Source: Bacteroidota bacterium
GTDB lineage: Bacteria; Bacteroidota; Bacteroidia; Flavobacteriales_F; PHOS-HE28
Length of the DNA: 64,000 bases
Direction: 5' to 3'
NCBI GenBank assembly: GCA_014584605.1
Contig: JACTMO010000066.1
Span: 42,923-106,922 of the forward strand
In this document: positions 1 to 64,000 of the stretch, piece after piece
Layout: each line of letters opens with the position of its first letter
How positions within the stretch are numbered: the first letter of the stretch is position 1
Position numbers and translations under genes: made by a program
Notes under the pieces: generated by a model
Databases searched by the model: none
Told to the model about the DNA's origin: nothing
The model's input: the letters and a program-made list of their open reading frames with translations, nothing else

Positions 1-369
1 GGTGGTGAGCTTCTCGCTTTCGGCGAGCCGCATGCTCTCCTTCAGGTAGTCCGCACGACGCGCCACCGTGGTGGGGAAGGCGAAGCCCGTGGTGGCCTGC
101 AGGTTGATGTCCGATCGGTACGGCCCCTGGATCTGTCCTTGCATGAACTGCACGTTCAGTGGCTGCAGCTCGAGGGCCGACTTGCGCAGGACTTCCTGCT
201 CCTGCACCTTCAACGCTGCGGCGGTCATGCTCGGGTGGTTGCGCAAGGCCCGGGCGATCACCGTGTCCAGGGTGACCGGTGCCTGTGCGTGAGTGTTCGC
301 GCCGATCAACAGCGCCGTCATCGTGGCAACAACCGCAGTGCGCGGCGCACGCGGCCGACCGGTGCGCAT
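1..369 (-). CDS. TolC-like outer-membrane efflux protein (OMF), N-terminal portion only; gene continues past the left window edge
   Basis: Minus-strand translation gives a signal-peptide-like MRTGRPRAPRTAVVATMTALLIGANTHAQA followed by PVTLDTVIARALRNHPSMTAAALKVQEQEVLRKSALELQPLNVQ...ADYLKESMRLAESEKLTT, a typical OMF N-terminus. It lies in the same frame as the upstream czcA with no intervening stop. Start assumed at the ATG complement of 367-369. Confidence 0.5.
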   Translation of the reverse strand, partial: MRTGRPRAPRTAVVATMTALLIGANTHAQAPVTLDTVIARALRNHPSMTAAALKVQEQEVLRKSALELQPLNVQFMQGQIQGPYRSDINLQATTGFAFPTTVARRADYLKESMRLAESEKLTT

Positions 370-3300
370 GAAGAGCATGTAGAGCGCAGGCAGCACCACG
401 AGGGTGAGCGCCGTGGCCGTGATCAGGCCGCCGATCACCACGGTGGCGAGCGGCCGCTGCACCTCCGCGCCCGCGCTGCCGCTGAGGGCCATGGGCAGGA
501 AACCGAGCGAGGCCACGGAGGCCGTCATCAGCACGGGCCGCAGGCGGATGCGCGTGCCTTTCAGCACCCGTTCCTCCAGGTCGGTGATGCCTTCGCGCTC
601 CAGCTCGTCGAAGGTGGCGATGAGCACGATGCCGTTGAGCACGGCCACACCGAAGAGCGCGATGAAACCCACGCCGGCGCTGATGCTGAAGGGCATGTCG
701 CGCAGCAGCAGGGCCGCCACGCCGCCGATGGCGCTCATGGGGATGGCCGTGTAGATGAGCAGCGCACGTTTCACGCTATGGAAGGTGAAGAAGAGCAGGA
801 GGAAGATCAGCAGCAGCGCAACGGGAACGGCCACGAGCAGACGGGCGTTGGCGGCGCGCAGGTTCTCAAAGGTGCCGCCGAAGGTGTAGGAATACCCGGT
901 GGGAAGGATCAGTTCGCTGCCCATGCGCTGCGCGAGTTCTTCCACGAAGCTCTCCACATCGCGGTCGCGCACGTTCACACCCACCACGATGCGTCGCCGG
1001 GCGTTCTCGCGGCTCACCTGCGCGGGGCCGTTCACCAGGGCCACCTCGGCCACCTGCTTCAGCGCGATCTGCCCGCCGCCGGGCATGGCCACCAGCAGGT
1101 TGGCCACGTCCTCGATACGCTGGCGCTGGTCCTGCTGCATGCGCACCACCAGGTCGAAGCGGCGCTCGTCCTCGTAGATGGCACCCGCCACCTCCCCGGC
1201 GAAGGCCGTGCGCAGCGCGCGGTTCAGGTCGGCGATGTTCAGGCCGTACTGCGCCACGCGCGCGCGATCGTAGGTGACGGTGATCTGCGGCAGGCCGGCC
1301 ACCCGTTCCAATTGGGGTTCGCCCGCGCCCTCTACTTCGCGCACCAACGCGGCCACCTTCGTGCCGAGCAGGGCCAGGGTGTCCATGTTGTCGCCGTACA
1401 CCTTCACGGCCACGTCCTGCCGTATGCCGGTCATCAGTTCGTTGAAGCGCATCTGGATGGGCTGCGTGGCCTCGAAGAACACACCCGGGATCACCTTCAG
1501 CGCCTTCATCATGGTGTCCTGCAGGCTCTCGCGGTCGCGGGCGGTCACCCACTCGTCCTTGTCCTTCAGGATGATCATCAGGTCGGTGGCCTCGGGCGGC
1601 ATGGGGTCGGTGGGGATCTCGGCACTGCCGGTGCGGCCCACCACTTGCTTCACCTCGGGGAAGCCCAGGAGGATCTTCTCCACCTTCTCGTTGTTGGCGG
1701 TGCTCATGCTGAGCGAAGCGCCCTGCGGCAGGATGCTGTGGAAGGCGAAGTCGCCCTCCTCCAGGGTCGGTATGAATTCGCCGCCCATGCGCGTGAAGGC
1801 GAAAAGGCTCGCACCGAAGAGAAGCACCGCCGTGACCACCACGCTGATCCGGTTGCGCAGGGAGAACGCGATGACAGGGCTGTACCAGCGCTGGAAACGG
1901 TCCATCATACGGTCGCTGAGGTTGCGCTTGTACGCCGTGTTGCGCGAGAGGGCCAGCGCGCTCATCATGGGCACGTAGGTGAGGCTGAGGAGCAGTGCGC
2001 CGATGATGGCGAAGCTCACTACGGCGGCCATGGGGCGGAACATCTTGCCTTCGATGCCCACCAGCGTAAGGATGGGGATGTACACGATGAGGATGATGAT
2101 CTCGCCGAAGGCCGCACTGCGGCGGATCCGGCTGGCGCTGTTGTACACCTCCTCGTCCATCTGCGCGCGGGTGAGCATTCTACCCTTGAAGCGTGCGTGC
2201 AGGTGGTGCAGCGTGGCCTCCACGATGATCACCGCGCCGTCCACGATCAGGCCGAAGTCGATGGCACCGAGGCTCATCAGGTTGCCGCTCATGCCGAAGA
2301 GGTTCATGAGGATGATGGCGAAGAGCATGCTGAGCGGGATCACGCTGGCCACGATGAGGCCCGCGCGCCAGTTGCCCAGGAAGAGCACCAGCACGAGGAT
2401 CACGATCAGCGCGCCCTCCAGCAGGTTGGTGCGCACGGTGCCGATCGCGCGGTCCACCAGGCTGGAGCGGTCCAGGTAGGGTTCGATCATCAGCCCCTCG
2501 GGCAGCGACTTCTGGATCATGGGGATGCGCTCCTTCACGGCCTTGATCACCTCGGCGCTGTTGGCACCTTTGAGCATGAGCACCATGCCGCCCACCACTT
2601 CGCCCTCACCGTTGCGCGTGAGCGCGCCGTAGCGCGGGGCGCTGCCGTAACCCACGGTGGCCACGTCGCGCACCAGCAGCGGCACGCCGTTGCTGCCGTT
2701 CTTCACCACCACCTGCCCGATGTCCTCGGGCGTGCGCAGCAGGCCGCTGCCCCGGATGCTGTAGCTGTTGGGCCGCTTCTCGATGTAGGCGCCGCCGGTG
2801 TTCTCGTTGTTCTTCTCCAGCGCGGTGAACACCTCGGCCAGTGTCACGCTCATGCTCTGTAGCCGCTTGGGATCGATGCTCACTTCGTACTGCTTCACCA
2901 GACCGCCGAAGCTGTTCACCTCGGCCACACCGGGCGTGCCCAGGAGCTGGCGCGCCACCACCCAGTCCTGGATGGTGCGCAGCTCCGCCGGACTGAAGCG
3001 CCCCTCGTACCCTTCGCGCGGATGCAGCGCGTAGTGGTAGATCTCGCCCAGGCCGGTGCTCACCGGGGCCAGGAAGGGCGTGCCCATGCCGGGCGGGATC
3101 TGGGCGGTGGCATCGCCCAGGCGTTGGTCCACCAAGGTGCGCCCGAAGTAGGTGTCCACCTTCTCCTCGAACACGATGGTGATCAGGCTGAGGCCGAAGC
3201 GGCTCACCGAGCGGATCTCCACCAGGTCGGGCAGGGAGGCCATGCTGCGCTCGATGGGCGCGGTGATGAACTGCTCCACCTCCTGCGCCGCCAGGGTGGG

Positions 3301-3462
3301 CGCGTAGGTGATCACCTGCACCTGGTTGTTGGTGATGTCGGGCACCGCATCGATGGGCAGCTGCGTGAGCGACCAGCCGCCGTTGGCGATGAGCAGCACC
3401 GTGAACAGGCCCACGATGGCCTTGTTCCGTATGGAGAACCGTATGACCGCGTCGATCATGGA
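370..3462 (-). CDS. czcA: CzcA/CusA-family heavy-metal efflux RND permease (about 1030 aa)
   Basis: Minus-strand translation from the ATG at 3462 reads MIDAVIRFSIRNKAIVGLFTVLLIANGGWSLTQLPIDAVPDITNNQVQVITYAP...AIDFGLIVDGAVIIVE..., the HME-RND signature, and ends ...VVLPALYMLF. No stop codon separates it from the OMF-like sequence that follows. The plus-strand 907-aa ORF at 139-2862 is its antisense artefact. Confidence 0.9.
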
Positions 3463-3476
3463 ACGAATGCGTTGGA

Positions 3477-3498
3477 TCCCGGTGGATCGGGATCCGTG
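3477..3498. promoter_or_regulatory. Perfect palindrome GGATCCCG-GTGGAT-CGGGATCC immediately upstream of the czcA start
   Basis: An 8-bp inverted repeat with a 6-nt spacer is seen directly in the sequence, in the 100-bp gap between the His-rich gene and czcA. It could be an operator, an attenuator hairpin or an internal terminator. Confidence 0.3.
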
Positions 3499-3563
3499 TT
3501 GGACGGAAGGAACCGGGAACGCACGGGGCCGGGCCTCACCGTGCGGCGGCGCTCAGCGCCTGA

Positions 3564-3929
3564 TCAGGCGCGCGGCGGGTTCCACTTGGAACCGGAGAAG
3601 GAAACGAAGTGCAGGGTCTCTTCGGCCGGGCTCAGCGCGATGGCGGCGCGGGACAGTACCAGGCGGAAGTTGCCGTGTGTCGATGCCAAGGCGATGCCGC
3701 TGCACGCGCAGAACACGTCCGAGCACCCATCGTCGAACGGCGTATGGTCGTGTTCGCCCGGCGGTAGGTCGGCGTGTTGGTGTCCTTCGCTGTCGTCGTC
3801 GTGGTGGCCGAAGTCGCTGTGGTGTTCCAGGATGTGCAGCACCACCTTGGGCACGCGCACCCACTCGTGCATCTCCATGGCGCTCCAGGCATAGAGGGCC
3901 AGGGTGAAGAGGAACAGCAGGCGGCGCAT
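3564..3929 (-). CDS. Small secreted His-rich protein, a putative periplasmic metal-binding protein
   Basis: Signal peptide MRRLLFLFTLALYAWSA, then a His/Asp/Glu-rich stretch (HILEHHSDFGHHDDDSEGHQHADLPPGEHDH). It is co-directional with czcA and immediately upstream of it. Confidence 0.55.
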   Translation of the reverse strand: MRRLLFLFTLALYAWSAMEMHEWVRVPKVVLHILEHHSDFGHHDDDSEGHQHADLPPGEHDHTPFDDGCSDVFCACSGIALASTHGNFRLVLSRAAIALSPAEETLHFVSFSGSKWNPPRA

Positions 3930-4093
3930 CCTGGGGCAAAGGTATGCTCTTCAACGGCACACCTGGGCCGGTTGTTCGGGACGCTGTCCTGACCAGGCCC
4001 CCCATGCATGCTTCCGGTTCTGTACGGATCATAAGCATCACCCATTGGCACCGGTTCGGATCGGAACGAATGGCGCCTTCGGTGAAAGGACGG

Positions 4094-5746
4094 TCAATCC
4101 TTGATGAACCGTACGGTATGGGCTGAGGACGACGTTTGGATCCGGGCCGTGTAGGTGCCCGTGGGCAGGCTGCTGGTATCGATCGTGGTACTCCTGCCGA
4201 AACGGCCGGCCATACTTCCGAGGGTGTTCAACACCTCGATGCCGATGAGTTGCTCATTTGCAGGTATTTCGAAGGTGATACGCCCGTTGGTCGGGTTCGG
4301 CCAGGCGCGGACCGATCCGAGGGTGTCCCGTTCATGTACCCCCACATCGTTGTACAGCTTGCCGTTGCGGTAGATGCGCGCACCGTACAGGTTGCCGTCC
4401 GGGCTTTCCCAGAAGCTCACCACGCCGCCGTTGCCATCGGGCAGTTCCGTTCGCAATTCATAGAACGGGCCGTTCACCGTGGCGAACGATACGGCTTCCT
4501 CCCAGGCAAGGGTGCCATCGGGCCGCACACGCATGGCGCAATACATATGCGGGCCGCTCATGTCCATGATCGCGATCACGGCGCCGCTATCGCTGGGTAC
4601 CAGGCGGCTGGTGGGAATGTAGACGCTCTCGATGATGACGGGCAGGCCCGTGGCGGACCATTGTGGCGCACCGGTGGCGAGGTCGTGCCGCTGCACGTAG
4701 AGTCCGCTGCTGTCCGTACGGTCGTCAAACCAACTGGTGAACAGGCTGCCGTCGTGCACCATGGCGCTGAGCGCACCCTGGCCGGATGCGGCTTCGCAAA
4801 CAGGAACAACGGCCGGGGACCAGAGCGAGGACCCCGTGGTGTCGATGCGGTTCATCCGCAGATCACCGTAGTATTCCCATACGCTTGTCAACGCACCTTC
4901 GTCGTCCTTCGCGGTGGTGAACCCATACGCGAGACCATTGGCGTCGGCGACATCCAGATACGCGGGCCATACCGCGATGCCGAGGCTGTCGAAGCGCTGG
5001 GCTTTCAGGCACGTACCTGCTCCATTGGCGCAACGGATGTTGAACACGATCCCGCCCGCACCATCCGGATCGACGCTGTACGGGCCGATGTAGTTGGCCC
5101 CCACCGGTTGTCCAGGCAATGGGAAGTCCGTGGTGCCGTCCATGTGCAAGCGCTGCATCCGGCAACCGTATCCACCGCCGCTACAGCCTTCGCAATACGC
5201 GACCAGGAACGCGCAGTCGCCGCTGGCCACCAGTTGCATGCTGCGATAGTCCAACCCGACAAGCAAGGTGGAAGGCCCGGCCCACATGGCGCTCCCATCG
5301 GTGTTGAACCGCATGGCCCACACGGTATCCGCCGCATTGACACTGGCACCGGAAAAGAAGGACACGAGCACCGAGCCATCGGGCAGGAGCAACGCGGCCG
5401 TCTGGTTCACGCTGCGTCCGGGCTGGTCCCAGAGCAGTTCGCCGTTCGCCGCCCACAGCGCATTGCCCTCGCTGTCGAAATGCTGACCGTACAGTTGTGC
5501 GCGTGCGGCATCGTTGCGCAGGTCGCTCCAGAACGCGAAGTAGCCGCTGTCGGCATCGGAGATCGCGGTCAGGTGCCGCTGGGAGTTGGCGGCATTGCAA
5601 ACCACCATGGGAGCCGCGGGGTCAGTGCTCCATTGCGCCTGTGCGCGGTAGGCTGTGACCAGCAACAGCATGAGGGCGAGCGCAGTGACCAGGCAGCCCC
5701 AGATGGCCGCTTGGTATAGCCGTTCTGTGATCTTGTTGCGGTCCAT
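4094..5746 (-). CDS. T9SS-secreted repeat (beta-propeller-like) protein with a Por-secretion C-terminal domain (type A)
   Basis: N-terminal signal (…LVTALALMLLLVTAYRAQA), internal repeats of the form DGS..W / DG.G, and a C-terminus ...LPTGTYTARIQTSSSAHTVRFIKD typical of the Por_Secre_tail. Confidence 0.7.
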   Translation of the reverse strand: MDRNKITERLYQAAIWGCLVTALALMLLLVTAYRAQAQWSTDPAAPMVVCNAANSQRHLTAISDADSGYFAFWSDLRNDAARAQLYGQHFDSEGNALWAANGELLWDQPGRSVNQTAALLLPDGSVLVSFFSGASVNAADTVWAMRFNTDGSAMWAGPSTLLVGLDYRSMQLVASGDCAFLVAYCEGCSGGGYGCRMQRLHMDGTTDFPLPGQPVGANYIGPYSVDPDGAGGIVFNIRCANGAGTCLKAQRFDSLGIAVWPAYLDVADANGLAYGFTTAKDDEGALTSVWEYYGDLRMNRIDTTGSSLWSPAVVPVCEAASGQGALSAMVHDGSLFTSWFDDRTDSSGLYVQRHDLATGAPQWSATGLPVIIESVYIPTSRLVPSDSGAVIAIMDMSGPHMYCAMRVRPDGTLAWEEAVSFATVNGPFYELRTELPDGNGGVVSFWESPDGNLYGARIYRNGKLYNDVGVHERDTLGSVRAWPNPTNGRITFEIPANEQLIGIEVLNTLGSMAGRFGRSTTIDTSSLPTGTYTARIQTSSSAHTVRFIKD

Positions 5747-5859
5747 GCAGGAGGTAATGGGCGAGTGCATGATGCTGGCGTTGATGGATCGAAGCAAGCG
5801 CGGTGAGCGTCACCGGAAAAGCTGTTCCGAGTGAGTGGTCGCAATGCTGAGCGAGCGGA

Positions 5860-6594
5860 TCAACCCGCCAGCGCCCGCATCACCTCTTCCTTCTTCCTAC
5901 GGCTGATCTCCACGCGCATGCTGTTCTTCAGCACCACATGGCCATCGTCCAGGTGGGTGATCTGGGCCTTGTTCACCAGGGTGCTTCGGTGTACGCGCAG
6001 GAAGCCCAGCGGACCCAACATATCCTCATAGTCCTTCAGGGTGCGGGCACTGACGAAGCGTTTACCATCCGCGGTATGCAGTTCGGTGTAGTTGTCGTCC
6101 GCCGTGCAGTACGTGAGGTCCGCCGGAGTGATGAAGTAGGTGCGGTCGCCGCTGGTGAGGGTGAGCTTCATGGCGGCCTCATCACGATGGCCGATGTTGC
6201 TGAGGAACTGCTGCTGCATGGCCGAACGGTCCTGATCAGGGTGCCGCTGCTTGAAGCGAGCGAGGGCCAGCTTCAATTCATCGGGCTGCACGGGTTTCAG
6301 CAGGTAGTCCAGCGCGCTGAAGCGGATGGCCTGGATGGCGTAGCGCTGAAAGCCGGTGCAGAAGATCACCTCGAAGGGCCAGGAACCCAGTTGCTGTAGC
6401 AGGTCGAAACCGCTGCCGCCGGGCATCTCCACATCCAGGAAGAGCAGGTCGGGCTTGAGCGCACCGATGCGCTCGGCAGCTTGCGCGATGTTCCCCGCTT
6501 CGCCAAGGACCTCCACTTCCGGATGCGCCACCAGGATCCCCCGCAGGTAATCCCTGTTGGCCGCATCATCGTCCACGATCACGGCTTTGATCAT
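5860..6594 (-). CDS. LytTR-family response regulator (REC plus LytTR DNA-binding domain)
   Basis: MIKAVIVDDD...LLFLDVEMPGGSGFDLL (receiver domain), with a C-terminal LytTR fold (…FLRVHRSTLVNKAQITHLD…). Confidence 0.85.
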   Translation of the reverse strand: MIKAVIVDDDAANRDYLRGILVAHPEVEVLGEAGNIAQAAERIGALKPDLLFLDVEMPGGSGFDLLQQLGSWPFEVIFCTGFQRYAIQAIRFSALDYLLKPVQPDELKLALARFKQRHPDQDRSAMQQQFLSNIGHRDEAAMKLTLTSGDRTYFITPADLTYCTADDNYTELHTADGKRFVSARTLKDYEDMLGPLGFLRVHRSTLVNKAQITHLDDGHVVLKNSMRVEISRRKKEEVMRALAG

Positions 6595-6737
6595 CGCGTT
6601 CTGCTTGCCCGCAAGATAGAGGACACGCAGGACGCGGTCGCCGCGCACGAGGAACAAGGGACTTTGCTGTTGTGGTCGCCCCACGGTCTTCTGCATGGAT
6701 CACGGATCCAAGCGGTGATCACACCGTGATCGGTGCG

Positions 6738-8354
6738 CTATCGATCCGCCACCTGCAGCTTGCCCGTAGCGATGATCCCCTGATCCCTCAGAAGCCGGAA
6801 CACATAGCTGCCGGCTGCAAGGTCGCCGCGCGGAATGATGGTCGTGGTACCTGATACACGCTGCGTGTGCACCGATCGGCCGATGGCATCAAGCAGTACG
6901 AGCACGGTATTCGACGGCACGGCACCTTCGGGCAACTGCAAGATGGCGTTGTCGATCATCGGGTTGGGCGACAAGGACACGAGATACTCGTCGGCGATAT
7001 CCGCGATGCCCGTTGTACCGCAAACTGCCGCGGACACGGAGGCCGTACGATCCGTCATGGTCAGCGTGAGCGGTGCTTCGGAGGCCCATGGCCCCATGTC
7101 CTGGAAGGTCTGGTCCGGCGCTATCTGCGGCACCGACGCTTGGTACGATCCGTAGTCCTGGCTCGGACAATAGGGACAGGTGGAACCATCCGGGGCGAGC
7201 TTCAGGAGGCGCTGCACATAGTTGGTCGTGCCAGCGGTAAGGCCGGTCACCAGCAGGTCGCCATCATCAGCAATGGACACGCGTGAGAACCGGGAGTACA
7301 CGAGACCGGATGTGGGCGGGTACTGCTTGCTCCATTCAAGTTGGCCGTTGTTATCGAGCTTGGTGATGGTTGGAGCGATGTCATCATAACTGGGTGGCGC
7401 TTCCGTGGCTCTCCCAACTATCACATAGCCGCCATCCGAATGCGCGGTTATGCCCCAGCCTGTTGTCATGTCGGCTGTGGACACCTTGGTCATCCACAAT
7501 GGAGTACCCGCTGCATCAAGCGCCAAAACGGCAATTTGTGGCCAGGTGCCAAGCACCAGCTCATTGGACTTCCCTGCCAGCACGATGGTGCTATCGGGAC
7601 CGATGGTGACACCGAAGACATCGAACCCATGGGTCGTCGAGTTGTACCAATGCATCCATTCGGTCGCACCGGTAAGACCATCCTTCCGAACGACGAGGTG
7701 CGGCTGCTGGTAACCTTCGGCCCATCCGGCGAAGATCAGGTCGCCATTGGGCAATTCGGCAACGTCGGAGGCGACACCAGTGTTCCGGAACTCTCCGCTC
7801 CAAAGCAGATCGCCGTTAGCATCCGTGCGCAGCATGCAGTAGCTGCCTGGGAAGCCTGAACCGTTCGCGATTATCGCGAAGCCTCCGTCGGCGGTCTGCA
7901 TGAAATTATCGGAATATAAACTCCCTGTGAGCGAGAAGTCCGGACTGGCGTAGGTCTTGGCCCATACCATTGTGCCCGATGCGTCCAGCTTGAGGATGAA
8001 CCAACCGACCTGCGGTCCGGTGGCTTGATCAGCACCCGCGAGCACCAAGCCACCATCGGCGGTGGCTACCAAGGCTTGCGGGTAAATGTTGTCGTTGATC
8101 CCCGTGGTCCATTTGCGCATCCACACCAGATCGCCGTTCGCATCGAAGCGTGTCACACCGATCTCGTTGTACCCATCGTTCGATTCGGAGAAGGGGCCAG
8201 CGGAAGCGAATCCGCCATCGGCCGTTTGGACGAACCCGGCTTCGCTCAAGTTGTAGAATCCGCTTTCAACGACCATGCAGGTTTGTTGGAGCTGCGCCGA
8301 GGTCGTTCCGACCATAAGTGCGCTGATCAGCGAGAGGTACGTACGGATCTTCAT
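6738..8354 (-). CDS. T9SS-secreted repeat/beta-propeller protein with a Por-secretion C-terminal domain (type A)
   Basis: Signal peptide MKIRTYLSLISALMVGTTSAQ; repeated TADGGF/ADGG motifs; C-terminus ...GSYVFRLLRDQGIIATGKLQVADR. Confidence 0.7.
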   Translation of the reverse strand: MKIRTYLSLISALMVGTTSAQLQQTCMVVESGFYNLSEAGFVQTADGGFASAGPFSESNDGYNEIGVTRFDANGDLVWMRKWTTGINDNIYPQALVATADGGLVLAGADQATGPQVGWFILKLDASGTMVWAKTYASPDFSLTGSLYSDNFMQTADGGFAIIANGSGFPGSYCMLRTDANGDLLWSGEFRNTGVASDVAELPNGDLIFAGWAEGYQQPHLVVRKDGLTGATEWMHWYNSTTHGFDVFGVTIGPDSTIVLAGKSNELVLGTWPQIAVLALDAAGTPLWMTKVSTADMTTGWGITAHSDGGYVIVGRATEAPPSYDDIAPTITKLDNNGQLEWSKQYPPTSGLVYSRFSRVSIADDGDLLVTGLTAGTTNYVQRLLKLAPDGSTCPYCPSQDYGSYQASVPQIAPDQTFQDMGPWASEAPLTLTMTDRTASVSAAVCGTTGIADIADEYLVSLSPNPMIDNAILQLPEGAVPSNTVLVLLDAIGRSVHTQRVSGTTTIIPRGDLAAGSYVFRLLRDQGIIATGKLQVADR

Positions 8355-8445
8355 GACTGTGGTCTTTGTGCCACAAAAGGAACAACGGCTCCTCCAAGCA
8401 CCGAGGAACGCAGAGTGAGCGGTCGAAGGATCGAGGGAGCGGCGC

Positions 8446-10422
8446 TCAATCGAGGGTCAAGGTCACGCGAGTACCCTGCGGGCGATCGTCTTCATCCTTG
8501 AGGTCCTCCACAACGATCCCACCACGCTCGGTCATGCGCCAGGAAAGAAGTCGGAGGCGTTCGCTGGTGAGTTGCATGCCGAGGGAGCGATGGCCGGGCT
8601 CTTTCACGGGTGCCGAAGAGCCATGGCCGCGACCCACACCATTGTCCTCGATGACGCATCGGAAACCATCGCCGTTCGTGGTGAAGCGCACGCTGATCGA
8701 CTTGTCGCCCTGCTTTTCGGCGAGGCCATGCCACACTGCGTTCTCCACGAAGGGCTGCACCAGCAGGGCAGGGATCTCGGTCTCGTCGTCGAGCAGCTCG
8801 CGATCCGCCTCCACTTCGAAATGGAGCCCTTCCAGTCGGTGCGCTTCCAGCTTGAGGTATTGCCGCAAGAAGTCGACCTCCTCCAGGATCGATACGCGGT
8901 CGTTCACGCTGTGGTCGAGCACCATGCGCAGCAGGCGGGCGAACCCTTGGAGGTAGCCGAGGGCCTCCACGTTCTGGCCGGCCTGGGTCATGCGCGCTGC
9001 ACTGTTGAGGCAGTTGTAGATGAAGTGCGGGTTCATCTGGCTGCGCAGCAGCTTCATTTCCAGCAGGCCGTTGATCTCGGTGATCTCTGCGTTACTGCTT
9101 GCCAGTTGCTTGTTCAAACCTTCGAGCGCACTCGCATGTTTGCGCTTCTGCAGAAAGTTGCGCAGCAGCAGCAGCGCGGCCATGAACACGAGCGCCGCCA
9201 AGGCGATGCTGGCGTAGAATTTCACCTGCGCACTTCGGATCAGCGCGGCTTGTGCGGTGTTCTCCGCCCGCAGGATCGCGTTGTCCTTCTCCTTGCGTTC
9301 GGTATCGAATTCCGTGCGAAGGCGTGCGAGCTCCCGCTGCGTATCGGCACCCAGCAGGCTGTCCTTGAGGAACGCATGCCGTTCGAAGTGCGCGATCGCG
9401 GCATCGCCGTCGCCCATCTTGGCGTAGAGGCGGCCCAGGGCCTGTTCGTAGTCCAGGGTCAGCTGCGGTTCACCTGCGCCCGTGCTGAGCGCCAGTCCTT
9501 CGAGCAAGCGGGCTTCGCCGGTCTTCAGTTCGCCGAGCGCGACATGCGCGCTACCGATGCGCTGGAGCACGTACGCCTTGTCGATGGCGCTATGCACCGT
9601 GTCGTAGTGCGCGAGGGCTGAACTGTAGTGTGCAAGGGCTGAACGCGGATCCCGGGGCATGTCCAAGTCACCGAGATTCTCTTCAGCAAGGCCCCAGCCA
9701 TTATGGTCCTGGATCTTGCGGTAGGCCGTGATCGCCGCGGTGTATGCCGTCCTTGCGGATGTGGTATCACCTTGCTCCTTGAGGGTATTGGCCAGACCCA
9801 TCACGCAATTGGCCACCTTGCCGGGGCGGCCCAGGGCCTGCTCCAGCGCCATGGAACGTTTCAAATGCTCCGCGCTTTGCGGGTAGTCCTTGATCTTCCG
9901 ATAGGCGATGCCCAATGAATACAATGTGATGGCGACTCCGGCCGAATCCTTGGCCTGCTCGCTCAAGGTGAGTGACTCGTGGAATCGCTTCAAACTGCCC
10001 ACGCTGTCGCCACGTTTCTCGGCCAGCCATCCCAGGTTGCTGAGCACTACGCTCGTGTATTGAGGCACGCCGAGTTCCTGGAAGATCCCCAGGGCGATGC
10101 CCAGCAGTGAATCGGCACGGTCGAACTGGCCTTGCTCCACGGCGAGCCATCCGAGGTTGTTGTGCGCATCGCCAAGTGCCCGTGGCTGCTGGATCCGCTT
10201 GGCCAGTGCGAGGGCCTGGTCGCCTACGAGCCTCGCGCTATCGGGATCCGAGCGGATCAGGTTGAAGCAGATGCGGGCGAGGATGTCGGCACGCATCGTG
10301 TCGTTCTTCGCCGCGGCCAATTCCTGGTGTAGGCCGGGGATGAGCGAAGCATCCTGGCCCAGCGTGGCGGTGGTGCACAGGAAGGTCAGGAGACAGGGGA
10401 GAGCACCGCGCGACCAGGCCAT
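8446..10422 (-). CDS. TPR-repeat sensor histidine kinase of the LytS/YehU type (partner of a LytTR regulator)
   Basis: Signal/TM at the N-terminus, multiple TPR-like repeats (…NLGWLAVEQGQFDRA…), one TM helix (FYASIALAALVFMAALLLL), then the His_kinase H-box NPHFIYNCLNS and a HATPase region (…VENAVWHG…GVG…). The start is taken at MAWSRGALPCLL; an upstream ATG is possible. Confidence 0.8.
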   Translation of the reverse strand: MAWSRGALPCLLTFLCTTATLGQDASLIPGLHQELAAAKNDTMRADILARICFNLIRSDPDSARLVGDQALALAKRIQQPRALGDAHNNLGWLAVEQGQFDRADSLLGIALGIFQELGVPQYTSVVLSNLGWLAEKRGDSVGSLKRFHESLTLSEQAKDSAGVAITLYSLGIAYRKIKDYPQSAEHLKRSMALEQALGRPGKVANCVMGLANTLKEQGDTTSARTAYTAAITAYRKIQDHNGWGLAEENLGDLDMPRDPRSALAHYSSALAHYDTVHSAIDKAYVLQRIGSAHVALGELKTGEARLLEGLALSTGAGEPQLTLDYEQALGRLYAKMGDGDAAIAHFERHAFLKDSLLGADTQRELARLRTEFDTERKEKDNAILRAENTAQAALIRSAQVKFYASIALAALVFMAALLLLRNFLQKRKHASALEGLNKQLASSNAEITEINGLLEMKLLRSQMNPHFIYNCLNSAARMTQAGQNVEALGYLQGFARLLRMVLDHSVNDRVSILEEVDFLRQYLKLEAHRLEGLHFEVEADRELLDDETEIPALLVQPFVENAVWHGLAEKQGDKSISVRFTTNGDGFRCVIEDNGVGRGHGSSAPVKEPGHRSLGMQLTSERLRLLSWRMTERGGIVVEDLKDEDDRPQGTRVTLTLD

Positions 10423-10548
10423 GGGGTCCACAAGGTAGGCGGTACGGGTTCCGGGCGGCGTGTCCCTCGGCATCGCTTGACTTGCACCCCTCAAACCGAT
10501 CCTGTCGCTCCCACCCGAGCAGGTCGTTCCAGCACCTCCCATGGCAGG

Positions 10549-11301
10549 CTACGCGCTGCCCAACAGCTCGCCCACGTGCTCCCGGGCCTCGCCGGTGCGC
10601 AGGTCCTTCACCAGCAGTCGCCGCACGCGGGTGTACGACCCCATGTCGTGGTCGCCGTTGATGTGCACCGCGCCCATCAGGATCAGGTACTTCACGTTGT
10701 AGGTGGTGCGCGCGGCCAGCAGGTCGATGCGTGCGCTGATGGCCTCCTGCATCACCTCGGTGGCCTCCTTCATCGGATCCCCTGCTGCGAGTATCCGGTC
10801 CTTCGCGGCCAGCACGAGCTGTTCGATGGTGTTCTGCTGATGGTCGATCTCGGTGACCTCCCCGGCCCGGATCTCACCCGCCTGGAGCTTCTTCACGGCC
10901 GCACGGCAGGCACCGCAGCAACCACTGGGCTTCACCTGGCCGATGCGCAGGATGCCGCCCAGACTTCCGTCCTTGCTCACGCCGATATGCGGCCCGTGGT
11001 ATACGAAGACGGCGCCCTCCTCTGGCACGTGCGCGGCGAAGGCACCCATGCCTGTGAGGCCCGCGAAGGGATAGCCGTCCAGGCCCCCGAGTTTGAAGGG
11101 GCCGAGCATCTTGTATGCACGTGGCGGGTATTCGATGATGTTCACGTCGTCGCAGCACAGGCTGTCCGCCGCCATGATCCGGCCGGGCAGGAGCCCGTAC
11201 CGGTTCGCGAGCAGATCGAAAAGGCGGTCCACGGCGGTGATGGTGGAGATGGTGTTCGGGTAGTGCTTGCGGACGATCGCCAGGTGTTCGGGCGTGCTCA
11301 T
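10549..11301 (-). CDS. Conserved hypothetical Cys-rich protein, possibly LCIB/beta-carbonic-anhydrase-like
   Basis: Good coding composition from MSTPEHLAIVRKHYP…; contains CCDD, HGPH and SGCCGAC motifs. The LCIB assignment is a guess from cysteine/histidine spacing only. Confidence 0.45.
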   Translation of the reverse strand: MSTPEHLAIVRKHYPNTISTITAVDRLFDLLANRYGLLPGRIMAADSLCCDDVNIIEYPPRAYKMLGPFKLGGLDGYPFAGLTGMGAFAAHVPEEGAVFVYHGPHIGVSKDGSLGGILRIGQVKPSGCCGACRAAVKKLQAGEIRAGEVTEIDHQQNTIEQLVLAAKDRILAAGDPMKEATEVMQEAISARIDLLAARTTYNVKYLILMGAVHINGDHDMGSYTRVRRLLVKDLRTGEAREHVGELLGSA

Positions 11302-11786
11302 AGCTGGATGTTGTTCTGCGCGGGGATGGGTTGGGGGATGTCGGTCTCGCCGAGCATCTCGCGCAGGTCGATCTCGATGGTACGGCTCAACGCGGTGATC
11401 GGCGTGTCGTTGGCCTGGCCCTCGAAGGGGTTCTCCGTGGCCTCGCCCACGCGCTCCATGGCGTTGAACACCCAGCCGATGAGGAAGCTGGCCGGGATGG
11501 CAAGCCACACCTGCCAGGTGCCCAACTTGGCGAACTCGCCGATCAGTCCCAGGGGCACCAGCCACACGAACAAGCGCGTGAAGAACCTGTTGATGGTGGC
11601 GAACTGCCGTGGATACGGGTAGTTCTTGATCCGTTCACAACCGCCCTGCTGACCGTACATGTCCATGAGGAGCTTTTCCAACAGGATGCGGTGGTTCGCT
11701 TCCAGCACGCCACGTTCGAACAGTTCTGTGATCACACGGCCCTGCGCAGCGAGCAGGTACGTGGCCCGGTTGGTCTTGGCCGGCAC
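11298..11786 (-). pseudogene. C-terminal half of a bestrophin/YneE (UPF0187) family protein; the N-terminal transmembrane half is missing
   Basis: …GGCERIKNYPYPRQFATINRFF…NPFEGQANDTPITALSRTIEIDLREMLGETDIPQ… aligns with the C-terminal ~160 aa of E. coli YneE (…AGCERIAYTPIPFAYT…DPFGTENNDLPLDAICNAIEIDLLQMNDEAEIP…). Nothing resembling the TM N-terminus lies upstream in any frame. Confidence 0.5.
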
Positions 11787-12043
11787 CTGGCCAGGTGCAT
11801 CAACCGCTCCTCATAGATGTCGCATGGGCTTTTGCCGCTCACTTGTTTCACGGTGCGGCTCAAGTGTTCGGGCCGCACCTTCAGGATCCGGGCCAGGTCA
11901 CCGATCTCCGCCAGGCGATCGCGTTCGCCAGAGGCCAGTGCATCGACCTCGGCTTGTACCGCTGCTCGGTACCTGTCCAGCAATTCCTGATCTGTTTGCC
12001 GTGAGGACGAATGGGCCATCGAGCGAAGATCGGGAGGTTCCAT
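11732..12043 (-). CDS. Short ORF carrying a single AraC-type helix-turn-helix half (fragment or mini-HTH protein)
   Basis: …DLARILKVRPEHLSRTVKQVSGKSPCDIYEERLMHLA… matches the first HTH of AraC/XylS domains. No second HTH and no sensor domain. It overlaps the bestrophin remnant in another frame. Confidence 0.3.
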   Translation of the reverse strand: MEPPDLRSMAHSSSRQTDQELLDRYRAAVQAEVDALASGERDRLAEIGDLARILKVRPEHLSRTVKQVSGKSPCDIYEERLMHLARCRPRPTGPRTCSLRRAV

Positions 12044-12053
12044 CCAAAGAGGA

Positions 12054-12340
12054 TCACTCCTGCATCAACGACCGCACCGGATCCGTCTGCGCCGCCCGTA
12101 TCGCACGGAAGCTCACGGTGAACGTCGCGATCAACAGCACGACCAATCCGGCGCCCACGAACACCAATGGCTCGATGGGCGTGCGGTTCCACCCAAGTGA
12201 TGCCCGACTTATCGACGCCCATTCCTTTGCGGATGCCGATCCCGTGTGTACGAGCTTGCCGAAGATGGGGTTGGCCGTAATACCGGTCCTGTCCCCAATG
12301 GAACCGTCCATGCCATGGGGATCGGAGAGCACCACGGCCG
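12054..12340 (-). pseudogene. Remnant of an FtsX/MacB-type ABC permease C-terminus
   Basis: The last ~95 codons of the 547-aa antisense-looking ORF read …NPIFGKLVHTGSA…EPLVFVGAGLVVLLIATFTVSFRAIRAAQTDPVRSLMQE*, the characteristic FtsX-family C-terminal TM helix plus P..R.A…DP..SLR.E tail. Everything upstream in that frame is compositional noise overlapping the plus-strand gene 12504-13700. Confidence 0.4.
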
Positions 12341-12503
12341 GAAAGGAGTCGTCCCCTCCCGGAAGGCCCACAGCGCCAGACACCGGCCATCCACGCATCG
12401 CGACATGACGGATCCCACCATTCCCTGTGGGAACAGATCGATCCCCCTCCGAGCGAGCCATGCCCCGTCCCGATCTATCTTGGTTCATCCGCTGACCGGT
12501 CCC

Positions 12504-13700
12504 ATGCGCGCCTGCACTCTTTCGTCGTCCCTCGCTCTGGCCGCCCTCCACGCCCTCGGTCAAGGCGGTCCGCTCCACCTCAACATCACCAGCCACAACG
12601 AGATGCTGGACGAGAACTACGTGGGCGATCCGCTGCTGTTCAACGAGGCGGTGACGAACTACACGGCCGTGCTCGGGGTGGTCCAGGCGCACAATGCCCG
12701 CTGGAACATGCAAACGTGCAGCCGTTTCGTGGTGGCCGCGCTGCTGCACCAGGATGCGCACACGGAACCAGATGACATCTTCGAGACGCTCTGGAACAGC
12801 GGCGTGGTGCAGATCGACCCACGCAACAAGACCATCAGCGGCTTCCCACCTTACGACCTGGCCGATGTGGCGGTGCTGATCGACAGCTGCGGGGCCGAGG
12901 CCAGCCACATCATGGGTGGCTTCCTGCATTTCCCGTACGCCATGGAGGATTGGACGGACTACCAACTGCCCGCGCCCGGCAACGTCCTCGGGCAGCCGTG
13001 GGACATCGACATCCTCTGGGGCGGCGGAAGTCCCGGCCACATCAACGACGCCAACGACTTCGGCGTGTGGAAGCCGCAGGGCGGAACGGACAGCGTGAGT
13101 TTCTACACCCATGCCCCGGGCAACCACCTCTGGATGGTGGGCAATGGATGTGCGCTGGTGCTCACCGACACCACACCCGTGATCGACGTGTACAACGAGA
13201 TCGCCTTCCAGGTGCAGGCGATCTCCAACGGCGTCTGGCCATCGGACCGGTTCTACTGCGAGAGCGTGATGATGAACACGCGCAACATGGGCACCACCCT
13301 CACCAACAAGCTCGACTCGCTGCTCGACATGCTGGACCCCCTGGTGGCCAGCGGCGATATTGTCTGGGAAACCATCGGCGACAAGTTCGATGCGTTCGAG
13401 GACTGGTCCGCGCAGAACAACATCCCCTACAGTCAGTGGGATTGCGACAGCGCTATCAGCACGGGTCTCGCTGAACCACCGGCCAACGGTCCCTCGATCG
13501 TGGCAACGGCCGGGGGCCTGCTCGTGCACGGCCCGATCGGGCCCATGACCTTGCGCTTGCGGGATGTTACTGGGCGCATGATCCGGATAGCAACGGTACA
13601 TGCTGGCGACCTCCTCCGTACCGATGGCATGCCGGACCTCCTGGTGGCCGAGCTGGAGCACGACGGTCGCCGCTTCAGGTGGAAGCTGGCCCTCCATTGA
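12504..13700 (+). CDS. Secreted hypothetical protein
   Basis: Signal peptide MRACTLSSSLALAALHALGQG and good coding composition. The C-terminus …GRMIRIATVHAGDLLRTDGMPDLLVAELEHDGRRFRWKLALH could be a divergent T9SS tail. No family recognised. Confidence 0.55.
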   Translation: MRACTLSSSLALAALHALGQGGPLHLNITSHNEMLDENYVGDPLLFNEAVTNYTAVLGVVQAHNARWNMQTCSRFVVAALLHQDAHTEPDDIFETLWNSGVVQIDPRNKTISGFPPYDLADVAVLIDSCGAEASHIMGGFLHFPYAMEDWTDYQLPAPGNVLGQPWDIDILWGGGSPGHINDANDFGVWKPQGGTDSVSFYTHAPGNHLWMVGNGCALVLTDTTPVIDVYNEIAFQVQAISNGVWPSDRFYCESVMMNTRNMGTTLTNKLDSLLDMLDPLVASGDIVWETIGDKFDAFEDWSAQNNIPYSQWDCDSAISTGLAEPPANGPSIVATAGGLLVHGPIGPMTLRLRDVTGRMIRIATVHAGDLLRTDGMPDLLVAELEHDGRRFRWKLALH

Positions 13701-13759
13701 TCATCCGCATACGGCCGTCACCGCTCCTTTGGCTTCGCACCGATCACCTTGGAGCGCGT

Positions 13760-16700
13760 ATGAACGGAACATCGCACCCGTCGCTCGTGCGCAAGGTCCA
13801 TCGCGCGCTTCTCGCTTTCCTGCTGGTGCTCCAAGCTGCTTTCAGCACAGCCCAGCTGCCTGCGGAATTGCAGGTCCCAGAGCTGATCTCCGAGGGCCGT
13901 CTGCCCATGCGCAACAGCGCCTTCGTCTTCGAGGACATGGCCACGGCCCGCACACGCGACCGTGAGCGATCATCCAACTTCCTCTCGCTGAACGGCGCGT
14001 GGAAGTTCCATTGGGTGAAGGATCCCGCGCAGCGGCCTGAGAACTTCTTCGAACCGGGGTACGACGACAGCGGTTGGGACGACTTCCGCATCCCTGCCAG
14101 CTGGGAAGTGAACGGCTACGGCCTGCCCATCTACGTGAACCAACCGTACGACTTCGCCGGGCACAACTTGCGGTATGGCAAGATGAACCCGCCCTTCGAC
14201 ATCCCTGCGCATAACAACCCCGTGGGTTCCTACCGCCGCACCATGGTGCTGCCGCAAGGCTTCAAGGGCAAGCAGGTCTTCCTGCACGTGGACGGCGCCA
14301 AGAGCTGCCTCTTCGTATGGGTGAACGGCCGGCAAGTGGGCTACAGCGAGGACAGCAAGCTGGCCGCGGTGTTCGACATCACGCCCTACCTGCATGAAGG
14401 GGAGAATCTCTTCGCCTTCCAGGTGTACCGCTGGAGCGATGCCAGCTACCTGGAGTGCCAGGATATGTGGCGCTTCTCGGGCATCCAGCGCGATGTGTTC
14501 CTCTACTGCACCAATTCGCTCAACATCCGCGACAGCAAGGTGACCGCCACCTTGGCCAGTGACCTCACCACGGGCGTGCTGGACATCGATGCCGAGGTGG
14601 ACAACTACAAATGGGAGCACGGCTACATCAGCCGGCCGGACAGCTTCACGGTGCATGCGCAGCTCGAAGATGCCCGTGGCGCCGTGGTGTACCGCGACAG
14701 CACCGCCGGTTTCCGCACGGTGGCCGGCCGCTTCCACACCAACGTGCCCTTCCATGCGGAACTGCCGCACGTGCGCGCCTGGAGCGCAGAAACGCCCAAC
14801 CTGTACACGCTCTACCTCACCTTGAAGGACCGCGACGGTCGCGTGCTGGAGGTGGTGCCGCAGCGCATCGGCTTCAAACGCGTGGAGATCAGGGGCAGCG
14901 ACCTGCTGGTGAACGGCCAGCGCGTATGGATCAAGGGCGTGAACCGCCACGAGCACCACCCACGCACGGGCCACACCCTCACCCATGCGGACATGCGCAA
15001 GGACATGGAGATGATGAAGAAGCTCAACATCAACGCGGTCCGCAACTCGCACTACCCGCCGGACCCGTACTGGATGGAGCTTTGCGACGAATACGGCCTG
15101 TACGTGGTGGACGAGGCCAACATCGAGAGCCACGGCCTGGGCTACGACCTCAGCGTCACCATCTCCAACAAGCCGCGCTGGGAAGAGGCCCACCTGCAGC
15201 GGATCCAGCGCATGTACGAGCGCGACAAGAACCACGCCTCGGTGATCGCCTGGTCGCTGGGCAATGAGGCGGGCGACGGGTACATTTTCCGCGAGGGCTA
15301 CGCCTGGCTGAAGCAACGCAGCACGCTGCCCGTGCAGTACGAGCGCGACCTGGACTATGACGATCCCGTGAAGACGCCGTACTCGGAGACCTTCTGCCCG
15401 CAGTACATCAGCCCGCCGGACATGGAGGCTTATGCCAACAGCGATGCACACCTGCCCTTCATCCAGAGCGAGTATGCGCACATCATGGGCAACAGCCTGG
15501 GCAACTTCAGCGACTACTGGCGGATCACCAAGGAGAACCCCAAGCTGCAGGGCGGCTTCATCTGGGAATGGATCGACCAGGCCATCGATACGGTGAAGAA
15601 CGGCCGACGCATCATGGCCTACGGCGGCGACTTCCCGCTGGAAGGCCCGGTGGACGAGAATCTCAGCGACAACAACTTCTGCATCAAGGGCGTGGTGGAT
15701 GCTTACCGACGGCCCACGCCCATGGCCCACGAAGTGAAGCAGGCGCATCAACCCATCGATGCGGTGTGGTTGGGCGATCGCCGGGTGCGCGTGAGCAATG
15801 GCCGCTTCTTCCGTCCGCTGGACAACCTGGCCGTTCGCTGGGTGATGCAGGAGAATGGCAAAGTCGTGGAGAACGGGACCATGGGCCTACCCGCCGTACC
15901 GCCGCAGCAAAGCACGGAGCTCACCGTGCGGTACCGACACACGCTCGAAGCGGGCAAGGAGTACCAGCTGAACGTGGCCTTCACGCTGAAGACCGCGGAA
16001 CCCTTCCTCCCCGCCGGACATGAACTCGCCTCGGCGCAATTCGAGCTGCAGTCCGCACCTGCGGCGGCCTTCACACCGCGACCGGGTTCGCTGGAAGTAA
16101 GCCGAGACTCCGTGCAGTGCACCGTGCGCGGCAAGCACTTCAGCGTACGCTTCGATCTACGCGCGGGTCTTCTGGACGCATACACGTGGAAGGGCAAGGA
16201 GCTGATCCACCAAGGCCCGGAACCGGCGTTCTGGCGCGCGCCCACGGACAACGACATCGGGGCCGGCCTCAACAAAAGCCAACGCGCATGGCGCAACGCG
16301 TACGTGCAAGGTGAAGACTTAGCGACCGAAGTGGACTGTCCTCCCGGTGCGCCTTGTCGCATCCGGTTCAGCAAGACCTTGCTTCGCGGTGATGCCCGGC
16401 ACGAGCAAGTTTTCACAATCCATGGCGATGGCAGCATCCACGTGGAGAACCATTTCACCGCCGTGAAGGGCGAGCACCCGCTGCTGATGCGCGCCGGCAA
16501 CGACCTGGTGCTGAACAAGGACCTCCGCCAGATCGAATGGTATGGCCGTGGGCCTGTGGAGGACTACGCGGACCGGCACGCCTACGCCTTCATCGGCATC
16601 CATCGGCAAACCGTGGATGACCAGTACTACCCCTACGCCCGTCCGCAGGAAAGCGGCAACCACGGTGGTGTGCGCTGGCTGCGCTTCAGCGACGGCAAGG

Positions 16701-16960
16701 GCACCACACTCAGCATCCTGGGCGCCGACAGCTTGCTCAACTTTTCCGCCCTGCCCTACAGCCTGGACGACCTGGACCCCGGCCCGGAGAAGAAGCAGTA
16801 CCACAGCGGCGAACTGGTGCCCCGCAACGAGACCTATGCGCACATCGACCTGCGGCAGACCGGCCTCGGCGGCATCGACAGCTGGGGATCATGGCCCTTG
16901 GAAAAATACCGCGTGCCCTTCAAGGACTACGCGTACAGCTATTGGCTGCGGGTGGAGTGA
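13760..16960 (+). CDS. Glycoside hydrolase family 2 beta-galactosidase (LacZ-like), secreted
   Basis: Signal peptide, then NGAWKFHWVKDPAQRPENFF…IPASWEVNGYGLPIYVNQPYDF…, which parallels LacZ LNGEWRFAWF…[22 protein letters not shown]. Also SLGNEAGDG (LacZ SLGNESGHG) and a C-terminal GH2 small-chain domain. Confidence 0.9.
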   Translation: MNGTSHPSLVRKVHRALLAFLLVLQAAFSTAQLPAELQVPELISEGRLPMRNSAFVFEDMATARTRDRERSSNFLSLNGAWKFHWVKDPAQRPENFFEPGYDDSGWDDFRIPASWEVNGYGLPIYVNQPYDFAGHNLRYGKMNPPFDIPAHNNPVGSYRRTMVLPQGFKGKQVFLHVDGAKSCLFVWVNGRQVGYSEDSKLAAVFDITPYLHEGENLFAFQVYRWSDASYLECQDMWRFSGIQRDVFLYCTNSLNIRDSKVTATLASDLTTGVLDIDAEVDNYKWEHGYISRPDSFTVHAQLEDARGAVVYRDSTAGFRTVAGRFHTNVPFHAELPHVRAWSAETPNLYTLYLTLKDRDGRVLEVVPQRIGFKRVEIRGSDLLVNGQRVWIKGVNRHEHHPRTGHTLTHADMRKDMEMMKKLNINAVRNSHYPPDPYWMELCDEYGLYVVDEANIESHGLGYDLSVTISNKPRWEEAHLQRIQRMYERDKNHASVIAWSLGNEAGDGYIFREGYAWLKQRSTLPVQYERDLDYDDPVKTPYSETFCPQYISPPDMEAYANSDAHLPFIQSEYAHIMGNSLGNFSDYWRITKENPKLQGGFIWEWIDQAIDTVKNGRRIMAYGGDFPLEGPVDENLSDNNFCIKGVVDAYRRPTPMAHEVKQAHQPIDAVWLGDRRVRVSNGRFFRPLDNLAVRWVMQENGKVVENGTMGLPAVPPQQSTELTVRYRHTLEAGKEYQLNVAFTLKTAEPFLPAGHELASAQFELQSAPAAAFTPRPGSLEVSRDSVQCTVRGKHFSVRFDLRAGLLDAYTWKGKELIHQGPEPAFWRAPTDNDIGAGLNKSQRAWRNAYVQGEDLATEVDCPPGAPCRIRFSKTLLRGDARHEQVFTIHGDGSIHVENHFTAVKGEHPLLMRAGNDLVLNKDLRQIEWYGRGPVEDYADRHAYAFIGIHRQTVDDQYYPYARPQESGNHGGVRWLRFSDGKGTTLSILGADSLLNFSALPYSLDDLDPGPEKKQYHSGELVPRNETYAHIDLRQTGLGGIDSWGSWPLEKYRVPFKDYAYSYWLRVE

Positions 16961-17082
16961 GGGCGCAAGGGCATGGGTGCCGCAACGCGTCACCACGGTC
17001 GATCGGTGCGGGCCATCTGCGAAACTGCGACACCCGCAGCCACTGGTGGTGACCGGAAAACCGGTAGCAGCAATTGCACAGT

Positions 17083-17401
17083 CTACGACTCGTGCGTGGC
17101 CAGCTTTCGTACCAATTCCTGCGTAAGGCTCGATGCGGTAGGGCCGTAGCCGTTCACCAGGATGCCCTTGATGCGGCCGTCGCGCGAGCGGATGGCGTAC
17201 ACGATGCTCTGGTCGCTGGGATCATTCATGCCCTCGAAGCGGTGGAACTCGTCGATCTCAAAATCGTCCGGATCGAGGCTGACGCCCTGGGCATCGCAGA
17301 CCAGGCAGTGGCCGCCGATGGCCAGGTCGTCGGTGTAACCCCTGCGCTGCAGGTCGTTCACGGCTTCTGAAAGGGTCGCATAGGCGTGCATGGCGTTCGG
17401 T
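17083..17401 (-). CDS. Small hypothetical protein (106 aa)
   Basis: MHAYATLSEAVNDLQRRGYTDDLAIGGHCLVCDAQGV… has reasonable composition. The longer annotated ORF upstream of this Met is Arg/Gly/His-rich noise. Confidence 0.4.
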
Positions 17402-17465
17402 ACGGAGCTGTGAAGATAGGCCCCACGTCGCCCCCCACACCCGCGGCCAGGCACGAACGACCGGA

Positions 17466-17915
17466 TCACCCGTTTCCACCGGACCACTCGGCCCAACTGG
17501 TGGCCGTCTCCTGCAGCCGGGCCTTGCACAACCGCGCTCCTTCGGGCATCCGCGGCGCCAGCTCCTCCACGATGGCCAGCAGGATGTTCTCGCACGTGGG
17601 CTGGTACGGCGTGAAGATGATCCGCCCGAACAGGGCCTCCTCCGTGCGCACCGTGCCGCGCTCCGCCTCGTGGAGGAACAGTGCGTGATCGTACCGGTCC
17701 ACGATGGGCTTCACCAGCCGTTTGAGGTCGGCGAAGTCGATCACCATGCCGTCCTTGGCGCTGCCCGGCACGTGCGCCGGCGTGCCCTCGATGCTCACGT
17801 CCAGCACGTAGCTGTGCCCATGGATGTGGGCGCACAGCCCGTCGTGGCAACGCAGGGCATGGGCCATCTCGAAGCTGAAGCGCTTGGTGACGCGTACGAT
17901 ACGGGGGATCGACAT
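17466..17915 (-). CDS. queD: 6-carboxy-5,6,7,8-tetrahydropterin synthase (QueD/PTPS family)
   Basis: …FSFEMAHALRCHDGLCAHIHGHSYVLDVSIEG… carries the PTPS Cys-x-His-Gly-His zinc motif. Confidence 0.85.
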   Translation of the reverse strand: MSIPRIVRVTKRFSFEMAHALRCHDGLCAHIHGHSYVLDVSIEGTPAHVPGSAKDGMVIDFADLKRLVKPIVDRYDHALFLHEAERGTVRTEEALFGRIIFTPYQPTCENILLAIVEELAPRMPEGARLCKARLQETATSWAEWSGGNG

Positions 17916-18065
17916 GGACGCTGCGTATTGGTGACCGTCAGGGCTGCGAAGTTCGCAAGCCCGCGCCGATCTCCGCCTTCAACCCCACCCTGGCCGTGTG
18001 GATCCCCAACATCCTTTTCGGCATCATGGGCGCGGTGATCCACTGGAAGGCGCCGAAGTGATCCC

Positions 18066-18983
18066 TTACCACGCGAACCGCGCGCCCAACGCGCGGATGT
18101 ACGCCTCCAGGTCGCAGGGGCGCGCGGGCTGGATGCCCGCCAGGCGCTCGTCGCGCTTCACCACCATGCTCTGCAGCTGCAGGTGCTGGTCCACGAAAAG
18201 CAATTCCGTTTCCGGGTAGGCATTGCGCAGGGCCTCCACGATCTCCACCACGCTCCAGTCCTGCTCCACCAGGTCGTACGTGCCCGTGGCGGAGGCCGGA
18301 TCTAGCAGGGCCAGCAGCGTGCCCACCACCGCATCCACATGGATGAAGGGGCGGCGCTGCTCGCCGGAGCCGCTGACGGTGATGCGGCCCTGGAAGTGCG
18401 CCTGGAAGACGAAGCGGTTGATCACCGCGTCGAAGCGCATGCAGCGCCCGTGGCCGAATACGTTGCCCGAGCGCAGGATGCACACCGGCTGGTTGTCACC
18501 CAGGCGGTCCATGTGGGCCTCGCCGCGCAACTTGGCATGGCCGTAGGCGGATCGTGGCGAGGGCTTCACCCCGGAGCGTGCCGAGCCCTCACCTTGTCCG
18601 TAAACAGACGCGCTGCTGAGGTACACCACGCGAGCCTTGGGCGCCACCTCTTCAATGGCGTACACCACTTCCGCCGTGCCCCAATGGTTCACCTGCTCGA
18701 ACTGGTTGTAGCCCGCATCCGCGAACGGCGTGGTGACCTTGGCCGCCAGGTGGTAGATCACGTCCGCCCCGGCCAGTTCCTGCAGAAGCCTGCGCGAATC
18801 CAGCACCTCGCCCTGTACAAATCGCACCTTCGCCTGGCCCAGTGCAGGGCCCATGAACACGCCGTAATGGCCGCGCGCCAGCACGTCGTAGATCACCAGT
18901 TCGCTCACGCGCGCATCCTTGGCCAGTGCCGCGCACAGCTCCGCGCCGATGTACCCGGCCCCGCCGGTCACCACCACTTTCAT
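18066..18983 (-). CDS. NAD-dependent epimerase/dehydratase (SDR family)
   Basis: MKVVVTGGAGYIGAEL… Rossmann fold; …SSASVYG…YGHAKL… matches the YxxxK catalytic region. Confidence 0.8.
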   Translation of the reverse strand: MKVVVTGGAGYIGAELCAALAKDARVSELVIYDVLARGHYGVFMGPALGQAKVRFVQGEVLDSRRLLQELAGADVIYHLAAKVTTPFADAGYNQFEQVNHWGTAEVVYAIEEVAPKARVVYLSSASVYGQGEGSARSGVKPSPRSAYGHAKLRGEAHMDRLGDNQPVCILRSGNVFGHGRCMRFDAVINRFVFQAHFQGRITVSGSGEQRRPFIHVDAVVGTLLALLDPASATGTYDLVEQDWSVVEIVEALRNAYPETELLFVDQHLQLQSMVVKRDERLAGIQPARPCDLEAYIRALGARFAW

Positions 18984-19654
18984 CCGTTGTCCGTTTTGTT
19001 CACCACCAGTTCGGTGTTCAGGCCGCATTCGGTCTTCTTCAGGCCGTACCAGCGGCTGGTGCGTTCATCGTAGCCCTCCATGGCCTTGCGCGTGGACGGC
19101 ATGTCGCCGATGCTCAGGTAGCCCTCCGCCTCCAACGGGTGCGGCGGCAACTGGTGCTCCTTGATGTAGGCATGCACCATGCGCGCATTCCAGTCCAGCA
19201 TGGGGTGGTAGCGCAGGCATCCGTAGGCGGCCTGCTGTTCCACGGAAAGGCGCTTGCGGGCATCGCTCTGGTCGGCGCGCACGCCGTTGATCCACACATC
19301 GTACTCGGCCAGCACTCGCTCCATGGGCTGCACCTTGTTCAGGTAGGAATCGCGGTCCGGGTCCCAGGTGTACATCAGCGCCCCTTCCTCGTTGCGTTGC
19401 TGGGTCTTGGGCACCAGCGGGCGCAGCTGCACGAAGTTCAGGCCCAGCAGCTTCTTCAGGGTATCGCGGAAGCGCAGCGTTTCCGGGAAGAGGTAGCCCG
19501 TGTTCACGTAGTACACCGGGACCGTCGGATCGATGCGCATGAGCATGTGCAGCATGGGCACGCTGTGGCCCTGGAAGCTGGTGCTCGCGAAGATCTTCCT
19601 GCCCTCGGCCCGGAAGGCATGCACCCGGTCGCGGAACTGCTCGAAGGTGGGCAT
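18980..19654 (-). CDS. cysH: Phosphoadenosine-phosphosulfate reductase family protein (CysH-like)
   Basis: …PVYYVNTGYLFPETLRFRDTL… PAPS-reductase fold, with the C-terminal KTECGLN motif (ECGLH-type). Confidence 0.7.
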   Translation of the reverse strand: MPTFEQFRDRVHAFRAEGRKIFASTSFQGHSVPMLHMLMRIDPTVPVYYVNTGYLFPETLRFRDTLKKLLGLNFVQLRPLVPKTQQRNEEGALMYTWDPDRDSYLNKVQPMERVLAEYDVWINGVRADQSDARKRLSVEQQAAYGCLRYHPMLDWNARMVHAYIKEHQLPPHPLEAEGYLSIGDMPSTRKAMEGYDERTSRWYGLKKTECGLNTELVVNKTDNG

Positions 19655-19750
19655 GGCGCAAAGGTGCGGCGCTACACGATCCCCCCGGTTGACGAATGGC
19701 AGGATCCGATCCAGGTGTGTTCCGTGCCACGGTGTGTGGGCTGGAGGGTG

Positions 19751-19774
19751 ATCGGTGATCGGTGATCGGTGCGC
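19751..19774. repeat. Tandem heptamer (GGTGATC) x3.4 in the cysH/UDG intergenic region
   Basis: ggtgatcggtgatcggtgatcggtg read directly from the sequence. Confidence 0.6.
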
Positions 19775-19934
19775 AGTAGTGGAGACGCCGGGTTCCCCCT
19801 TCATCTTTCACCGGCCACCATTCACCTTCTCCATCGTGTCGTGGGCCTTGGGTTGGGGATCCCGTGCTGCCTACTGGTCTCGCCGACGCTTCAGCGACTC
19901 CCCAACAACACCCCGCAGGGGCGAACTTCGTATC

Positions 19935-20645
19935 ATGCTCGCGGATCGGTTGCTGAAGGAGGTTCATGCGTTCGACATCACCAAGGCACGCCTGCCGGGG
20001 CACATCGGCGTGCTGGACCCTTTCCATGGGGAGAACGCCGCCCAGGTGCGCAACATGGTGGACAGCTTCCACCGCCGTTTCTATGCCGACGAACGGCCGC
20101 GCATGCTGATGCTGGGCATCAACCCCGGTCGCTTCGGCGCGGGCAGCACGGGCATCTGCTTCACAGACACCAAGCGCTGCGAGGCCGACCTGGGCATTCC
20201 CGTGCAAGGCCTGCGGACGCACGAGCCCAGCAGCGACTTCTTCTACCGCGTGGTGCGTGCCGCGGGCGGTGCGGAAGCGTTCTACGGCCAGGTGTACGTG
20301 CAGGCGCTCTGCCCGCTGGGCTTCACGAAGCAGGGCCCCAAGGGCACGCCGGTGAACCTGAACTACTACGACGACGGCGCGCTGCAGGCCGCGGTGGCCC
20401 CGCTGATGGCGGCATGGGTGGGCCGGCTGATCGCCACCGGCATGCGCACCGACCTGGCCTGCTGCATCGGCACCGGCAAGAACTTCGCGTTCTTCAGCAC
20501 GCTGAACGAGGAACACGGCTTCTTCCGGCGCATCATCCCCCTGGAGCACCCGCGCTTCGTGATGCAGTACCGGTACAAGCGGCTGGAGGAGTACATCGGC
20601 AAGTACCTGGCGGCCCTGGAAGAGGCGAGTGCAGCACCCGTGTAA
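19935..20645 (+). CDS. Uracil-DNA glycosylase superfamily protein (GINPG-motif; Mug/SMUG2/DUF4918-like)
   Basis: …RMLMLGINPGRFGAGSTGICFTD… carries the UDG-superfamily motif-1 (GINPG). Start taken at MLADRLLKEV. Confidence 0.5.
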   Translation: MLADRLLKEVHAFDITKARLPGHIGVLDPFHGENAAQVRNMVDSFHRRFYADERPRMLMLGINPGRFGAGSTGICFTDTKRCEADLGIPVQGLRTHEPSSDFFYRVVRAAGGAEAFYGQVYVQALCPLGFTKQGPKGTPVNLNYYDDGALQAAVAPLMAAWVGRLIATGMRTDLACCIGTGKNFAFFSTLNEEHGFFRRIIPLEHPRFVMQYRYKRLEEYIGKYLAALEEASAAPV

Positions 20646-20687
20646 CCTTTTGCGTGTGACCGCGACATTCTGGAAGCCGACCACGCC

Positions 20688-21239
20688 ATGGCCCACGACC
20701 CGCGATCCGAATTCATGGAGGCCTATGCGCCGTGCCACGAACCCTTCGCCCGCTATTGCGCGGCGCTGGCCTACGGGCGGATGGACGCGCAGGACCTGAT
20801 GCAGGACGTGCTGCTCAGCGCCTTCCAGCGCTTCGAGGGTATCCGGCGCAAGGACCAGCTGCTGCATTACCTGATCCGCGCGGCACGCAACCGGGCGGCC
20901 AGTACCTGGCGCATCGGCAAGCGGTACGCGGCCATCACCGAAGCACAGGCCGCCAAGCTGCACGCCGCGGGGGCCAGCGCCGAGATGCTGGTGGATGCCG
21001 ACCTGCTGTACCGGGCCATGGACAAGCTCCCAGCCGCGCAACGTGAGGCCCTGGTGCTCTTCGAGGTCAGCGGCCTCAGCATGGCCGAGATCGCGGCCAT
21101 CCAGGAATCCAATGAGAATGCCGTGAAGACCAAGGTGAGCCGCGCACGGACTGCCCTGCGCGGGTTGATGGAAGACCGCGCGGCCCCGAACCGGCTGGAA
21201 CTGGTCCGTTCCATCGCACTCCTGCTCCTGTTGCCATGA
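20688..21239 (+). CDS. ECF-type RNA polymerase sigma-70 factor
   Basis: Region 2 (…DLMQDVLLSAFQRFEG…) and region 4 HTH (…EALVLFEVSGLSMAEIAAIQESNENAVKTKVSRART…). Confidence 0.8.
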   Translation: MAHDPRSEFMEAYAPCHEPFARYCAALAYGRMDAQDLMQDVLLSAFQRFEGIRRKDQLLHYLIRAARNRAASTWRIGKRYAAITEAQAAKLHAAGASAEMLVDADLLYRAMDKLPAAQREALVLFEVSGLSMAEIAAIQESNENAVKTKVSRARTALRGLMEDRAAPNRLELVRSIALLLLLP

Positions 21240-22411
21240 ACCACCCCGAAGACTCCCCCGTGAAACTGGACGTGCTGCGCCAGTTGCCCCTGGAAGTGGA
21301 CCTGGAGCAGGTGCGCCGTATGGTGGCCGGCTTCCCGTTGGCCATGGGCGCCCTGGCGTGGCTGATCCATACCCTGAAGTTCCACCTCAACACCGTTCTC
21401 ATGAGCACCCTCGGCACTTTGATCATCACCGCAGTCGTGGTCTGGCAAACCGGACCGCGCACCACCGTGGAAGCGCCTCCCGCACCGGCACCACGAGCCC
21501 TTCCCGTCGCACCCGCCATGACCGAGGAAGCCGCAGCACCCGCGGCGCTTCCCGTGGAGCCCACGCGCGCGCCGGCCGTGCCAGTGGCCTCACCCACCAA
21601 CGAACCGGCACCTGAGCCCGCCCCGGCGCAACCCGCAGTGGCCACCGCGCCAGCATCCAGCACGGTTCCCGCGGCACCTGAACCCGCACCGGCTTCACAA
21701 CCACCGGTCGCACCGCAGACCGCCACGGGCGGTGAGCGTGTGTTCGACCTGCGCGGCTTCACCGGCATCTCCTTGCTGGGCAGCATGGACGTGGTGGTGC
21801 AGCAAGGGGAGTTCGCCGTGCGGGCCACGGGCGCGCCGCAGGACCTGGACCTGCTCGACATCCGGATGGACGGCCATTCCCTGGCCATCGGCACGGTCAA
21901 GGAGCGCAAGGTCCGGTTCACCGGTGATGTGCTGGTGCACGTCACCCTGCCCGAACTGAAGCAATTGACCATCAACGGCTCGGGCGACATCAAGGCCTCG
22001 GGCACCGGGACCACCACCGCACTTGATCTCCATGTGCTGGGCTCCGGCGACATCCTGTTGACCGGCCCGCGGAAGGCCGAGCAACTCACCGTGACGGTGA
22101 ACGGCTCCGGCGATGTGAAGGTGGCAGGCGTGACCGTTTCCGGTACCAGCAAGATCAGCGTGCTCGGCAGCGGGGATGTCCAGGTGGCGGGCAGCACCGG
22201 CCGGCTGGAGCTCTCGCTCAGCGGCAGCGGCGACGCGGATGTCAGCAGCCTCTCCATCGCCGAGGGCGGGCAGGTCACCACGATGGGCAGCGGGGACGTG
22301 CTCCTCAACAGCACCGTGCCCTTGAAGGTGACCACCATGGGCTCCGGCGAGGTGCGCAATGTGGCCACGCAGGGCCGGGCACCCCGCGCGGACGAGGACG
22401 ACGAGGACTGA
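21236..22411 (+). CDS. Membrane-anchored DUF2807 (GIN/putative adhesin head) protein, a candidate anti-sigma partner of the ECF sigma
   Basis: Overlaps the sigma stop (ATGA). Has a TM segment (…LAWLIHTLKFHLNTVLMSTLGTLIITAVVVW), a Pro/Ala-rich linker, then repeated GSGD(I/V) beta-strand units (INGSGDIKA, VLGSGDILL, VNGSGDVKV, …). Confidence 0.65.
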   Translation: MNHPEDSPVKLDVLRQLPLEVDLEQVRRMVAGFPLAMGALAWLIHTLKFHLNTVLMSTLGTLIITAVVVWQTGPRTTVEAPPAPAPRALPVAPAMTEEAAAPAALPVEPTRAPAVPVASPTNEPAPEPAPAQPAVATAPASSTVPAAPEPAPASQPPVAPQTATGGERVFDLRGFTGISLLGSMDVVVQQGEFAVRATGAPQDLDLLDIRMDGHSLAIGTVKERKVRFTGDVLVHVTLPELKQLTINGSGDIKASGTGTTTALDLHVLGSGDILLTGPRKAEQLTVTVNGSGDVKVAGVTVSGTSKISVLGSGDVQVAGSTGRLELSLSGSGDADVSSLSIAEGGQVTTMGSGDVLLNSTVPLKVTTMGSGEVRNVATQGRAPRADEDDED

Positions 22412-22612
22412 GGCGGCCCGCGCTCCGCCGGGCTTTCCGGGATCCGGGGCTACCGCGCCCATGCCGGCTTTCGGGAGGGTTGGACGGCAGTAGTAGGCCT
22501 TTGGGGGATCATCACGGCGAGCAACGGACCTGCCTGCTAACTTGGTCCGCGCTCCACAAGCCGTTGGATCGACCCCTCAGGGCCGCATGGCCGGTATCCC
22601 ATCCTCTTCGAA

Positions 22613-24379
22613 ATGAAGCCGCATCCCTCCCGACTTTTCGATCTTCTTGACAAGCAATTGGCCGAGTTCCCGCAGCAGACCTGCATCTCCACGAAGGAGA
22701 ACGGGGCCTGGCGCAGCTACAGCACGGCCGAAACGGTGGAGACCGCCGAGAAACTCGCCATGGGCCTGATGGCCCTGGGCATCCGCCCCGGCGACAAAGT
22801 GGCCATCGGCAGCGGCAACCGCAGCGAATGGTGCATCGTGGACCAGGCCCTGCTGCGCATGGGCGTCATCAACGTGCCGATCTACCCCACGAGCAGCATC
22901 GAGGACTACGCCTACGTGCTGAACCACGCGGAGGTGCGCGTCTTCTTCGCCAGCAACCGCGAGCTGTACGACAAGGCGAAGACCGCCTCCGCCTCCGTGC
23001 CCAGCCTGAAGCACATCTTCACCTTCGACCGTATCGACGGCCTGCCGCACTGGACCCAACTGCTCGACCAGGGGCAGGACCAGCGCGGCCAGCTCGATCT
23101 CTACAAGGCCCAGGTGAAGGGCGCCGACCTGGCCACCATCATCTACACCAGCGGCACCACCGGCAAGCCGAAAGGCGTGATGCTCACCCACGGCAACATC
23201 CTCAGCAACGTGGAGGCCAGTGCCGAACGGCTGCCGGTGGACATCGGCACGCGCTGCATCAGCTTCCTGCCGCTCTGCCACATCTACGAGCGCATGCTCA
23301 TGTACCTGTACCAGCGTACAGGCATGAACATCCACTTCCAGGAGACCCTGGACGACCTCGGGGCGCGGATCAAGGAGGTACGGCCGCACGTGTTCACCGC
23401 CGTGCCGCGGCTGCTGGAGAAGATCTACGACTCCATCCTGGCCAAGGGCGAGGCCCTCACCGGCATCAAGCGCCAGCTCTTCCTGCTCTCGCTGAAGCTC
23501 GGCGAGCAATACGACGTGCACGGGAAGAGCGCCTGGTACAGGATGCAGCTGGCCCTGGTGAACAAGCTCGTCTTCAGCAAATGGCGCGAGGCCCTCGGCG
23601 GCGAGGTGCTCTGCGTGGCCAGCGGCAGCGCCGCCCTGCATCCCCGCCTGGCGCGCATCTTCAATGCCGCCGGCGTGCCCGTCATGGAGGGCTACGGCCT
23701 CACCGAATCATCGCCGGTGATCAGCGTGAACGACGTGCGCAACGACGGCCTGCGCTTCGGCAGCGTGGGGAAGCCCATCGCCAACGTGCAGGTGAAGATC
23801 GCCGACGACGGCGAGATCCTCGCCAAGGGCCCCAACGTGATGATCGGCTACTACAAGCAACCGGAGCAGACCGCCGAGGTGCTGGATGCCGACGGCTGGC
23901 TCCACACGGGCGACATCGGGCGGCTGGACGGGAACGGGTTCCTCTACATCACCGACCGCAAGAAGGAAATGTTCAAGACCAGCGGCGGCAAGTACGTGGC
24001 CCCGCAGGTGATCGAGAACAAGCTGCGCTCCTCCCGCTTCATCGAGCAGGCCATGGTGATCGGTGAGAACCGCAAGTTCCCCGCCGCGCTCATCGTGCCC
24101 AGCTTCGCCTTCCTGAAGGATTACTGCGCCCTGAAGGAGATCCCGTACAACAGCCCCGAGGAGGCCGTGCGCGAGCAGCGCATCATCGACCGCATCCAGC
24201 AGGAGGTGGATGCGGTGAACCAGGACCTCGGGCAGTGGGAAAAGGTGAAGAAGTTCGTGCTGCTGCCCAGGGAATGGAGCATCGACGGCGGCGAGTTCAC
24301 CCCTTCGCTCAAGCTGCGCCGCAAGCCCATCCTGGCGAAATATGCCCGGGAGGTCGAAGGCATCTATGCCGGAACCTGA
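22613..24379 (+). CDS. Long-chain fatty-acid-CoA ligase (AMP-binding, FadD-like)
   Basis: …YTSGTTGKPKGVMLTHGNI… AMP-binding motif I; overall ANL superfamily architecture, 588 aa. Confidence 0.85.
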   Translation: MKPHPSRLFDLLDKQLAEFPQQTCISTKENGAWRSYSTAETVETAEKLAMGLMALGIRPGDKVAIGSGNRSEWCIVDQALLRMGVINVPIYPTSSIEDYAYVLNHAEVRVFFASNRELYDKAKTASASVPSLKHIFTFDRIDGLPHWTQLLDQGQDQRGQLDLYKAQVKGADLATIIYTSGTTGKPKGVMLTHGNILSNVEASAERLPVDIGTRCISFLPLCHIYERMLMYLYQRTGMNIHFQETLDDLGARIKEVRPHVFTAVPRLLEKIYDSILAKGEALTGIKRQLFLLSLKLGEQYDVHGKSAWYRMQLALVNKLVFSKWREALGGEVLCVASGSAALHPRLARIFNAAGVPVMEGYGLTESSPVISVNDVRNDGLRFGSVGKPIANVQVKIADDGEILAKGPNVMIGYYKQPEQTAEVLDADGWLHTGDIGRLDGNGFLYITDRKKEMFKTSGGKYVAPQVIENKLRSSRFIEQAMVIGENRKFPAALIVPSFAFLKDYCALKEIPYNSPEEAVREQRIIDRIQQEVDAVNQDLGQWEKVKKFVLLPREWSIDGGEFTPSLKLRRKPILAKYAREVEGIYAGT

Positions 24380-24414
24380 TCCACGACAGCCCTTCAGAAC
24401 CCCAACAACGCGCC

Positions 24415-24816
24415 ATGCGCAACCCCATCCCGCTCCTGCCCGTCCTGCTCGCCGCGCTGCTGCCCGCCTGTTCCAAGGAACCCGGCGAAGGCGGCAAGGC
24501 CCTCATCCGCGGCCACGTGTACGCTGTGGACTACAACGACAACACCGGCCAGCCCACCGGTGCCGCGTATTACATGCCCGAATGCCGCGTGTACATCCGC
24601 TACGGCGACGGTGAGTTCTACGACGACGACGTGCGCACCGGGCCCTCCGGCGAATACGAGTTCCGCTGGCTGCGCCCCGGCGACTACACCGTGTTCACCT
24701 ACAGCGAATGCCCCATGGACTGCGACAGCGGCGTGGAGCTCGTGTCGCATAGCGTGCACATCGGCGGCAACCGCGACGCCGTGGACGTGCCCGACCTCAA
24801 CATCGAGAACTGGTGA
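24415..24816 (+). CDS. Small lipoprotein with a carboxypeptidase-regulatory-like fold
   Basis: Lipoprotein signal MRNPIPLLPVLLAALLPAC|SKE, then …IRGHVYAVDYNDNTG… and four Cys (CRVY, ECPMDCDSG). Confidence 0.5.
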   Translation: MRNPIPLLPVLLAALLPACSKEPGEGGKALIRGHVYAVDYNDNTGQPTGAAYYMPECRVYIRYGDGEFYDDDVRTGPSGEYEFRWLRPGDYTVFTYSECPMDCDSGVELVSHSVHIGGNRDAVDVPDLNIENW

Positions 24817-25535
24817 ACCTCATCCCCCGACGGCCGCTCCGCCTGCTGGCCGGGCTGCTGGCCCTGGCCGCCCTCACCGGCGTGGCGGAAGCTCAGGACC
24901 GGTCGCCCCTGCGGCCGCGCCTCAACCACGAGGCCTGGGGGTCGGTGGCCGTGAGGCTTAAACCGTTCCGCAACAGCACCCGCGTCAAGGAGCCCGCCTT
25001 CAACAAACGCTTCCGCCTGGGGGCCGAGATGGGCTACCGCAGCGATGAGAACCTCACCGGCGGCAAGCAGGTCTATCTCGACCTTGGCGCCCAGTACAAG
25101 GTGCATGACCTGCTTCGCGTGGGCATCGAGCACCGCTTCAGCTTCCGGGGCGCCGACCGCCGCGATACGCAGCGCAGCTCGGTGCAGCTCCAGACCTCCA
25201 GGCCCTTCGGCCGATTCACCGCCGACTTCCGCTTCCGGTTCCAGCACGAATACGACGACCCCGGCGAGGTGCGCGACCAGCTGCGCAACCGTTTCGGCCT
25301 GCAGTACGACATCCGCAAGTGGAAGCTCGACCCCGAGGTCACCGTGGAGCTCTTCACCTGGGCCGGGCACCTGGGCTGGCGCTGGATCGGCACCCGCTAT
25401 TCCGTCGGCACCGCCTGGAAGCCGGGCAAGAAGCACGAACTGGGCATCGCCGTGATGCACGACCGTGAACGATATGTTTACGAACCGACCTATCGCTTCA
25501 TCTACGCACTGAGCTACACCCTTGACCTCAACTGA
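24813..25535 (+). CDS. Outer-membrane beta-barrel protein, DUF2490-like
   Basis: Signal peptide MNLIPRRPLRLLAGLLALAALTGVAEAQ, alternating amphipathic strands, and an aromatic-rich C-terminal strand (…RFIYALSYTLDLN). Confidence 0.5.
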   Translation: MNLIPRRPLRLLAGLLALAALTGVAEAQDRSPLRPRLNHEAWGSVAVRLKPFRNSTRVKEPAFNKRFRLGAEMGYRSDENLTGGKQVYLDLGAQYKVHDLLRVGIEHRFSFRGADRRDTQRSSVQLQTSRPFGRFTADFRFRFQHEYDDPGEVRDQLRNRFGLQYDIRKWKLDPEVTVELFTWAGHLGWRWIGTRYSVGTAWKPGKKHELGIAVMHDRERYVYEPTYRFIYALSYTLDLN

Positions 25536-26211
25536 ACCCGACCCCGACCGCGGGCGACCCCTGCTCATCCGCATCGGCCTCTTCGCCGCCGTCTTCCTGA
25601 TCGCCGTGGTGGTCGGGCACTTCCTGTTGCGCGGCGACGACCACCTGCCCGTGTTCCATCCCGCGCAGCTCGACCCGCGCCTGGTGGACCCCGCCGTCCG
25701 CCGCGCCGAGGGTGAGCACCACATCAGCGACTTCGCCCTGGTGGACCAGCACGGCGACACCCTTCGCCTGGCCGACCTGGAAGGGCGCATCCTGGTGGCC
25801 GACTTCTTCTTCACCACCTGCGCCACCATCTGCCCCAAGATGAGCGTGCAGATGGCCCGTGTGCAGGACGCCTTCAAGGACGAACCCCGCCTGGTGCTCC
25901 TGAGCCACTCGGTGACCCCCGAGGCGGACAGCGTGCCCGTGCTGTCCGCCTATGCGCAACGCTACGGCGCGATCCCCGGGCGATGGCACTTCCTCACCGG
26001 CGACCGGCGGCAGATCTACGCACTGGCCCGTCGCAGCTACTTCGCCGCCCTCGACCAGGGCGACGGCGGGCCGGACGACTTCGTGCACACCGAGAACTTC
26101 GTGCTGGTGGACCCCATGCACCGCATCCGGGGCTTCTACGACGGCACCAGCACGGCCGACGTGGACCGGCTGATCAACGACCTGCGGAAGCTCCTGGCGG
26201 AAGAGCCCTGA
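25522..26211 (+). CDS. SCO1/SenC family copper chaperone (thioredoxin-like)
   Basis: N-terminal TM helix, then …DFFFTTCATICP… (the CxxxC copper site) and a conserved His region (…FVHTENFVLVDP…). Confidence 0.8.
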   Translation: MTSTEPDPDRGRPLLIRIGLFAAVFLIAVVVGHFLLRGDDHLPVFHPAQLDPRLVDPAVRRAEGEHHISDFALVDQHGDTLRLADLEGRILVADFFFTTCATICPKMSVQMARVQDAFKDEPRLVLLSHSVTPEADSVPVLSAYAQRYGAIPGRWHFLTGDRRQIYALARRSYFAALDQGDGGPDDFVHTENFVLVDPMHRIRGFYDGTSTADVDRLINDLRKLLAEEP

Positions 26212-26262
26212 ACCGGGCCGCCCCACCGGCCTACCTTTGGCGGCGCCCAAGGCGTACCCCTC

Positions 26263-27237
26263 ATGCGCAAGTGGCTCGACCGCTATTCCGGCAGGCTCCG
26301 CACCATCAAGGCCAACTACGTGCTGTTGAACCTGCTGGGCCATCGCCGGCTCGGCCATGCCCGCCGCATGTTCCAACGCTACGGATTGACCCGCAGCCCC
26401 CTGCTCCCGATCTCCAGCGCCCACATGCCCAAGACCCCGGGCGAGGTCCCCTGGCTGGACCGCCCCGACGCCCGGCAACGGCTGCTGGACGACCCCCGCG
26501 TACAGGCCCTGCCGACATCCCTGCGCCAGGCCGTGCTCGACTGGCCCGACAAGGGCTACCTCATCCTGCGCGACGTGTTCACCACCGACGAAGTTGACCG
26601 GGTGAACCGTGAACTTCAGAAGCTCATCGACAGCGGCGTGGTGGACTTCAACTTCACCGGGCGGAAGGTGATGTTCGCCTTCCGCAAGAGCCCGGCCATC
26701 AAGGCCATGGCCTCCGACCGCCGCATCGTCGAGGTGCTGGACCTGCTGCTGGGGCGGCCCATGCACGTGTTCCAGACCATCAACTTCCTGACCGGCAGTG
26801 AGCAGGCCCCGCACTCGGACAGCATCCACATGACCACCTATCCCCTGGGCTACCTCGCGGCGGCCTGGGTGGCCCTGGAGCCCATCACCGCGGACAACGG
26901 CCCCCTGATGTTCTTCCCCGGCAGCCACAGGCTGCCCTATCTCCTCAACGACGGCTTCGCGCACGGTGGCAGCCGCTTCACCCTCGGGCAGGACGCCTAT
27001 GCCCACTACGAAGCGGCCGTGCAGCGCAGCATCGACGAGGGCCGCTTCAACCCGCACGAGTTCCACGCACAGCCCGGGGATGTGCTGATCTGGCACGCCA
27101 ACCTGCTGCATGGCGGCAAGAAGATGTCCACCGCCAACGCCAGCCGCAGGAGCATGGCCGTACACTACTTCGCCGAGGACGTGCTCTGCTACCACGAGCT
27201 CACGCAACGCGTGGCCATGATCGACGAGGACCACTGA
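26263..27237 (+). CDS. Phytanoyl-CoA dioxygenase (PhyH) family Fe(II)/2-oxoglutarate oxygenase
   Basis: …PHSDSIHMT… (HxD) and …WHANLLHGG… (distal His) are spaced as in the PhyH family. Confidence 0.7.
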   Translation: MRKWLDRYSGRLRTIKANYVLLNLLGHRRLGHARRMFQRYGLTRSPLLPISSAHMPKTPGEVPWLDRPDARQRLLDDPRVQALPTSLRQAVLDWPDKGYLILRDVFTTDEVDRVNRELQKLIDSGVVDFNFTGRKVMFAFRKSPAIKAMASDRRIVEVLDLLLGRPMHVFQTINFLTGSEQAPHSDSIHMTTYPLGYLAAAWVALEPITADNGPLMFFPGSHRLPYLLNDGFAHGGSRFTLGQDAYAHYEAAVQRSIDEGRFNPHEFHAQPGDVLIWHANLLHGGKKMSTANASRRSMAVHYFAEDVLCYHELTQRVAMIDEDH

Positions 27238-27253
27238 GCCGGCGACCGACCCC

Positions 27254-29146
<1,893 letters not shown>

Positions 29147-30148
29147 TCAGAACTTGGCGCAGGGGACCACGCGCCTCCGCGCAATGGACTTCCTGCGGCG
29201 ACGGTCGGCCAGTTCATAGCCCATGGTGATCTCGTGCGCACCGCCCGACCGGCCCGCCAGGCGCGACAGGGTGAGGTCGTAGCTGTAGCCAATGCGCATG
29301 TCCTTCACCGAGAAGCCCACCAGCACGGCCAGGGCATCGGTGTTGCCGTAGCCGGGCGCGTAAGCCTTGAACAGCGGGATGCCCCGGTACCAGAGCCCCA
29401 TGAAGAAGGGCTCGCGTTCATAGTACGCCCCGATGTCCAGCTGGTCGTACCGGCCCTGTGCCCGGTAGTTGAACGCCAGCACCACGTGCTCGTCATGCTG
29501 CTTGATCACGCGCCCCAGGATGCGCATGCGGTAGCCGCCGTGCAGGCTGAACTTCCGCGGCACCTTGCTCTCGTTGAGCAGCAGGGACTGGTCCGGCTCG
29601 TTGATGTGGTGCATCGAGGCGCCCAGCCACAGCTTCGGCGTGAAGAAGAGCAGACCCGCGCCGATGTCGCCATAGCGGATGCTCCGGCCGTCTCCGTGCT
29701 CCATGGTGGGCACACCGCCGCGTGCCAGCTGGTCGCCGAAGGTGAGCCTGCTCAGGTCCACCGCATGGTTCACGAAACCGAACTGCATCGCGGGGCGCAG
29801 GAAGACCTTCCGCTTCAGCTCGATCTCGTAGGCGTACTGGGCCGCCACGCTCGTATAGCGCAGGGCGCCGGTGCCCGCGCGGTCGTGCGTCACCAGTAGA
29901 CCCACCCCGCTGTTGAGGTTCTGCATGTAGTGGTCCCACGCGCCGTTGTAGGTCACGAACGCACCGGGGATGCTCGGCCATTGGTCGCGCCAGGCCAGTC
30001 CGAAACGGCTCTGCAGGCCCGTGCCCGCAAAGGCCGGGCTGATGTAGGTGGGCATGGCATAGAACTGCGTGAACTGCGGGTCCTGTGCCTGTGCACAGGA
30101 CGTCGCAGCCCCCAACAGGGCCAGCAGCGCTCCTCGTCTAACGTCCAT
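29147..30148 (-). CDS. PorP/SprF-family type IX secretion system membrane protein
   Basis: …AQAQDPQFTQFYAMPTYISPAFAGTG… matches the family N-terminal consensus (QQDPQFSQY..NP.Y.NPA.AG). Length 333 aa, ending …RRRVVPCAKF. It sits beside a type-B-CTD adhesin as in sprB/sprF loci. Confidence 0.8.
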   Translation of the reverse strand: MDVRRGALLALLGAATSCAQAQDPQFTQFYAMPTYISPAFAGTGLQSRFGLAWRDQWPSIPGAFVTYNGAWDHYMQNLNSGVGLLVTHDRAGTGALRYTSVAAQYAYEIELKRKVFLRPAMQFGFVNHAVDLSRLTFGDQLARGGVPTMEHGDGRSIRYGDIGAGLLFFTPKLWLGASMHHINEPDQSLLLNESKVPRKFSLHGGYRMRILGRVIKQHDEHVVLAFNYRAQGRYDQLDIGAYYEREPFFMGLWYRGIPLFKAYAPGYGNTDALAVLVGFSVKDMRIGYSYDLTLSRLAGRSGGAHEITMGYELADRRRRKSIARRRVVPCAKF

Positions 30149-31736
30149 TCCGGGTCATTCCTTCCACCTGCACGGCGGGCAGCAGGCGGGTCTCACGGCT
30201 CAGTTCACGTCCATGGTCCGGGGCAATGGCCGTCAGCACCTCCTCGATGGCGGCATGGCCCTCGGCCTCGGTGCGCACGTGATAGCGGGCGCCCGGCTCC
30301 AGCACCATCAGGTATCGACCCGTGGCGGCGTTGGTGTTGTACACGCCCAGGATCTCCTCGCGGGCCTCGTCCTCCACCACGATGCGCGCCCGCAGCGGTG
30401 CGTCGAGGTGGTCCGTCACAAGGCCCCGCACCACGAAGTACTCCAGCTGGCTCGAAGGGAAGATCACCTGGTAGATGTCCTGCGCTCCCAGCCCGCCCGG
30501 GCGCTCCGAGGAGAAGTAGCCCGTGGTGCCGTCCTCGCTGAGGCAGAAGTAGATGTCGTCGTTCACCGTGTTCAGCGGGTAGCCCAGGTTCTCCGGATCG
30601 CCCCAGCTGCACTGGTCGTGGTCCAGCATGATGCTCTTGAAGATGTCGTACCCGCCCATGGTGCCGTGCCCATTGGAGCTGAAGAAGAGCGTGGTGCCGT
30701 CGCTGTGCAGGAAGGGTGCGTCCTCGTCGAACGGCGTGTTGATCGTGGGGCCGAGGTTCAGCGGAAGGCTCCACGTCCCGTCGGGCAGACGGCGGATGCG
30801 GTACAGATCGCGCCCGCCGAAGCCGCCCGGCCGGTCGCTGGTGAAGTAGATCTCCTCCCCGTCGGGGCTCAGCGTCGCGCTGGGCTCATGGTGCTCGCTG
30901 TTGATCCGGTCGGTCATCCGTTCGGGCCCGCTCCACTCACCCGCCGCACGTCTGCTCTCGAACAGGTCGCCGCTCACCAGCCCCTGGCCGGTGCGATAGA
31001 CGATCATGCCGTTGCCATCGGCGGACAGGCCCACGGTGGCGTCCTGCAGGGCCGTGTTCAGCGGCGCCCCTGCGTTCACCGCGTTGGACCAGATCTCGTC
31101 CACCCGGCGTGCCGTATAGATGTCCTCGAACCACTGCCCATCGGGGTCCTTCCGACCGCCGGTGGAACCTTCGCGGCGGGAGGTGAAGTACATCGTGTTG
31201 CCGTCCGCCGTCACCAGCGGGCAGTAGTCGTGCGCCGGGGAATTGACCAGGGCGCCCAGGTTGCGCACCGTCAGATCCACCGGTTGACGCACCAGGGCCT
31301 TGGCATTGCGGCAGATGGCGATGGCGCGGTCCACTTCCGCATCGCCCAGCATACGGTGCTTCACGGCCTTGTACCGACCAAGCAGGTCGATGGCCTCGTC
31401 GAAGCGCTCCTGCCGGTGCCGGGCCAGCCCCAGATGGTAGGCGGCTTCGGGGTGGCCGTGCCGCAGCGCCCGCTCGAACAACGGGGCGGCCTTCTGGCGC
31501 AGGCCGGGGATCCGCGCATAGCACAGGCCCAGCTCATGCGCCACCTCGGCGAAGCTGGTGTCCACCAGCTCCAACCGGCGATAGATCTTGGCCGCCTCCA
31601 CGACGTCCTCCGCGGCCAGCAGCACCTTGGCCTCGTCCAGCATGCGGTTGTGCACACGGGTGTAGTTGGCCTGGCCCATGGCGGTGAGCGGGGCGGCCGT
31701 CAGCATCAGGATGGGGATCAGGTAGCGTTCTCGCAT
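30138..31736 (-). CDS. TPR plus PD40 (TolB-like WD40) repeat protein of the SprB-locus accessory type
   Basis: N-terminal TPR region, then three PD40 repeats (YFTSDRPGGFGGRDLYRI, FFSSNGHGTMGGYDIFKS, YFSSERPGGLGAQDIYQV). Confidence 0.75.
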   Translation of the reverse strand: MRERYLIPILMLTAAPLTAMGQANYTRVHNRMLDEAKVLLAAEDVVEAAKIYRRLELVDTSFAEVAHELGLCYARIPGLRQKAAPLFERALRHGHPEAAYHLGLARHRQERFDEAIDLLGRYKAVKHRMLGDAEVDRAIAICRNAKALVRQPVDLTVRNLGALVNSPAHDYCPLVTADGNTMYFTSRREGSTGGRKDPDGQWFEDIYTARRVDEIWSNAVNAGAPLNTALQDATVGLSADGNGMIVYRTGQGLVSGDLFESRRAAGEWSGPERMTDRINSEHHEPSATLSPDGEEIYFTSDRPGGFGGRDLYRIRRLPDGTWSLPLNLGPTINTPFDEDAPFLHSDGTTLFFSSNGHGTMGGYDIFKSIMLDHDQCSWGDPENLGYPLNTVNDDIYFCLSEDGTTGYFSSERPGGLGAQDIYQVIFPSSQLEYFVVRGLVTDHLDAPLRARIVVEDEAREEILGVYNTNAATGRYLMVLEPGARYHVRTEAEGHAAIEEVLTAIAPDHGRELSRETRLLPAVQVEGMTRNGR

Positions 31737-31747
31737 GTGTTCCAGGT

Positions 31748-36280
<4,533 letters not shown>

Positions 36281-36375
36281 TCCGCCCCTTCCTACGGCGA
36301 CCGGGCCGTGAAGGATACCGGGGAACCCTTGTGATCGACCGGCGTACAACGGCCATCGACCAGCATCCTCCCATC

Positions 36376-37857
36376 ATGGAACGATACGACCTCTGCGTCA
36401 TCGGAGGCGGCCCCGCCGGATATGCGGCCGCCATGCGCGCCATCGACCTGGGCCTGCGCACCCTGCTGGTGGAGAAGGACCGCATCGGGGGTACCGGCAT
36501 CTACAACGGCGCACTGATGTCCAAGACCTTGTGGGAGATCGCCCAGCGGGTGGCCGGGACCAACGCCATGGTGCGCACCAGGGGCATCCCACCCTTCCAG
36601 CCGTCGTGGTCGGGCATCACCCGCACGGTGAACGATGCGGTGTTCGAGCGCAAGTATCTCTACGCCTGCCACATGCAGCTGCTCGAGAGCCAGGGCCATC
36701 TGTTCCGGCACGCCCGGGGCAGCGCTTCCTTCCTCGGGCCGCATCGCCTGTGCATCGATCTGGCCGGCCGTCGCCGGGAGGTCGAGGCCGAACACGTGGT
36801 GATCGCCACCGGCTCGCGCCCGCGGTCGCTGCCCGGCCTGCAGGCGGACGAGCGGCGCATCCTCACCAGCGACGGCATCTTCCGGCTGGACGAGCTGCCG
36901 GAGAGCATCGTGATCGTCGGCGCCGGGGTCATCGGCTGCGAGTTCGCCACGATCCTCAGCCACCTGGGCCGCACCCGCGTCCACCTCATCGACCGCGCCG
37001 AACGCATCCTGCCCTTCGAGGACGCCGACATCAGCGAACTGGTGGCCGACAACCTGGAGCGGAACGGCGTAGTGATCCACCGCGCGGCCAAGCTGGAACG
37101 CCTGGAGGCCATGCCCCACGGCGTGGAGTACGACCTGAGCTACGCGAACGGCGGCACCGAACGCGTGGTCGTGCAAAAGGCCCTGCTGTCGGTGGGGCGG
37201 TCGCCCAACCTGCAGGGACTGGGCCTCGAGGCGGCCGGCCTCACCCTGGACCCCCGCACCGGCGCCCTGGCCGTGGACGGCATCCGCACCGCCCAGGATC
37301 ACATCCTGGTGGTGGGCGACGCCACCGGCAGCAACATGCTGGTGAACCTCGGTGAACTGGAAGGTCGGCATGCTGCGGAGCTCATCGCCGGGCGCCAGCC
37401 CGCACCCATCAGCTACGGCCAGGTCAGCACCATCATGTTCCTGGACCCCGAAGTGGCCGGTGTGGGCCTCAACGAGCAGGAATGCCGCAAGCGCGGCATC
37501 GCCTACCGCGTGGCCCGCATCGACTACAGCTGCCTCGCACGCGCCATCGCCATGCGGCGCACCCAGGGCTTCTTCAAGCTGCTCGTCACGGACGACGCGG
37601 ACATGCGCGTGCTGGGCATGCGGGCCGTGGGCGAGCACGCCTCCAGCGCCATCGAGGCCGTGGCCCTGCTCATGCACATGGGGCAGGGCATCCGGCACCT
37701 GGCCGAGATGGTGCACCCCCACCCCAGCATCATCGAAGGCGTGCAGGAGTGCGCCCGCACCTTGATGGGCAACGGCATCTTCAAGCCCGAGGTGTTCGGC
37801 GACCGGATGGAATGCCGCAGCTGGCGCCCCTCCCCGACCGTCGAACGCGCCGCCTGA
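36376..37857 (+). CDS. FAD/NAD(P)-binding pyridine-nucleotide-disulfide-oxidoreductase-family flavoprotein lacking the redox-active CxxxxC
   Basis: MERYDLCVIGGGPAGYAAAM… (FAD site); the usual GGTCLNVGC position reads GGTGIYNGALMSK with no Cys; NAD site …IVIVGAGVIGCEFA…; dimerisation domain present. Confidence 0.75.
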   Translation: MERYDLCVIGGGPAGYAAAMRAIDLGLRTLLVEKDRIGGTGIYNGALMSKTLWEIAQRVAGTNAMVRTRGIPPFQPSWSGITRTVNDAVFERKYLYACHMQLLESQGHLFRHARGSASFLGPHRLCIDLAGRRREVEAEHVVIATGSRPRSLPGLQADERRILTSDGIFRLDELPESIVIVGAGVIGCEFATILSHLGRTRVHLIDRAERILPFEDADISELVADNLERNGVVIHRAAKLERLEAMPHGVEYDLSYANGGTERVVVQKALLSVGRSPNLQGLGLEAAGLTLDPRTGALAVDGIRTAQDHILVVGDATGSNMLVNLGELEGRHAAELIAGRQPAPISYGQVSTIMFLDPEVAGVGLNEQECRKRGIAYRVARIDYSCLARAIAMRRTQGFFKLLVTDDADMRVLGMRAVGEHASSAIEAVALLMHMGQGIRHLAEMVHPHPSIIEGVQECARTLMGNGIFKPEVFGDRMECRSWRPSPTVERAA

Positions 37858-38988
37858 TCAAGGGGTCCCGGGGTCCTGGAACCGGGGGTCGTTCACGAAG
37901 TCGTGGTCCGTGAGCGCGTTCAGGAAAGCCACCAGCGCCGCCTTGTCCGAGGCCGGCAGTTGCAGCCCTCCCTGCGTGTACTTCATGAAGGGGCTGATGG
38001 TCTCCGATGGCTTGCCGCCCGAGTTGTAGTGCTCCACCACCTGCTCAAGCGTCGCGAACCGACCATCGTGCATGTAAGGCCCCGACAAGGCCACGTTGCG
38101 CAGGCTGGGCACCTTGAACTTGGCGCGGTCCAGCGGATCGCCGGTGACCTCGAAGCGGCCCATGTCCGTGAAGACCGAGTCCAGGCCGTTGTTCTCGAAC
38201 TGGCCGTTGGTGAACAGCCCGCCCGCATGCGTGTGGCAGTGGAAACAATCGGCGCCCCACTGGCCGCCCTGGCCGGCGGCCGGGTCGCCACCTTCCAGCT
38301 GGGTGAGGATGAATCCGCGCTGCTCCTCCTGGGTGAACACCGCCTCCCCGCGCGCCACCTTGTCCACCTTGGAATTGGCGCTGATCATGGTGCGCAGGAA
38401 CTGCCCGAGGGCCTTGGCCACCAGGGTGCTGTCGATCACGTCGGTGTTGAACGCCCGGATGAAGAGGGCCCGGTAGGCGCTGTCAGCCTGCAGCTCGGCC
38501 ACCGCGTTCGGCCAGGCCTCATGCATCTCCACGGGATCGATCACCGGCATCAGCACCTGCTGTTCCAGGGTCGGCTTGCGCCCGTCCCAGAAGAAGCTGG
38601 TCTCCCAGCCCAGGTTCATCAACGCCATGCTGTTGCGCCGCCCCTGCAGGCCATCGATGCCCAGGCTGAAGGCGTTGGGCGCATCGCTGAAGGCGTTGGC
38701 CGGGGCATGGCAGCCCGCGCAGCTCTGCGTGTTGTTGCCGCTCAGTCGCTCCTCATAGAACAGGTAGCGGCCCAGCTCCACGCCCCGCACCGTGATCGGG
38801 TTGTCCGGCGGAACCACCATCGGAGGAAAGTTGGCCGGTGTCACCAGGGGGTACGGCGTGGGGTCGTACACGGGGACCCCGCTGCCACCACCGTTGGAGG
38901 GCTCGTCAGGGCCGGGTTTGCGACAACCGGCGATCGCCGTCAAAAGGACGGTCACAGCGGTCAGGATGCGGAGGTTCCTCTTGGTCAT
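37858..38988 (-). CDS. Di-heme cytochrome-c peroxidase (CCP/MauG family) lipoprotein, MbnH-like
   Basis: Lipoprotein signal MTKRNLRILTAVTVLLTAIAGC; two heme sites, CAGCH and CFHCH; CCP fold motifs (…VPSLRNVALSGPYMHDG…). Confidence 0.85.
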   Translation of the reverse strand: MTKRNLRILTAVTVLLTAIAGCRKPGPDEPSNGGGSGVPVYDPTPYPLVTPANFPPMVVPPDNPITVRGVELGRYLFYEERLSGNNTQSCAGCHAPANAFSDAPNAFSLGIDGLQGRRNSMALMNLGWETSFFWDGRKPTLEQQVLMPVIDPVEMHEAWPNAVAELQADSAYRALFIRAFNTDVIDSTLVAKALGQFLRTMISANSKVDKVARGEAVFTQEEQRGFILTQLEGGDPAAGQGGQWGADCFHCHTHAGGLFTNGQFENNGLDSVFTDMGRFEVTGDPLDRAKFKVPSLRNVALSGPYMHDGRFATLEQVVEHYNSGGKPSETISPFMKYTQGGLQLPASDKAALVAFLNALTDHDFVNDPRFQDPGTP

Positions 38989-39980
38989 GGCACTTGGTCC
39001 AGGGGACGTTCGTCGGTGAGTGCGTGCAGGAAGGCCAGCAGGTCGGTGCGCTCCTGGGCCGTAAGGGTGAACGGGCCCAGCAGCGGATCCTTGTTGGGGT
39101 GCGCCAGCCCGCCCGAGGCGAAGTGGTCCACCACCTCTTCCAGGGTGGCCATGGCCCCGTCGTGCATGTACGGAGCGGTGCGCGCGATGTTGCGCAGCGT
39201 GGGCACCTTGAACTTGCCCTCGTCGGCGGGGTCGAGCGAAATGCGCGCCCGGCCGGGGTCGGCATAGGTGAGGTATTGCCCCACGTTGCGGTAGCTGTGG
39301 TCGCTCAGGTCGAAACCGCTGTGGCATCCGGTGCAACCCGCCACCGGACCCGAGAACAGCTGCCATCCGTTCGCCTCGCTCGTGGTCAGGGCCATGCTGT
39401 CGCCCTCGTACAGGTAGCGGTCGAAACGCGACCAGCCGCTGATCAAGGTCCGTTCGTAACTGGCGATGGCCCGGGTGATCACATAGGGGTCCAGCGCGCG
39501 GCCGTAGGCCAGCTGGCTCAGGCTGCGGTAGGGCTCCTGGTCGCGCAGTTCCCCGGCCAGAACGAGCACGTCGTGGTCCATCTCGTGCTCATCAAGGATC
39601 GGCGCCAGCACCTGCATCTCCAGGTTGGGCACACCGCCGTCGCGGAACAGTTCCGGATGGTAGGCCACGTTGGCCAGGGTGGGTGCGTTGCGCATCCCCG
39701 GCTGCTGATCCACCCCGAGGCTCAGGGCCACCGTGTCGCTGAAGGCATGGTCCGGGAAATGGCAACTGCCGCAGCTCACCGTGCCCGTGCGCGAGAGCCG
39801 CGGCTCAAAGAAGAGGTGCTTCCCCAGTTCCACCGCAGGCCGCGTCAACGGGTTGTCGCCCGGCACGGGCACTGCGGGCATCCACGCCGGAACCTCGAGC
39901 GGAAAGGGTTCCGTGGCCATGGACTGCGGAAGCGGTCCGTCCTTGCGGCAGCCCACCAGCCCCAGGACCGTCACCGCCAT
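38985..39980 (-). CDS. Di-heme cytochrome-c peroxidase (CCP/MauG family), second copy, MbnH-like
   Basis: MAVTVLGLVGC lipoprotein-type start; heme motifs CGSCH and CTGCH; …VPTLRNIARTAPYMHDG…. Its stop overlaps the start of the downstream peroxidase. Confidence 0.8.
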   Translation of the reverse strand: MAVTVLGLVGCRKDGPLPQSMATEPFPLEVPAWMPAVPVPGDNPLTRPAVELGKHLFFEPRLSRTGTVSCGSCHFPDHAFSDTVALSLGVDQQPGMRNAPTLANVAYHPELFRDGGVPNLEMQVLAPILDEHEMDHDVLVLAGELRDQEPYRSLSQLAYGRALDPYVITRAIASYERTLISGWSRFDRYLYEGDSMALTTSEANGWQLFSGPVAGCTGCHSGFDLSDHSYRNVGQYLTYADPGRARISLDPADEGKFKVPTLRNIARTAPYMHDGAMATLEEVVDHFASGGLAHPNKDPLLGPFTLTAQERTDLLAFLHALTDERPLDQVP

Positions 39981-39994
39981 CAACGACCAGGGTC

Positions 39995-40762
39995 TCACTG
40001 CACCTTGATGCTGCCCAGTACGTTGTCGCTGAAGCGCATCGCCAGCGGCATGTTGTCGCCGTGGGCCTGATGGTCCGTCACCAGGTCGATGGTGTCCACC
40101 GCATTGTGAAAGAACCGGTCCACTTCCAATTGCAGCACCAGGTCGGTGGTATCCCCGCCGTCCACGGTGAAGGGGGCCGCGAAAGCCAGGTCGCGCACCC
40201 GGTAGCAGGGATCCATGCCGCTGTGGATGGAGAACAGGTTCGTGGGCACGCCCGTACCGTTGGGGTCCGTGTCGTAGCGCCCATCGAACATCACGAAACG
40301 GTAGCCCGTGGCCCAGGTCCAGTAGGTGCCGTTGCTCACGCTCAAGGGATGCCCCACCGGATAGAGCACCGGATCGGTGGCGTTGAGGGCTGCCGGCACG
40401 CCCAGGCCCAGATGAAGACCGCTGTATGTGCCCGCTTCCGCCTCGAAAAGCTCTTCCGTTCCACCGTTCAGGGCATCGAAAAGCGCGATATCGGCCAGCT
40501 CCGTCGCCCCGCCAGGGCCCGTGAGGCGCAATTCGGCCAGGTATAGTTTCAGCAGTTCCACCTGCGTTCGGTAGTTGGTCACGTTCAGATGGACCGATCC
40601 GGCCTGCAGGGGCTGTCCCTGCCAGGTGGCTTCCACTTTCAACCGGACAAGCCCTTGCGGGCCGTCCGTCCCATAGGGCTTGTGGCAGCCGACCAACAGG
40701 GCCATGCCACAGGACAATGCAACGATGGCGACGGAACGATGGGTACGGTTCTGGTTCATCAT
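39995..40762 (-). CDS. Periplasmic lipoprotein, putative MbnP-family (copper-binding partner of the MbnH-type peroxidase), copy 2
   Basis: Signal plus lipobox (…ALSCGMALLVGC|HKPYG); conserved block …GTYWTWATGYRFVMFDGRYD…DRFFHNAVDTIDL…. The MbnP call is by context (upstream of the di-heme peroxidases) and memory of the family only. Confidence 0.45.
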   Translation of the reverse strand: MMNQNRTHRSVAIVALSCGMALLVGCHKPYGTDGPQGLVRLKVEATWQGQPLQAGSVHLNVTNYRTQVELLKLYLAELRLTGPGGATELADIALFDALNGGTEELFEAEAGTYSGLHLGLGVPAALNATDPVLYPVGHPLSVSNGTYWTWATGYRFVMFDGRYDTDPNGTGVPTNLFSIHSGMDPCYRVRDLAFAAPFTVDGGDTTDLVLQLEVDRFFHNAVDTIDLVTDHQAHGDNMPLAMRFSDNVLGSIKVQ

Positions 40763-40898
40763 GGCAGTTGTTCCCGGTCTTGCTGCTTTTCCGGAAATTC
40801 AAAGATAAGCGCACCCTCCTCACTACCGGCCTGAGCCATGTCAGGTACGACGAACAGATCCCCGTACTCTTCAATGCAACCGGATCCCGCCGATCCCG

Positions 40899-41651
40899 TC
40901 ACTCCACCGACATGCTTTGGAGCACGTTGTCGGTGAAACGCATGGCCAGGGGCAGATCGTTGCCGTGCGTCTGGTTCTCCGTGGCCAGGTCGATCGTATC
41001 CAGGGCGTTGTGGAAGAAACGGTCCACGTCAAGACGGACGAGCAGTTCGGTGGTGTCCCCGGCCTGCACGGTGAGGGGGGCCGGAAGGCTGAAGTCCCGC
41101 ACGCGGTAGCACGGGTCCATGCCGGTCTCGAAGGTGAACAGGTTCGGAGGCGTGCCCGCACCGTTGGGATCGAGGTCGTACCGCCCATCGAACATCACGA
41201 AGCGATACCCCGTGGCCCAGGTCCAATAGGTTCCGTTGCCCAAGCTCAGCGGATGCCCCACCGGATAGAGCACCGGATCGGAGGCGTTGAGGACCGCCGG
41301 CACCCCCAGGCCCAGATGCAGGCCGCTGTATGTGCCCGCTTCCGCCGCGAGCACCGTGTCCGTTCCTCCGTCAAGGGCATTGAAGAAAGTGATCTCGGCC
41401 AGTTCGCTCGCCCCGCCCGGACCGGTGAGCCGCATTTCCGCCAGATACAGCTTCAGGACATCCACCTGGGTCCGATAGCCGCTCACGTTGGCCGCCAACA
41501 TCCCGGTCTGCACGGGCTGCCCCTGCCAGATAGCCTCCACCTTCACCCGCACGTGCCCTTGAGGACCACCCACACCGTAGGGCTTGTGGCAGCCTGCCAG
41601 CACGGCGGCCGCAGCGATGAGCAATACCGGGGAGCGGAACATGGGTCGCAT
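40899..41651 (-). CDS. Periplasmic lipoprotein, putative MbnP-family, copy 1 (paralog of 39995-40762)
   Basis: MRPMFRSPVLLIAAAAVLAGC|HKPYG…; about 75% identical to the downstream copy over its whole length (…GTYWTWATGYRFVMFDGRYD…DRFFHNALDTIDL…). Confidence 0.45.
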   Translation of the reverse strand: MRPMFRSPVLLIAAAAVLAGCHKPYGVGGPQGHVRVKVEAIWQGQPVQTGMLAANVSGYRTQVDVLKLYLAEMRLTGPGGASELAEITFFNALDGGTDTVLAAEAGTYSGLHLGLGVPAVLNASDPVLYPVGHPLSLGNGTYWTWATGYRFVMFDGRYDLDPNGAGTPPNLFTFETGMDPCYRVRDFSLPAPLTVQAGDTTELLVRLDVDRFFHNALDTIDLATENQTHGNDLPLAMRFTDNVLQSMSVE

Positions 41652-41963
41652 GGGAGGTCGGTCCTGGTGAAAGGATGCGTTCGGAAGGCGGTCCGTTGCC
41701 TGAACGCCAAAGTTATTCAGCGGCTCCAAGATCATCCGATCATGGGCGTTGCACAAGTGCTCGCAACGGATGGACCGTTCCCATTGAACCCTCGGCCAGT
41801 GATCTCAAAGGGGCTGGTCATGGATCGGTATGCATCAGCGTCCATCCCTGGTTCCGCACATTCCCGCGAAGGCGCTGCCCGGCGCATGAACAAGATCCGA
41901 TGACCCTCCCGGCACCCCGCGTTGGCATCGCTCCCCGCGACCGGTCCTCTACCTTCGAACCCC

Positions 41964-44900
41964 ATGCTCCAGGTGCTGCACAGCTCGGCCGGCTCGGGCA
42001 AGACCCACGCCCTGGTGAAGCGCTATCTGCTGCTGGCCCTCCGGCCTGAAAGGCGCACGGCCTACCGCAGCATCCTCGCCCTCACCTTCACCAACAAGGC
42101 CGCCGGCGAGATGAAGGAGCGCGTGCTGCACTACCTGCGCATGCTGGCCGATCGTGCCCATGACGACCCGCGCATCGCCGACCTGCTCGAAGCGCTCCAC
42201 ACCGAACACGGCATGGACCCCGATGCCGCCGTGATCCAGGCCGACGCCGTGCTGCACCACATGCTGCATCACTGGTCCGACCTGTCCATCACCACCATCG
42301 ACGCCTTCGTGCGCCGACTGGTGCGCCCCTTCGCACGCGACCTGCAACTGGACCAGGAACTGCGCATGACCACCGACCAGAGCTGGTACCAGGAACGCGC
42401 GGTGGACCTGCTGCTGGAAGCCGCCGGGCATGACCCCGCCCTTACCGAGGTGCTGGTGGCCGCCTGCAGCCGCCTGGTGGAGGACGAGGCCCGATGGACC
42501 CCGGCCGCGCCCTTCCGCGAGCTCGTGAAGGAGCTGAACAACGAAGAGGCGGTGCGCCACCTGGAACAGCTGTCCGCCGTGGATGCCCGGGCCCTGCTGC
42601 GCCAAGAGGACGCGCTGCGCGACGCCATCCAGGCTTTCCGCGAGGAGGCCCATACGCTGGGCCGCTCCGCGTTGGGCGCGCTTCGGAGGGCGGAAGTCGA
42701 CCTGGGGGAGCTCGCCCATGGCAAACAAGGTTTCATCAAGGTCCTGAACGACCTGGTCGCCTTCGACAAGGATCCGATCGCCGTGGGCACCAACGCCGGA
42801 AAGCCGCTGACCACCGGGGTGTGGTGGAGCGGTGAGGCCTCCAACGCCGACCGCGAGGCCCTGAAAAACCTGGCGCCGCAGCTCACCCAGGTGCTCACCA
42901 CCGTGCAAGGCTGGCAGGAACAAGGCCGGTTCACCGACCATTGGCTGCGCATCCTCATCCGTAAGGACCTGATGGCGATGGGCGCGATGAGCGCCCTGGC
43001 CGGGTCCTTGCGGAAGGCCAAGGAGGAGGACGGCGTCACCTTCTTCCAGGACCTCACCCGCGCCGTGGAACGCGTGGTGCGCGAGGAACCGGTGCCCTTC
43101 CTCTACGAGCGCCTGGGCCAGCGCTTCCAGCACTTCCTGATCGACGAGTTCCAGGACACCTCGGTGATGCAATGGCACGCCCTGCTGCCCCTGGCGGAGA
43201 ACGCACTGGCCAACGGCGGTTCGGTGCTGCTGGTGGGCGATGCCAAACAGGCCATCTACCGCTGGCGCAACGGAGAGGTCCGCCAGTTCAAGGAGCTGCC
43301 CGCGCTGCATGGGCGCGACCAGCTCGCCGACGGCGCGCGCCGCGAAGCCTTCCTGAAAAGCTCCTTCGAGCCGGTGCCCCCGCTGTGCGACAACCACCGC
43401 TCCTCGGCGACCATCGTCCAGTTCAACAACGGGCTCTTCGACCGGTTGCGCAACACGCTGCCGGAAGACCTGCGCCCGATCTACGACCAGCAGGCTCAGA
43501 CCGCGCGCAAGCCCCCCGGCGGCCTGGTGCACCTGGAGGTGATCCCCAAGGAACCCGATGGCGAGGGACCATGGAACGAACGCTGGCTGTTGCGGCACGT
43601 GGCCGACTGCCTCGCCGACGGGTTCCGCGCGGCCGATATCGCCGTGCTGGTGCGCACCGGCGCTCAGGGTGCCTGGGCGGCGGGAACCCTGAGCCGCGCC
43701 GGGCATCCCGTGATCAGCCCCGACGGGCTCAGCCCGAGCGGCGATCCGGTGGTGGACCTGCTGCTCGCCCTGCTGCGGCTGGACCATCGTGCGGACGACC
43801 GCACGGCCCTACAGGCCCTGACCGCCGGCGTGGCCGCCGGGATCCTCGCTCCGGAACTGCTCCACCCGCCCGCGAACGCTACGACCCGAACCGCGTTGGA
43901 ACGGCTGCACCGCTGCCTGCCTCCCTCCGCCCGGCCCGCCTCCACCCTGCTGGACCGCGTGCTGGGCCATGTGGAACGCTGCGGCCTCGACGCCGCCAAC
44001 GATGCCTTCCTGAACGCGCTGCTCGAAGCCGTGCGCGAGCACCAGCAGAACCACGGTCACGATCCGGCGGGGTTCCTCGAGCACTGGGCGCGCACCTACG
44101 CCAACCGCCCCATCACCGCACCCGCCGGCATGGACGCCGTGCAGGTGATGACCGTGCACAAGGCCAAGGGGCTGCAGTTCCCGGTGGTGCTCATACCGGG
44201 CACCAACATGAGCAACCCCAACAGCGCCACCAAGGTCTGGACCGCTCCCGGTGCACTGGCCCCCGATCTGCCCGCGGCCCGCATCTCTTTCAAGGGCCGC
44301 CGTGCACCTGCGATCAAAGCCGTCACCGAGGAACTGGACCTGCAGGTCCTCGATGCGCTGGACCTGCTCTATGTGGCCTTCACCCGGCCTGAGCAACGTC
44401 TGTACGCCGCCGTGCCCCTGATGCACAGCGACGCGTTGAGCAAGGGTGTGCTCGAGCATCTGAAAGCCATGGGCGGCAGCGAGGAGCAGGGCCTGATCAT
44501 CGGGGAGCGCAGCGCCGCAGCCGCCCACCAGGCCGCTGCGGAGCCCGGCTCCCTGCTGCGCACCCTGCCACCCGGCGGCGGCGTGCAGGCGATGGCGCGC
44601 GATGCGTTGCGCCCGGACGCGGCGGAGGGCCCACCCTCCCGGCGTGCGATCGGCAAGGCGCTGCACGGTCTGCTCGCCCGGGTGCGTACCGGCGCCGACC
44701 TGCACCGGGCGATGGAGGCCGCGGTGGCCTGCGGCGACCTGAACCCGGAGGATCGCGACCGCTGGAGCGCGCCGCTCGCCGCTCTGCTGGACAAGCCCGA
44801 GCTGGCCCCGTGGTTCGGTCCCGGCCTGGAGGTGCTCACCGAAGCCCCGTTGATCCTGGCCGACGGGACCACGCTACGCCCCGACCGGATCGTCCGCAAT

Positions 44901-45062
44901 GCCCAGGGTTGGGGCGTGCTCGACATCAAGACCGGCGGCCCGCACGCCGCCCAGGCCGACCAGGTGCGCGGGTACATGCAGGTGTTGCGCACCGTGACCG
45001 GAGCAGCCGTGCACGGGGCCCTGCTCCATCTGGCCACTGGCACCCTCGAGCCTGTCGCATAG
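41964..45062 (+). CDS. UvrD/Rep-type helicase fused to a C-terminal PD-(D/E)XK nuclease (AddA/RecB-like)
   Basis: Walker A in MLQVLHSSAGSGKTHALV; helicase motifs (…LTFTNKAAGEM…, …VDEFQDTS…, …VGDAKQAIYRWR…, …MTVHKAKGLQFPVV…); C-terminal nuclease (…WGVLDIKTG…). Confidence 0.8.
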   Translation: MLQVLHSSAGSGKTHALVKRYLLLALRPERRTAYRSILALTFTNKAAGEMKERVLHYLRMLADRAHDDPRIADLLEALHTEHGMDPDAAVIQADAVLHHMLHHWSDLSITTIDAFVRRLVRPFARDLQLDQELRMTTDQSWYQERAVDLLLEAAGHDPALTEVLVAACSRLVEDEARWTPAAPFRELVKELNNEEAVRHLEQLSAVDARALLRQEDALRDAIQAFREEAHTLGRSALGALRRAEVDLGELAHGKQGFIKVLNDLVAFDKDPIAVGTNAGKPLTTGVWWSGEASNADREALKNLAPQLTQVLTTVQGWQEQGRFTDHWLRILIRKDLMAMGAMSALAGSLRKAKEEDGVTFFQDLTRAVERVVREEPVPFLYERLGQRFQHFLIDEFQDTSVMQWHALLPLAENALANGGSVLLVGDAKQAIYRWRNGEVRQFKELPALHGRDQLADGARREAFLKSSFEPVPPLCDNHRSSATIVQFNNGLFDRLRNTLPEDLRPIYDQQAQTARKPPGGLVHLEVIPKEPDGEGPWNERWLLRHVADCLADGFRAADIAVLVRTGAQGAWAAGTLSRAGHPVISPDGLSPSGDPVVDLLLALLRLDHRADDRTALQALTAGVAAGILAPELLHPPANATTRTALERLHRCLPPSARPASTLLDRVLGHVERCGLDAANDAFLNALLEAVREHQQNHGHDPAGFLEHWARTYANRPITAPAGMDAVQVMTVHKAKGLQFPVVLIPGTNMSNPNSATKVWTAPGALAPDLPAARISFKGRRAPAIKAVTEELDLQVLDALDLLYVAFTRPEQRLYAAVPLMHSDALSKGVLEHLKAMGGSEEQGLIIGERSAAAAHQAAAEPGSLLRTLPPGGGVQAMARDALRPDAAEGPPSRRAIGKALHGLLARVRTGADLHRAMEAAVACGDLNPEDRDRWSAPLAALLDKPELAPWFGPGLEVLTEAPLILADGTTLRPDRIVRNAQGWGVLDIKTGGPHAAQADQVRGYMQVLRTVTGAAVHGALLHLATGTLEPVA

Positions 45063-45065
45063 CCC

Positions 45066-45518
45066 ATGGTCACCTGGCGCACCCTCCCGTTCCAGGCGCT
45101 CGACGGCAGCACGCTGTACGATGTCCTGCGGCTGCGCACCGATGTGTTCGTGGTGGAGCAGAACTGCCCCTACCCTGAGCTGGACGACCGCGACCGCTCG
45201 GCGCTGCACGTGATCGGCCGCGACGCGGACCAGCAGGTGGTGGCCTACGCCCGCATCCTTCCACCGGATGAGGAAGGCCTGCCCACCGTGGGCCGCGTGG
45301 TGGTGCGCGCCGCCCTGCGCGGCACCGGTCTGGGCCACGTGCTGATGCGCGAAGTGCTCGCCGCGCTCCGTTCCCACCATGGCAGCGTGCGGAGCAGGAT
45401 GGCCGCACAGGCCCATCTGGAAGCCTTCTACGCCGCCCACGGATACCGACGCCAGGGCGGGGTGTTCGACCTCGACGGCATCCCGCACATCGCGATGCGG
45501 CTCAGCGTACCAGGGTGA
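45066..45518 (+). CDS. GNAT-family N-acetyltransferase (ElaA-like)
   Basis: …VFVVEQNCPYPELDD…, …VGRVVVRAALRGTGLGHVLM… (acetyl-CoA binding R/Q-x-x-G-x-G/A). Confidence 0.7.
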   Translation: MVTWRTLPFQALDGSTLYDVLRLRTDVFVVEQNCPYPELDDRDRSALHVIGRDADQQVVAYARILPPDEEGLPTVGRVVVRAALRGTGLGHVLMREVLAALRSHHGSVRSRMAAQAHLEAFYAAHGYRRQGGVFDLDGIPHIAMRLSVPG

Positions 45519-47646
45519 TGATGCCCGTGTAGGCCCGGCGCTCCGGTCCATGCTCGGCCAGCCACGCCTTGTACGTGTACACACCGACCGGCAGCCCCGC
45601 ACCGTCCCACCCGGCCTTCGGGTCCTCCGTGTGGAACAGGCGCGTGCCCCAGCGATCGAAGATGGCCAGCTCATACGCACGCGCACCGATGACCACCGGG
45701 AACCACACGTCGTTCAACCCATCGCCATCGGGGGTGAAGGCGCTGGGTGCATGGAAGAGGGAACCCGTGACGATGACCCGGATCCGCGCGGTGTCCACGC
45801 AACCCAGGCCGCTGGCCACCACCTGCACCACCTCGTAGGTGCCCGCCTCCTGGAACGAGATGGTGAATTCCGGTGTGGTGAAGGTGCTGCCCGCCACGGT
45901 GTAAAGCCAGCTGTCGGCGTTCACCGAAGCGTCGTGGATGCTGACCACGGGATCGAGCACGTCCACCACCGGCGTGCTGGTGTACAGACCCGCCACGGGC
46001 AGGTCCCACACCGTCACGGCCCCGGGCCGCAAAAGGCTCACCGTATCGATGCACCCGCTGTCGGTCATCACCGTGAGGCGCACGTCGTACTGGCCTTCCA
46101 CCGTGTAGGTGTGCACCGCGAGGCTGTCGGTGCTTCCAGCGCCATCGCCCAGGTCCCAGGCGAAGCGCATCGGGGTCCAAGCCGTGCTGAGGTTGTCGAA
46201 GCGCACCTCCAGCGGCAGGCAGCCCATGGTGTCGGTGGTGAAGAGCGGCACCGGAGGTGGGAACACCCGCACCGTATCGGTGTAACTGTCGGTGCAGCCG
46301 TGGTCGGAGACGGTGACGGTGACCACCTGGGTGCCCGGCTGGACGAAATGGGCGGCGATGGTCTGCCCGCTCAACTGCTGGGGGACCGCACCGGCCCCGA
46401 GGTCCCACTGTGCGGGCGCCTGCGGGGTGAAGTTGCCGGTGACCTCCAGGGGCACGGGACCGGCGCCGAGGCATTGGATGGGCGGCGGCACGAACACAGG
46501 GTCCAGCGGCGGATGGACCTGGAAGCTCGCGAAGCTGGTGTCCGCGCAAGGCCAGCCGGGGTTCACCACCAGCATCACGGTGAAGGTGCCGGTGTCGCCG
46601 TACGTGTGAACGGGGGCGAACAAGCTGCTGGTGTCGGTGTTGCTGTTGGGGTCCCCGAAGTCCCAGAAATAGCTGTTTCCGCCGATGCTCTGGTTCATCA
46701 GGTCCACCTGGTAGCCGTCGCAGAAGGTCTGCTGTTGCTGAATGGAACTGAGGATGGTGACCATGCACGGCACGGCGTCGAAACGGAGGTCACGCCGCAC
46801 CTCGCTCAACAGCACGCCCGCCCGGTACTCCTTCACGCACACCCCCACCACGTAGCTGCCCGCCTGGGTCGGTGTCACCGTCAACATCCCGCTCACGGGG
46901 TCGATGGCCAGCGGGGGGCTGGCATCCATCTGATAGGTCTGCGAATAGCCCGGGGCCCAGAGCACCGGCGTGTACGGCGGACCGGTGGGCGGCGATGGGG
47001 CCGGGTTGAACGGATCGCCACCGGTGTACGGCGTGCAGAGCTCATACACCAACTGGTCGCCATCCGGGTCCGTCGCCGAATGGTCGAAGCTCATGTTCTG
47101 CCCCACGCACAGGGCGATGGGCGGATACGCGTTGAACACCGGGCTGGAATTGGCCCCGGTCTGGTTGACGTTGGGCACGGCCACCGTGCAGGTGAGGCCC
47201 TCATCGCCCGGGTTGGCCAGGTTGAGGATGGTGGGCGTACGGCAGCAGCGCTGATAGCTCACCACGTAGCCGCCGGGGATGGGCGGCAGGTCCAGCACGG
47301 CGCTGTACGCGGCCTCCTCCACGCAGATGGTGGGCGGTGCCGTGAGGCAGGGGTTGTTGAGCACCACCGGCACGGGCGTGGCACCGGGGAAGGTGGCGTT
47401 CTGGGAGAACAGGTAGGTGCCTGAAGCATCGAAGACACCCAGCTCGGCCTGCAGGTCGAAGCCCGTGCCGTTCACGTTCCCGGGGCCGCAGTCGCGGTAG
47501 AGCGTCAGGGTGAACAGGTAGCTGTCCCCGCCCTGGTGCGCGTAATGAAGCTCGCCACCGAGGATGTGCGTGGCCAGGGCCGCGAAGGGCTTCAGCACGA
47601 TCCCGATCAGGAGAAGCACGCGCATCATCCGAGGGAATGACGACAA
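45502..47646 (-). CDS. Secreted PKD-repeat protein with a gliding-motility 'type B' T9SS C-terminal domain
   Basis: Signal peptide MSSFPRMMRVLLLIGIVLKPFAALA; PKD-like repeats; C-terminus …FTPDGDGLNDVWFPV…FDRWGTRLFH…GWDGAG…GVYTYKAWL…GIITLVR. Confidence 0.75.
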   Translation of the reverse strand: MSSFPRMMRVLLLIGIVLKPFAALATHILGGELHYAHQGGDSYLFTLTLYRDCGPGNVNGTGFDLQAELGVFDASGTYLFSQNATFPGATPVPVVLNNPCLTAPPTICVEEAAYSAVLDLPPIPGGYVVSYQRCCRTPTILNLANPGDEGLTCTVAVPNVNQTGANSSPVFNAYPPIALCVGQNMSFDHSATDPDGDQLVYELCTPYTGGDPFNPAPSPPTGPPYTPVLWAPGYSQTYQMDASPPLAIDPVSGMLTVTPTQAGSYVVGVCVKEYRAGVLLSEVRRDLRFDAVPCMVTILSSIQQQQTFCDGYQVDLMNQSIGGNSYFWDFGDPNSNTDTSSLFAPVHTYGDTGTFTVMLVVNPGWPCADTSFASFQVHPPLDPVFVPPPIQCLGAGPVPLEVTGNFTPQAPAQWDLGAGAVPQQLSGQTIAAHFVQPGTQVVTVTVSDHGCTDSYTDTVRVFPPPVPLFTTDTMGCLPLEVRFDNLSTAWTPMRFAWDLGDGAGSTDSLAVHTYTVEGQYDVRLTVMTDSGCIDTVSLLRPGAVTVWDLPVAGLYTSTPVVDVLDPVVSIHDASVNADSWLYTVAGSTFTTPEFTISFQEAGTYEVVQVVASGLGCVDTARIRVIVTGSLFHAPSAFTPDGDGLNDVWFPVVIGARAYELAIFDRWGTRLFHTEDPKAGWDGAGLPVGVYTYKAWLAEHGPERRAYTGIITLVR

Positions 47647-47687
47647 GGTACGGCGGTGGGTTGTTCCGCACCCCTGGCGCCGGCCGT

Positions 47688-47975
47688 TCAGCGTGCCACA
47701 CGCGCGGCCATCGCTTCGTACTCCGCGGCTGGTACCGGCACATAGGCCCCGCCCCCACCGGCGAGCATCTCCATCACCCGCAACCGCTCGGGATAGGCGC
47801 GCGCCTCCACGCTGTGCCGCACCACCCGCGTACCGATCAGCTGCAGCTCCTCGAAGCGGTCGGGCGCATCGATGCGGTAATAGTTGGTGCCGTGGGCCGA
47901 CCGCCTGTACTGGGGCAGCGCATCAGGCACACCGAGGGGTTCGTTCACGCCGCTAATTTGCACGCCCCATGGCAT
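47688..47975 (-). CDS. Small hypothetical ORF (95 aa) in a divergent promoter region
   Basis: MPWGVQISGVNEPLGVPDALPQYRR… has acceptable composition but no recognisable domain. It may not be expressed. Confidence 0.25.
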   Translation of the reverse strand: MPWGVQISGVNEPLGVPDALPQYRRSAHGTNYYRIDAPDRFEELQLIGTRVVRHSVEARAYPERLRVMEMLAGGGGAYVPVPAAEYEAMAARVAR

Positions 47976-50665
47976 TCCTGCACCTCCTGGCCGAGCAACT
48001 GCACCACCATCACGGCGCCGATACGGCCCGGGTGGCCGTGGTGCTGCCCAGCCGGCGCGCAGGCCTGCACCTGCGGCGCCATCTGGCCCAGGTGCATGGC
48101 GGCCCGTTGTGGAGCCCCGACCTGCTCACGCCCGACGGCTTCCTGGAACGCCTCTCCGGCCTGCGTGAGCAACCCGCCCACCTCACCCTGCTCGAACTGC
48201 ACGCCATGCACCGCGCCCTGAAAGGACCCGCTGCGGACGACCTCCACCACTTCCTGGCCTGGGCCCCCACGGCCCTGCACGACATGAACGAAGTGGACGA
48301 GCATCTGCTCGACCCCGAACTGGCCTATCGCGACCTGCGGCACATTGAGGAGATCGATGCGTGGAGCTACCGGGGCGGCAGCCTGAGCGAGGGCCAGCAG
48401 CGCCTTGCACACCACTGGGCGCACCACGCGGCCCTGCATCGCGGACTTGCCGACCGACTGCTGCCCCGGGCCGTGGGCACCCGCGGCCTCCTTGCGCGCC
48501 GTGCGGCCGCCGTGGTGGCGGATGCCGCCGCTCCGCTTCCCTGGACCGCGGTCTGGTTCGCCGGCCTGAACGTGCTGTCGCCCGCCATGCAACGTGTGAT
48601 GGACGTCCTGCGGGAACGCGGCCTCGCCCATTTCGCTTGGGACGCCGACACCCATTACCTGAACGACCCGCTCCAGGAGGCGGGCCGCGCCCTGCGCAAG
48701 GCCATCGACCGCCACGGACCGGGCGTGCTGCCCTTCAGCACACGCATCGCCACCGACCCGCCCCGCATGCACACCATCGCCGCACCCAACACCATGGCCA
48801 TGGTGCATGCGGCCGTGCAACAGGTGATGGACCTCACGGAGGACGAGCGTGCCCGCACCTGCGTGCTGCTGGCCGATGAGGACACGCTGCTGCCCTTCCT
48901 GAGCCTGCTGCCCGCTTGTGGGCCCGTGAACATCACCATGAGCATCGCCCTGCCGCAGCTGCCGCTCCATGGCTTGTTCCAACGGCATGCCCGCCTGCGC
49001 GCCGATGCCGACCCGCGTGGTTCCCGGCTTCACGACCTGCTCGCCTTCCTGGACCACCCGGTGTGGGCGCGGGCGGATGGCTTCGATGAACTGCGCGACC
49101 GCGTCGCCCGGGCGCGGCAGGGACGCATGCGCAGCGAGGTGTTGCTGGACGAACTGCAGGGCCCGCTGGCCGATGCCCTTCGCCGGGCCCTCGCCACAAC
49201 GGGGATCGACGGCGTCCGGGCCCGCGACGCCTTGGTCGAGGCCGTCACCGCGGCCCAGGACGACCCCTTCGTTCTGGAGCAGGCCCACCGCATCGCGCAC
49301 GTGCTGGACCAGCTGGCCGCCGCCCTGGCCTGGAGCGGCGACACACCCGCGGAGGCCGGCGCCCTGGGCCTGCTGGACCGCCTGCTGCGGCTGGCCCGTG
49401 TGGACCTGCACGGCGAACCCATGCATGGGTTGCAGGTGATGGGCATGCCGGGATCACGCGCCATCGACCACGAGCGCGTGATCGTGGTGGGCGCCAACGA
49501 GGACATGCTCCCGCGGGCCGACCCGCCGCAGAGCTTCATCCCCGCCGACCTGCGCCATGCCCTGGGGTTGCCCCTTCGCGCCGAGACCGAAGCCGTGGAG
49601 GCGCACACCTTCATGCGCCTGCTCCACCATGCCCGGGAGATCACCCTGCTGTACGTTTCCGGCAGCGATGCGGGCCGGGAGCGCAGTCGCTTCATCGCCC
49701 AGCTGGAGCACGAACTGCCCGCCCTCGTACACCGCGCCAGCCTGCGGCCCGCCATGCCCCTGCGGCCCAGGGCACCCCTGGAGATACCGCTGACCCCTGA
49801 GCTGCACCAGCGCCTGCAACGCAAGGTGGAACGCGGCCTCAGCCCCACCGCGCTGACCGACCTGATGACCTGCCCGCTCCACTTCGTGTTCCGCCACGCC
49901 TGGGACATCGCCGAAGATCCCGCCACCGGCCCGGCCCTCGCGGACAACGAAATGGGCACTCTGGTGCATGCGGCCTTCGAAGCGCTGTACAGCCCCTTCG
50001 TGGGCCGCAGCATCGACCCAGAGGCGTTGCTGGTCGGCCTCCCCGAGGTCCTGCACGGCCTGGACCGGCGACTGCCTCCCGGGCTGAACGCTGCGGAAGG
50101 CCCCGCCCTGTTGCAGGTGGGCATGGCCGTGAAGGCCATCCGCCGTGCCGTGCTGCACGAGGTCGAGGCCTTGCGCAAGGGGCAGGGCATCCACCTCGTC
50201 GGCATCGAGGCCATGCTTTCCGGCGAACTGCCCGCCGCCGCCCATGGCCAGGACCATGTGGTGCGGCTCCACGGGCGCATGGACCGCATCGACCGGCGCG
50301 ACGGGCAGGTGCATCTGGTGGACCTCAAGACCGGCCGGGTGGAGCCCGGCAAGCTCGCCCTGTCGCTGCCCGATGCGCTCACGCCGGACCACGGCCAGGC
50401 CCTGCAGTTGCTCGTCTACGCCTGGCTCTGGCTCACCAACGACCCGGCCTGTCCGGCCGTCCGTGCCGAGCTCCGCCCGCTGCGCAGCGCCAGCGGTGGC
50501 GGCGTGCCGTTGGTGCTCAATGGGTCCGAAGTGATCCGCAGGGACCAGATGCCCCTGATCCAGGAGGCGGTGGGCGGCCTGGTGCGCAGCATGTTCGAGC
50601 CCGGAAGGCTCTTCACGCACCGGGCGAAAAGCAGGTATTGCACGCTCTGCCGGGCCGAGGCCTGA
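47969..50665 (+). CDS. PD-(D/E)XK nuclease family protein with a degenerate helicase-like N-terminus (AddB-like)
   Basis: 898 aa; the C-terminal nuclease/Fe-S region has Cys in …LMTCPLHFVF… and …RYCTLCRAEA. It is the likely partner of the AddA-like gene at 41964. Confidence 0.7.
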   Translation: MAFLHLLAEQLHHHHGADTARVAVVLPSRRAGLHLRRHLAQVHGGPLWSPDLLTPDGFLERLSGLREQPAHLTLLELHAMHRALKGPAADDLHHFLAWAPTALHDMNEVDEHLLDPELAYRDLRHIEEIDAWSYRGGSLSEGQQRLAHHWAHHAALHRGLADRLLPRAVGTRGLLARRAAAVVADAAAPLPWTAVWFAGLNVLSPAMQRVMDVLRERGLAHFAWDADTHYLNDPLQEAGRALRKAIDRHGPGVLPFSTRIATDPPRMHTIAAPNTMAMVHAAVQQVMDLTEDERARTCVLLADEDTLLPFLSLLPACGPVNITMSIALPQLPLHGLFQRHARLRADADPRGSRLHDLLAFLDHPVWARADGFDELRDRVARARQGRMRSEVLLDELQGPLADALRRALATTGIDGVRARDALVEAVTAAQDDPFVLEQAHRIAHVLDQLAAALAWSGDTPAEAGALGLLDRLLRLARVDLHGEPMHGLQVMGMPGSRAIDHERVIVVGANEDMLPRADPPQSFIPADLRHALGLPLRAETEAVEAHTFMRLLHHAREITLLYVSGSDAGRERSRFIAQLEHELPALVHRASLRPAMPLRPRAPLEIPLTPELHQRLQRKVERGLSPTALTDLMTCPLHFVFRHAWDIAEDPATGPALADNEMGTLVHAAFEALYSPFVGRSIDPEALLVGLPEVLHGLDRRLPPGLNAAEGPALLQVGMAVKAIRRAVLHEVEALRKGQGIHLVGIEAMLSGELPAAAHGQDHVVRLHGRMDRIDRRDGQVHLVDLKTGRVEPGKLALSLPDALTPDHGQALQLLVYAWLWLTNDPACPAVRAELRPLRSASGGGVPLVLNGSEVIRRDQMPLIQEAVGGLVRSMFEPGRLFTHRAKSRYCTLCRAEA

Positions 50666-50669
50666 AGCA

Positions 50670-50693
50670 AGAGGGGCGCCGCAGCGCCCCTCT
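50670..50693. terminator. Bidirectional stem-loop terminator between convergent genes
   Basis: AGAGGGGCGC-cgca-GCGCCCCTCT, a perfect 10-bp stem with a 4-nt loop, lies 5 bp after the AddB-like stop and 20 bp after the stop of the minus-strand gene. Confidence 0.55.
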
Positions 50694-50713
50694 TCCGAAC
50701 GATCGTCCCACGA

Positions 50714-51496
50714 TCAACGGTACACGATCTTGTGCACGTCGATGCTGCCGTTGCGCGTGATCTTCAAGTAGTAGATGCCGTTGCTGGTGTTGCGCAGGTC
50801 CATCTCCTTGCGGTAGGTGCCCTCGAAACCGCGCAACTGCTCGGTGAAGACGCTCTGACCCAAGGTGTTCACCACCTCCACCTGGAGGTCCGACGGCGTG
50901 GCTACCAGGAAGGAGAACGTGAACTGACCGTCGTTGGGGTTGGGCAGGATGGTCACCGCCCCGTCCAGCTCGCTGGCGTTGATCGCTTTCTGGTAGATGG
51001 CCCCGGTCCGGTCAATGCCGCCGAGGGACAGATAGTAGTCCGCGTTGTTCAGCAGTTCACCCGTCCAGGCATCGTTCACCAGCTCCACGGTGGCATGGCC
51101 GGTGAAAGGGATGGTCATCACCGTGTACTCCCGGCCGGCCTCCCAGGTGGTGCCCGTGTTGCGGATGGACTCGAAACCGAAGCCCGCATACACCTGGTAG
51201 CTGTACGGACCGCTCTCATGCACCCCGCCCGAAGGGGCGATGGGGATGTAGGTGCGCGGTCCCTCGGGCTGCGCCGCATCACCCAGCTGCACCTTGGAGC
51301 TGCGGTCCCACCGGAGGGTGAAGACCACCGAACTGAAGATGCCGTCGAAATCGGCCGTGGGCCGGACGCGGACCTCCAGCTGGCCGTTGTTGGCGAAGAG
51401 GCCGATGTCCACCGGGCTCTGGGCCTGGGTCATGGCGGCGGCGCCCAGCATCAAGGCCAGGCCAGCGGAACGGAGCGTAGTCGTGCTCATGCGCAT
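50714..51496 (-). CDS. Small secreted protein with a Por-secretion (type A) C-terminal domain
   Basis: Signal peptide MRMSTTTLRSAGLALMLGAAAMTQAQS; C-terminus …NGIYYLKITRNGSIDVHKIVYR. Confidence 0.7.
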   Translation of the reverse strand: MRMSTTTLRSAGLALMLGAAAMTQAQSPVDIGLFANNGQLEVRVRPTADFDGIFSSVVFTLRWDRSSKVQLGDAAQPEGPRTYIPIAPSGGVHESGPYSYQVYAGFGFESIRNTGTTWEAGREYTVMTIPFTGHATVELVNDAWTGELLNNADYYLSLGGIDRTGAIYQKAINASELDGAVTILPNPNDGQFTFSFLVATPSDLQVEVVNTLGQSVFTEQLRGFEGTYRKEMDLRNTSNGIYYLKITRNGSIDVHKIVYR

Positions 51497-51660
51497 GGTT
51501 TGTTACGTGCGTTCGTCGCATTCACGCCCACAAATGGGCCGGAAGGACGACACGAATGTACGGTCCGGACCGGGGGGTGCGCAAGTCACCCACCCGCTTG
51601 CGGGGGCGGATCTTGCTGAGCGGGGGCGAAAACCCGACGAACCGGCCCGGCCACACCCCT

Positions 51661-51692
51661 GGAAAACCGAACAGGGGCCCGATGTGGGCCCC
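51661..51692 (-). terminator. Putative rho-independent terminator of the response-regulator gene
   Basis: On the minus strand, GGGGCCC-acatc-GGGCCCC is followed by TGTTCGGTTTTCC. It lies ~110 bp downstream of the stop at 51803. Confidence 0.35.
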
Positions 51693-51802
51693 TGCGCGGT
51701 AAACCTGCAAGGAATAGGATGGAACCAATGTCAGGGGGTGGAAGAAGGCCCCGTTGACGATAAGAAGACGCAGGCGCCGCCGAAGGGTTGCCTCCCCCCC
51801 GC

Positions 51803-52501
51803 TCAGGGAGTGAACTTGTACCCCACCCCGCGCACGCTGTGGAAGTGCACGGGGTTGCGCCCGTCGGGCTCGAACAGCTTGCGGAAGGCCACGATGAAGT
51901 TGTCGATGGTGCGCGTGGTGGGGAACACGTCGTAGCCCCAGACCTTGTGGAGGATCTCCTCGCGGGAGACCACCTCTCCGGCGTGCTCGATCAGCAGGCG
52001 CAGCAGCATCACCTCGCGCTGCGAAAGGGCCCGGGAACCGCCCACACCATGTGCCTCGTAGGCCACCAGGTCCACCTCGTTGGGACCGAAGCGGTAGCGG
52101 TCCGGCACGGCGACAGGCCCCCGCTCCTGCGGGCGCGCCACCAGCTTGGCGAGCCGCAGCATCAATTCCTCCAGGTCGAAGGGCTTGCCCAGGTGGTCGT
52201 CGCCCGTGCGCAGGCCGCGCACCCGGTCGGCCACCGCCGTGCGGGCCGTAAGAAAGAGCACCGGGGTGCGGTCCCCTTCCAGGCGGACCTTCTCACACAC
52301 GGCAAAGCCGTCCATGCCGGGCAGCATCACGTCCATCACCGCCGCATCGAAGCGGGCCCCGCGCAGGCGCTCCAACGCCTCGGGGCCCGTGGTCGCCGTG
52401 GTCACGTGGTAACCCTCCAGTTCCAGGTTCAGGCGCAGCGTCTGGCGCAGGCTCTCCTCGTCCTCCACCAGCAACACGCGGGGCTTGCCATCCGGATGCA
52501 T
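51803..52501 (-). CDS. OmpR/PhoB-family response regulator (REC plus winged helix)
   Basis: …PRVLLVEDEESL…AVMDVMLPGMDGF… receiver domain; C-terminal …VHFHSVRGVGYKF wing. Start taken at MHPDGKPRVLLV; an ATG at 52546 is the alternative. Confidence 0.85.
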   Translation of the reverse strand: MHPDGKPRVLLVEDEESLRQTLRLNLELEGYHVTTATTGPEALERLRGARFDAAVMDVMLPGMDGFAVCEKVRLEGDRTPVLFLTARTAVADRVRGLRTGDDHLGKPFDLEELMLRLAKLVARPQERGPVAVPDRYRFGPNEVDLVAYEAHGVGGSRALSQREVMLLRLLIEHAGEVVSREEILHKVWGYDVFPTTRTIDNFIVAFRKLFEPDGRNPVHFHSVRGVGYKFTP

Positions 52502-52535
52502 GAGGGACAAAGATCGGCACGGGTACCTTTGGCCC

Positions 52536-52973
52536 ATGCGATTCACCGCGGCTCATGCCGAAACCGCCGACAGCTTCCGGGCCGGCACCCTGAGCGAACA
52601 CCTCGACATCCGATTCTCGGCCGACGCACAAGGACGTCTCACCGCCAGCATGCCGGTGGACGAGCGCACCGTTCAACCCATGGGCCAGCTGCACGGCGGC
52701 GCCACGGTGGCCCTGGCCGAAACGCTCGGCAGCGTGGCCTCGGCCCTGTTGGTGCTGCCCGAAGGTCGGCAGGTGGTGGGTGTGGAAGTGAACGCCAACC
52801 ACCTGAAGGCCGTGCGCGGCGGTCGTGTGACCGCCACGGCCGAGCCCCTGCACATCGGCCGCACCACCCATGTGTGGGATGTGCGGGTGCGCAATGCGGC
52901 CGACGAGCTGTGCGCCGTGTGCCGCCTCACCAATGTCGTGCTGCTGGGGCCCGTGGCCCCCAACCCCGCATGA
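52536..52973 (+). CDS. PaaI/YbgC-type hotdog thioesterase, probable 1,4-dihydroxy-2-naphthoyl-CoA thioesterase of the men operon
   Basis: …QPMGQLHGGATVALAETLGS… hotdog-fold signature. Its stop overlaps the menF ATG (ATGA), so co-transcription with men genes is likely. The function is inferred from context. Confidence 0.7.
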   Translation: MRFTAAHAETADSFRAGTLSEHLDIRFSADAQGRLTASMPVDERTVQPMGQLHGGATVALAETLGSVASALLVLPEGRQVVGVEVNANHLKAVRGGRVTATAEPLHIGRTTHVWDVRVRNAADELCAVCRLTNVVLLGPVAPNPA

Positions 52974-54097
52974 GCACCGCCAGCCCTCTGCACCAGGCCC
53001 TGAGCCTCTGCCTGGAGCGGCGGCTCACCTTCGCCGCGTTCCGCGTACCGGGCGGGCCGGTGACGCTCTGGGCGCAGCGCAACCCGGACCTGGAACCCGT
53101 GGATGCCGCCTTCCTGGGGCGCCTCAACGAAGTGTTCCTGGTGGCCCCCTTCGACCTCGATACCCGCCGCACCTGTTTCGTGCGCAGCGACGTGGAGCTC
53201 ACCTTCGGCGAGCTGCCCCTCTCGCTGGACGCCCTGCACGGTTGCACCGGCGGCCCGGTGCGCGAGCGCACGCCCGCACCCGATGCCGACCGCGTCGGCT
53301 TCGAGGACCTGGTGCGCAGGGCCAAGGCCGCCATCGCCGCCGGGACCCTGGAGAAAGTGGTGGCCTCGCGCACCCTGACCATGCCCCTGGACCGGGCCAT
53401 GCTCGCGACCCTGTTCGAGGACGGGCTGCAGCGCATGCCCCAGGCCCTGCTGGCCCTGGTGCATACCCCCGCGCACGGCACCTGGCTGGGAGCCTCCCCG
53501 GAACGCCTGCTGGAGGCTGAGGACGACCGGGTGCGCCTGGATGCCCTCGCCGGCACCCGCCCCCGCTCCGATGCGCCGCCCGGCCCGGAGGGCTGGGGGG
53601 CCAAGGAACGCCATGAGCAGGCCCTCGTTGCGCGCGAGGTGGTGGGCCGCCTCATCGAGCTGGGCCTGCCGCAGATCGCCCTGCGCGGTCCGCGGACGGT
53701 GGAAGCCGGTGGCGTGTGCCACCTGCGCACCGAGGTGGAGGCCGAACTTGGCCCGTGCTGCCTGGAGGACGTGCTGGTGGCCGTGCACCCCACACCGGCC
53801 GTGGGCGGCACCCCCCGGCAGGCGGCCGCCCGCTTCATCGCCGCGAACGACGGACCCGGGCGTGGCCTGTACACCGGCTTCTGGGGGCCGTGGAACGCCG
53901 ATGGCCGCACGGAGATCTTCGTCAACATCCGCTGCCTGGAGGCCCTGGGCGGGCACGTCGTCCTGCACGCCGGTGCGGGCATCACCGCCGCCTCCGAACC
54001 GGAGGCCGAATGGCGTGAGACGGAGGACAAGCTGGCCGCCTGGACCGCCGCCATTCGGTCGATGCACGCGAGCCGGGTATCTTCACCCGCCCGATGA
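52970..54097 (+). CDS. menF: Isochorismate synthase (menaquinone-specific)
   Basis: Chorismate-binding C-terminal domain (…HPTPAVGGTP…LYTGFWGPW…IRCLEALGG…). First gene of the menD-menB cluster. Confidence 0.85.
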   Translation: MSTASPLHQALSLCLERRLTFAAFRVPGGPVTLWAQRNPDLEPVDAAFLGRLNEVFLVAPFDLDTRRTCFVRSDVELTFGELPLSLDALHGCTGGPVRERTPAPDADRVGFEDLVRRAKAAIAAGTLEKVVASRTLTMPLDRAMLATLFEDGLQRMPQALLALVHTPAHGTWLGASPERLLEAEDDRVRLDALAGTRPRSDAPPGPEGWGAKERHEQALVAREVVGRLIELGLPQIALRGPRTVEAGGVCHLRTEVEAELGPCCLEDVLVAVHPTPAVGGTPRQAAARFIAANDGPGRGLYTGFWGPWNADGRTEIFVNIRCLEALGGHVVLHAGAGITAASEPEAEWRETEDKLAAWTAAIRSMHASRVSSPAR

Positions 54098-55797
54098 CCT
54101 CCGACCACTTCGTCGCCGCCGAGCTTGCCCGGCTCTGCGCCGCCAAGGGGGTCCGCCACGCCGTTGTCAGCCCGGGTTCGCGCAGCGCACCCCTGGTGAT
54201 CGCCTTCCTCGGCCGGTCCGACATCTCCTGCGCACGCGTGATCGACGAGCGCAGCGCGGCCTTCTTCGCCCTGGGCATGGCGCAGCAGCTGCACGCACCC
54301 GTAGCCCTGATCTGCACCAGCGGCAGCGCCGTGCTCAACTACGGCCCGGCCATCGCCGAGGCCTTCTACCAGCGCGTACCCCTGCTGGTGATCACCGCCG
54401 ACCGCCCTGCGGAGTGGGTGGACCAGGGCGAGGGCCAGGCCATCCGCCAGCAGGACGTGCTCGCCCTGCACATGAAACGCAGCATCCAGCTGCCGAGGAA
54501 CCCGCATGACGAGCTCGCCCGCTGGCAGTGCGGCCGCCTGATCAACGAGGCCATCGACGCCACGCTGCTGCCCGTACCGGGCCCCGTGCACGTGAACGTG
54601 CCCTTCGCCGAACCGCTGTACGGCCGGGCGGAACACCGGGAAGCGGACCAGGGTCGCCTGATCGCCCCGGTGATGACCGAGCCCTTCATCCTGCCCGACC
54701 ATGCCCGCTGGCTCATCGGCCAGGTGAGCGCATGCCGCAAGGTGATGGTGCTCGCCGGGCAGGGCCTGTGGAGCGAAGGGCTGAAGGCCCAACTGAAACG
54801 CCTGGCCACCCTGCCGCAGGTCACCGTGCATACCGAGGCCACCAGCAACCTGGACGACAGCACCTTCATCACCTGCATCGACCGGGCGATCGAGGGCGTG
54901 AACGCCAGCAACGAGCACGACCTGAGGCCCGACCTGCTGATCACCTTCGGGGGAGCGGTGGTGAGCAAGCGCATCAAGACGCTGCTGCGGAAATGGCGGC
55001 CGGAACAGCACTGGAACGTGGACGCCGGCCAGCGGCACCACGACACCTACCAGAGCCTCACGCACGACATCGCCGTGAACCCGGAGATCTTCTTCGCGCA
55101 GATCATGAACGGCGCCCAGGCCAGCGAGAGCATCTACGGCGAGGCCTGGCGCATGGTGGACGAACGGATGCGCGGTACGCACGCCAGGCTGCTGGTCAGA
55201 ACGCCGTTCTGCGACCTCAGCGTGTTCAACACCCTGAACGACCGGATCCCGGGCGACAGCGACGTGCACCTGGCCAACAGCACACCGGCGCGTTACGCGC
55301 AGCTCTTCGACCGGGTGCGGGGCATCCGCTGGTTCAGCAACCGCGGCACCAGCGGCATCGACGGCTGCACCAGCACCGCCGTGGGCGCCGCCCACGCCAC
55401 GAAGATGCTCACCACCCTCATCACAGGTGACATCGCTTTCTGCTACGACAGCAACGCGCTCTGGAACGAGCACCTGTCGCCCCTGCTGAAGATCATCGTG
55501 ATCGACAACGGCGGCGGCAACATCTTCCGCTACATCGACGGGCCGGACAGGCACCCCGAACTGCTTCCCTGGTTCGAGGCACCGCATGCGCGGAGCATCG
55601 AGAAGCTGGTGCGGAGCTTCGACCTGCCGTACTTCCACGCCAACGACCAGCCCTCCCTGGAGCAGGGCCTCGACCAGCTGTACAGGACGCACGACCGACC
55701 CGCCGTGCTCCACATCACCACCGATGCGCAGCTCTCCCCGAAGGTGCTGCGCGACCATTTCAAGCAACTCCGCGAGGCCGGGGCAACCCCGGCATGA
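54094..55797 (+). CDS. menD: SEPHCHC synthase (2-succinyl-5-enolpyruvyl-6-hydroxy-3-cyclohexene-1-carboxylate synthase), ThDP-dependent
   Basis: …[17 protein letters not shown]… parallels E. coli MenD GVRHICIAPGSRSTPL; three-domain ThDP architecture, 567 aa. Confidence 0.9.
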
Positions 55798-55801
55798 CAC
55801 G

Positions 55802-56623
<822 letters not shown>

Positions 56624-56707
56624 AGGGCATTTTCAACGCAGGGACGCGGAGTTTCGCGGAGGATGTCCTCCCTCGCCAACTTCAGTGCCCCGCCCTAACT
56701 TTACGGC

Positions 56708-56935
56708 ATGCGTGAGGAACTGATCGAGATCAAGCCGGACCTGGCCAACGGCAAGCCCGTGGTGAAGGGCACGCGCATCACTGTACAGTCGGTGCTTGAA
56801 CTGCTGGCGGCGGGCGATGATGTGGAGGAGGTGCTGAAGGCGTATCCGTCCATCACGCGTGAGCATGTGCTGGCCTGTGTGGAAATGGCCGCGCGCATCA
56901 TGGGGAACCGTTTCTCCGCCCTGCCGTTGGCATGA
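56708..56935 (+). CDS. DUF433-family small protein (antitoxin-like component)
   Basis: …KPDLANGKPVVKGTRITVQSVLELLAAGDDVEEVLKAYPSITREHVLACVEMAA… matches the DUF433 consensus (GkPvi.GTRI.V..vl..l..G.s.eeil..YP.l…). Confidence 0.7.
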   Translation: MREELIEIKPDLANGKPVVKGTRITVQSVLELLAAGDDVEEVLKAYPSITREHVLACVEMAARIMGNRFSALPLA

Positions 56936-57198
56936 AGGGGCTTCTGATCGACGAGAACCTGCCGTTGCCCACGGTGCTTCCGACCACGCTGCCCATCGTT
57001 CATTCGCGCCAATCGGGTGCGCAGCCCAGCGACTCGTTCCTTTGGCAGCATGCCATAGCGCACGACCTTACGATCGTCACGAAGGACGCCGATCTCTCCG
57101 AACGCATCCAGTTGAGCGGACCGCCACCTCGCATCGTTCACCTGCGAGTAGGCAATATGCGGCGCACCGACTTCATCCAGTGGCTGTACAAGCAATGA
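56932..57198 (+). CDS. DUF5615-family PIN-like protein (toxin-like component)
   Basis: MKGLLIDENLPLP…AHDLTIVTKDADLSE… matches DUF5615 (M.k.l.DENl…). It overlaps the DUF433 stop (ATGA), and its own stop overlaps the menA ATG. Confidence 0.7.
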   Translation: MKGLLIDENLPLPTVLPTTLPIVHSRQSGAQPSDSFLWQHAIAHDLTIVTKDADLSERIQLSGPPPRIVHLRVGNMRRTDFIQWLYKQ

Positions 57199-58190
57199 CC
57201 TGCGATCGAGGCGGCCTTGCCTCAACACAAGCTGGTGAACGTGTATCACGACCATTTGGAACTGATCGCCTGACGGTGAAACAATGGCTCCACGCCTTTA
57301 GGCTGCGCACCCTGCCGCTTGCGGTAAGCAGCATCATCGTGGGGAGTGCGTTGGCCTGTATGGTGGATGGTGAGGTCATGGGCAACCCCGGCTTCAGACG
57401 CAGCGTTCTCGTTCTTGCCCTGCTCACCGCCGTACTCCTTCAGATCCTAAGCAATCTCGCCAACGACCTCGGGGATCACCAGCACGGCACGGACAACAAC
57501 GAGCGCGTGGGACCTCAACGTGCAGTGCAGAGCGGTGCGATCACACCAGCACAGATGAAGCTCGCGATGGTCATCTGCGGCGCTCTTGCATTCCTTAGTG
57601 GTGCTGTCCTGATCACGATCGCCCTCGGTTTCACCGTGCGCACCTTGCTCTTCCTCCTGCTCGGGATCGCGGCCATCGCGGCCGCCGTGCGTTACACCTT
57701 CGGCAGGAACCCCTACGGCTACGCAGGCCTGGGCGATCTCAGTGTGTTCCTCTTCTTCGGGCTCGTGGGCGTTTGCGGGACCTTCTATCTGCACACCCGG
57801 ACGTTCCTGCCGCATGTCCTTGTGCCGGCAACGGCGTTCGGGCTGCTCAGTGCCGGTGTGCTCAACGTGAACAACATGCGCGACATCGACAACGATGCGG
57901 CCAGCGGCAAACGCACCCTGGTGGTGCGCATGGGCAGTGCCAACGCCAGGGTCTATCACAGCTTCCTGGTGACGGGCGGCCTGGTGCTGCTGGTGCTCTT
58001 CACCCTGTTCCTCCAAGTGTCGCCCTGGCAATGGGCCTTCCTGCTCGCACTGCCGATGTTCGCTGTGCACCTCAACCGCGTGTGGACCGCCCCCACGCCT
58101 CGCGCGCTCGACCCGCAACTGAAGGTGCTGGCCCTGGGCACCTTCCTCACCGCACTGCTCTTCTCGCTGGGCCTTATCCTTGCGGGATGA
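57197..58190 (+). CDS. menA: 1,4-dihydroxy-2-naphthoate polyprenyltransferase
   Basis: …VKQWLHAFRLRTLPLAVSSIIVGSALA… parallels E. coli MenA TQAWLESLRPKTLPLAFAAIIVG; UbiA-family Asp-rich motif NLANDLGDHQHGTDNNER; 8-9 TM helices. The start is either the ATG at 57197 or the in-frame GTG at 57276. Confidence 0.85.
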
Positions 58191-59239
58191 TCGCCGCGCG
58201 CTGGGTCGAGCACACCCTGCACCCCGTCTTCCCGCTGGGCACCTCCAAGGGCACGATCAACGCCCGTACGGTCTGGTACCTGCTGGCCTGGGACACCGAG
58301 CGCCCCGAGGTGTGCGGCATCGGTGAGGCCGCGCTCTTCCCCGGCCACAGCAAGGAATACCCGGCCGATGTACGCACCAAGCTGCTGGAACTGTGCCAGC
58401 ATACCGGGGACTGGGCCCGGCGCCTGGGCGACGACCTGGTGGACGTGCCCAGCGTGCGCTTCGCCGTGGAGCAGTGCCTGAAGGACCTCGAGGCCGGCGG
58501 CACCAAGACGCTCTTCCCCTCGGCGTTCACACTGGGGCGGCAGCACATCCCGATCAACGGCCTGGTCTGGATGGGCGACAAGGCCACCATGAAACGGCGG
58601 ATCCGCGAGCAGCTCGAGGGCGGCTTCACCACCGTGAAGATGAAGATCGGCGCCCTCGGCATGGACGACGAGCTGGAGCTGCTGAAGGCCGTGCGTGCCG
58701 AGTACGGACCGGAGCACATCACCCTGCGCGTCGATGCCAACGGTGCCTACAACGCACAACAGGCCCCGGAGGTGCTGAAGCGCCTGGCCGACCTCCAGGT
58801 GCACAGCATCGAGCAGCCGCTGCCGCCGGGGCAGTTCGAGCTGATGGCCGAGCTCTGTTCGGACACGCCCGTACCCATCGCGCTGGACGAGGACCTCATA
58901 GGCCACAACACGCGCGACACGAAGGTGGACCTGCTGAACAACCTGCGCCCGCAGTTCATCGTGATCAAGCCGAGCCTGGTGGGCGGCTGGGCGGCCACCC
59001 GGGAGTGGATCGACCTGGCCAGGGCGCGCGGCATCGGTTGGTGGATCACCTCGGCCCTGGAGAGCAGCATCGGCCTGAACGCCGTCGCCCAGTTCACCGC
59101 CACGCTGGACGTGGACATCGCCCAGGGCCTCGGGACGGGAAAGGTCTATGCCAACAACTTCCCCTCGCCCCTGTTCGCCGAGCGCGGTTCGCTCCGCTAC
59201 CGGCCCGAGGCCGAGTGGGACCTGAGCGCACTGCCGTGA
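58185..59239 (+). CDS. menC: o-Succinylbenzoate synthase (enolase superfamily)
   Basis: …KMKIGALGMDDELELLKAVRAEYGPEHITLRVDANGAY… (KxK and metal ligands) and …IEQPLPP…DEDL… second/third metal ligands. Confidence 0.8.
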
Positions 59240-60300
59240 ACCCCTTCACCCGGCTCACGGTGGACGGTGTCACCCTGGAAGGCGATGCCATCGTCAACTG
59301 GGCCGATGCCCTGGAGGCTCATTCCACCGGCGCTCCCGAAGAGGCCGCCATGCTGCGGACAACGGTGCGTGAGCTGCTGCGCGGCGAAGGGCTGTCGGCC
59401 ACCACCAGCGGGACCACCGGGCCGCCCAAGCGCATCACCATCCCCGTGGAGGACCTGGTGGCCAGCGCCCGGCTCACGGGACGCACGTTCGGCCTCCGCC
59501 CCGGCGACCGCGTGCTGCATTGCCTTCCGGGCAGCTTCGTGGCCGGCAAGCTCATGCTCGTGCGTGCCTTCGTGCTGGGGCTGGACCTGCATGTGATCTC
59601 CCCGCGCGGCAGCGTGCTGGCCAAGCTCGGCGCGGCCGAGCGGTTCCGATTCGCGGCCATGGTGCCGTTGCAGCTGGCGCGGGCCCTGGACGAGGACCGG
59701 GAGCGCGTGGAGACGCAGTTCCACACGGTGCTGCTGGGCGGCGGTCCGGTGAGCGAGGCGCTGGGGCAGCGGCTGGCGGGCCTGCGCACGGAGGTGTTCC
59801 TGGGCTACGGCAGCACCGAGACCGTGACGCATGTGGCGTTGCGCCGACTCGGCGGGTCCCGGACCACGGACGCGTTCGCCGCACTGGGGGAGTGCCATTT
59901 CGCGCGCGACCCGCGCGGCTGCCTCGTGGTCCACACGCCGCACCTCAGCACCTTCCAGCACCGCACCAACGACCTGGTGCAGCTGGTGGACGACACGCAC
60001 TTCCGCTGGCTGGGGCGGTACGACAACGTGATCCTCAGCGGCGGGCGCAAGGTGCATCCCGAGCAGCTCGAGGCGCGCACCGCCGCGCTGATCCCAGAGC
60101 CGCACTATTTCAGCGGCATGCCGGATGTGCAGCTGGGCCAGGCGGTGATGCTGACCATCGAGACGGAACGGCCGCCGCAGGACGTGGTGCCCGAGGTGAT
60201 GGCGCGGCTGCTGCACGTGCTGCATCCGTACGAGATGCCGCGCCACATACGCACCCTGCCCCGCCTGGAGCGCACGAACAGCGGCAAGATCAGGCGCTGA
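59236..60300 (+). CDS. menE: o-Succinylbenzoate-CoA ligase (short ANL-family enzyme)
   Basis: …ATTSGTTGPPKRITI… (AMP motif), …FLGYGSTET…; C-terminal …PRLERTNSGKIRR. The apparent start is a GTG overlapping the menC stop; the first in-frame ATG lies 35 codons downstream. Confidence 0.75.
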   Translation: MNPFTRLTVDGVTLEGDAIVNWADALEAHSTGAPEEAAMLRTTVRELLRGEGLSATTSGTTGPPKRITIPVEDLVASARLTGRTFGLRPGDRVLHCLPGSFVAGKLMLVRAFVLGLDLHVISPRGSVLAKLGAAERFRFAAMVPLQLARALDEDRERVETQFHTVLLGGGPVSEALGQRLAGLRTEVFLGYGSTETVTHVALRRLGGSRTTDAFAALGECHFARDPRGCLVVHTPHLSTFQHRTNDLVQLVDDTHFRWLGRYDNVILSGGRKVHPEQLEARTAALIPEPHYFSGMPDVQLGQAVMLTIETERPPQDVVPEVMARLLHVLHPYEMPRHIRTLPRLERTNSGKIRR

Positions 60301-61367
60301 GGTCTTCAGCGGCGCCCCCTTCCATCGGGCGGGCCGCGGTGTAGGTGCGCCACCTGGCCAGCACCGCCTCCATGTCGGGCGGCAGCGGGCTCTCGAACCG
60401 CATGCGTGCACCGGTGGCGGGGTGATCGAACTCCAGCGTGCGTGCGTGCAGGGCCTGGCGCGGCAGCAGTGCGAAGCAGTTCTCCACGAACTGCCTGTAC
60501 TTGGTGAAGGTGGTGCCTTTCAGCACCCGGTCGCCGCCATAGGCCGCGTCGTTGAAAAGCGGGTGCCCGGCCCATTGCATGTGCACCCGGATCTGGTGGG
60601 TGCGCCCGGTCTCCAGCTTGCAATCCACCAGCGTGACGTAACGGAACCGCTCCACCACCCGCCAGCGCGTCAAGGCCGGCTTGCCCTGCTCGCCCCCGGG
60701 GAACACGTATTGCACCGTCCGGTCCTTGGGGCTGCGGCCGATGTGGGCCTCCAGCACGCCTTCGTCCTCCGCGAAGTCGCCCCACACCAGGGCCTGGTAG
60801 CGGCGGTCGCTGGTGCGCTCGAAGAACTGGCGGGCCAGGTGGGTGAGGGCCTCCTCGTTCTTGCCGATGACCATCACACCGCTGGTGTCCTTGTCCAGCC
60901 GGTGCACCAGTCCGGGCCGTGGGACCTCGGCCCCGGGCACCGCCGGCAGCCGGCCGAAGTGGAACAGCAGCGCGTTCACCAGGGTGCCCGTCCAGTTGCC
61001 GTGGCCCGGATGCACCACCAGGCCGGCGGGTTTGTCGATCACCACCACGTGATCGTCCTCGAACAGGACCCGCAGCGGGATGTCCTCCGGCTTCAGCTCC
61101 ACCTCCCGCTGGGGGTAGGGCAGCACGATGCTGATGACGTCGCCGGGCTTCACCTTCTGGCTGGGCTTGGCCGTGCGGTCGTTCACCCGCACATTGCCGG
61201 CCCGCGCGGCCACCTGGATCCGGTTGCGCGAGGTGTTCGCCAGGCGGTCGAAGAGGAACTTGTCCAGCCGCAGCAGCGTCTGGCCCGGGTCGCACACGAT
61301 GCGGTGGTGCTCGTAGAGCTCCTGCTCCTCGCCGCCTTCGAGCTCCCCGTCCCCGGCCCCCTGGCTC
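60290..61367 (-). CDS. RluA-family 23S rRNA pseudouridine synthase with an N-terminal S4 domain (RluD/RluC-like)
   Basis: S4 domain (…LRLDKFLFDRLANTSRNRIQVAARAGNVRVND…); catalytic …GLVHRLDKDTSGVMVIGKN…; convergent with menE, overlapping it by 11 bp. Confidence 0.85.
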
Positions 61368-63588
61368 ATCGTTGCAGCATCAACCGTGCATGCCCCAGGG
61401 CCGTCCCCTGCGCATCCAACAGCCGCACCACGTAGGACCCGGGCGCCGCGTCGGCCAGGTCGATGGGCGCATCGTTGCGGTACGGCGTGCGCAGCACCAG
61501 GCGACCGGTGGCGTCCCACAGCTCCACCTGGCCCGCGGCCGCACCCTCCAGGCGCACCCACAGCAGGTTCGAGGCCGGGTTGGGCCACAGGCCAAGCGTG
61601 GGCCGTGGCAGGCCGTCGGTGCCGGTGAACGGGTCGGTAACCGCCACCAGCACCGGCCGGAGCATGAGCGAACCGTGGTGCGAGGTGTTGGCGAAGGTCC
61701 CCGTGGTGTTGAAGAAGATGCGGGACTGGCTGTCCGTGTTGCGGTCGAAGCCCACGTTCATGAACGTGGCCGTGGTCTGCACGAAGCCCACGTAAAAGGT
61801 GGCAGGCACCAGGATGGTGGAGTCCAGCGGATACTCCACGAACTTGTTGAGCCCGTGCGGCCGGTACTCCGGGTCGCTGAAGCTGAAGTTCTGATGGATG
61901 ATGGTCTCGGGGCTCAACGAGCTCCACACCGTGAGCAGGAAGCTGGCCTCCTCCGGGTTCTCCGGGAAGAAGATGGGATCGAAGTAGATGCGCACGGCCC
62001 GCAGCGAGTCGGGCTGCTGCATGTCGAAACGCACGGCCACCTTGCCCCCTGGCGCATTGATGAGGCCGTAGCCCGCCTCGGCGCTGCCGTCGTCCAGGGC
62101 GTAGTAATTGCTCAGTTCCTGCACGAACCGCATGGTATCGTTGTACCGGTTGATGTCCGGGGTGACGTCGATGGCGAAGGTGTTGCGCCAGAACGCCGCC
62201 CCCGTGCTGAGCGACGGATCGTACACGAACGGGGCCACCGTGTGGGTGCTGGTGAAGGTGCTGTTCGCGTTGTTGATGATGTTGCTGCCCGTTCCGAAGG
62301 TCGCCACGGGCGCAGCACCGTCGAGGCCCGAGCTGGCCTCCCAGGTGATGAAGCGGTCCTGGTCCGCCAGGTTCTTCTGCAACAGGTCCACCGAGGTGGC
62401 CATGAACGCCGTGGGGGTGTTGCTGAAGTGCGTGAAGGGCACCGAGGTCCAGGTGTTCAGCAGCGTGTTCCCCGGATACACCCACGAGACGTCCACCAGC
62501 AGCGTGTCGTCGTGGGCACGCTGCCGGGCCAGCCGCACATAGTCGATGTGCCAGTGGTCCAGCGCACCGCTTTGCGTGCCGTAGTTCAGGAAGCGGAAGC
62601 GGAAGTCGGGCTTCAGAAAGCGGAAGTCGGTGATGGGCAGCATCACCTGCTCGAAGGGTGCGAGCGCGGAATATGGCGTGCTCCACCGGTGGATCCACTC
62701 GTCTTCGTCCGGCGCGTAGAACTCCAGCACCAGGCTGTCCTGCGTCTGCACCTCGGTGTCGCCGCTCCGTCCCTGGGGCTGATAGAAGAAGCTCAGGTAG
62801 ATGGAATCGCCCGGCGGGTACGCCATGTTCACGGGCACCGAGGTGAGGTGGTCGTTGATGCCGTAGGCCGTGGGCGAGTTGGTGACGTAGGGCAGCCCCG
62901 TGCGGTCCACGCCGTCGAAGGTGGCCACGCCGATGGTGGGCGGATCGATGGGATAGGTGCCGTTGATGTGGACGTCGTCATCGGCCCACAGGACCAGGGG
63001 CACGTCCACACCGTTCTGGACGTAGGTGCGCGGGTCGGGCGGAACGGTGTACACCTCCAGCGAATCCTGCAGCAGGTCGGCGGCGGGCACGGCGAGCGTG
63101 TCGATGAAGGGGTCGGTGAGCGTGTCGTAGATGGTGTAAGGCGGCCACGCCGACTGCAGGATGGAGGTGGCCGGGTAGGTGCTCAGGTCGAACAGCTCGA
63201 TGGTGATGAAAGGGTTCGCCTCGCGCCAGGTGCTGTCCACGCCCACCGTGTCGGTGTGGAAATGGAAGGTGGTGTCCGAATAGAAGGCCATGCCCGGGGT
63301 GGAGACACCCCCCACGGCGATGCGGTACACCACGTCGGTGAGCGACACCCCCGGGTCGTCCGCCGCCGCGTTGAGGTGGCGCGTGCGGTCGATGGAGAGA
63401 TCATCCATCAACGGCAGCTCCTGCACGGCGTTCTGATAGATGAAGAAGGTGTTCGCGGCGGAACGCACCAGGGGCCGTTCGTTCTCCGGGCGGGGCTGTC
63501 CGTTCAGGGGGAAGAGCCCCTCCTGCTGCGCCAGCACGGAGGTGGCGAGCAGGGTGGCGGCGAGCAGGGCGAGGTCACGGTTCCACAT
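61366..63588 (-). CDS. Large secreted protein with a Por-secretion (type A) C-terminal domain
   Basis: Signal peptide MWNRDLALLAATLLATSVLAQQ; C-terminus …LGLWPNPASNLLWVRLEGAAAGQVELWDATGRLV…GSYVVRLLDAQGTALGHARLMLQR. Its stop overlaps the rluD-like ATG (ATGA). Confidence 0.7.
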   Translation of the reverse strand: MWNRDLALLAATLLATSVLAQQEGLFPLNGQPRPENERPLVRSAANTFFIYQNAVQELPLMDDLSIDRTRHLNAAADDPGVSLTDVVYRIAVGGVSTPGMAFYSDTTFHFHTDTVGVDSTWREANPFITIELFDLSTYPATSILQSAWPPYTIYDTLTDPFIDTLAVPAADLLQDSLEVYTVPPDPRTYVQNGVDVPLVLWADDDVHINGTYPIDPPTIGVATFDGVDRTGLPYVTNSPTAYGINDHLTSVPVNMAYPPGDSIYLSFFYQPQGRSGDTEVQTQDSLVLEFYAPDEDEWIHRWSTPYSALAPFEQVMLPITDFRFLKPDFRFRFLNYGTQSGALDHWHIDYVRLARQRAHDDTLLVDVSWVYPGNTLLNTWTSVPFTHFSNTPTAFMATSVDLLQKNLADQDRFITWEASSGLDGAAPVATFGTGSNIINNANSTFTSTHTVAPFVYDPSLSTGAAFWRNTFAIDVTPDINRYNDTMRFVQELSNYYALDDGSAEAGYGLINAPGGKVAVRFDMQQPDSLRAVRIYFDPIFFPENPEEASFLLTVWSSLSPETIIHQNFSFSDPEYRPHGLNKFVEYPLDSTILVPATFYVGFVQTTATFMNVGFDRNTDSQSRIFFNTTGTFANTSHHGSLMLRPVLVAVTDPFTGTDGLPRPTLGLWPNPASNLLWVRLEGAAAGQVELWDATGRLVLRTPYRNDAPIDLADAAPGSYVVRLLDAQGTALGHARLMLQR

Positions 63589-64000
63589 CCGGGGTGGCGG
63601 GTTCGGTGGGGGTGCTGTCGGGCAGGGTGCGAAGGGCGCCCAGGCCGGTGGTGTCGGCCGTGAGCCAGATGTCCACGAGGCCGCCCAGACCGATGCTGTT
63701 CCCGGCGGCGGCCATCGGCGACTGGCGGAACACCCTCGCCAACGCGGAATCGGCCTTGGTATTGCAGCCCTCGCAGGCCACCACGGCGCCCAGGTTCAAC
63801 GAGGCCATGTTGAGGATCGTGGCCACCTCGGCATAGGTCCAGCCGGTGAGGTCCGGAACAGGGACGCGCTCGCCGCCCTCCCCGCTGCCCAGCACCAGCA
63901 CGATGGAGGCCCCGCGCTCGATGCCCATGCCGGCGATGATGGTGCGCCCCTGGTACAGCTGGTCCAGCACGCAGTCCACACAGGCATCGGGGCGGTAGCG
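63575..64000 (-). CDS. PASTA-domain protein, C-terminal part; the gene's 5' end lies beyond the right window edge
   Basis: …VPDLTGWTYAEVATILNMASLNLGAVVA… is a PASTA repeat. The frame is open to the window edge. Confidence 0.5.
   Translation of the reverse strand, partial: RYRPDACVDCVLDQLYQGRTIIAGMGIERGASIVLVLGSGEGGERVPVPDLTGWTYAEVATILNMASLNLGAVVACEGCNTKADSALARVFRQSPMAAAGNSIGLGGLVDIWLTADTTGLGALRTLPDSTPTEPATPDVEP

Follow-up and report, generated by a model that had tools for sequence, protein, structure and literature searches.

The closest described relatives of the locus analysed here are CzcCBA and ZneCBA of Cupriavidus metallidurans and CusCFBA of Escherichia coli, which are built from the same three families: a heavy-metal efflux RND pump (HME-RND), an outer-membrane factor (OMF) of the CusC/SilC/TolC fold and an adaptor of the CusB/HlyD type. 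The locus also has an acidic motif in TM4 that resembles the divalent-cation type, with a final Ala in place of Asn, and a small upstream gene that is CzcI/CopL-like by a weak match. The gene arrangement differs. In the described systems each component has a gene of its own, arranged C-B-A (C-F-B-A in cus), whereas here czcA and czcC form one ORF, apparently in the order A::C-B. OMFs of the CzcC/CusC type each carry their own N-terminal signal, and CusC is a lipoprotein. Unlike CusC, the OMF encoded here has a predicted internal signal of the signal peptidase I (SPase I) type, which lacks a lipobox Cys.

For the processing that we propose below, the FbcH cytochrome b/c1 precursor of Bradyrhizobium japonicum would, by analogy, be the closest bacterial precedent; its processing was reportedly shown experimentally by Thöny-Meyer and co-workers (in PNAS, 1991). 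In both cases a single ORF encodes an inner-membrane protein with several TM spans, then an internal signal peptide, then a partner that faces the periplasm; the two products of FbcH are split post-translationally at the signal-peptide site, as we propose for czcA::czcC. The protein families are unrelated, and the second product of FbcH remains an inner-membrane anchored protein, whereas the OMF here would have to cross the periplasm and enter the outer membrane. Processing of FbcH is an experimental result and that of czcA::czcC is deduced from sequence. A literature search found no paper on an RND-OMF or CzcA-CzcC fusion, which is not proof that such a fusion is undescribed, and the fused architecture is already catalogued as database entries. 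A review of tripartite pumps, in the part available to us, mentions SecDF and MacB fusions and makes no mention of an RND-OMF fusion (PMC8277102).

The czcA::czcC reading frame

The window is the whole 64,000-nucleotide stretch that was analysed, and czcA::czcC lies at its left edge (Table 1). Translation of the minus strand from position 3462 to 1 gave 1154 codons with zero stops. A previous sequence-only reading had placed the czcA ATG at 3462, but codon 3462-3460 encodes Ser and the start Met is codon 3459-3457, in agreement with the homologue N-terminus MxxRIIxFSIxNK. The first 1153 codons of the ORF are therefore inside the window. The rest of that description was reproduced letter by letter: an RND sequence of ~1030 aa ending in VVLPALYMLF (F1030, codon 372-370) runs in the same frame, without a stop, through the linker into QAPVTLDTVIARALRNHPSMTAA, and the OMF N-terminus is still unclosed at the window edge, with no stop down to position 1. 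The claim that both alternative frames near the junction are also free of stops held for one frame, which is open over all 600 bases inspected, and failed for the other, which contains several stops. Given a GC content of 65-68%, the open alternative frame is unremarkable, and long plus-strand ORFs over czcA (e.g. 139..2862, 907 aa) were taken as high-GC antisense artefacts.

Table 1. Features at the left edge of the window and the evidence from which they were called.
Feature	Position	Strand	Details	Evidence
OMF (CzcC/CusC/TolC-like), N-terminus	1..285	-	first 95 mature residues	identical protein P0001
Junction linker	286..369	-	MRTGRPRAPRTAVVATMTALLIGANTHA; residues 1031-1058, 28 residues	translation, linker statistics
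RND permease domain	370..3459	-	residues 1-1030	ACR_tran, TIGR00914, hydropathy scan
TM4 motif	2215..2259	-	DFGLIVDGAVIIVEA; residues 401-415	read from sequence
Small upstream gene	3564..3929	-	121 aa	N-terminal hydrophobic segment, His/Asp-rich stretch

Profile matches assign the RND half to the CusA/CzcA family of heavy-metal efflux transporters. Pfam ACR_tran aligned with residues 6-1030 at 945 bits, covering profile positions 2-1020 of 1021, and TIGR00914 (CusA/CzcA) scored 1160.3 bits over residues 1-1033 against a cut-off of 701.45. The closest solved structures were ZneA (4k0e, 675 bits) and CusA (604 bits). A simple Kyte-Doolittle 19-mer scan, used in place of a trained predictor, gave 12 TM segments, with one large periplasmic loop after TM1 (residues about 33-343) and another after TM7 (residues about 557-873). 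The TM4 motif, as judged from its sequence, resembles the acidic proton/cation relay of divalent-cation HME-RND pumps, for which the consensus DFGx3DGAx3VEN is said to have been given by Nies in 2003. Across 23 fused homologues, D401, F402, G403, D407, G408, E414 and A415 do not vary, so that the last position is an invariant Ala in the fused family and an Asn in that consensus.

The OMF half could be followed beyond the window in an identical NCBI protein of 1433 aa (P0001), in which the domain runs 280 further residues past the left edge. Residues 1031-1433 of P0001 contain two OEP repeats (PF02321, 77.6 bits against a cut-off of 22). According to the AF2 model the OMF half is complete: it was predicted as a whole protomer at pLDDT 80, with strands at 104-110, 119-128, 294-304 and 310-318 and long helices of up to 70 residues. 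Foldseek matched this model to SilC, CusC, OprM and TolC at E about 1e-15 with TM scores of 0.67-0.71. When OMFs of the divergent type seen in the window were sought as independent proteins, only 15 hits were returned and no free form was found. Most of the 15 were short products on short contigs, consistent with fused genes cut by contig ends, and in the one that was checked, P0128 (396 aa), the upstream sequence reads in frame into TM12.

Distribution of the fused gene in Bacteroidota

The sequence-only reading had left three explanations for the read-through: a sequencing or assembly error, a recent loss of the stop codon, or a genuine RND-OMF fusion. It had pointed to homologues of ~1400-1500 aa as a check, and among the best 120 homologues 113 proved to be 1346-1471 aa long, while the four complete unfused ones were 1046-1064 aa. 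All but a few of these 120 have recorded matches to both PF00873 and PF02321. In species-representative genomes from most Bacteroidota orders, 76 of the 80 best-matching loci were fused, and the orders with the fusion include Flavobacteriales, Chitinophagales, Sphingobacteriales, Cytophagales, Bacteroidales and Saprospirales. The fused frame was also present in at least three other assemblies with proteins 94-95% identical to that of the window. Independent assemblies at 88% nucleotide identity keep the frame, and the sole indel in the linker is a net in-frame change of 3 nt. Both domains are under evident purifying selection.

We conclude that the fusion is almost certainly genuine. An artefact, in which an indel or assembly error deleted the stop, or a very recent, pseudogene-like stop loss would be in keeping with the broken gene found in some MAGs (at locus L087 it is split into three ORF fragments). 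Against this stand the same frame in three or more assemblies obtained independently from the closest relatives and in the identical NCBI protein, its presence in all major Bacteroidota orders, and the combination of in-frame linker indels with purifying selection on both domains; we regard an explanation of this kind as extremely improbable. An error confined to the window is at odds with the recurrence of the frame across the phylum, a recent stop loss with a fusion common to six orders, and a frameshift at the junction, which would have put the OMF start in a different frame, with the frame kept in independent assemblies. For annotation, this means that the fused gene is not to be flagged as a frameshift or split in two, and that the name 'CusA/CzcA family RND transporter' hides an encoded outer-membrane channel. 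What is known of metal transport by HME-RND pumps is unchanged by the fusion. Cultured carriers of the fused gene include Chitinophaga, Taibaiella koreensis and Flavobacterium hibisci.

The junction linker and its candidate processing

The linker begins with M1031 (ATG, codon 369-367) directly after F1030 at the czcA::czcC junction. It consists of an n-region, MRTGRPRAPR, with a net charge of +4, a 13-residue h-region, AVVATMTALLIGA, and the c-region NTHA; signal peptides typically have an h-region of about 7-15 residues and a polar c-region. A simple -3/-1/+1 rule made for this analysis predicted SPase I cleavage between A1058 (288-286) and Q1059 (285-283), in the context T-H-A↓Q-A-P. SPase I rejects Pro at +1. 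The alternative cut AQA↓P has Pro in this position and was discarded, and a lipoprotein (SPase II) signal was set aside since neither the window nor most other linkers have a Cys at +1.

The same organization recurred in the fused homologues. A small residue at both -3 and -1 together with Gln at +1 was found in 105 of 107 distinct linkers, where about 0.11 such small-x-small↓Gln sites would be expected by chance per linker search window, and position -1 was A, S, G or C in all 105 scored linkers. Across the distinct fused linkers the n-region had a mean net charge of +3.8 (minimum +1), and the mean distance from the last Lys or Arg to the cut site, that is, the h- and c-regions together, was 18.6 residues. 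The frequency of the site can be set beside the Q-rule of Bacteroidetes signal peptides, which likewise pairs a small -1 residue with Gln at +1: SPase I substrates have a mean Q-value of 71% in that phylum (Bochtler et al, 2018; PMC5837995). That rule was established for signal peptides at the N-terminus, whereas the czcA::czcC signal starts at residue 1031, behind 12 TM helices and away from the polypeptide N-terminus; the supplements of that paper, when searched, contained no CzcA, RND or AcrB entry (PMC5837995). In sequence, the linker has all the features of an SPase I signal peptide from Bacteroidota, though it is internal by position.

The sequence-only reading had held that, in a fusion, the hydrophobic segment would have to serve as a 13th TM helix that returns the chain to the periplasm. 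The topological part of this proposal agrees with our analysis, and the structural helix does not. In an alignment of fused homologues Q1059 is near-invariant and the only conserved position in residues 1031-1128, and TM12 is almost invariant. The 19-mer hydropathy of the linker is 1.08, all 12 TM segments reach 1.55, and the linker has pLDDT < 50 in the predicted model. Because its core has only 13 residues, its sequence is unconserved and an SPase I site with Gln at +1 is nearly universal, these sequence features favour an internal signal peptide that can be cleaved over a 13th TM helix with a structural role.

Our reading is that a conserved czcA::czcC fusion encodes a polyprotein from which a cut between A1058 and Q1059 probably releases the OMF channel and leaves the pump in the inner membrane; the cleavage step on its own, as predicted from the linker sequences, we consider likely. 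The 12-TM pump would insert co-translationally and leave its C-terminus in the cytoplasm. The Arg-rich loop would then remain inside, and the short hydrophobic stretch would enter the Sec translocon anew, act as a start-transfer signal and drive export of the 375 residues behind it. Cleavage by SPase I at THA↓QAP would yield a pump of about 115 kDa, in which the used signal peptide stays behind as one more membrane segment at the C-terminus, and would free an OMF of about 41 kDa whose N-terminal Gln would probably become pyroglutamate. The OMF would reach the outer membrane and join the pump trimer and the CzcB adaptor in an ordinary 3:6:3 tripartite exporter, and the fusion would secure 1:1 synthesis of pump and channel. 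Sec-dependent export, the processing step and the benefit of being fused are inferred. SPase I normally acts on N-terminal signals, and bacteria rarely have such a cut behind a protein with 12 TM segments.

If this proposal is correct, czcA::czcC would be a natural two-membrane polyprotein, with a route of biogenesis not known to have been described for tripartite efflux pumps. The family, with cultured members in Chitinophaga, Flavobacterium and Pedobacter, is a widespread natural test case for how Sec and SPase I handle an internal signal peptide behind a polytopic protein, and for whether a covalent link serves to fix the 1:1 ratio of pump to channel in a phylum that does not use Shine-Dalgarno-based translational coupling.

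If the chain were left uncut, the linker would form a genuine 13th TM helix, and the OMF would be tethered to the pump in a compact, non-canonical assembly that spans the envelope. The order of 12 TM segments, positive loop and hydrophobic segment is compatible with such a topology, and among solved structures none of a fused chain was found that would contradict it. The 13-residue core and its unconserved sequence speak against it, as does the conserved small-x-small↓Q site, which has no role in a permanent helix. The distances point the same way. From the hydrophobic core to the first OMF helix the model has about 9 residues, which span 32 Å at most. The mature OMF N-terminus continues into 33 helical residues (about 50 Å) up to the barrel in the model, and lies about midway on a helical barrel of about 105 Å when the model is combined with published pump dimensions. 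The periplasmic head of an RND pump measures about 70 Å in the published dimensions of AcrAB-TolC and CusCBA. About 9 residues are therefore far too short for the RND head and the lower half of the OMF (at least 120 Å), so that the intact polypeptide could not build a canonical pump, assuming that the proteobacterial tripartite architecture also applies in Bacteroidota. Closely related pumps, moreover, work with free OMFs (see below). Taken together, these observations make a permanently tethered OMF very unlikely.

Two products could also arise by internal initiation at M1031, which would give an ordinary OMF pre-protein, with the full-length chain as a by-product or minor form. A Met straight after TM12 (LF-M-R/G) is present in the window and in most of the proteins P0001-P0028 of its close clade, and in 45 of 105 distinct linkers the n-region contains Met, frequently within K-M-K, reminiscent of a vestigial MK start. 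Translation initiation in Bacteroidota is independent of Shine-Dalgarno sequences, so the sequence gives no means of judging an internal start. Yet an in-frame ATG that leaves a charged n-region was found in only 27 of 76 fused loci, and any ATG, GTG or TTG in only 41 of the 76. Many linkers have no usable start codon (e.g. SSKKK-ISAP and SRRKKIK-PT); internal initiation therefore cannot sustain the architecture throughout the family. It would also leave unexplained why the stop codon is missing in most sampled lineages. We consider internal initiation unlikely, though less so than the tethered chain, and retain SPase I cleavage of a polyprotein as the preferred reading.

Unfused relatives and operon neighbours

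The RND domains of two unfused loci are orthologous to the fused ones, and the unfused group to which the first belongs is 82-85% identical to them. At L085 the operon has the order A-B-C, with the OMF gene after the adaptor gene, and the free OMF begins MKFFFTTVTMLGLLSCSVKGFT↓QTQ. At L037 (Flavobacterium notoginsengisoli) the order is A-C-B, as in the fused loci, but A closes with a stop codon and a spacer of 120 nt precedes C, and the signal of the free OMF reads LLVCTTTFA↓QQKISLE. Both free-OMF signal peptides align with the fused linker and the start of its OMF. These split operons show the likely ancestral state, and they show that fusion and fission are evolutionarily labile. We also found OMF modules swapped between RND backbones that are 95% identical, in which case the OMF domains are only 25% identical. 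The interchange of fused and unfused pumps and the swaps of OMF modules fit two proteins that work separately. It may well be that Bacteroidota routinely make the pump and the outer-membrane channel as one polyprotein that is split by SPase I, with the OMF as an exchangeable cassette, although this generalization, drawn from the sequence comparisons, is put forward with less confidence than the cleavage itself.

Upstream of czcA::czcC, the 121-aa protein of the small upstream gene is 94% identical to that of the gene in the same position at L002. A search of Pfam with this protein gave no match. Its score to CopL was 16 bits and thus below the cut-off of 40, and the L002 orthologue likewise matched CzcI below threshold. 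From these weak matches it is tentatively assigned as a CzcI/CopL-like periplasmic metal-binding or regulatory protein, probably encoded by the first gene of the operon. The sequence-only reading had noted correctly that no adaptor gene lies between this His-rich gene and czcA; its suggestion that the pump is atypical in composition does not fit the relatives, in which an adaptor gene follows the fused gene. In genomes with fused proteins 91-95% identical to that of the window, an HlyD_D23/CusB-type adaptor of 386-459 aa is encoded 12-470 bp downstream of the fused gene, a position that falls past the left edge of the window here. We infer the operon order czcI-like gene, czcA::czcC, czcB.

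Reading frame and distribution of the fused gene

The window minus strand reads from 3462 to 1 through 1154 codons with zero stops, which bears out the read-through of czcA into an OMF N-terminus described in the sequence-only reading. That reading placed the ATG start at 3462; the gene start stands but its position shifts by 3 nt, as the codon at 3462 encodes Ser and the start Met lies at 3459–3457, where it lines up with the N-termini of all homologues. Pfam ACR_tran spans residues 6–1030 end to end (945 bits), and the same RND residues match NCBIfam TIGR00914 (CusA/CzcA) with 1160 bits (cut-off 701). The RND half is a regular HME-RND pump, with ZneA and CusA as its best solved relatives; no fused chain was found among the solved structures related to it. 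It ends in ...VVLPALYMLF (F1030 at codon 372–370), after which the frame continues as MRTGRPRAPRTAVVATMTALLIGANTHAQAPVTLDTVIARALRNHPSMTAA... and stays open down to position 1. One alternative frame is also open throughout the junction region, and a 907-aa ORF lies antisense to czcA; both are most likely effects of the 65–68% GC content rather than genes.

The TM4 motif, DFGLIVDGAVIIVEA, is one that we take to be of the divalent-cation type, and it suggests Zn/Co/Cd-type rather than Cu/Ag substrates. It ends in VEA, with the Ala invariant across 23 fused homologues, whereas HME-RND pumps presumably end this motif in VEN.

Long CzcA-annotated homologues, proposed earlier as a check, were found using 1153 residues of the window product as query. 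An NCBI protein of 1433 aa (P0001) is identical to the window product, and 113 of the 120 best matches are 1346–1471 aa long; four complete unfused ones have 1046–1064 aa. Both PF00873 and PF02321 are recorded in nearly every long match; the long matches include cultured Taibaiella and Chitinophaga species, where NCBI names the fused proteins 'CusA/CzcA family heavy metal efflux RND transporter'. In a genome scan with one genome per species, the frame from pump to OMF was open in 76 of the best 80 loci, out of at least 599 relatives. Fused loci occur in Flavobacteriales (Chryseobacterium, Flavobacterium, Bergeyella, Tenacibaculum), Chitinophagales, Sphingobacteriales (Pedobacter, Sphingobacterium, Mucilaginibacter), Cytophagales (Pontibacter, Dyadobacter, Fibrella, Algoriphagus), Bacteroidales, Marinilabiliales and Saprospirales. 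At the junction, DNA identity to the window is 88% in three independent assemblies from the nearest relatives, the only linker difference being a net in-frame indel of 3 nt. The frame kept in these assemblies and in the scanned loci excludes a sequencing or assembly error, and the same conservation across assemblies and orders excludes a recent stop-codon loss. Of the three options raised earlier, a genuine RND–OMF fusion is the one upheld by the identical protein and the conserved architecture, and we regard it as virtually certain.

The gene, the exact protein and the two-domain architecture are already in public databases from many species, and the fusion is therefore known and ordinary for Bacteroidota. 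We found no literature description of an RND–OMF fusion or its processing, and an excerpt of the largest recent tripartite-pump review (PMC8277102) does not mention one. The observation of the fusion is itself correct; its interest rests on the proposed, well-supported splitting of a polyprotein at what appears to be an internal signal peptide.

The linker and the OMF half

We examined the linker (residues 1031–1058) by junction alignment of all homologues and rule-based dissection. Its sequence is not conserved but its character strictly is: a Lys/Arg-rich stretch right after TM12 (mean net charge +3.8, minimum +1), a hydrophobic run, a small-x-small site and Gln. Of 107 distinct linkers, 105 have small-x-small followed by Gln, and two have MHA↓Q or MFA↓Q instead; elsewhere in the same proteins the frequency of this motif is 0.0054 per residue, or ~0.11 expected per 20-residue search window. 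In a 23-sequence alignment, TM12 is almost invariant and Q1059 is the sole near-invariant position in 1031–1128. Gln at +1 of signal peptidase I (SPase I) sites is a Bacteroidetes-specific trait with a species mean of 71%, and reaches 77% in Ignavibacterium album (PMC5837995). The linker resembles such a signal peptide in all sequence features and differs in its position in the chain.

Single fused records are labelled Ignavibacteria (L055, a MAG), Gemmatimonadota (L061, a MAG) and Glaciecola (L070, G. amylolytica THG-3.7, CP034120.1, a complete gammaproteobacterial chromosome), which could reflect horizontal transfer or mislabelling. The small residue and Gln are kept in the linkers of L061 (VGA↓QS) and L070 (AFS↓QE). 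In one MAG (L087, 2355–6707) the orthologous gene is split into three ORFs of 574, 268 and 568 aa, through either long-read indel errors or pseudogene formation.

Two OEP repeats lie in the C-terminal 403 residues of P0001. Residues 999–1433 were modelled with AlphaFold (17 aligned sequences; mean pLDDT 80), and the model has four beta-strands and helices up to 70 residues long; TM12 and the linker are poorly defined (pLDDT <50, model residues 33–60). Foldseek matched it to SilC, CusC, OprM, TolC and other OMFs (E ~1e-15, TM 0.67–0.71). The OMF half is a complete, regular OMF and no remnant. The window's OMF type (PLNVQFMQGQIQGPYRSDINLQATTGFAFPTT) is rare and divergent, with only 15 extra matches, and no free-standing gene of this type was seen among matches P0121–P0134; the one apparent free OMF checked, P0128 (L086), was a contig-cut fusion.

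In two loci with unfused pumps, the signal peptides of the free OMFs end alike, in ...SVKGFT↓QTQMISIGQTIDLALKNNP (L085) and ...CTTTFA↓QQKISLEKALEKAKSNN (L037), and the sequences that follow align with the fused OMF. In L037 (Flavobacterium notoginsengisoli) the gene order is A, 120-nt spacer, C, B, which is the fused order plus a stop and a spacer. By these alignments, the fused gene amounts to czcA joined to an entire czcC pre-protein that keeps its export signal. A single L085 contig (positions 1–742 and 5001–10688) carries both a fused copy (1459 aa, adaptor next) and an unfused A-B-C operon, so that one genome holds fused as well as split paralogues.

The two halves are discordant in similarity among relatives P0001–P0045. 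RND and OMF identities to the window protein are 95% and 25% for P0005, 86% and 24% for P0006, and 95% and 73% for P0004. Relatives with discordant halves share the linker n-region MR.G.PRAPR, which puts the breakpoint no earlier than the signal peptide. These identities imply that the OMF module has apparently been exchanged, cassette-like, between nearly identical RND backbones.

Proposed processing of the fused product

Because RND pumps have a cytoplasmic C-terminus after TM12, as in the AcrB and CusA structures, export of the OMF domain would fall to the linker. Together, the positively charged loop and the hydrophobic segment would direct the next domain through the membrane, and SPase I would cut at THA↓QAP (A1058↓Q1059, window positions 286 and 285). 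The sequence-only reading had the segment return the chain to the periplasm as a 13th TM helix; the direction holds, but a permanent helix fits poorly with a window core of 13 residues, a core 19-mer mean hydropathy of 1.08 (at least 1.55 in all 12 true TM segments) and the small-x-small site before Gln.

We consider it probable that SPase I cleaves the linker and that the product is a polyprotein divided at an internal signal peptide. A conserved small-x-small site before Gln would be useless in a permanent helix, and a short, non-conserved core is typical of signal peptides. The model geometry points the same way. The mature N-terminus lies about half-way up a ~105 Å helical barrel and is followed by 33 helical residues (~50 Å) rising to the barrel. 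An inner-membrane tether must span the pump periplasmic head (~70 Å) and the lower OMF half, judging from AcrAB-TolC and CusCBA dimensions, whereas only ~9 residues (at most 32 Å) separate the hydrophobic core from the first helix of the mature OMF. Cleavage is also favoured because unfused pumps with 82–85% identity in the RND domain function alongside free OMFs, and because OMF modules are swapped between near-identical backbones. In the window's own clade, where an ATG lies at the junction, the OMF could instead be translated on its own from an internal start codon; however, an in-frame n-region ATG occurs in only 27 of 76 fused loci, and any ATG, GTG or TTG in only 41, so this is not a general solution. 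Bradyrhizobium FbcH, a cytochrome b/c1 precursor, is the closest known mechanistic precedent for such SPase I cleavage.

Operon neighbours and the adaptor

The pump had been called atypical in tripartite composition for want of an adaptor gene, a view not borne out by its relatives. Since a HlyD_D23/CusB-type adaptor gene (386–459 aa) follows the fusion in relatives with 91–95% identical fused proteins, the window's adaptor gene should lie immediately past the left edge, which would give the pump its usual three components.

Features of the window discussed in the text
Feature	Position	Strand	Remarks
OMF segment	1–285	-	rare divergent type
Antisense ORF	139–2862	+	907 aa
TM4 motif	2215–2259	-	RND half
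Small upstream gene	3564–3929	-	121 aa, His/Asp-rich, N-terminal hydrophobic segment
T9SS C-terminal sorting domain protein	4094–5797	-	567 aa, domain match
LytTR response regulator	5860–6696	-	domain match
DUF5122 beta-propeller protein	within 4094–10542	-	538 aa, domain match
TPR + His_kinase sensor	8446–10542	-	domain match

The small upstream gene is 94% identical to the gene at the same position in relatives (L002). Its protein matched no Pfam family and showed only sub-threshold similarity to CopL, and the L002 orthologue was sub-threshold for CopL and CzcI. Further upstream, the T9SS sorting domain is a sign of a Bacteroidota genome. In relatives L001–L004 the small His-rich gene adjoins a different gene (374 aa), unlike in the window.

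Follow-up and report, generated by a model that had tools for sequence, protein, structure and literature searches.

A Bacteroidota gene cluster pairing MbnP-family lipoproteins with two divergent di-heme peroxidases

Four genes in a 64-kb window (the whole stretch of Bacteroidota DNA analysed here) probably make up a remote Bacteroidota counterpart of MbnP/MbnH, the system in which a di-heme enzyme converts a partner protein's tryptophan to a metal-binding kynurenine. They would act as a self-contained module for periplasmic maturation, with one di-heme enzyme, H2, as the likely oxidant and a second, H1, as an accessory. Both lipoproteins of the cluster, P1 and P2, belong to the MbnP family. 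The main puzzle appears to be H1, which is strongly conserved yet, as read from its sequence, has neither the Trp nor the Tyr thought essential for MbnH chemistry. Very few systems are known to build a kynurenine ligand out of the protein's own chain, and MbnP/MbnH is among them; the analysis defines a large Bacteroidota branch of MbnP proteins with lipoprotein anchoring, variable P and H copy numbers and no copper-gene context.

Cluster layout and gene order in relatives

All four genes run in one direction, as the initial annotation had it, and lie on the minus strand: P1, the upstream MbnP-like paralog (40899-41651; 250 aa, lipobox LAGC); P2, the second MbnP-like lipoprotein (39995-40762; 255 aa, lipobox LVGC); H1, a di-heme lipoprotein of the MauG/MbnH superfamily (38985-39998; 337 aa from a GTG start, LVGC), which gene callers begin at ATG 39980 to give 331 aa; and H2, an MbnH-like di-heme lipoprotein (37858-38988; 376 aa, lipobox IAGC). 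Tight packing with overlapping stops and starts holds for P2/H1 (GTGA) and H1/H2 (ATGA) but not for P1/P2, which are separated by a 136-bp spacer (40763-40898). A promoter-like box of the Bacteroidetes -7 type, TAACTTTG, lies 57 nt upstream of the P1 start (41708-41715, minus strand), and a second -7 box, TATCTTTG, lies within the spacer, 38 nt upstream of the P2 start (40800-40807, minus strand). The pattern TAnnTTTG has just five matches across the 64-kb window, the box upstream of P1 among them, and 43 of 83 P genes have it in the 150 nt before their start, compared with a background rate of 0.014 per 150 nt; one related locus, L001, has the same two-box layout as the window. Searches gave no sigma-70-type promoter, no convincing terminator and no Rfam match.

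The tandem P-P plus H-H set had been described as one arrangement, and it resolves into two events: an old, conserved triad P-H1-H2 and a recent duplication of P. The related genome loci number 80, and every one of them comes from uncultured Flavobacteriales; 71 keep the order P-H1-H2, and in all 80 P adjoins a MauG-like di-heme gene. H1 and H2 are just 40% identical, so the H-H pair is no recent duplication and the two are old paralogs; P1 and P2 are 71% identical, and their duplication is recent and lineage-specific. Copy numbers of P and H vary within the Bacteroidota branch. In sequences clustered at 50% identity, the P profile matches 586 clusters with E<=1e-30 and 5,669 with E<=1e-3; most public entries for these proteins read 'hypothetical protein' or 'cytochrome c peroxidase'. 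Flanks were compared by direct BLAST of the window's neighbours together with Pfam scans of the loci; all-vs-all clustering of flanking ORFs was dropped, as spurious high-GC ORFs and repeat proteins confused the result.

The lipoproteins as MbnP-family members

Both lipoproteins carry the GTYWTWATGYRFVMFDGRYD and DRFFHNA(L/V)DTIDL blocks that were first noted in them, and both score far above the Pfam threshold for MbnP (PF20243: P1 84.6 bits, P2 95.2 bits; cut-off 27), a domain present in all 54 homologs recovered by a word-index search. Aligned by hhalign, the P-family profile matches canonical MbnP with 99.1% probability (E 1.4e-18) and with WxW in register, so that P2 W148 falls on the first Trp of the canonical WxW, and P2 H180 on the His of the canonical HLGSTGC block. 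In the protein of Methylosinus trichosporium OB3b the first Trp of WxW is residue 174, by a numbering rebuilt from canonical sequences, and Trp174 is the kynurenine precursor (PMC11951088). The sole structural match of the predicted P2 model was PDB 7L6G, MbnP itself. A single-sequence search of PDB sequences with P2 gave no match and a profile search with P gave at best E 0.029, so the family assignment needed Pfam, hhalign and the fold comparison.

The relationship is a distant one, with P identity to the OB3b protein of about 17-19%. Against NCBIfam TIGR04052, the MbnP equivalog, the P proteins reach 37.4 and 44.5 bits through local matches around WxW only, below the cut-off of 140, whereas the canonical controls reach 291 and 321 bits (sequences of canonical MbnP and MbnH were drawn from plasmid records). 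The four-Cys motif is absent, mature P proteins having mostly 0-1 Cys against four invariant Cys in the canonical alignment. The C-terminal third of P, where the invariant CMS Met of canonical MbnP sits, is not alignable to it, and P has an invariant His234 where the canonical family has its CMS Met region. The His of the canonical 'NH' falls on the variable P position 128, as placed by the alignment, and the position equivalent to Met172 is Met or Thr in equal shares across the P family, with Thr in P1 and P2.

Conservation within the branch is strict at a few positions: W148, W150 and H234 are invariant in 83 of 83 P family members, and H180 is kept in 81. P2 retains all family invariants, namely N127, W148-T-W150 (window 40313-40321), Y154, H180 and H234. 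P1 has its WTW at residues 143-145 (window 41217-41225), but alignment and residue counts place a Glu (FETG) where the near-invariant His, equivalent to H180, is expected. P2 appears to be the canonical copy and P1 the diverged one; P1 is under purifying selection, with dN/dS of 0.19 relative to its L001 ortholog.

Two di-heme enzymes with different active sites

The heme motif pairs reported for the peroxidases are those found, CGSCH/CTGCH in H1 and CAGCH/CFHCH in H2, each a pair of CxxCH motifs in a CCP_MauG fold (PF03150 E 8.8e-52 for H2). As had been proposed from their placement, MbnH is the best curated family for both enzymes and their best solved relative (6E1C), clearly so for H2 (191 bits against 6E1C, next best 115) and narrowly for H1 (167 bits against MbnH, 159 against canonical bCcPs). 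Both fall short of equivalog status: on TIGR04039 (MbnH) H1 scores 264 bits and H2 250, under a cut-off of 362.85 that canonical controls pass with 494 and 559, and on the MauG equivalog the two reach 204 and 164 bits against a cut-off of 444. A neighbour-joining tree, computed with no bootstrap support and no MauG sequence included, puts H2 as sister to canonical MbnH and tentatively places H1 as basal.

The initial annotation had counted a lack of the MauG-type Tyr in the peroxidases against its own reading; H2 has this Tyr, but H1, which has neither it nor the inter-heme Trp, speaks against that reading. H2 has the inter-heme Trp134 (FWDG, window 38581-38592) and the axial Tyr321 (VVEHY, window 38026-38040), and H2-type orthologs keep the Trp in 70/70 and the Tyr in 69/69 cases. 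H1 has Arg119 at the position of the inter-heme Trp (FRDG, window 39636-39647) and Phe293 at that of the axial Tyr/Met (VVDHF, window 39120-39134); across 76 H1 orthologs, the first position is Trp in none and Arg in 67, and the second is Phe in 64 and Tyr in 10. All loci observed with Phe at the Tyr position either have H2 or end before H2 would be readable. The identity of H1 across the clade is 61-86%, that of P being 40-85%, and dN/dS is 0.08-0.19 in all four genes, with purifying selection strongest on H2 (0.08).

Canonical bCcPs (1IQC, 3O5C) share with H1 and H2 the fold, the two CxxCH motifs, the Ca-site residues and the peroxidatic E-M motif. Among those residues are N104, T274 and P276 of H1, which we take to correspond to the bCcP Ca site and which are invariant in the H1 alignment. 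Unlike bCcPs, neither enzyme has the distal His of the 'IGH' motif or the axial Met, the Met position being Phe in H1 and Tyr in H2, and H1 also lacks the inter-heme Trp. H2 shares with MauG, which acts on pre-methylamine dehydrogenase, a His-Tyr heme, an inter-heme Trp and the scheme in which a partner protein's Trp is oxidised; the MauG equivalog scores are low, however, no mau genes are present here and the substrate fold differs. A parallel for H1 is BthA of Burkholderia (6NX0, 6V59), a MauG-type di-heme enzyme likewise without the inter-heme Trp, although their sequence relation is weak (E 1e-11) and BthA has the axial Tyr but no Ca site, whereas H1 has lost the Tyr and keeps N104, T274 and P276. 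With its Trp replaced by Arg and its Tyr by Phe, H1 is a naturally occurring 'double mutant' among di-heme enzymes, kept under strong purifying selection; alongside sister enzymes in which the Tyr (R/Y) or both residues (W/Y) survive, it offers a natural series for the residue requirements of bis-Fe(IV), and its conservation as a second peroxidase raises the question of what it adds to the system.

A proposed maturation module and its alternatives

In the reading we favour, the P lipoprotein would be exported and then lipid-anchored, after which a di-heme enzyme and H2O2 would oxidise the first Trp of WxW (P2 W148) to kynurenine. Together with His180 and probably His234, the kynurenine would hold a single metal ion, most likely copper. 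H2 is the likely bis-Fe(IV) oxidant: its peroxide heme, free of distal His, is predicted to be five-coordinate, a Trp lies between the hemes, and the other heme is of the His-Tyr type. H1, whose lineage sits directly 3' of P and would be translationally coupled to it, is probably unable to stabilise bis-Fe(IV), because Arg replaces the Trp and Phe the Tyr; it is most likely sub-functionalised as an accessory that docks or escorts P, carries out a second, different oxidation or controls peroxide. In MbnP/MbnH of OB3b (7L6G, 6E1C; TIGR04052, TIGR04039) a secreted WxW protein likewise comes directly before a MauG-like di-heme enzyme: its kynurenine-precursor Trp, like one invariant His, aligns with P, H2 has the same inter-heme Trp and axial Tyr and the same lack of a distal His, and MbnH is the top sequence and structural match of H1 and H2. 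The window's proteins differ in that all are lipoproteins and that a second peroxidase paralog, H1, is conserved beside the first. MopE/CorA of methanotrophs, with MopG/CorB, offers another parallel, a kynurenine copper site encoded beside a di-heme peroxidase gene; its set of two His plus kynurenine could be mimicked by H180, H234 and W148, although its protein fold differs from the MbnP type (PMC11951088).

We regard as possible, though unlikely, that H1 stands for a new class of di-heme MauG-family protein, with Arg for Trp and no Tyr/Met sixth ligand, which would act on the MbnP-like lipoprotein together with the MbnH-like enzyme, either within a heterodimer or one after the other. The product might then be a Trp-derived site unlike the kynurenine copper site, or hold another metal, with P1 (His to Glu) and P2 as differently tuned acceptors.

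Whether H1 itself modifies P is a separate matter. Its lineage is the sole partner of P in some genomes (L090, L091 and L093, each retaining the Tyr), so H1, not H2, may be the true modifier, with H2 an added MbnH-like enzyme that has another substrate or a protective role. Besides those loci, in two of which (L091, L093) the only peroxidase also lacks the inter-heme Trp, the constant place of an H1-lineage gene directly 3' of P, where it overlaps the P stop codon, the higher conservation of H1 than of P across the clade, and the finding that Trp-less BthA still reaches bis-Fe(IV) (PMC11892367) all speak for such a role. We nevertheless think it improbable: the H1 of the window's clade has mostly lost the axial Tyr as well, the defining feature of the MauG type (PMC11892367), three loci (L072, L075, L076) carry P with an H2-type enzyme alone, and purifying selection acts on H2 more strongly than on the other three genes.

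We also give a low probability to a joint action of H1 and H2, in sequence or as a heterodimer, whose product would differ from the simple kynurenine copper site: W148/W150 might be doubly oxidised or cross-linked, or the site might bind a different metal. The invariance of both WxW Trp residues and the co-conservation of two distinct peroxidases in most loci would fit it, as would a ligand set unlike that of canonical MbnP (the four Cys missing, His234 invariant, Thr in place of Met172) and the lack of linked copper genes in window and relatives alike; MauG, moreover, carries out a six-electron oxidation in several steps. Some genomes nevertheless have the same P invariants and a single H gene, so a second enzyme is not obligatory for the family, and the cross-link is purely hypothetical. 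That the peroxidases are ordinary H2O2-detoxifying cytochrome c peroxidases beside unrelated adhesin-like or glycan-binding lipoproteins is very improbable, despite the near-equal bCcP and MbnH scores of H1 and the public annotations, given the missing bCcP axial Met and distal His in both enzymes, the strict gene order with overlapping codons across 80 loci and the membership of the lipoproteins in MbnP, not in an unrelated family.

The favoured maturation module would stand apart from copper genes. The window's SCO1 gene (25522-26211) and the gene called 'CzcA' at first had been joined with the cluster into one copper or redox module; the former lies 11.6 kb away, and the latter (1-3552), 34 kb away, encodes an AcrB/ACR_tran-family protein for which the evidence does not support the CzcA name. 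Distance and the unrelated genes between led us to reject a link to either. The reported absence of a TonB-dependent MbnT-like transporter held among the scanned ORFs of the window, and no copper-handling gene, TonB receptor or regulator is linked to the cluster in the window or its 80 relatives. Canonical MbnPH loci, by contrast, have Sco, PCuAC, a TonB receptor or DUF2946, none of which is adjacent to the cluster in the window or in relatives, and the methanobactin genes MbnA/B/C and the MbnT receptor, as in the canonical locus L085, are not near it. Because no copper, TonB or methanobactin gene is linked and SCO1 is so far off, the copper role is one suggested by homology only.

The genes next to the cluster encode an AddA-like helicase, a GNAT acetyltransferase, T9SS cargo proteins and a flavoprotein. 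This last gene, described as convergent and Cys-less, is indeed so (36376-37857): GGTGIYNGALMSK replaces the CxxxxC disulfide of lipoamide dehydrogenase, its best match, which scores below cut-off. A functional link to the cluster was rejected, the gene being convergent, more conserved than P and syntenic within the closer clade only; its adjacency follows general synteny and is lost in distant loci. Its stop codon directly abuts that of H2 (TGATCA).

Lipoproteins of the MbnP superfamily

The four genes at 37858-41651 all lie on the minus strand of the high-GC (~66%) window and encode P1 (40899-41651, 250 aa, lipobox LAGC), P2 (39995-40762, 255 aa, LVGC), H1 (38985-39998, 337 aa from a GTG, LVGC) and H2 (37858-38988, 376 aa, IAGC). 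Every product carries a lipoprotein signal, so all four are predicted lipoproteins; for H1 the GTG start is the more plausible, because the alternative ATG at 39980 leaves an 11-residue leader without charge. The sequence blocks and heme motifs reported in the initial annotation were found as quoted. Its tight packing with overlapping stops and starts holds for P2/H1 (GTGA) and H1/H2 (ATGA), but P1 and P2 are separated by a 136-bp spacer.

The two lipoproteins were proposed to be MbnP-like, and both exceed the 27-bit cut-off of the Pfam MbnP model (PF20243; 84.6 and 95.2 bits). On the NCBIfam equivalog TIGR04052 (cut-off 140 bits) they produce only local matches around WxW (37 and 44 bits), compared with 291 and 321 bits for canonical MbnPs taken from plasmid records. 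When PDB sequences were searched with the P lipoprotein as a single sequence, nothing matched, and a P-family profile reached canonical MbnP (7L6G) only marginally; profile-profile comparison with four canonical MbnPs aligned P2 residues 28-185 at 99.1% probability (E 1.4e-18). These scores, together with the differing residues described below, therefore place the P proteins within the MbnP superfamily and fold, outside the curated equivalog.

An N-terminal fragment and the alignment to 7L6G were used to restore the numbering of the Methylosinus trichosporium OB3b protein, in which the canonical WxW begins with Trp174. This residue aligns with P2 W148 and is reported to be converted to kynurenine in canonical MbnP (PMC11951088). 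W148, W150, N127, Y154 and H234 (P2 numbering) are invariant among 83 P-family members, and H180, which matches the His in the HLGSTGC block of canonical MbnP, is kept in P2 and in 81 of the 83. Unlike canonical MbnP, the P family lacks the four Cys, does not align to the C-terminal third with its invariant CMS Met, has a variable residue at the 'NH' His, and carries Met or Thr in equal shares (Thr in P1 and P2) at the Met172 position.

P1 and P2 (71% identical) are both under purifying selection (dN/dS 0.13-0.19, measured against the related locus L001), and they are non-equivalent: P1 has Glu (FETG) at the H180 position, a change also seen in the upstream copy of another genome with a tandem P pair (P0005). 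Each gene is preceded by a TAnnTTTG -7 box, at 41708-41715 (minus strand, 57 nt upstream of the P1 start) and 40800-40807 (minus strand, 38 nt upstream of the P2 start). The motif occurs five times in the 64-kb window, the others being at 3937-3944 (-), 26232-26239 (+) and 52524-52531 (+), and at least four of the five come shortly before a gene start. Across the family, 43 of 83 P genes have it within 150 nt upstream, compared with a background frequency of 0.014 per 150 nt. The positions in the window fit a Bacteroidetes -7 promoter element, even at 66% GC.

Two divergent di-heme peroxidases

H1 and H2 are both CCP_MauG di-heme proteins, only 40% identical to each other. Their proposed relationship to MbnH was supported: MbnH (TIGR04039) is the best curated family of both, at 264 and 250 bits (below the 363-bit cut-off; canonical MbnH controls reach 494 and 559), and H2 is clearly nearest to the MbnH structure 6E1C (191 bits; next best 115). 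The gene that immediately follows canonical MbnP in four RefSeq plasmid records (L085 5891-7051, L086 5783-6952, L087 5886-7037 and L088 5812-7083) is labelled 'methanobactin export MATE transporter MbnM'. Each product is ~385 aa with two CxxCH motifs, and the two that were scanned against the MbnH model scored 494 and 559 bits. The label looks like a systematic naming error.

Diagnostic columns of 76 H1-type and 71 H2-type sequences were compared with references. As in canonical MbnHs, H2-type proteins have Trp at the inter-heme position (70/70) and Tyr at the axial position (69/69). H1-type proteins never have this Trp (Arg in 67/76), and at the axial position 64 of 76 have Phe and 10, mostly from distant low-GC loci, have Tyr. 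The bCcPs have Met and a distal His, the latter absent from both H1 and H2. MauG-type enzymes are defined by His-Tyr ligation, and the inter-heme Trp is conserved throughout the family with BthA as the sole exception (PMC11892367). H1 retains both CxxCH motifs and the peroxidatic E-M motif, with a dN/dS of 0.15 and 61-86% identity across the clade. Its residues N104, T274 and P276, which we take to be those of the bCcP Ca site, are invariant in the alignment. A crude neighbor-joining tree, which carries no support values, makes canonical MbnH the sister group of the H2-type proteins and puts the H1-type proteins in a separate clade. H1 is a P-coupled, conserved paralog; having lost both Trp and Tyr, it is likely to have changed its role.

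The best-supported reading of the cluster is an MbnP/MbnH-type maturation module, in which H2 would be the MbnH-equivalent oxidant, W148 of P2 the kynurenine precursor, and H180 and H234 probable co-ligands; the resulting site would be like those in MopE and CorA, built from two His and a kynurenine. The function of H1, the enzyme that modifies P and the metal are all inferred, and copper is suggested by homology only.

Gene order across relatives

Scanning one genome per species for the pattern gave 80 loci, every one of them in a MAG of uncultured Flavobacteriales or Bacteroidota. The order P-H1type-H2type is found in 71, the contig ends after H1 in six, and three (L072, L075, L076) have P with an H2-type gene only. 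A recent P duplication like that of the window occurs in one locus (L001), and also in another MAG (adjacent pair IT228_03200/03205); an older, divergent upstream copy (P'), found in 16 loci, keeps WxW and H180 and usually lacks H234.

More distant P-family members (L089-L093) were also sampled, with the following residues at the Trp/Tyr positions of the H1-lineage gene: L089, P'-P-H1-H2, R/F; L090, P with a single H, W/Y; L091, P with a single H, R/Y; L093, P-P with a single H, M/Y; and L092, H2-H2-H2-x-P-P-H1, K at the Trp position in an H1 gene cut by the contig end. Except in the three H2-only loci, an H1-lineage gene lies directly 3' of P in all sampled loci, and it usually lacks the inter-heme Trp. 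The change from Tyr to Phe was seen in the sample only in loci that have an H2-lineage gene or end before one could be read.

The three tandem H2-lineage genes of L092 (217-3709) lie upstream of P-P-H1 on one metagenomic contig, so peroxidase copy number is highly variable in this family. In L092 (3715-4095) and L093 (2089-2466), P-P is preceded by a ~125-aa Cys-rich protein that has a hydrophobic N-terminal segment and matches no Pfam family, and a DUF4625 lipoprotein gene precedes P in L091 (6524-6922); neither was found in the window.

Genomic neighbourhood and copper context

On one side of the cluster, in the window as in L001-L070, is a divergent AddA-like UvrD helicase carrying a PD-(D/E)XK nuclease domain (41922-45062, +), and on the other a convergent flavoprotein (36376-37857, +). 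In distant loci Mpo1-like, YebC, TPR and T9SS-cargo genes replace these neighbours, so the adjacency reflects general synteny rather than function. The Mpo1-like (DUF962) membrane dioxygenase-family gene immediately precedes the P genes, and is co-directional with them, in distant low-GC loci (L065 6287-6967, L080 5593-6123 and also L067 6464-6934).

The flavoprotein, of the pyridine-nucleotide-disulfide oxidoreductase family, best matches lipoamide dehydrogenase (TIGR01350, 346 bits, below the 409 cut-off) and lacks the Cys pair, in line with the first description: it has GGTGIYNGALMSK at the position of that family's CxxxxC redox disulfide. Its stop abuts that of H2 (TGATCA), and it occupies the same place at 63-95% identity in ~55 related loci, and is thus more conserved than the P genes. 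Beyond the AddA-like gene lie a GNAT acetyltransferase (45066-45518), a CHU_C-type T9SS cargo gene (45502-47646, -) and a second PD-(D/E)XK protein, AddB-like in appearance (47969-50665, +).

The four canonical MbnP loci examined combine a single MbnH with TonB receptors, PCuAC, SCO or DUF2946, in agreement with the published context (PMC9426467), whereas no TonB receptor, Sco, PCuAC, CopC or DUF2946 gene was found next to the cluster in the window or related loci. The initial annotation had suggested that the cluster, together with SCO1 and CzcA, could be a copper or redox-handling module; the SCO1/SenC gene (25522-26211, +) is 11.6 kb and the AcrB-family gene (1-3552) 34 kb distant, unrelated genes intervene, and a link to the cluster was rejected for these reasons. 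Systems of this kind are known, and the P proteins already carry a Pfam label. Four features appear to be undescribed in the searchable literature: the conservation of P-H1-H2 as a triad, an H1 lineage without Trp and Tyr, a set of ligands in P that departs from the canonical one, and the lack of any copper context.

SCO1/SenC itself is flanked by genes for a DUF2490 protein and a PhyH-family dioxygenase (24813-27237, +), unlinked to the MbnP-like cluster. A T9SS-related block of three minus-strand genes (29147-36349), syntenic in relatives L082-L084, encodes PorP/SprF (29147-30148), a TPR/PD40 protein (30138-31751) and a 1533-aa protein that combines PKD repeats with a C-terminal domain of the gliding-motility type (31748-36349).

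Follow-up and report, generated by a model that had tools for sequence, protein, structure and literature searches.

The menaquinone (vitamin K2) operon of an uncultured Flavobacteriales bacterium carries a small gene pair directly 5' of menA. The best overall explanation of this arrangement, to which we assign a probability of about 65%, is that an old DUF433-DUF5615 module, inherited mainly vertically, has become wired into the men operon, and that in the genome analysed here its toxin is most likely inactive. In this genome, a remnant in decay is a more probable reading of the pair than a functioning addiction module. What sets the locus apart is that, within one clade, the pair has long been wired in a conserved manner to the start of menA, and that the toxin has decayed repeatedly beside an intact antitoxin. 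All positions refer to the stretch of 64,000 nucleotides that was analysed, hereafter called the window.

The gene pair and its truncated toxin

Two co-oriented ORFs encoding 75 and 88 residues lie between menB and menA and overlap by an ATGA at 56932–56935 (Table 1). A preliminary description of this DNA had taken them for a DUF433 gene and a DUF5615 gene, and both assignments hold, since both proteins give strong Pfam matches. The first matches PF04255 with an E-value of 2.9e-21 (75.5 bits against a gathering cut-off of 23.6), residues 6–59 of the protein aligning with profile positions 1–54 of 56, and the second matches PF18480 with an E-value of 1.7e-15 (57.3 bits against 23.8). The flanking menB and menA genes give equivalog-level NCBIfam matches, indicating that they are true men genes. 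The overlapping stops and starts noted elsewhere in the operon are also present, as four ATGA junctions (menI/menF, menF/menD, menA/menC and menC/menE), and the gap between menB and the pair is short as described, although its length is 84 nt and not 85 bp.

Table 1. Features of the men operon and of the gene pair preceding menA (positions in the window).
Feature	Position	Strand	Basis
Sigma-A -7-box consensus TACCTTTG, 4 nt before the menI ATG at 52536; predicted leaderless men promoter	52524–52531	+	PMC9723704 consensus
menI-like thioesterase, first gene of the men operon	52536–52973	+	Profile searches
menF	52970–54097	+	Profile searches
menD	54094–55797	+	Profile searches
menB (1,4-dihydroxy-2-naphthoyl-CoA synthase)	55802–56623	+	NCBIfam NF005637, 475 bits, cut-off 380
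Segment of the menB-DUF433 spacer, ttcaacgcagggacgcggagtttcgcggag; left edge of the insertion	56632–56661	+	Homology with the spacer in relatives that have no pair
-7-box-like element TAACTTTA, 4 nt before the DUF433 ATG; predicted internal leaderless promoter	56696–56703	+	Conservation; PMC9723704
DUF433 (COG2442) gene, 75 aa, intact; predicted antitoxin and DNA-binding regulator	56708–56935	+	Pfam PF04255
DUF5615 (COG4634-type, Mut7-C-like PIN) toxin gene, 88 of 113 codons	56932–57198	+	Pfam PF18480
Premature stop TGA, ancestral TGG (W89*)	57196–57198	+	DNA alignment with L016, L012 and L064
Untranslated toxin remnant, 24 intact in-frame codons (PAIEAALPQHKLVNVYHDHLELIA) and original stop at 57271–57273	57199–57273	+	
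menA (DHNA polyprenyltransferase), GTG start most likely	57276–58190	+	NCBIfam NF004750, 372 bits, cut-off 346
menC, distal sub-operon gene after the pair	58187–59239	+	Pfam/NCBIfam
menE, distal sub-operon gene after the pair	59236–60300	+	Pfam/NCBIfam

At the head of the operon, the gene for an OmpR-type response regulator (51803–52501, minus strand) diverges from menI at a distance of about 34 bp, and this interval holds the box TACCTTTG, for which leaderless transcription is predicted. On either side of the men region, a protein is encoded that has a C-terminal sorting domain for type IX secretion, Por_Secre_tail (50714–51496 and 61366–63588, both on the minus strand), consistent with a Bacteroidota host.

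A toxin-antitoxin function was predicted in 2009 for pairs of a PIN gene and a COG2442 (DUF433) gene (PMC2701414), and COG4634 has been grouped with Mut7-C, a reduced PIN-like group without a solved structure, as a potential toxin (PMC5499597). By sequence the present pair belongs to this predicted PIN-COG2442 class of type II toxin-antitoxin systems (PMC2701414; PMC5499597). Its genes are small, adjacent, co-oriented and overlapping, the antitoxin gene comes first, and, as in PIN-COG2442 modules, the two strictly co-occur in many genomic contexts. One pair of the class, VapBC10 of Synechocystis (ssr2962/slr1767), is a functional toxin-antitoxin system (PMC3834315); a literature search for an experimentally tested member of DUF5615/COG4634 found none. 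The gene order is that of VapBC10 and of VapBC45 of M. tuberculosis (Rv2018/Rv2019), with a small DUF433/COG2442 gene preceding a small PIN-like gene and overlapping it. Unlike in those two systems, the toxin of the window is of the DUF5615/COG4634 type, from the reduced Mut7-C-like PIN group, and is cut by a nonsense mutation, and the module is embedded in a biosynthetic operon with predicted translational coupling. No NCBIfam model matches either small protein, and the PADLOC defence-system models match neither of them nor P0001, a full-length toxin homolog. The DUF433 protein gives a weak direct match to PDB entry 2GA1 (E = 0.037). A PDB sequence search with the toxin profile returned no meaningful match, and structure-comparison searches neither confirmed nor contradicted a PIN fold for the toxin, giving it no specific support.

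The PF18480 match spans only profile positions 3–89 of 110, short of a full-length domain of about 110 aa, because a nonsense mutation, W89*, shortens the DUF5615 ORF. In DNA alignments the window reads CAA TGA CCT where L016, L012 and L064 read CAA TGG CC(C), a single-base change, and 30 of 31 toxin homologs found in a search among 5.8 billion proteins are 113–114 aa long. An intact, near-identical allele (P0034) differs at four positions within residues 1–88. An assembly error was considered as the source of the truncated allele and rejected: the identical 88-aa protein is recorded on nine contigs, the look-up returning contigs from eight sequencing runs, and the truncated form is thus a real allele of the organism. 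Compared with L016, the remnant codons after the stop show no nonsynonymous and three synonymous differences, and this undecayed tail indicates that the mutation is probably recent.

The stop takes away the C-terminal 25 residues, or 22% of the toxin. Its structural consequences were mapped on an AlphaFold2 model of P0001, which is 93% identical (pLDDT 90.4) and has a helix at residues 78–95 followed by strands at 101–104 and 109–112. The truncation cuts the helix, half of which is lost, and deletes both terminal beta-strands. Among the lost residues, W89, P90, E93, K100, L101, V104 and E110 all show a conservation of at least 90%, and two of them, E93 and E110, are conserved acidic residues. 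Given the loss of these helical and strand elements and of several near-invariant residues, the toxin of the window is most likely inactive or strongly attenuated. In a family alignment of 32 sequences the acidic residues D7, E8, D34, D52 and D54 are invariant, as are N9, R58, H70 and N75, and all of these are kept in the window protein; with every invariant acidic residue still within the 88 residues, some residual activity is possible. With a C as the next base, UGA is a leaky stop, and low-level read-through might still produce some full-length toxin. The window toxin also bears F55L beside D52/D54. A count of substitutions at conserved toxin positions gave no clear sign of relaxed selection in the window lineage (3 against a mean of 1.3, range 0–4, in the reference set).

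Distribution and age of the pair at the menB-menA junction

A scan for MenA with one genome per species returned 80 loci, of which about 58 belong to one clade of uncultured high-GC genomes labelled 'Flavobacteriales bacterium' (MenA 60–78% identical), and the remainder to Bacteroidales, Salibacter, Labilibaculum and similar organisms (about 50% identical). In these outgroups menB mostly lies next to menA, with a gap of 11–89 bp (11–38 bp in most), and the Salibacter and Labilibaculum loci have unrelated insertions of 2–4 kb between the two genes. In the majority of the clade, menA is preceded either by menB (−1 to 57 bp) or by menD (2–16 bp), in the latter case with menB elsewhere. The orthologous pair occurs in only three of the approximately 58 clade genomes, namely L016, which is the window's sister, L012 and L064, and near relatives of these three (L018, L029 and L048) are without it. 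The first 30–40 nt of the menB-DUF433 spacer in the window share homology with the spacer that separates menB from menA in relatives without the pair (L029, L034, L040 and L017), which places the pair between the old menB-menA spacer and the menA start. The order menB-pair-menA is, on these comparisons, derived, neither ancestral nor universal. The proposal that the pair was inserted between menB and menA is therefore upheld, given that menB adjoins menA in the outgroups and in most relatives, and examination of this adjacency in related genomes found most of them without the insert and not a universally conserved arrangement.

Operons in which menB is missing and menD abuts menA were seen in L019, L020, L032, L038, L039, L042, L043, L045, L048 and L050–L054; as menB is absent from these operons, it must lie elsewhere in the genome. 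In the short menB-menA spacer of L017, L029, L034, L040 and other relatives, a GCAGAG/GCGGAG motif is repeated, as in cgcagaggcacagaggacgcagag, and the window segment given in Table 1 preserves part of it. Searched for as a dispersed repeat or recombination site, GCRGAG-N4-GCRGAG has a single match in the window, below the chance expectation.

The pair is nevertheless not a peculiarity of one genome. The toxin-homolog loci and a metagenome scan together reveal about ten species-level lineages with the pair directly 5' of menA (the window, L016/L089/L103, L012, L064, L096/L104, L098, L100, L101/L102, L105/L109 and L107/L108), and the linkage has the same age as the split of these lineages. In every case the full-length toxin frame finishes at the start codon of menA, in the form TGATG, ATGA, TAATG or TGAcgGTG. 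The gene 5' of the pair is menB in most lineages and menD in L064, and in L101/L102 and L105 it is not a men gene (in L101 it encodes a TonB-dependent receptor). Because the upstream gene varies and menA is constant, the linkage is specifically to menA.

DUF433 lies directly 5' of DUF5615 in all 94 additional loci (L089–L182), many of them in unrelated contexts. None of the more distant copies (at most 61% identical, and chiefly from metagenomes of peat and soil) stands beside menA, and all have DUF433 directly 5'; the toxin copies P0013 and P0029 are likewise found in contexts outside men operons. This co-occurrence in varied, unrelated contexts, together with the patchy distribution within the clade, has the signature of a mobile two-gene module. 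In an unrelated genome (L095, 3780–7423), a 53%-identical pair lies two genes from, and on the opposite strand to, menaquinone genes of the futalosine pathway (PF02621 VitK2_biosynth; radical-SAM/CofH_C); this second case of proximity to quinone biosynthesis is probably a coincidence.

The junction between menB and menA is generally permissive to cargo. L027 contains, at 1465–2024, a DUF433/DUF5615 pair that is about 40% identical to that of the window and does not abut menA, and L011 contains, on the opposite strand (4233–4864, minus), a canonical PIN gene (PF01850, E = 7e-13) with a small DUF6364-like ORF. These are two further independent insertions of toxin-antitoxin type at the same junction. 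A conserved ORF for a secreted protein of about 155 aa (GSGTATLTCRSASGRT...FWAIPSTFKT...EPRPGKG...YRI), without a Pfam match, stands directly 5' of menA in L009, L046, L053, L055, L058 (5526–5999), L060, L061 and L063. Other cargo at the junction comprises an outer-membrane-barrel-like ORF of about 228 aa (L009, L059 and L065) and ORFs of 120–142 aa (L030, L036, L044 and L057). Several small ORFs at this junction encode secreted or membrane proteins that match no Pfam family.

The age of the association was assessed from synonymous divergence. Between the window and L016, dS is 0.20–0.26 for the pair and 0.26–0.61 for the flanking men genes; between the window and L064, the corresponding values are 0.84–2.1 and about 1.05. 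A tree built from the two concatenated genes and the tree of MenA are congruent (Mantel r = 0.43, p = 0.0013). Values of dN/dS across lineages are 0.03–0.28 for DUF433 and 0.10–0.20 for DUF5615, indicating purifying selection on the antitoxin and, in most lineages, on the toxin. Because the dS of the pair matches that of its flanks, the trees are congruent and both genes are under purifying selection, a single old insertion followed by vertical inheritance and many losses is favoured by these data; such vertical descent needs many clean deletions of the pair. The low GC3 of the pair (0.76–0.79 versus 0.90–0.95) was considered as a mark of recent foreign origin and is not decisive, as menA is also low at 0.80.

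Alternatively, the junction might be an insertion hotspot that the pair entered repeatedly by lateral transfer, and not the site of one old inherited insertion. Some lateral spread among relatives is possible, since the 55 junctions lacking the pair contain no remnants of it, the distribution is patchy with sister lineages devoid of the pair, and P0013/L092, a copy outside any men operon, nests within the menA-linked clade in the tree; the unrelated cargo at the same junction, including the pairs of L027 and L011, points in the same direction. As an account of the whole pattern, however, repeated entry is rather unlikely, in view of the parallel divergence of the pair and its flanks, the congruent trees and the identical, precise abutment to the menA start in all lineages; moreover, no recombinase, repeats or att-like sites were seen around the pair.

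Upstream signals and the start of menA

The sigma-A -7 box of flavobacteria is TAnnTTTG, positioned at −12 to −5 from the transcription start (PMC9723704). TAnnTTTG occurs at six sites in the window, counting both strands, all of them 4–55 nt upstream of start codons. The sole sequence conserved upstream of the pair among the lineages that carry it is TAACTTT[C/A], at −12 to −5 from the DUF433 ATG, and it also precedes copies outside men operons. The spacing of 4 nt is the same before menI (TACCTTTG-gccc-ATG) and before DUF433 (TAACTTTA-cggc-ATG). From the shared box, the spacing and the agreement with the consensus position, leaderless transcripts starting at 52536 and 56708 are predicted, and the earlier idea that the pair's own promoter might drive menA-menC-menE gains support from the conserved motif. 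The box at DUF433 ends in A or C, whereas the consensus has G, and no conserved -33 element was seen upstream of DUF433; the TAACTTT motif could instead be an AT-rich translation-initiation context.

A scan of 55500–58000 for sigma-70 promoters and intrinsic terminators returned nothing, the consensus used being unsuited to Bacteroidota promoters. An Rfam search of 56400–57500 at E-values up to 1 gave no matches, and the predicted folding of the menB-DUF433 spacer is not significant (z = −1.3). The only inverted repeat in this spacer is the 6-bp GGAGGA/TCCTCC, which is absent as a conserved feature in relatives, and no conserved operator-like repeat was found. As neither a terminator nor an Rfam family nor significant RNA structure separates menB from the pair, transcription is expected to proceed from menB through the pair.

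The start of menA had been placed at 57197, overlapping the stop of the PIN-like gene. The in-frame ATG is in fact at 57195, where it forms an ATGA (57195–57198) with the premature toxin stop, and the overlap is a by-product of W89* and not a native feature. The NCBIfam menA profiles first match at residues 27–36 of the protein started from this ATG, the MenA proteins of all 80 relatives align from MKQW/MKHW (M-K-Q/H-W-L), and in relatives with an intact toxin menA is called 0–2 nt after the toxin stop, a position equivalent to the GTG at 57276, which follows the original toxin stop by 2 nt. On account of the profile onset, the alignment of relatives and the start position beside intact toxins, the true start of menA is most likely this GTG and not the ATG. 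Gene callers disagree on the protein (331 aa in L001–L006, 304 aa in L007), and termination and reinitiation at the ATGA could yield a MenA with a 27-aa N-terminal extension (MTCDRGGLASTQAGERVSRPFGTDRLT), as some callers annotate. In annotations, the menA start should be placed at 57276 and the DUF5615 gene flagged as truncated.

The following mechanism is proposed. A module of the PIN-COG2442 class would have entered between the menB-menA spacer and the menA start codon in a high-GC Flavobacteriales ancestor, and would since then have been inherited mainly vertically and lost many times. Operon transcripts would read through the pair from menB, there being no terminator between them, and the TAACTTTA box would yield a leaderless transcript over DUF433, DUF5615, menA, menC and menE. 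Since the full-length toxin frame ends at, or no more than 2 nt from, the menA start in every lineage, translation of menA is proposed to be coupled to that of the toxin. The change of TGG to TGA in the window would have truncated the toxin at residue 88, leaving DUF433 intact beside a toxin pseudogene, with the inherited promoter and spacer still in front of menA. The sequence data establish what the genes are, the nonsense mutation, the distribution of the pair in relatives, its co-divergence, the purifying selection and the conservation of the motif; that the toxin is toxic and neutralised, that the box acts as a promoter, that translation is coupled and that the window toxin has lost its function is what we infer.

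Toxin decay, the antitoxin and persistence of the module

The toxin is damaged in other menA-linked lineages as well. L101/L102 carry an independent in-frame nonsense mutation, Y86*, three codons upstream of W89, together with changes at conserved sites, and the L105 toxin has an in-frame deletion of 4 aa. Conserved positions are struck repeatedly in the menA-linked clade, namely F55 (L, L, P, C), W89 (stop, R, R) and L46 (P, F, P), with the recurrent changes found in P0002, P0035, P0036 and L101. These changes may reflect repeated attenuation of the toxin, with sequencing error possible for those that come from short metagenome contigs. An intact DUF433 gene is present in each of the nine menA-linked lineages whose contig includes it, the L109 fragment beginning inside the toxin gene.

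One reading of this pattern is that DUF433 has been recruited as an activator or promoter donor for menA-menC-menE, the toxin being dispensable and the pair being kept for quinone regulation and not as a selfish element. A precedent exists in the DUF433 antitoxin VapB10, which activates its own promoter, an activation that the toxin counteracts (PMC3834315). The two broken toxins beside an antitoxin that is intact wherever its gene is on the contig, the DUF433 dN/dS of as little as 0.03, and the position of the pair at the head of the menA-menC-menE unit in L101/L102 and L105, with no men gene upstream, are all consistent with recruitment. It is distinctly improbable nonetheless, as most relatives do without the pair, both genes are gone where it is absent (no orphan DUF433 stands beside menA in the 55 loci lacking the pair), the toxin is itself under purifying selection in most lineages, and the upstream region has no conserved operator-like repeat.

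The embedded, active addiction module envisaged in the preliminary description, in which the 88-aa toxin works and is held by DUF433 while an autoregulated promoter couples menA-menC-menE to toxin-antitoxin dynamics or stabilises the operon, is very doubtful for this genome: the invariant acidic residues within residues 1–88, the intact and strongly conserved DUF433, the -7-like box before the pair and the undecayed tail codons (from a recent mutation or a tail still read at a low level) would fit it, but the stop removes near-invariant positions and two strands of the predicted sheet, full length is kept in nearly all homologs, the independent Y86* suggests recurrent toxin loss, and the window allele carries a substitution, F55L, next to D52/D54.

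Toxin-antitoxin genes near metabolic genes, and a men operon interrupted by another gene, are known elsewhere. In E. coli, mazEF is located downstream of relA. The men architecture of S. aureus reportedly rests on an oppositely oriented gene that acts through overlapping transcription. The vapBC10 genes of Synechocystis lie antisense to a nitrogen-metabolism operon (PMC4963859). Like mazEF and vapBC10, the present pair occupies a transcription unit or transcriptional space together with core metabolic genes and varies in presence among close relatives; unlike them, it lies inside the operon, upstream of an essential-pathway gene, its toxin stop is fused to the menA start in about ten diverged lineages, and it co-diverges with menA. 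A literature search for a toxin-antitoxin pair inside a men operon found no paper, the closest case being the noncontiguous S. aureus operon menE-menC-01914-ytkD, where the menaquinone genes are likewise interrupted by a non-men gene and quinone levels and fitness are influenced by the architecture (PMC11034616). In contrast to that operon, the interrupting genes in the window are co-oriented and of toxin-antitoxin type.

Within the favoured history of an old, mainly vertically inherited module, its persistence might be due to entrenchment through operon wiring and not to post-segregational killing, a suggestion that is offered tentatively and considered unlikely. A leaderless promoter, possibly activated by DUF433 as in the case of VapB10, and translational coupling would together make the pair part of menA-menC-menE expression. 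If this were true, the toxin would be free to decay, as has happened independently in two lineages, while DUF433 and the DNA before menA persist, and the locus would document how a selfish toxin-antitoxin module can turn into a regulatory component of an essential biosynthetic operon.

Chromosomal toxin-antitoxin modules are abundant, and the reason for their persistence is debated. Here one module has held one position, at the start of an essential-pathway gene, while about ten lineages diverged, and in these the toxin has been broken at least twice and the antitoxin, where observable, never. These lineages form a natural series for asking whether persistence stems from harm to an essential neighbour upon deletion or from a regulatory job of the antitoxin, and the significance of the locus would rise if DUF433 controls menA-menC-menE. 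The locus also warns against reading the pair as an active addiction system, and members of this DUF5615 subfamily are reasonable candidates for the first experimental test of a COG4634-type toxin.
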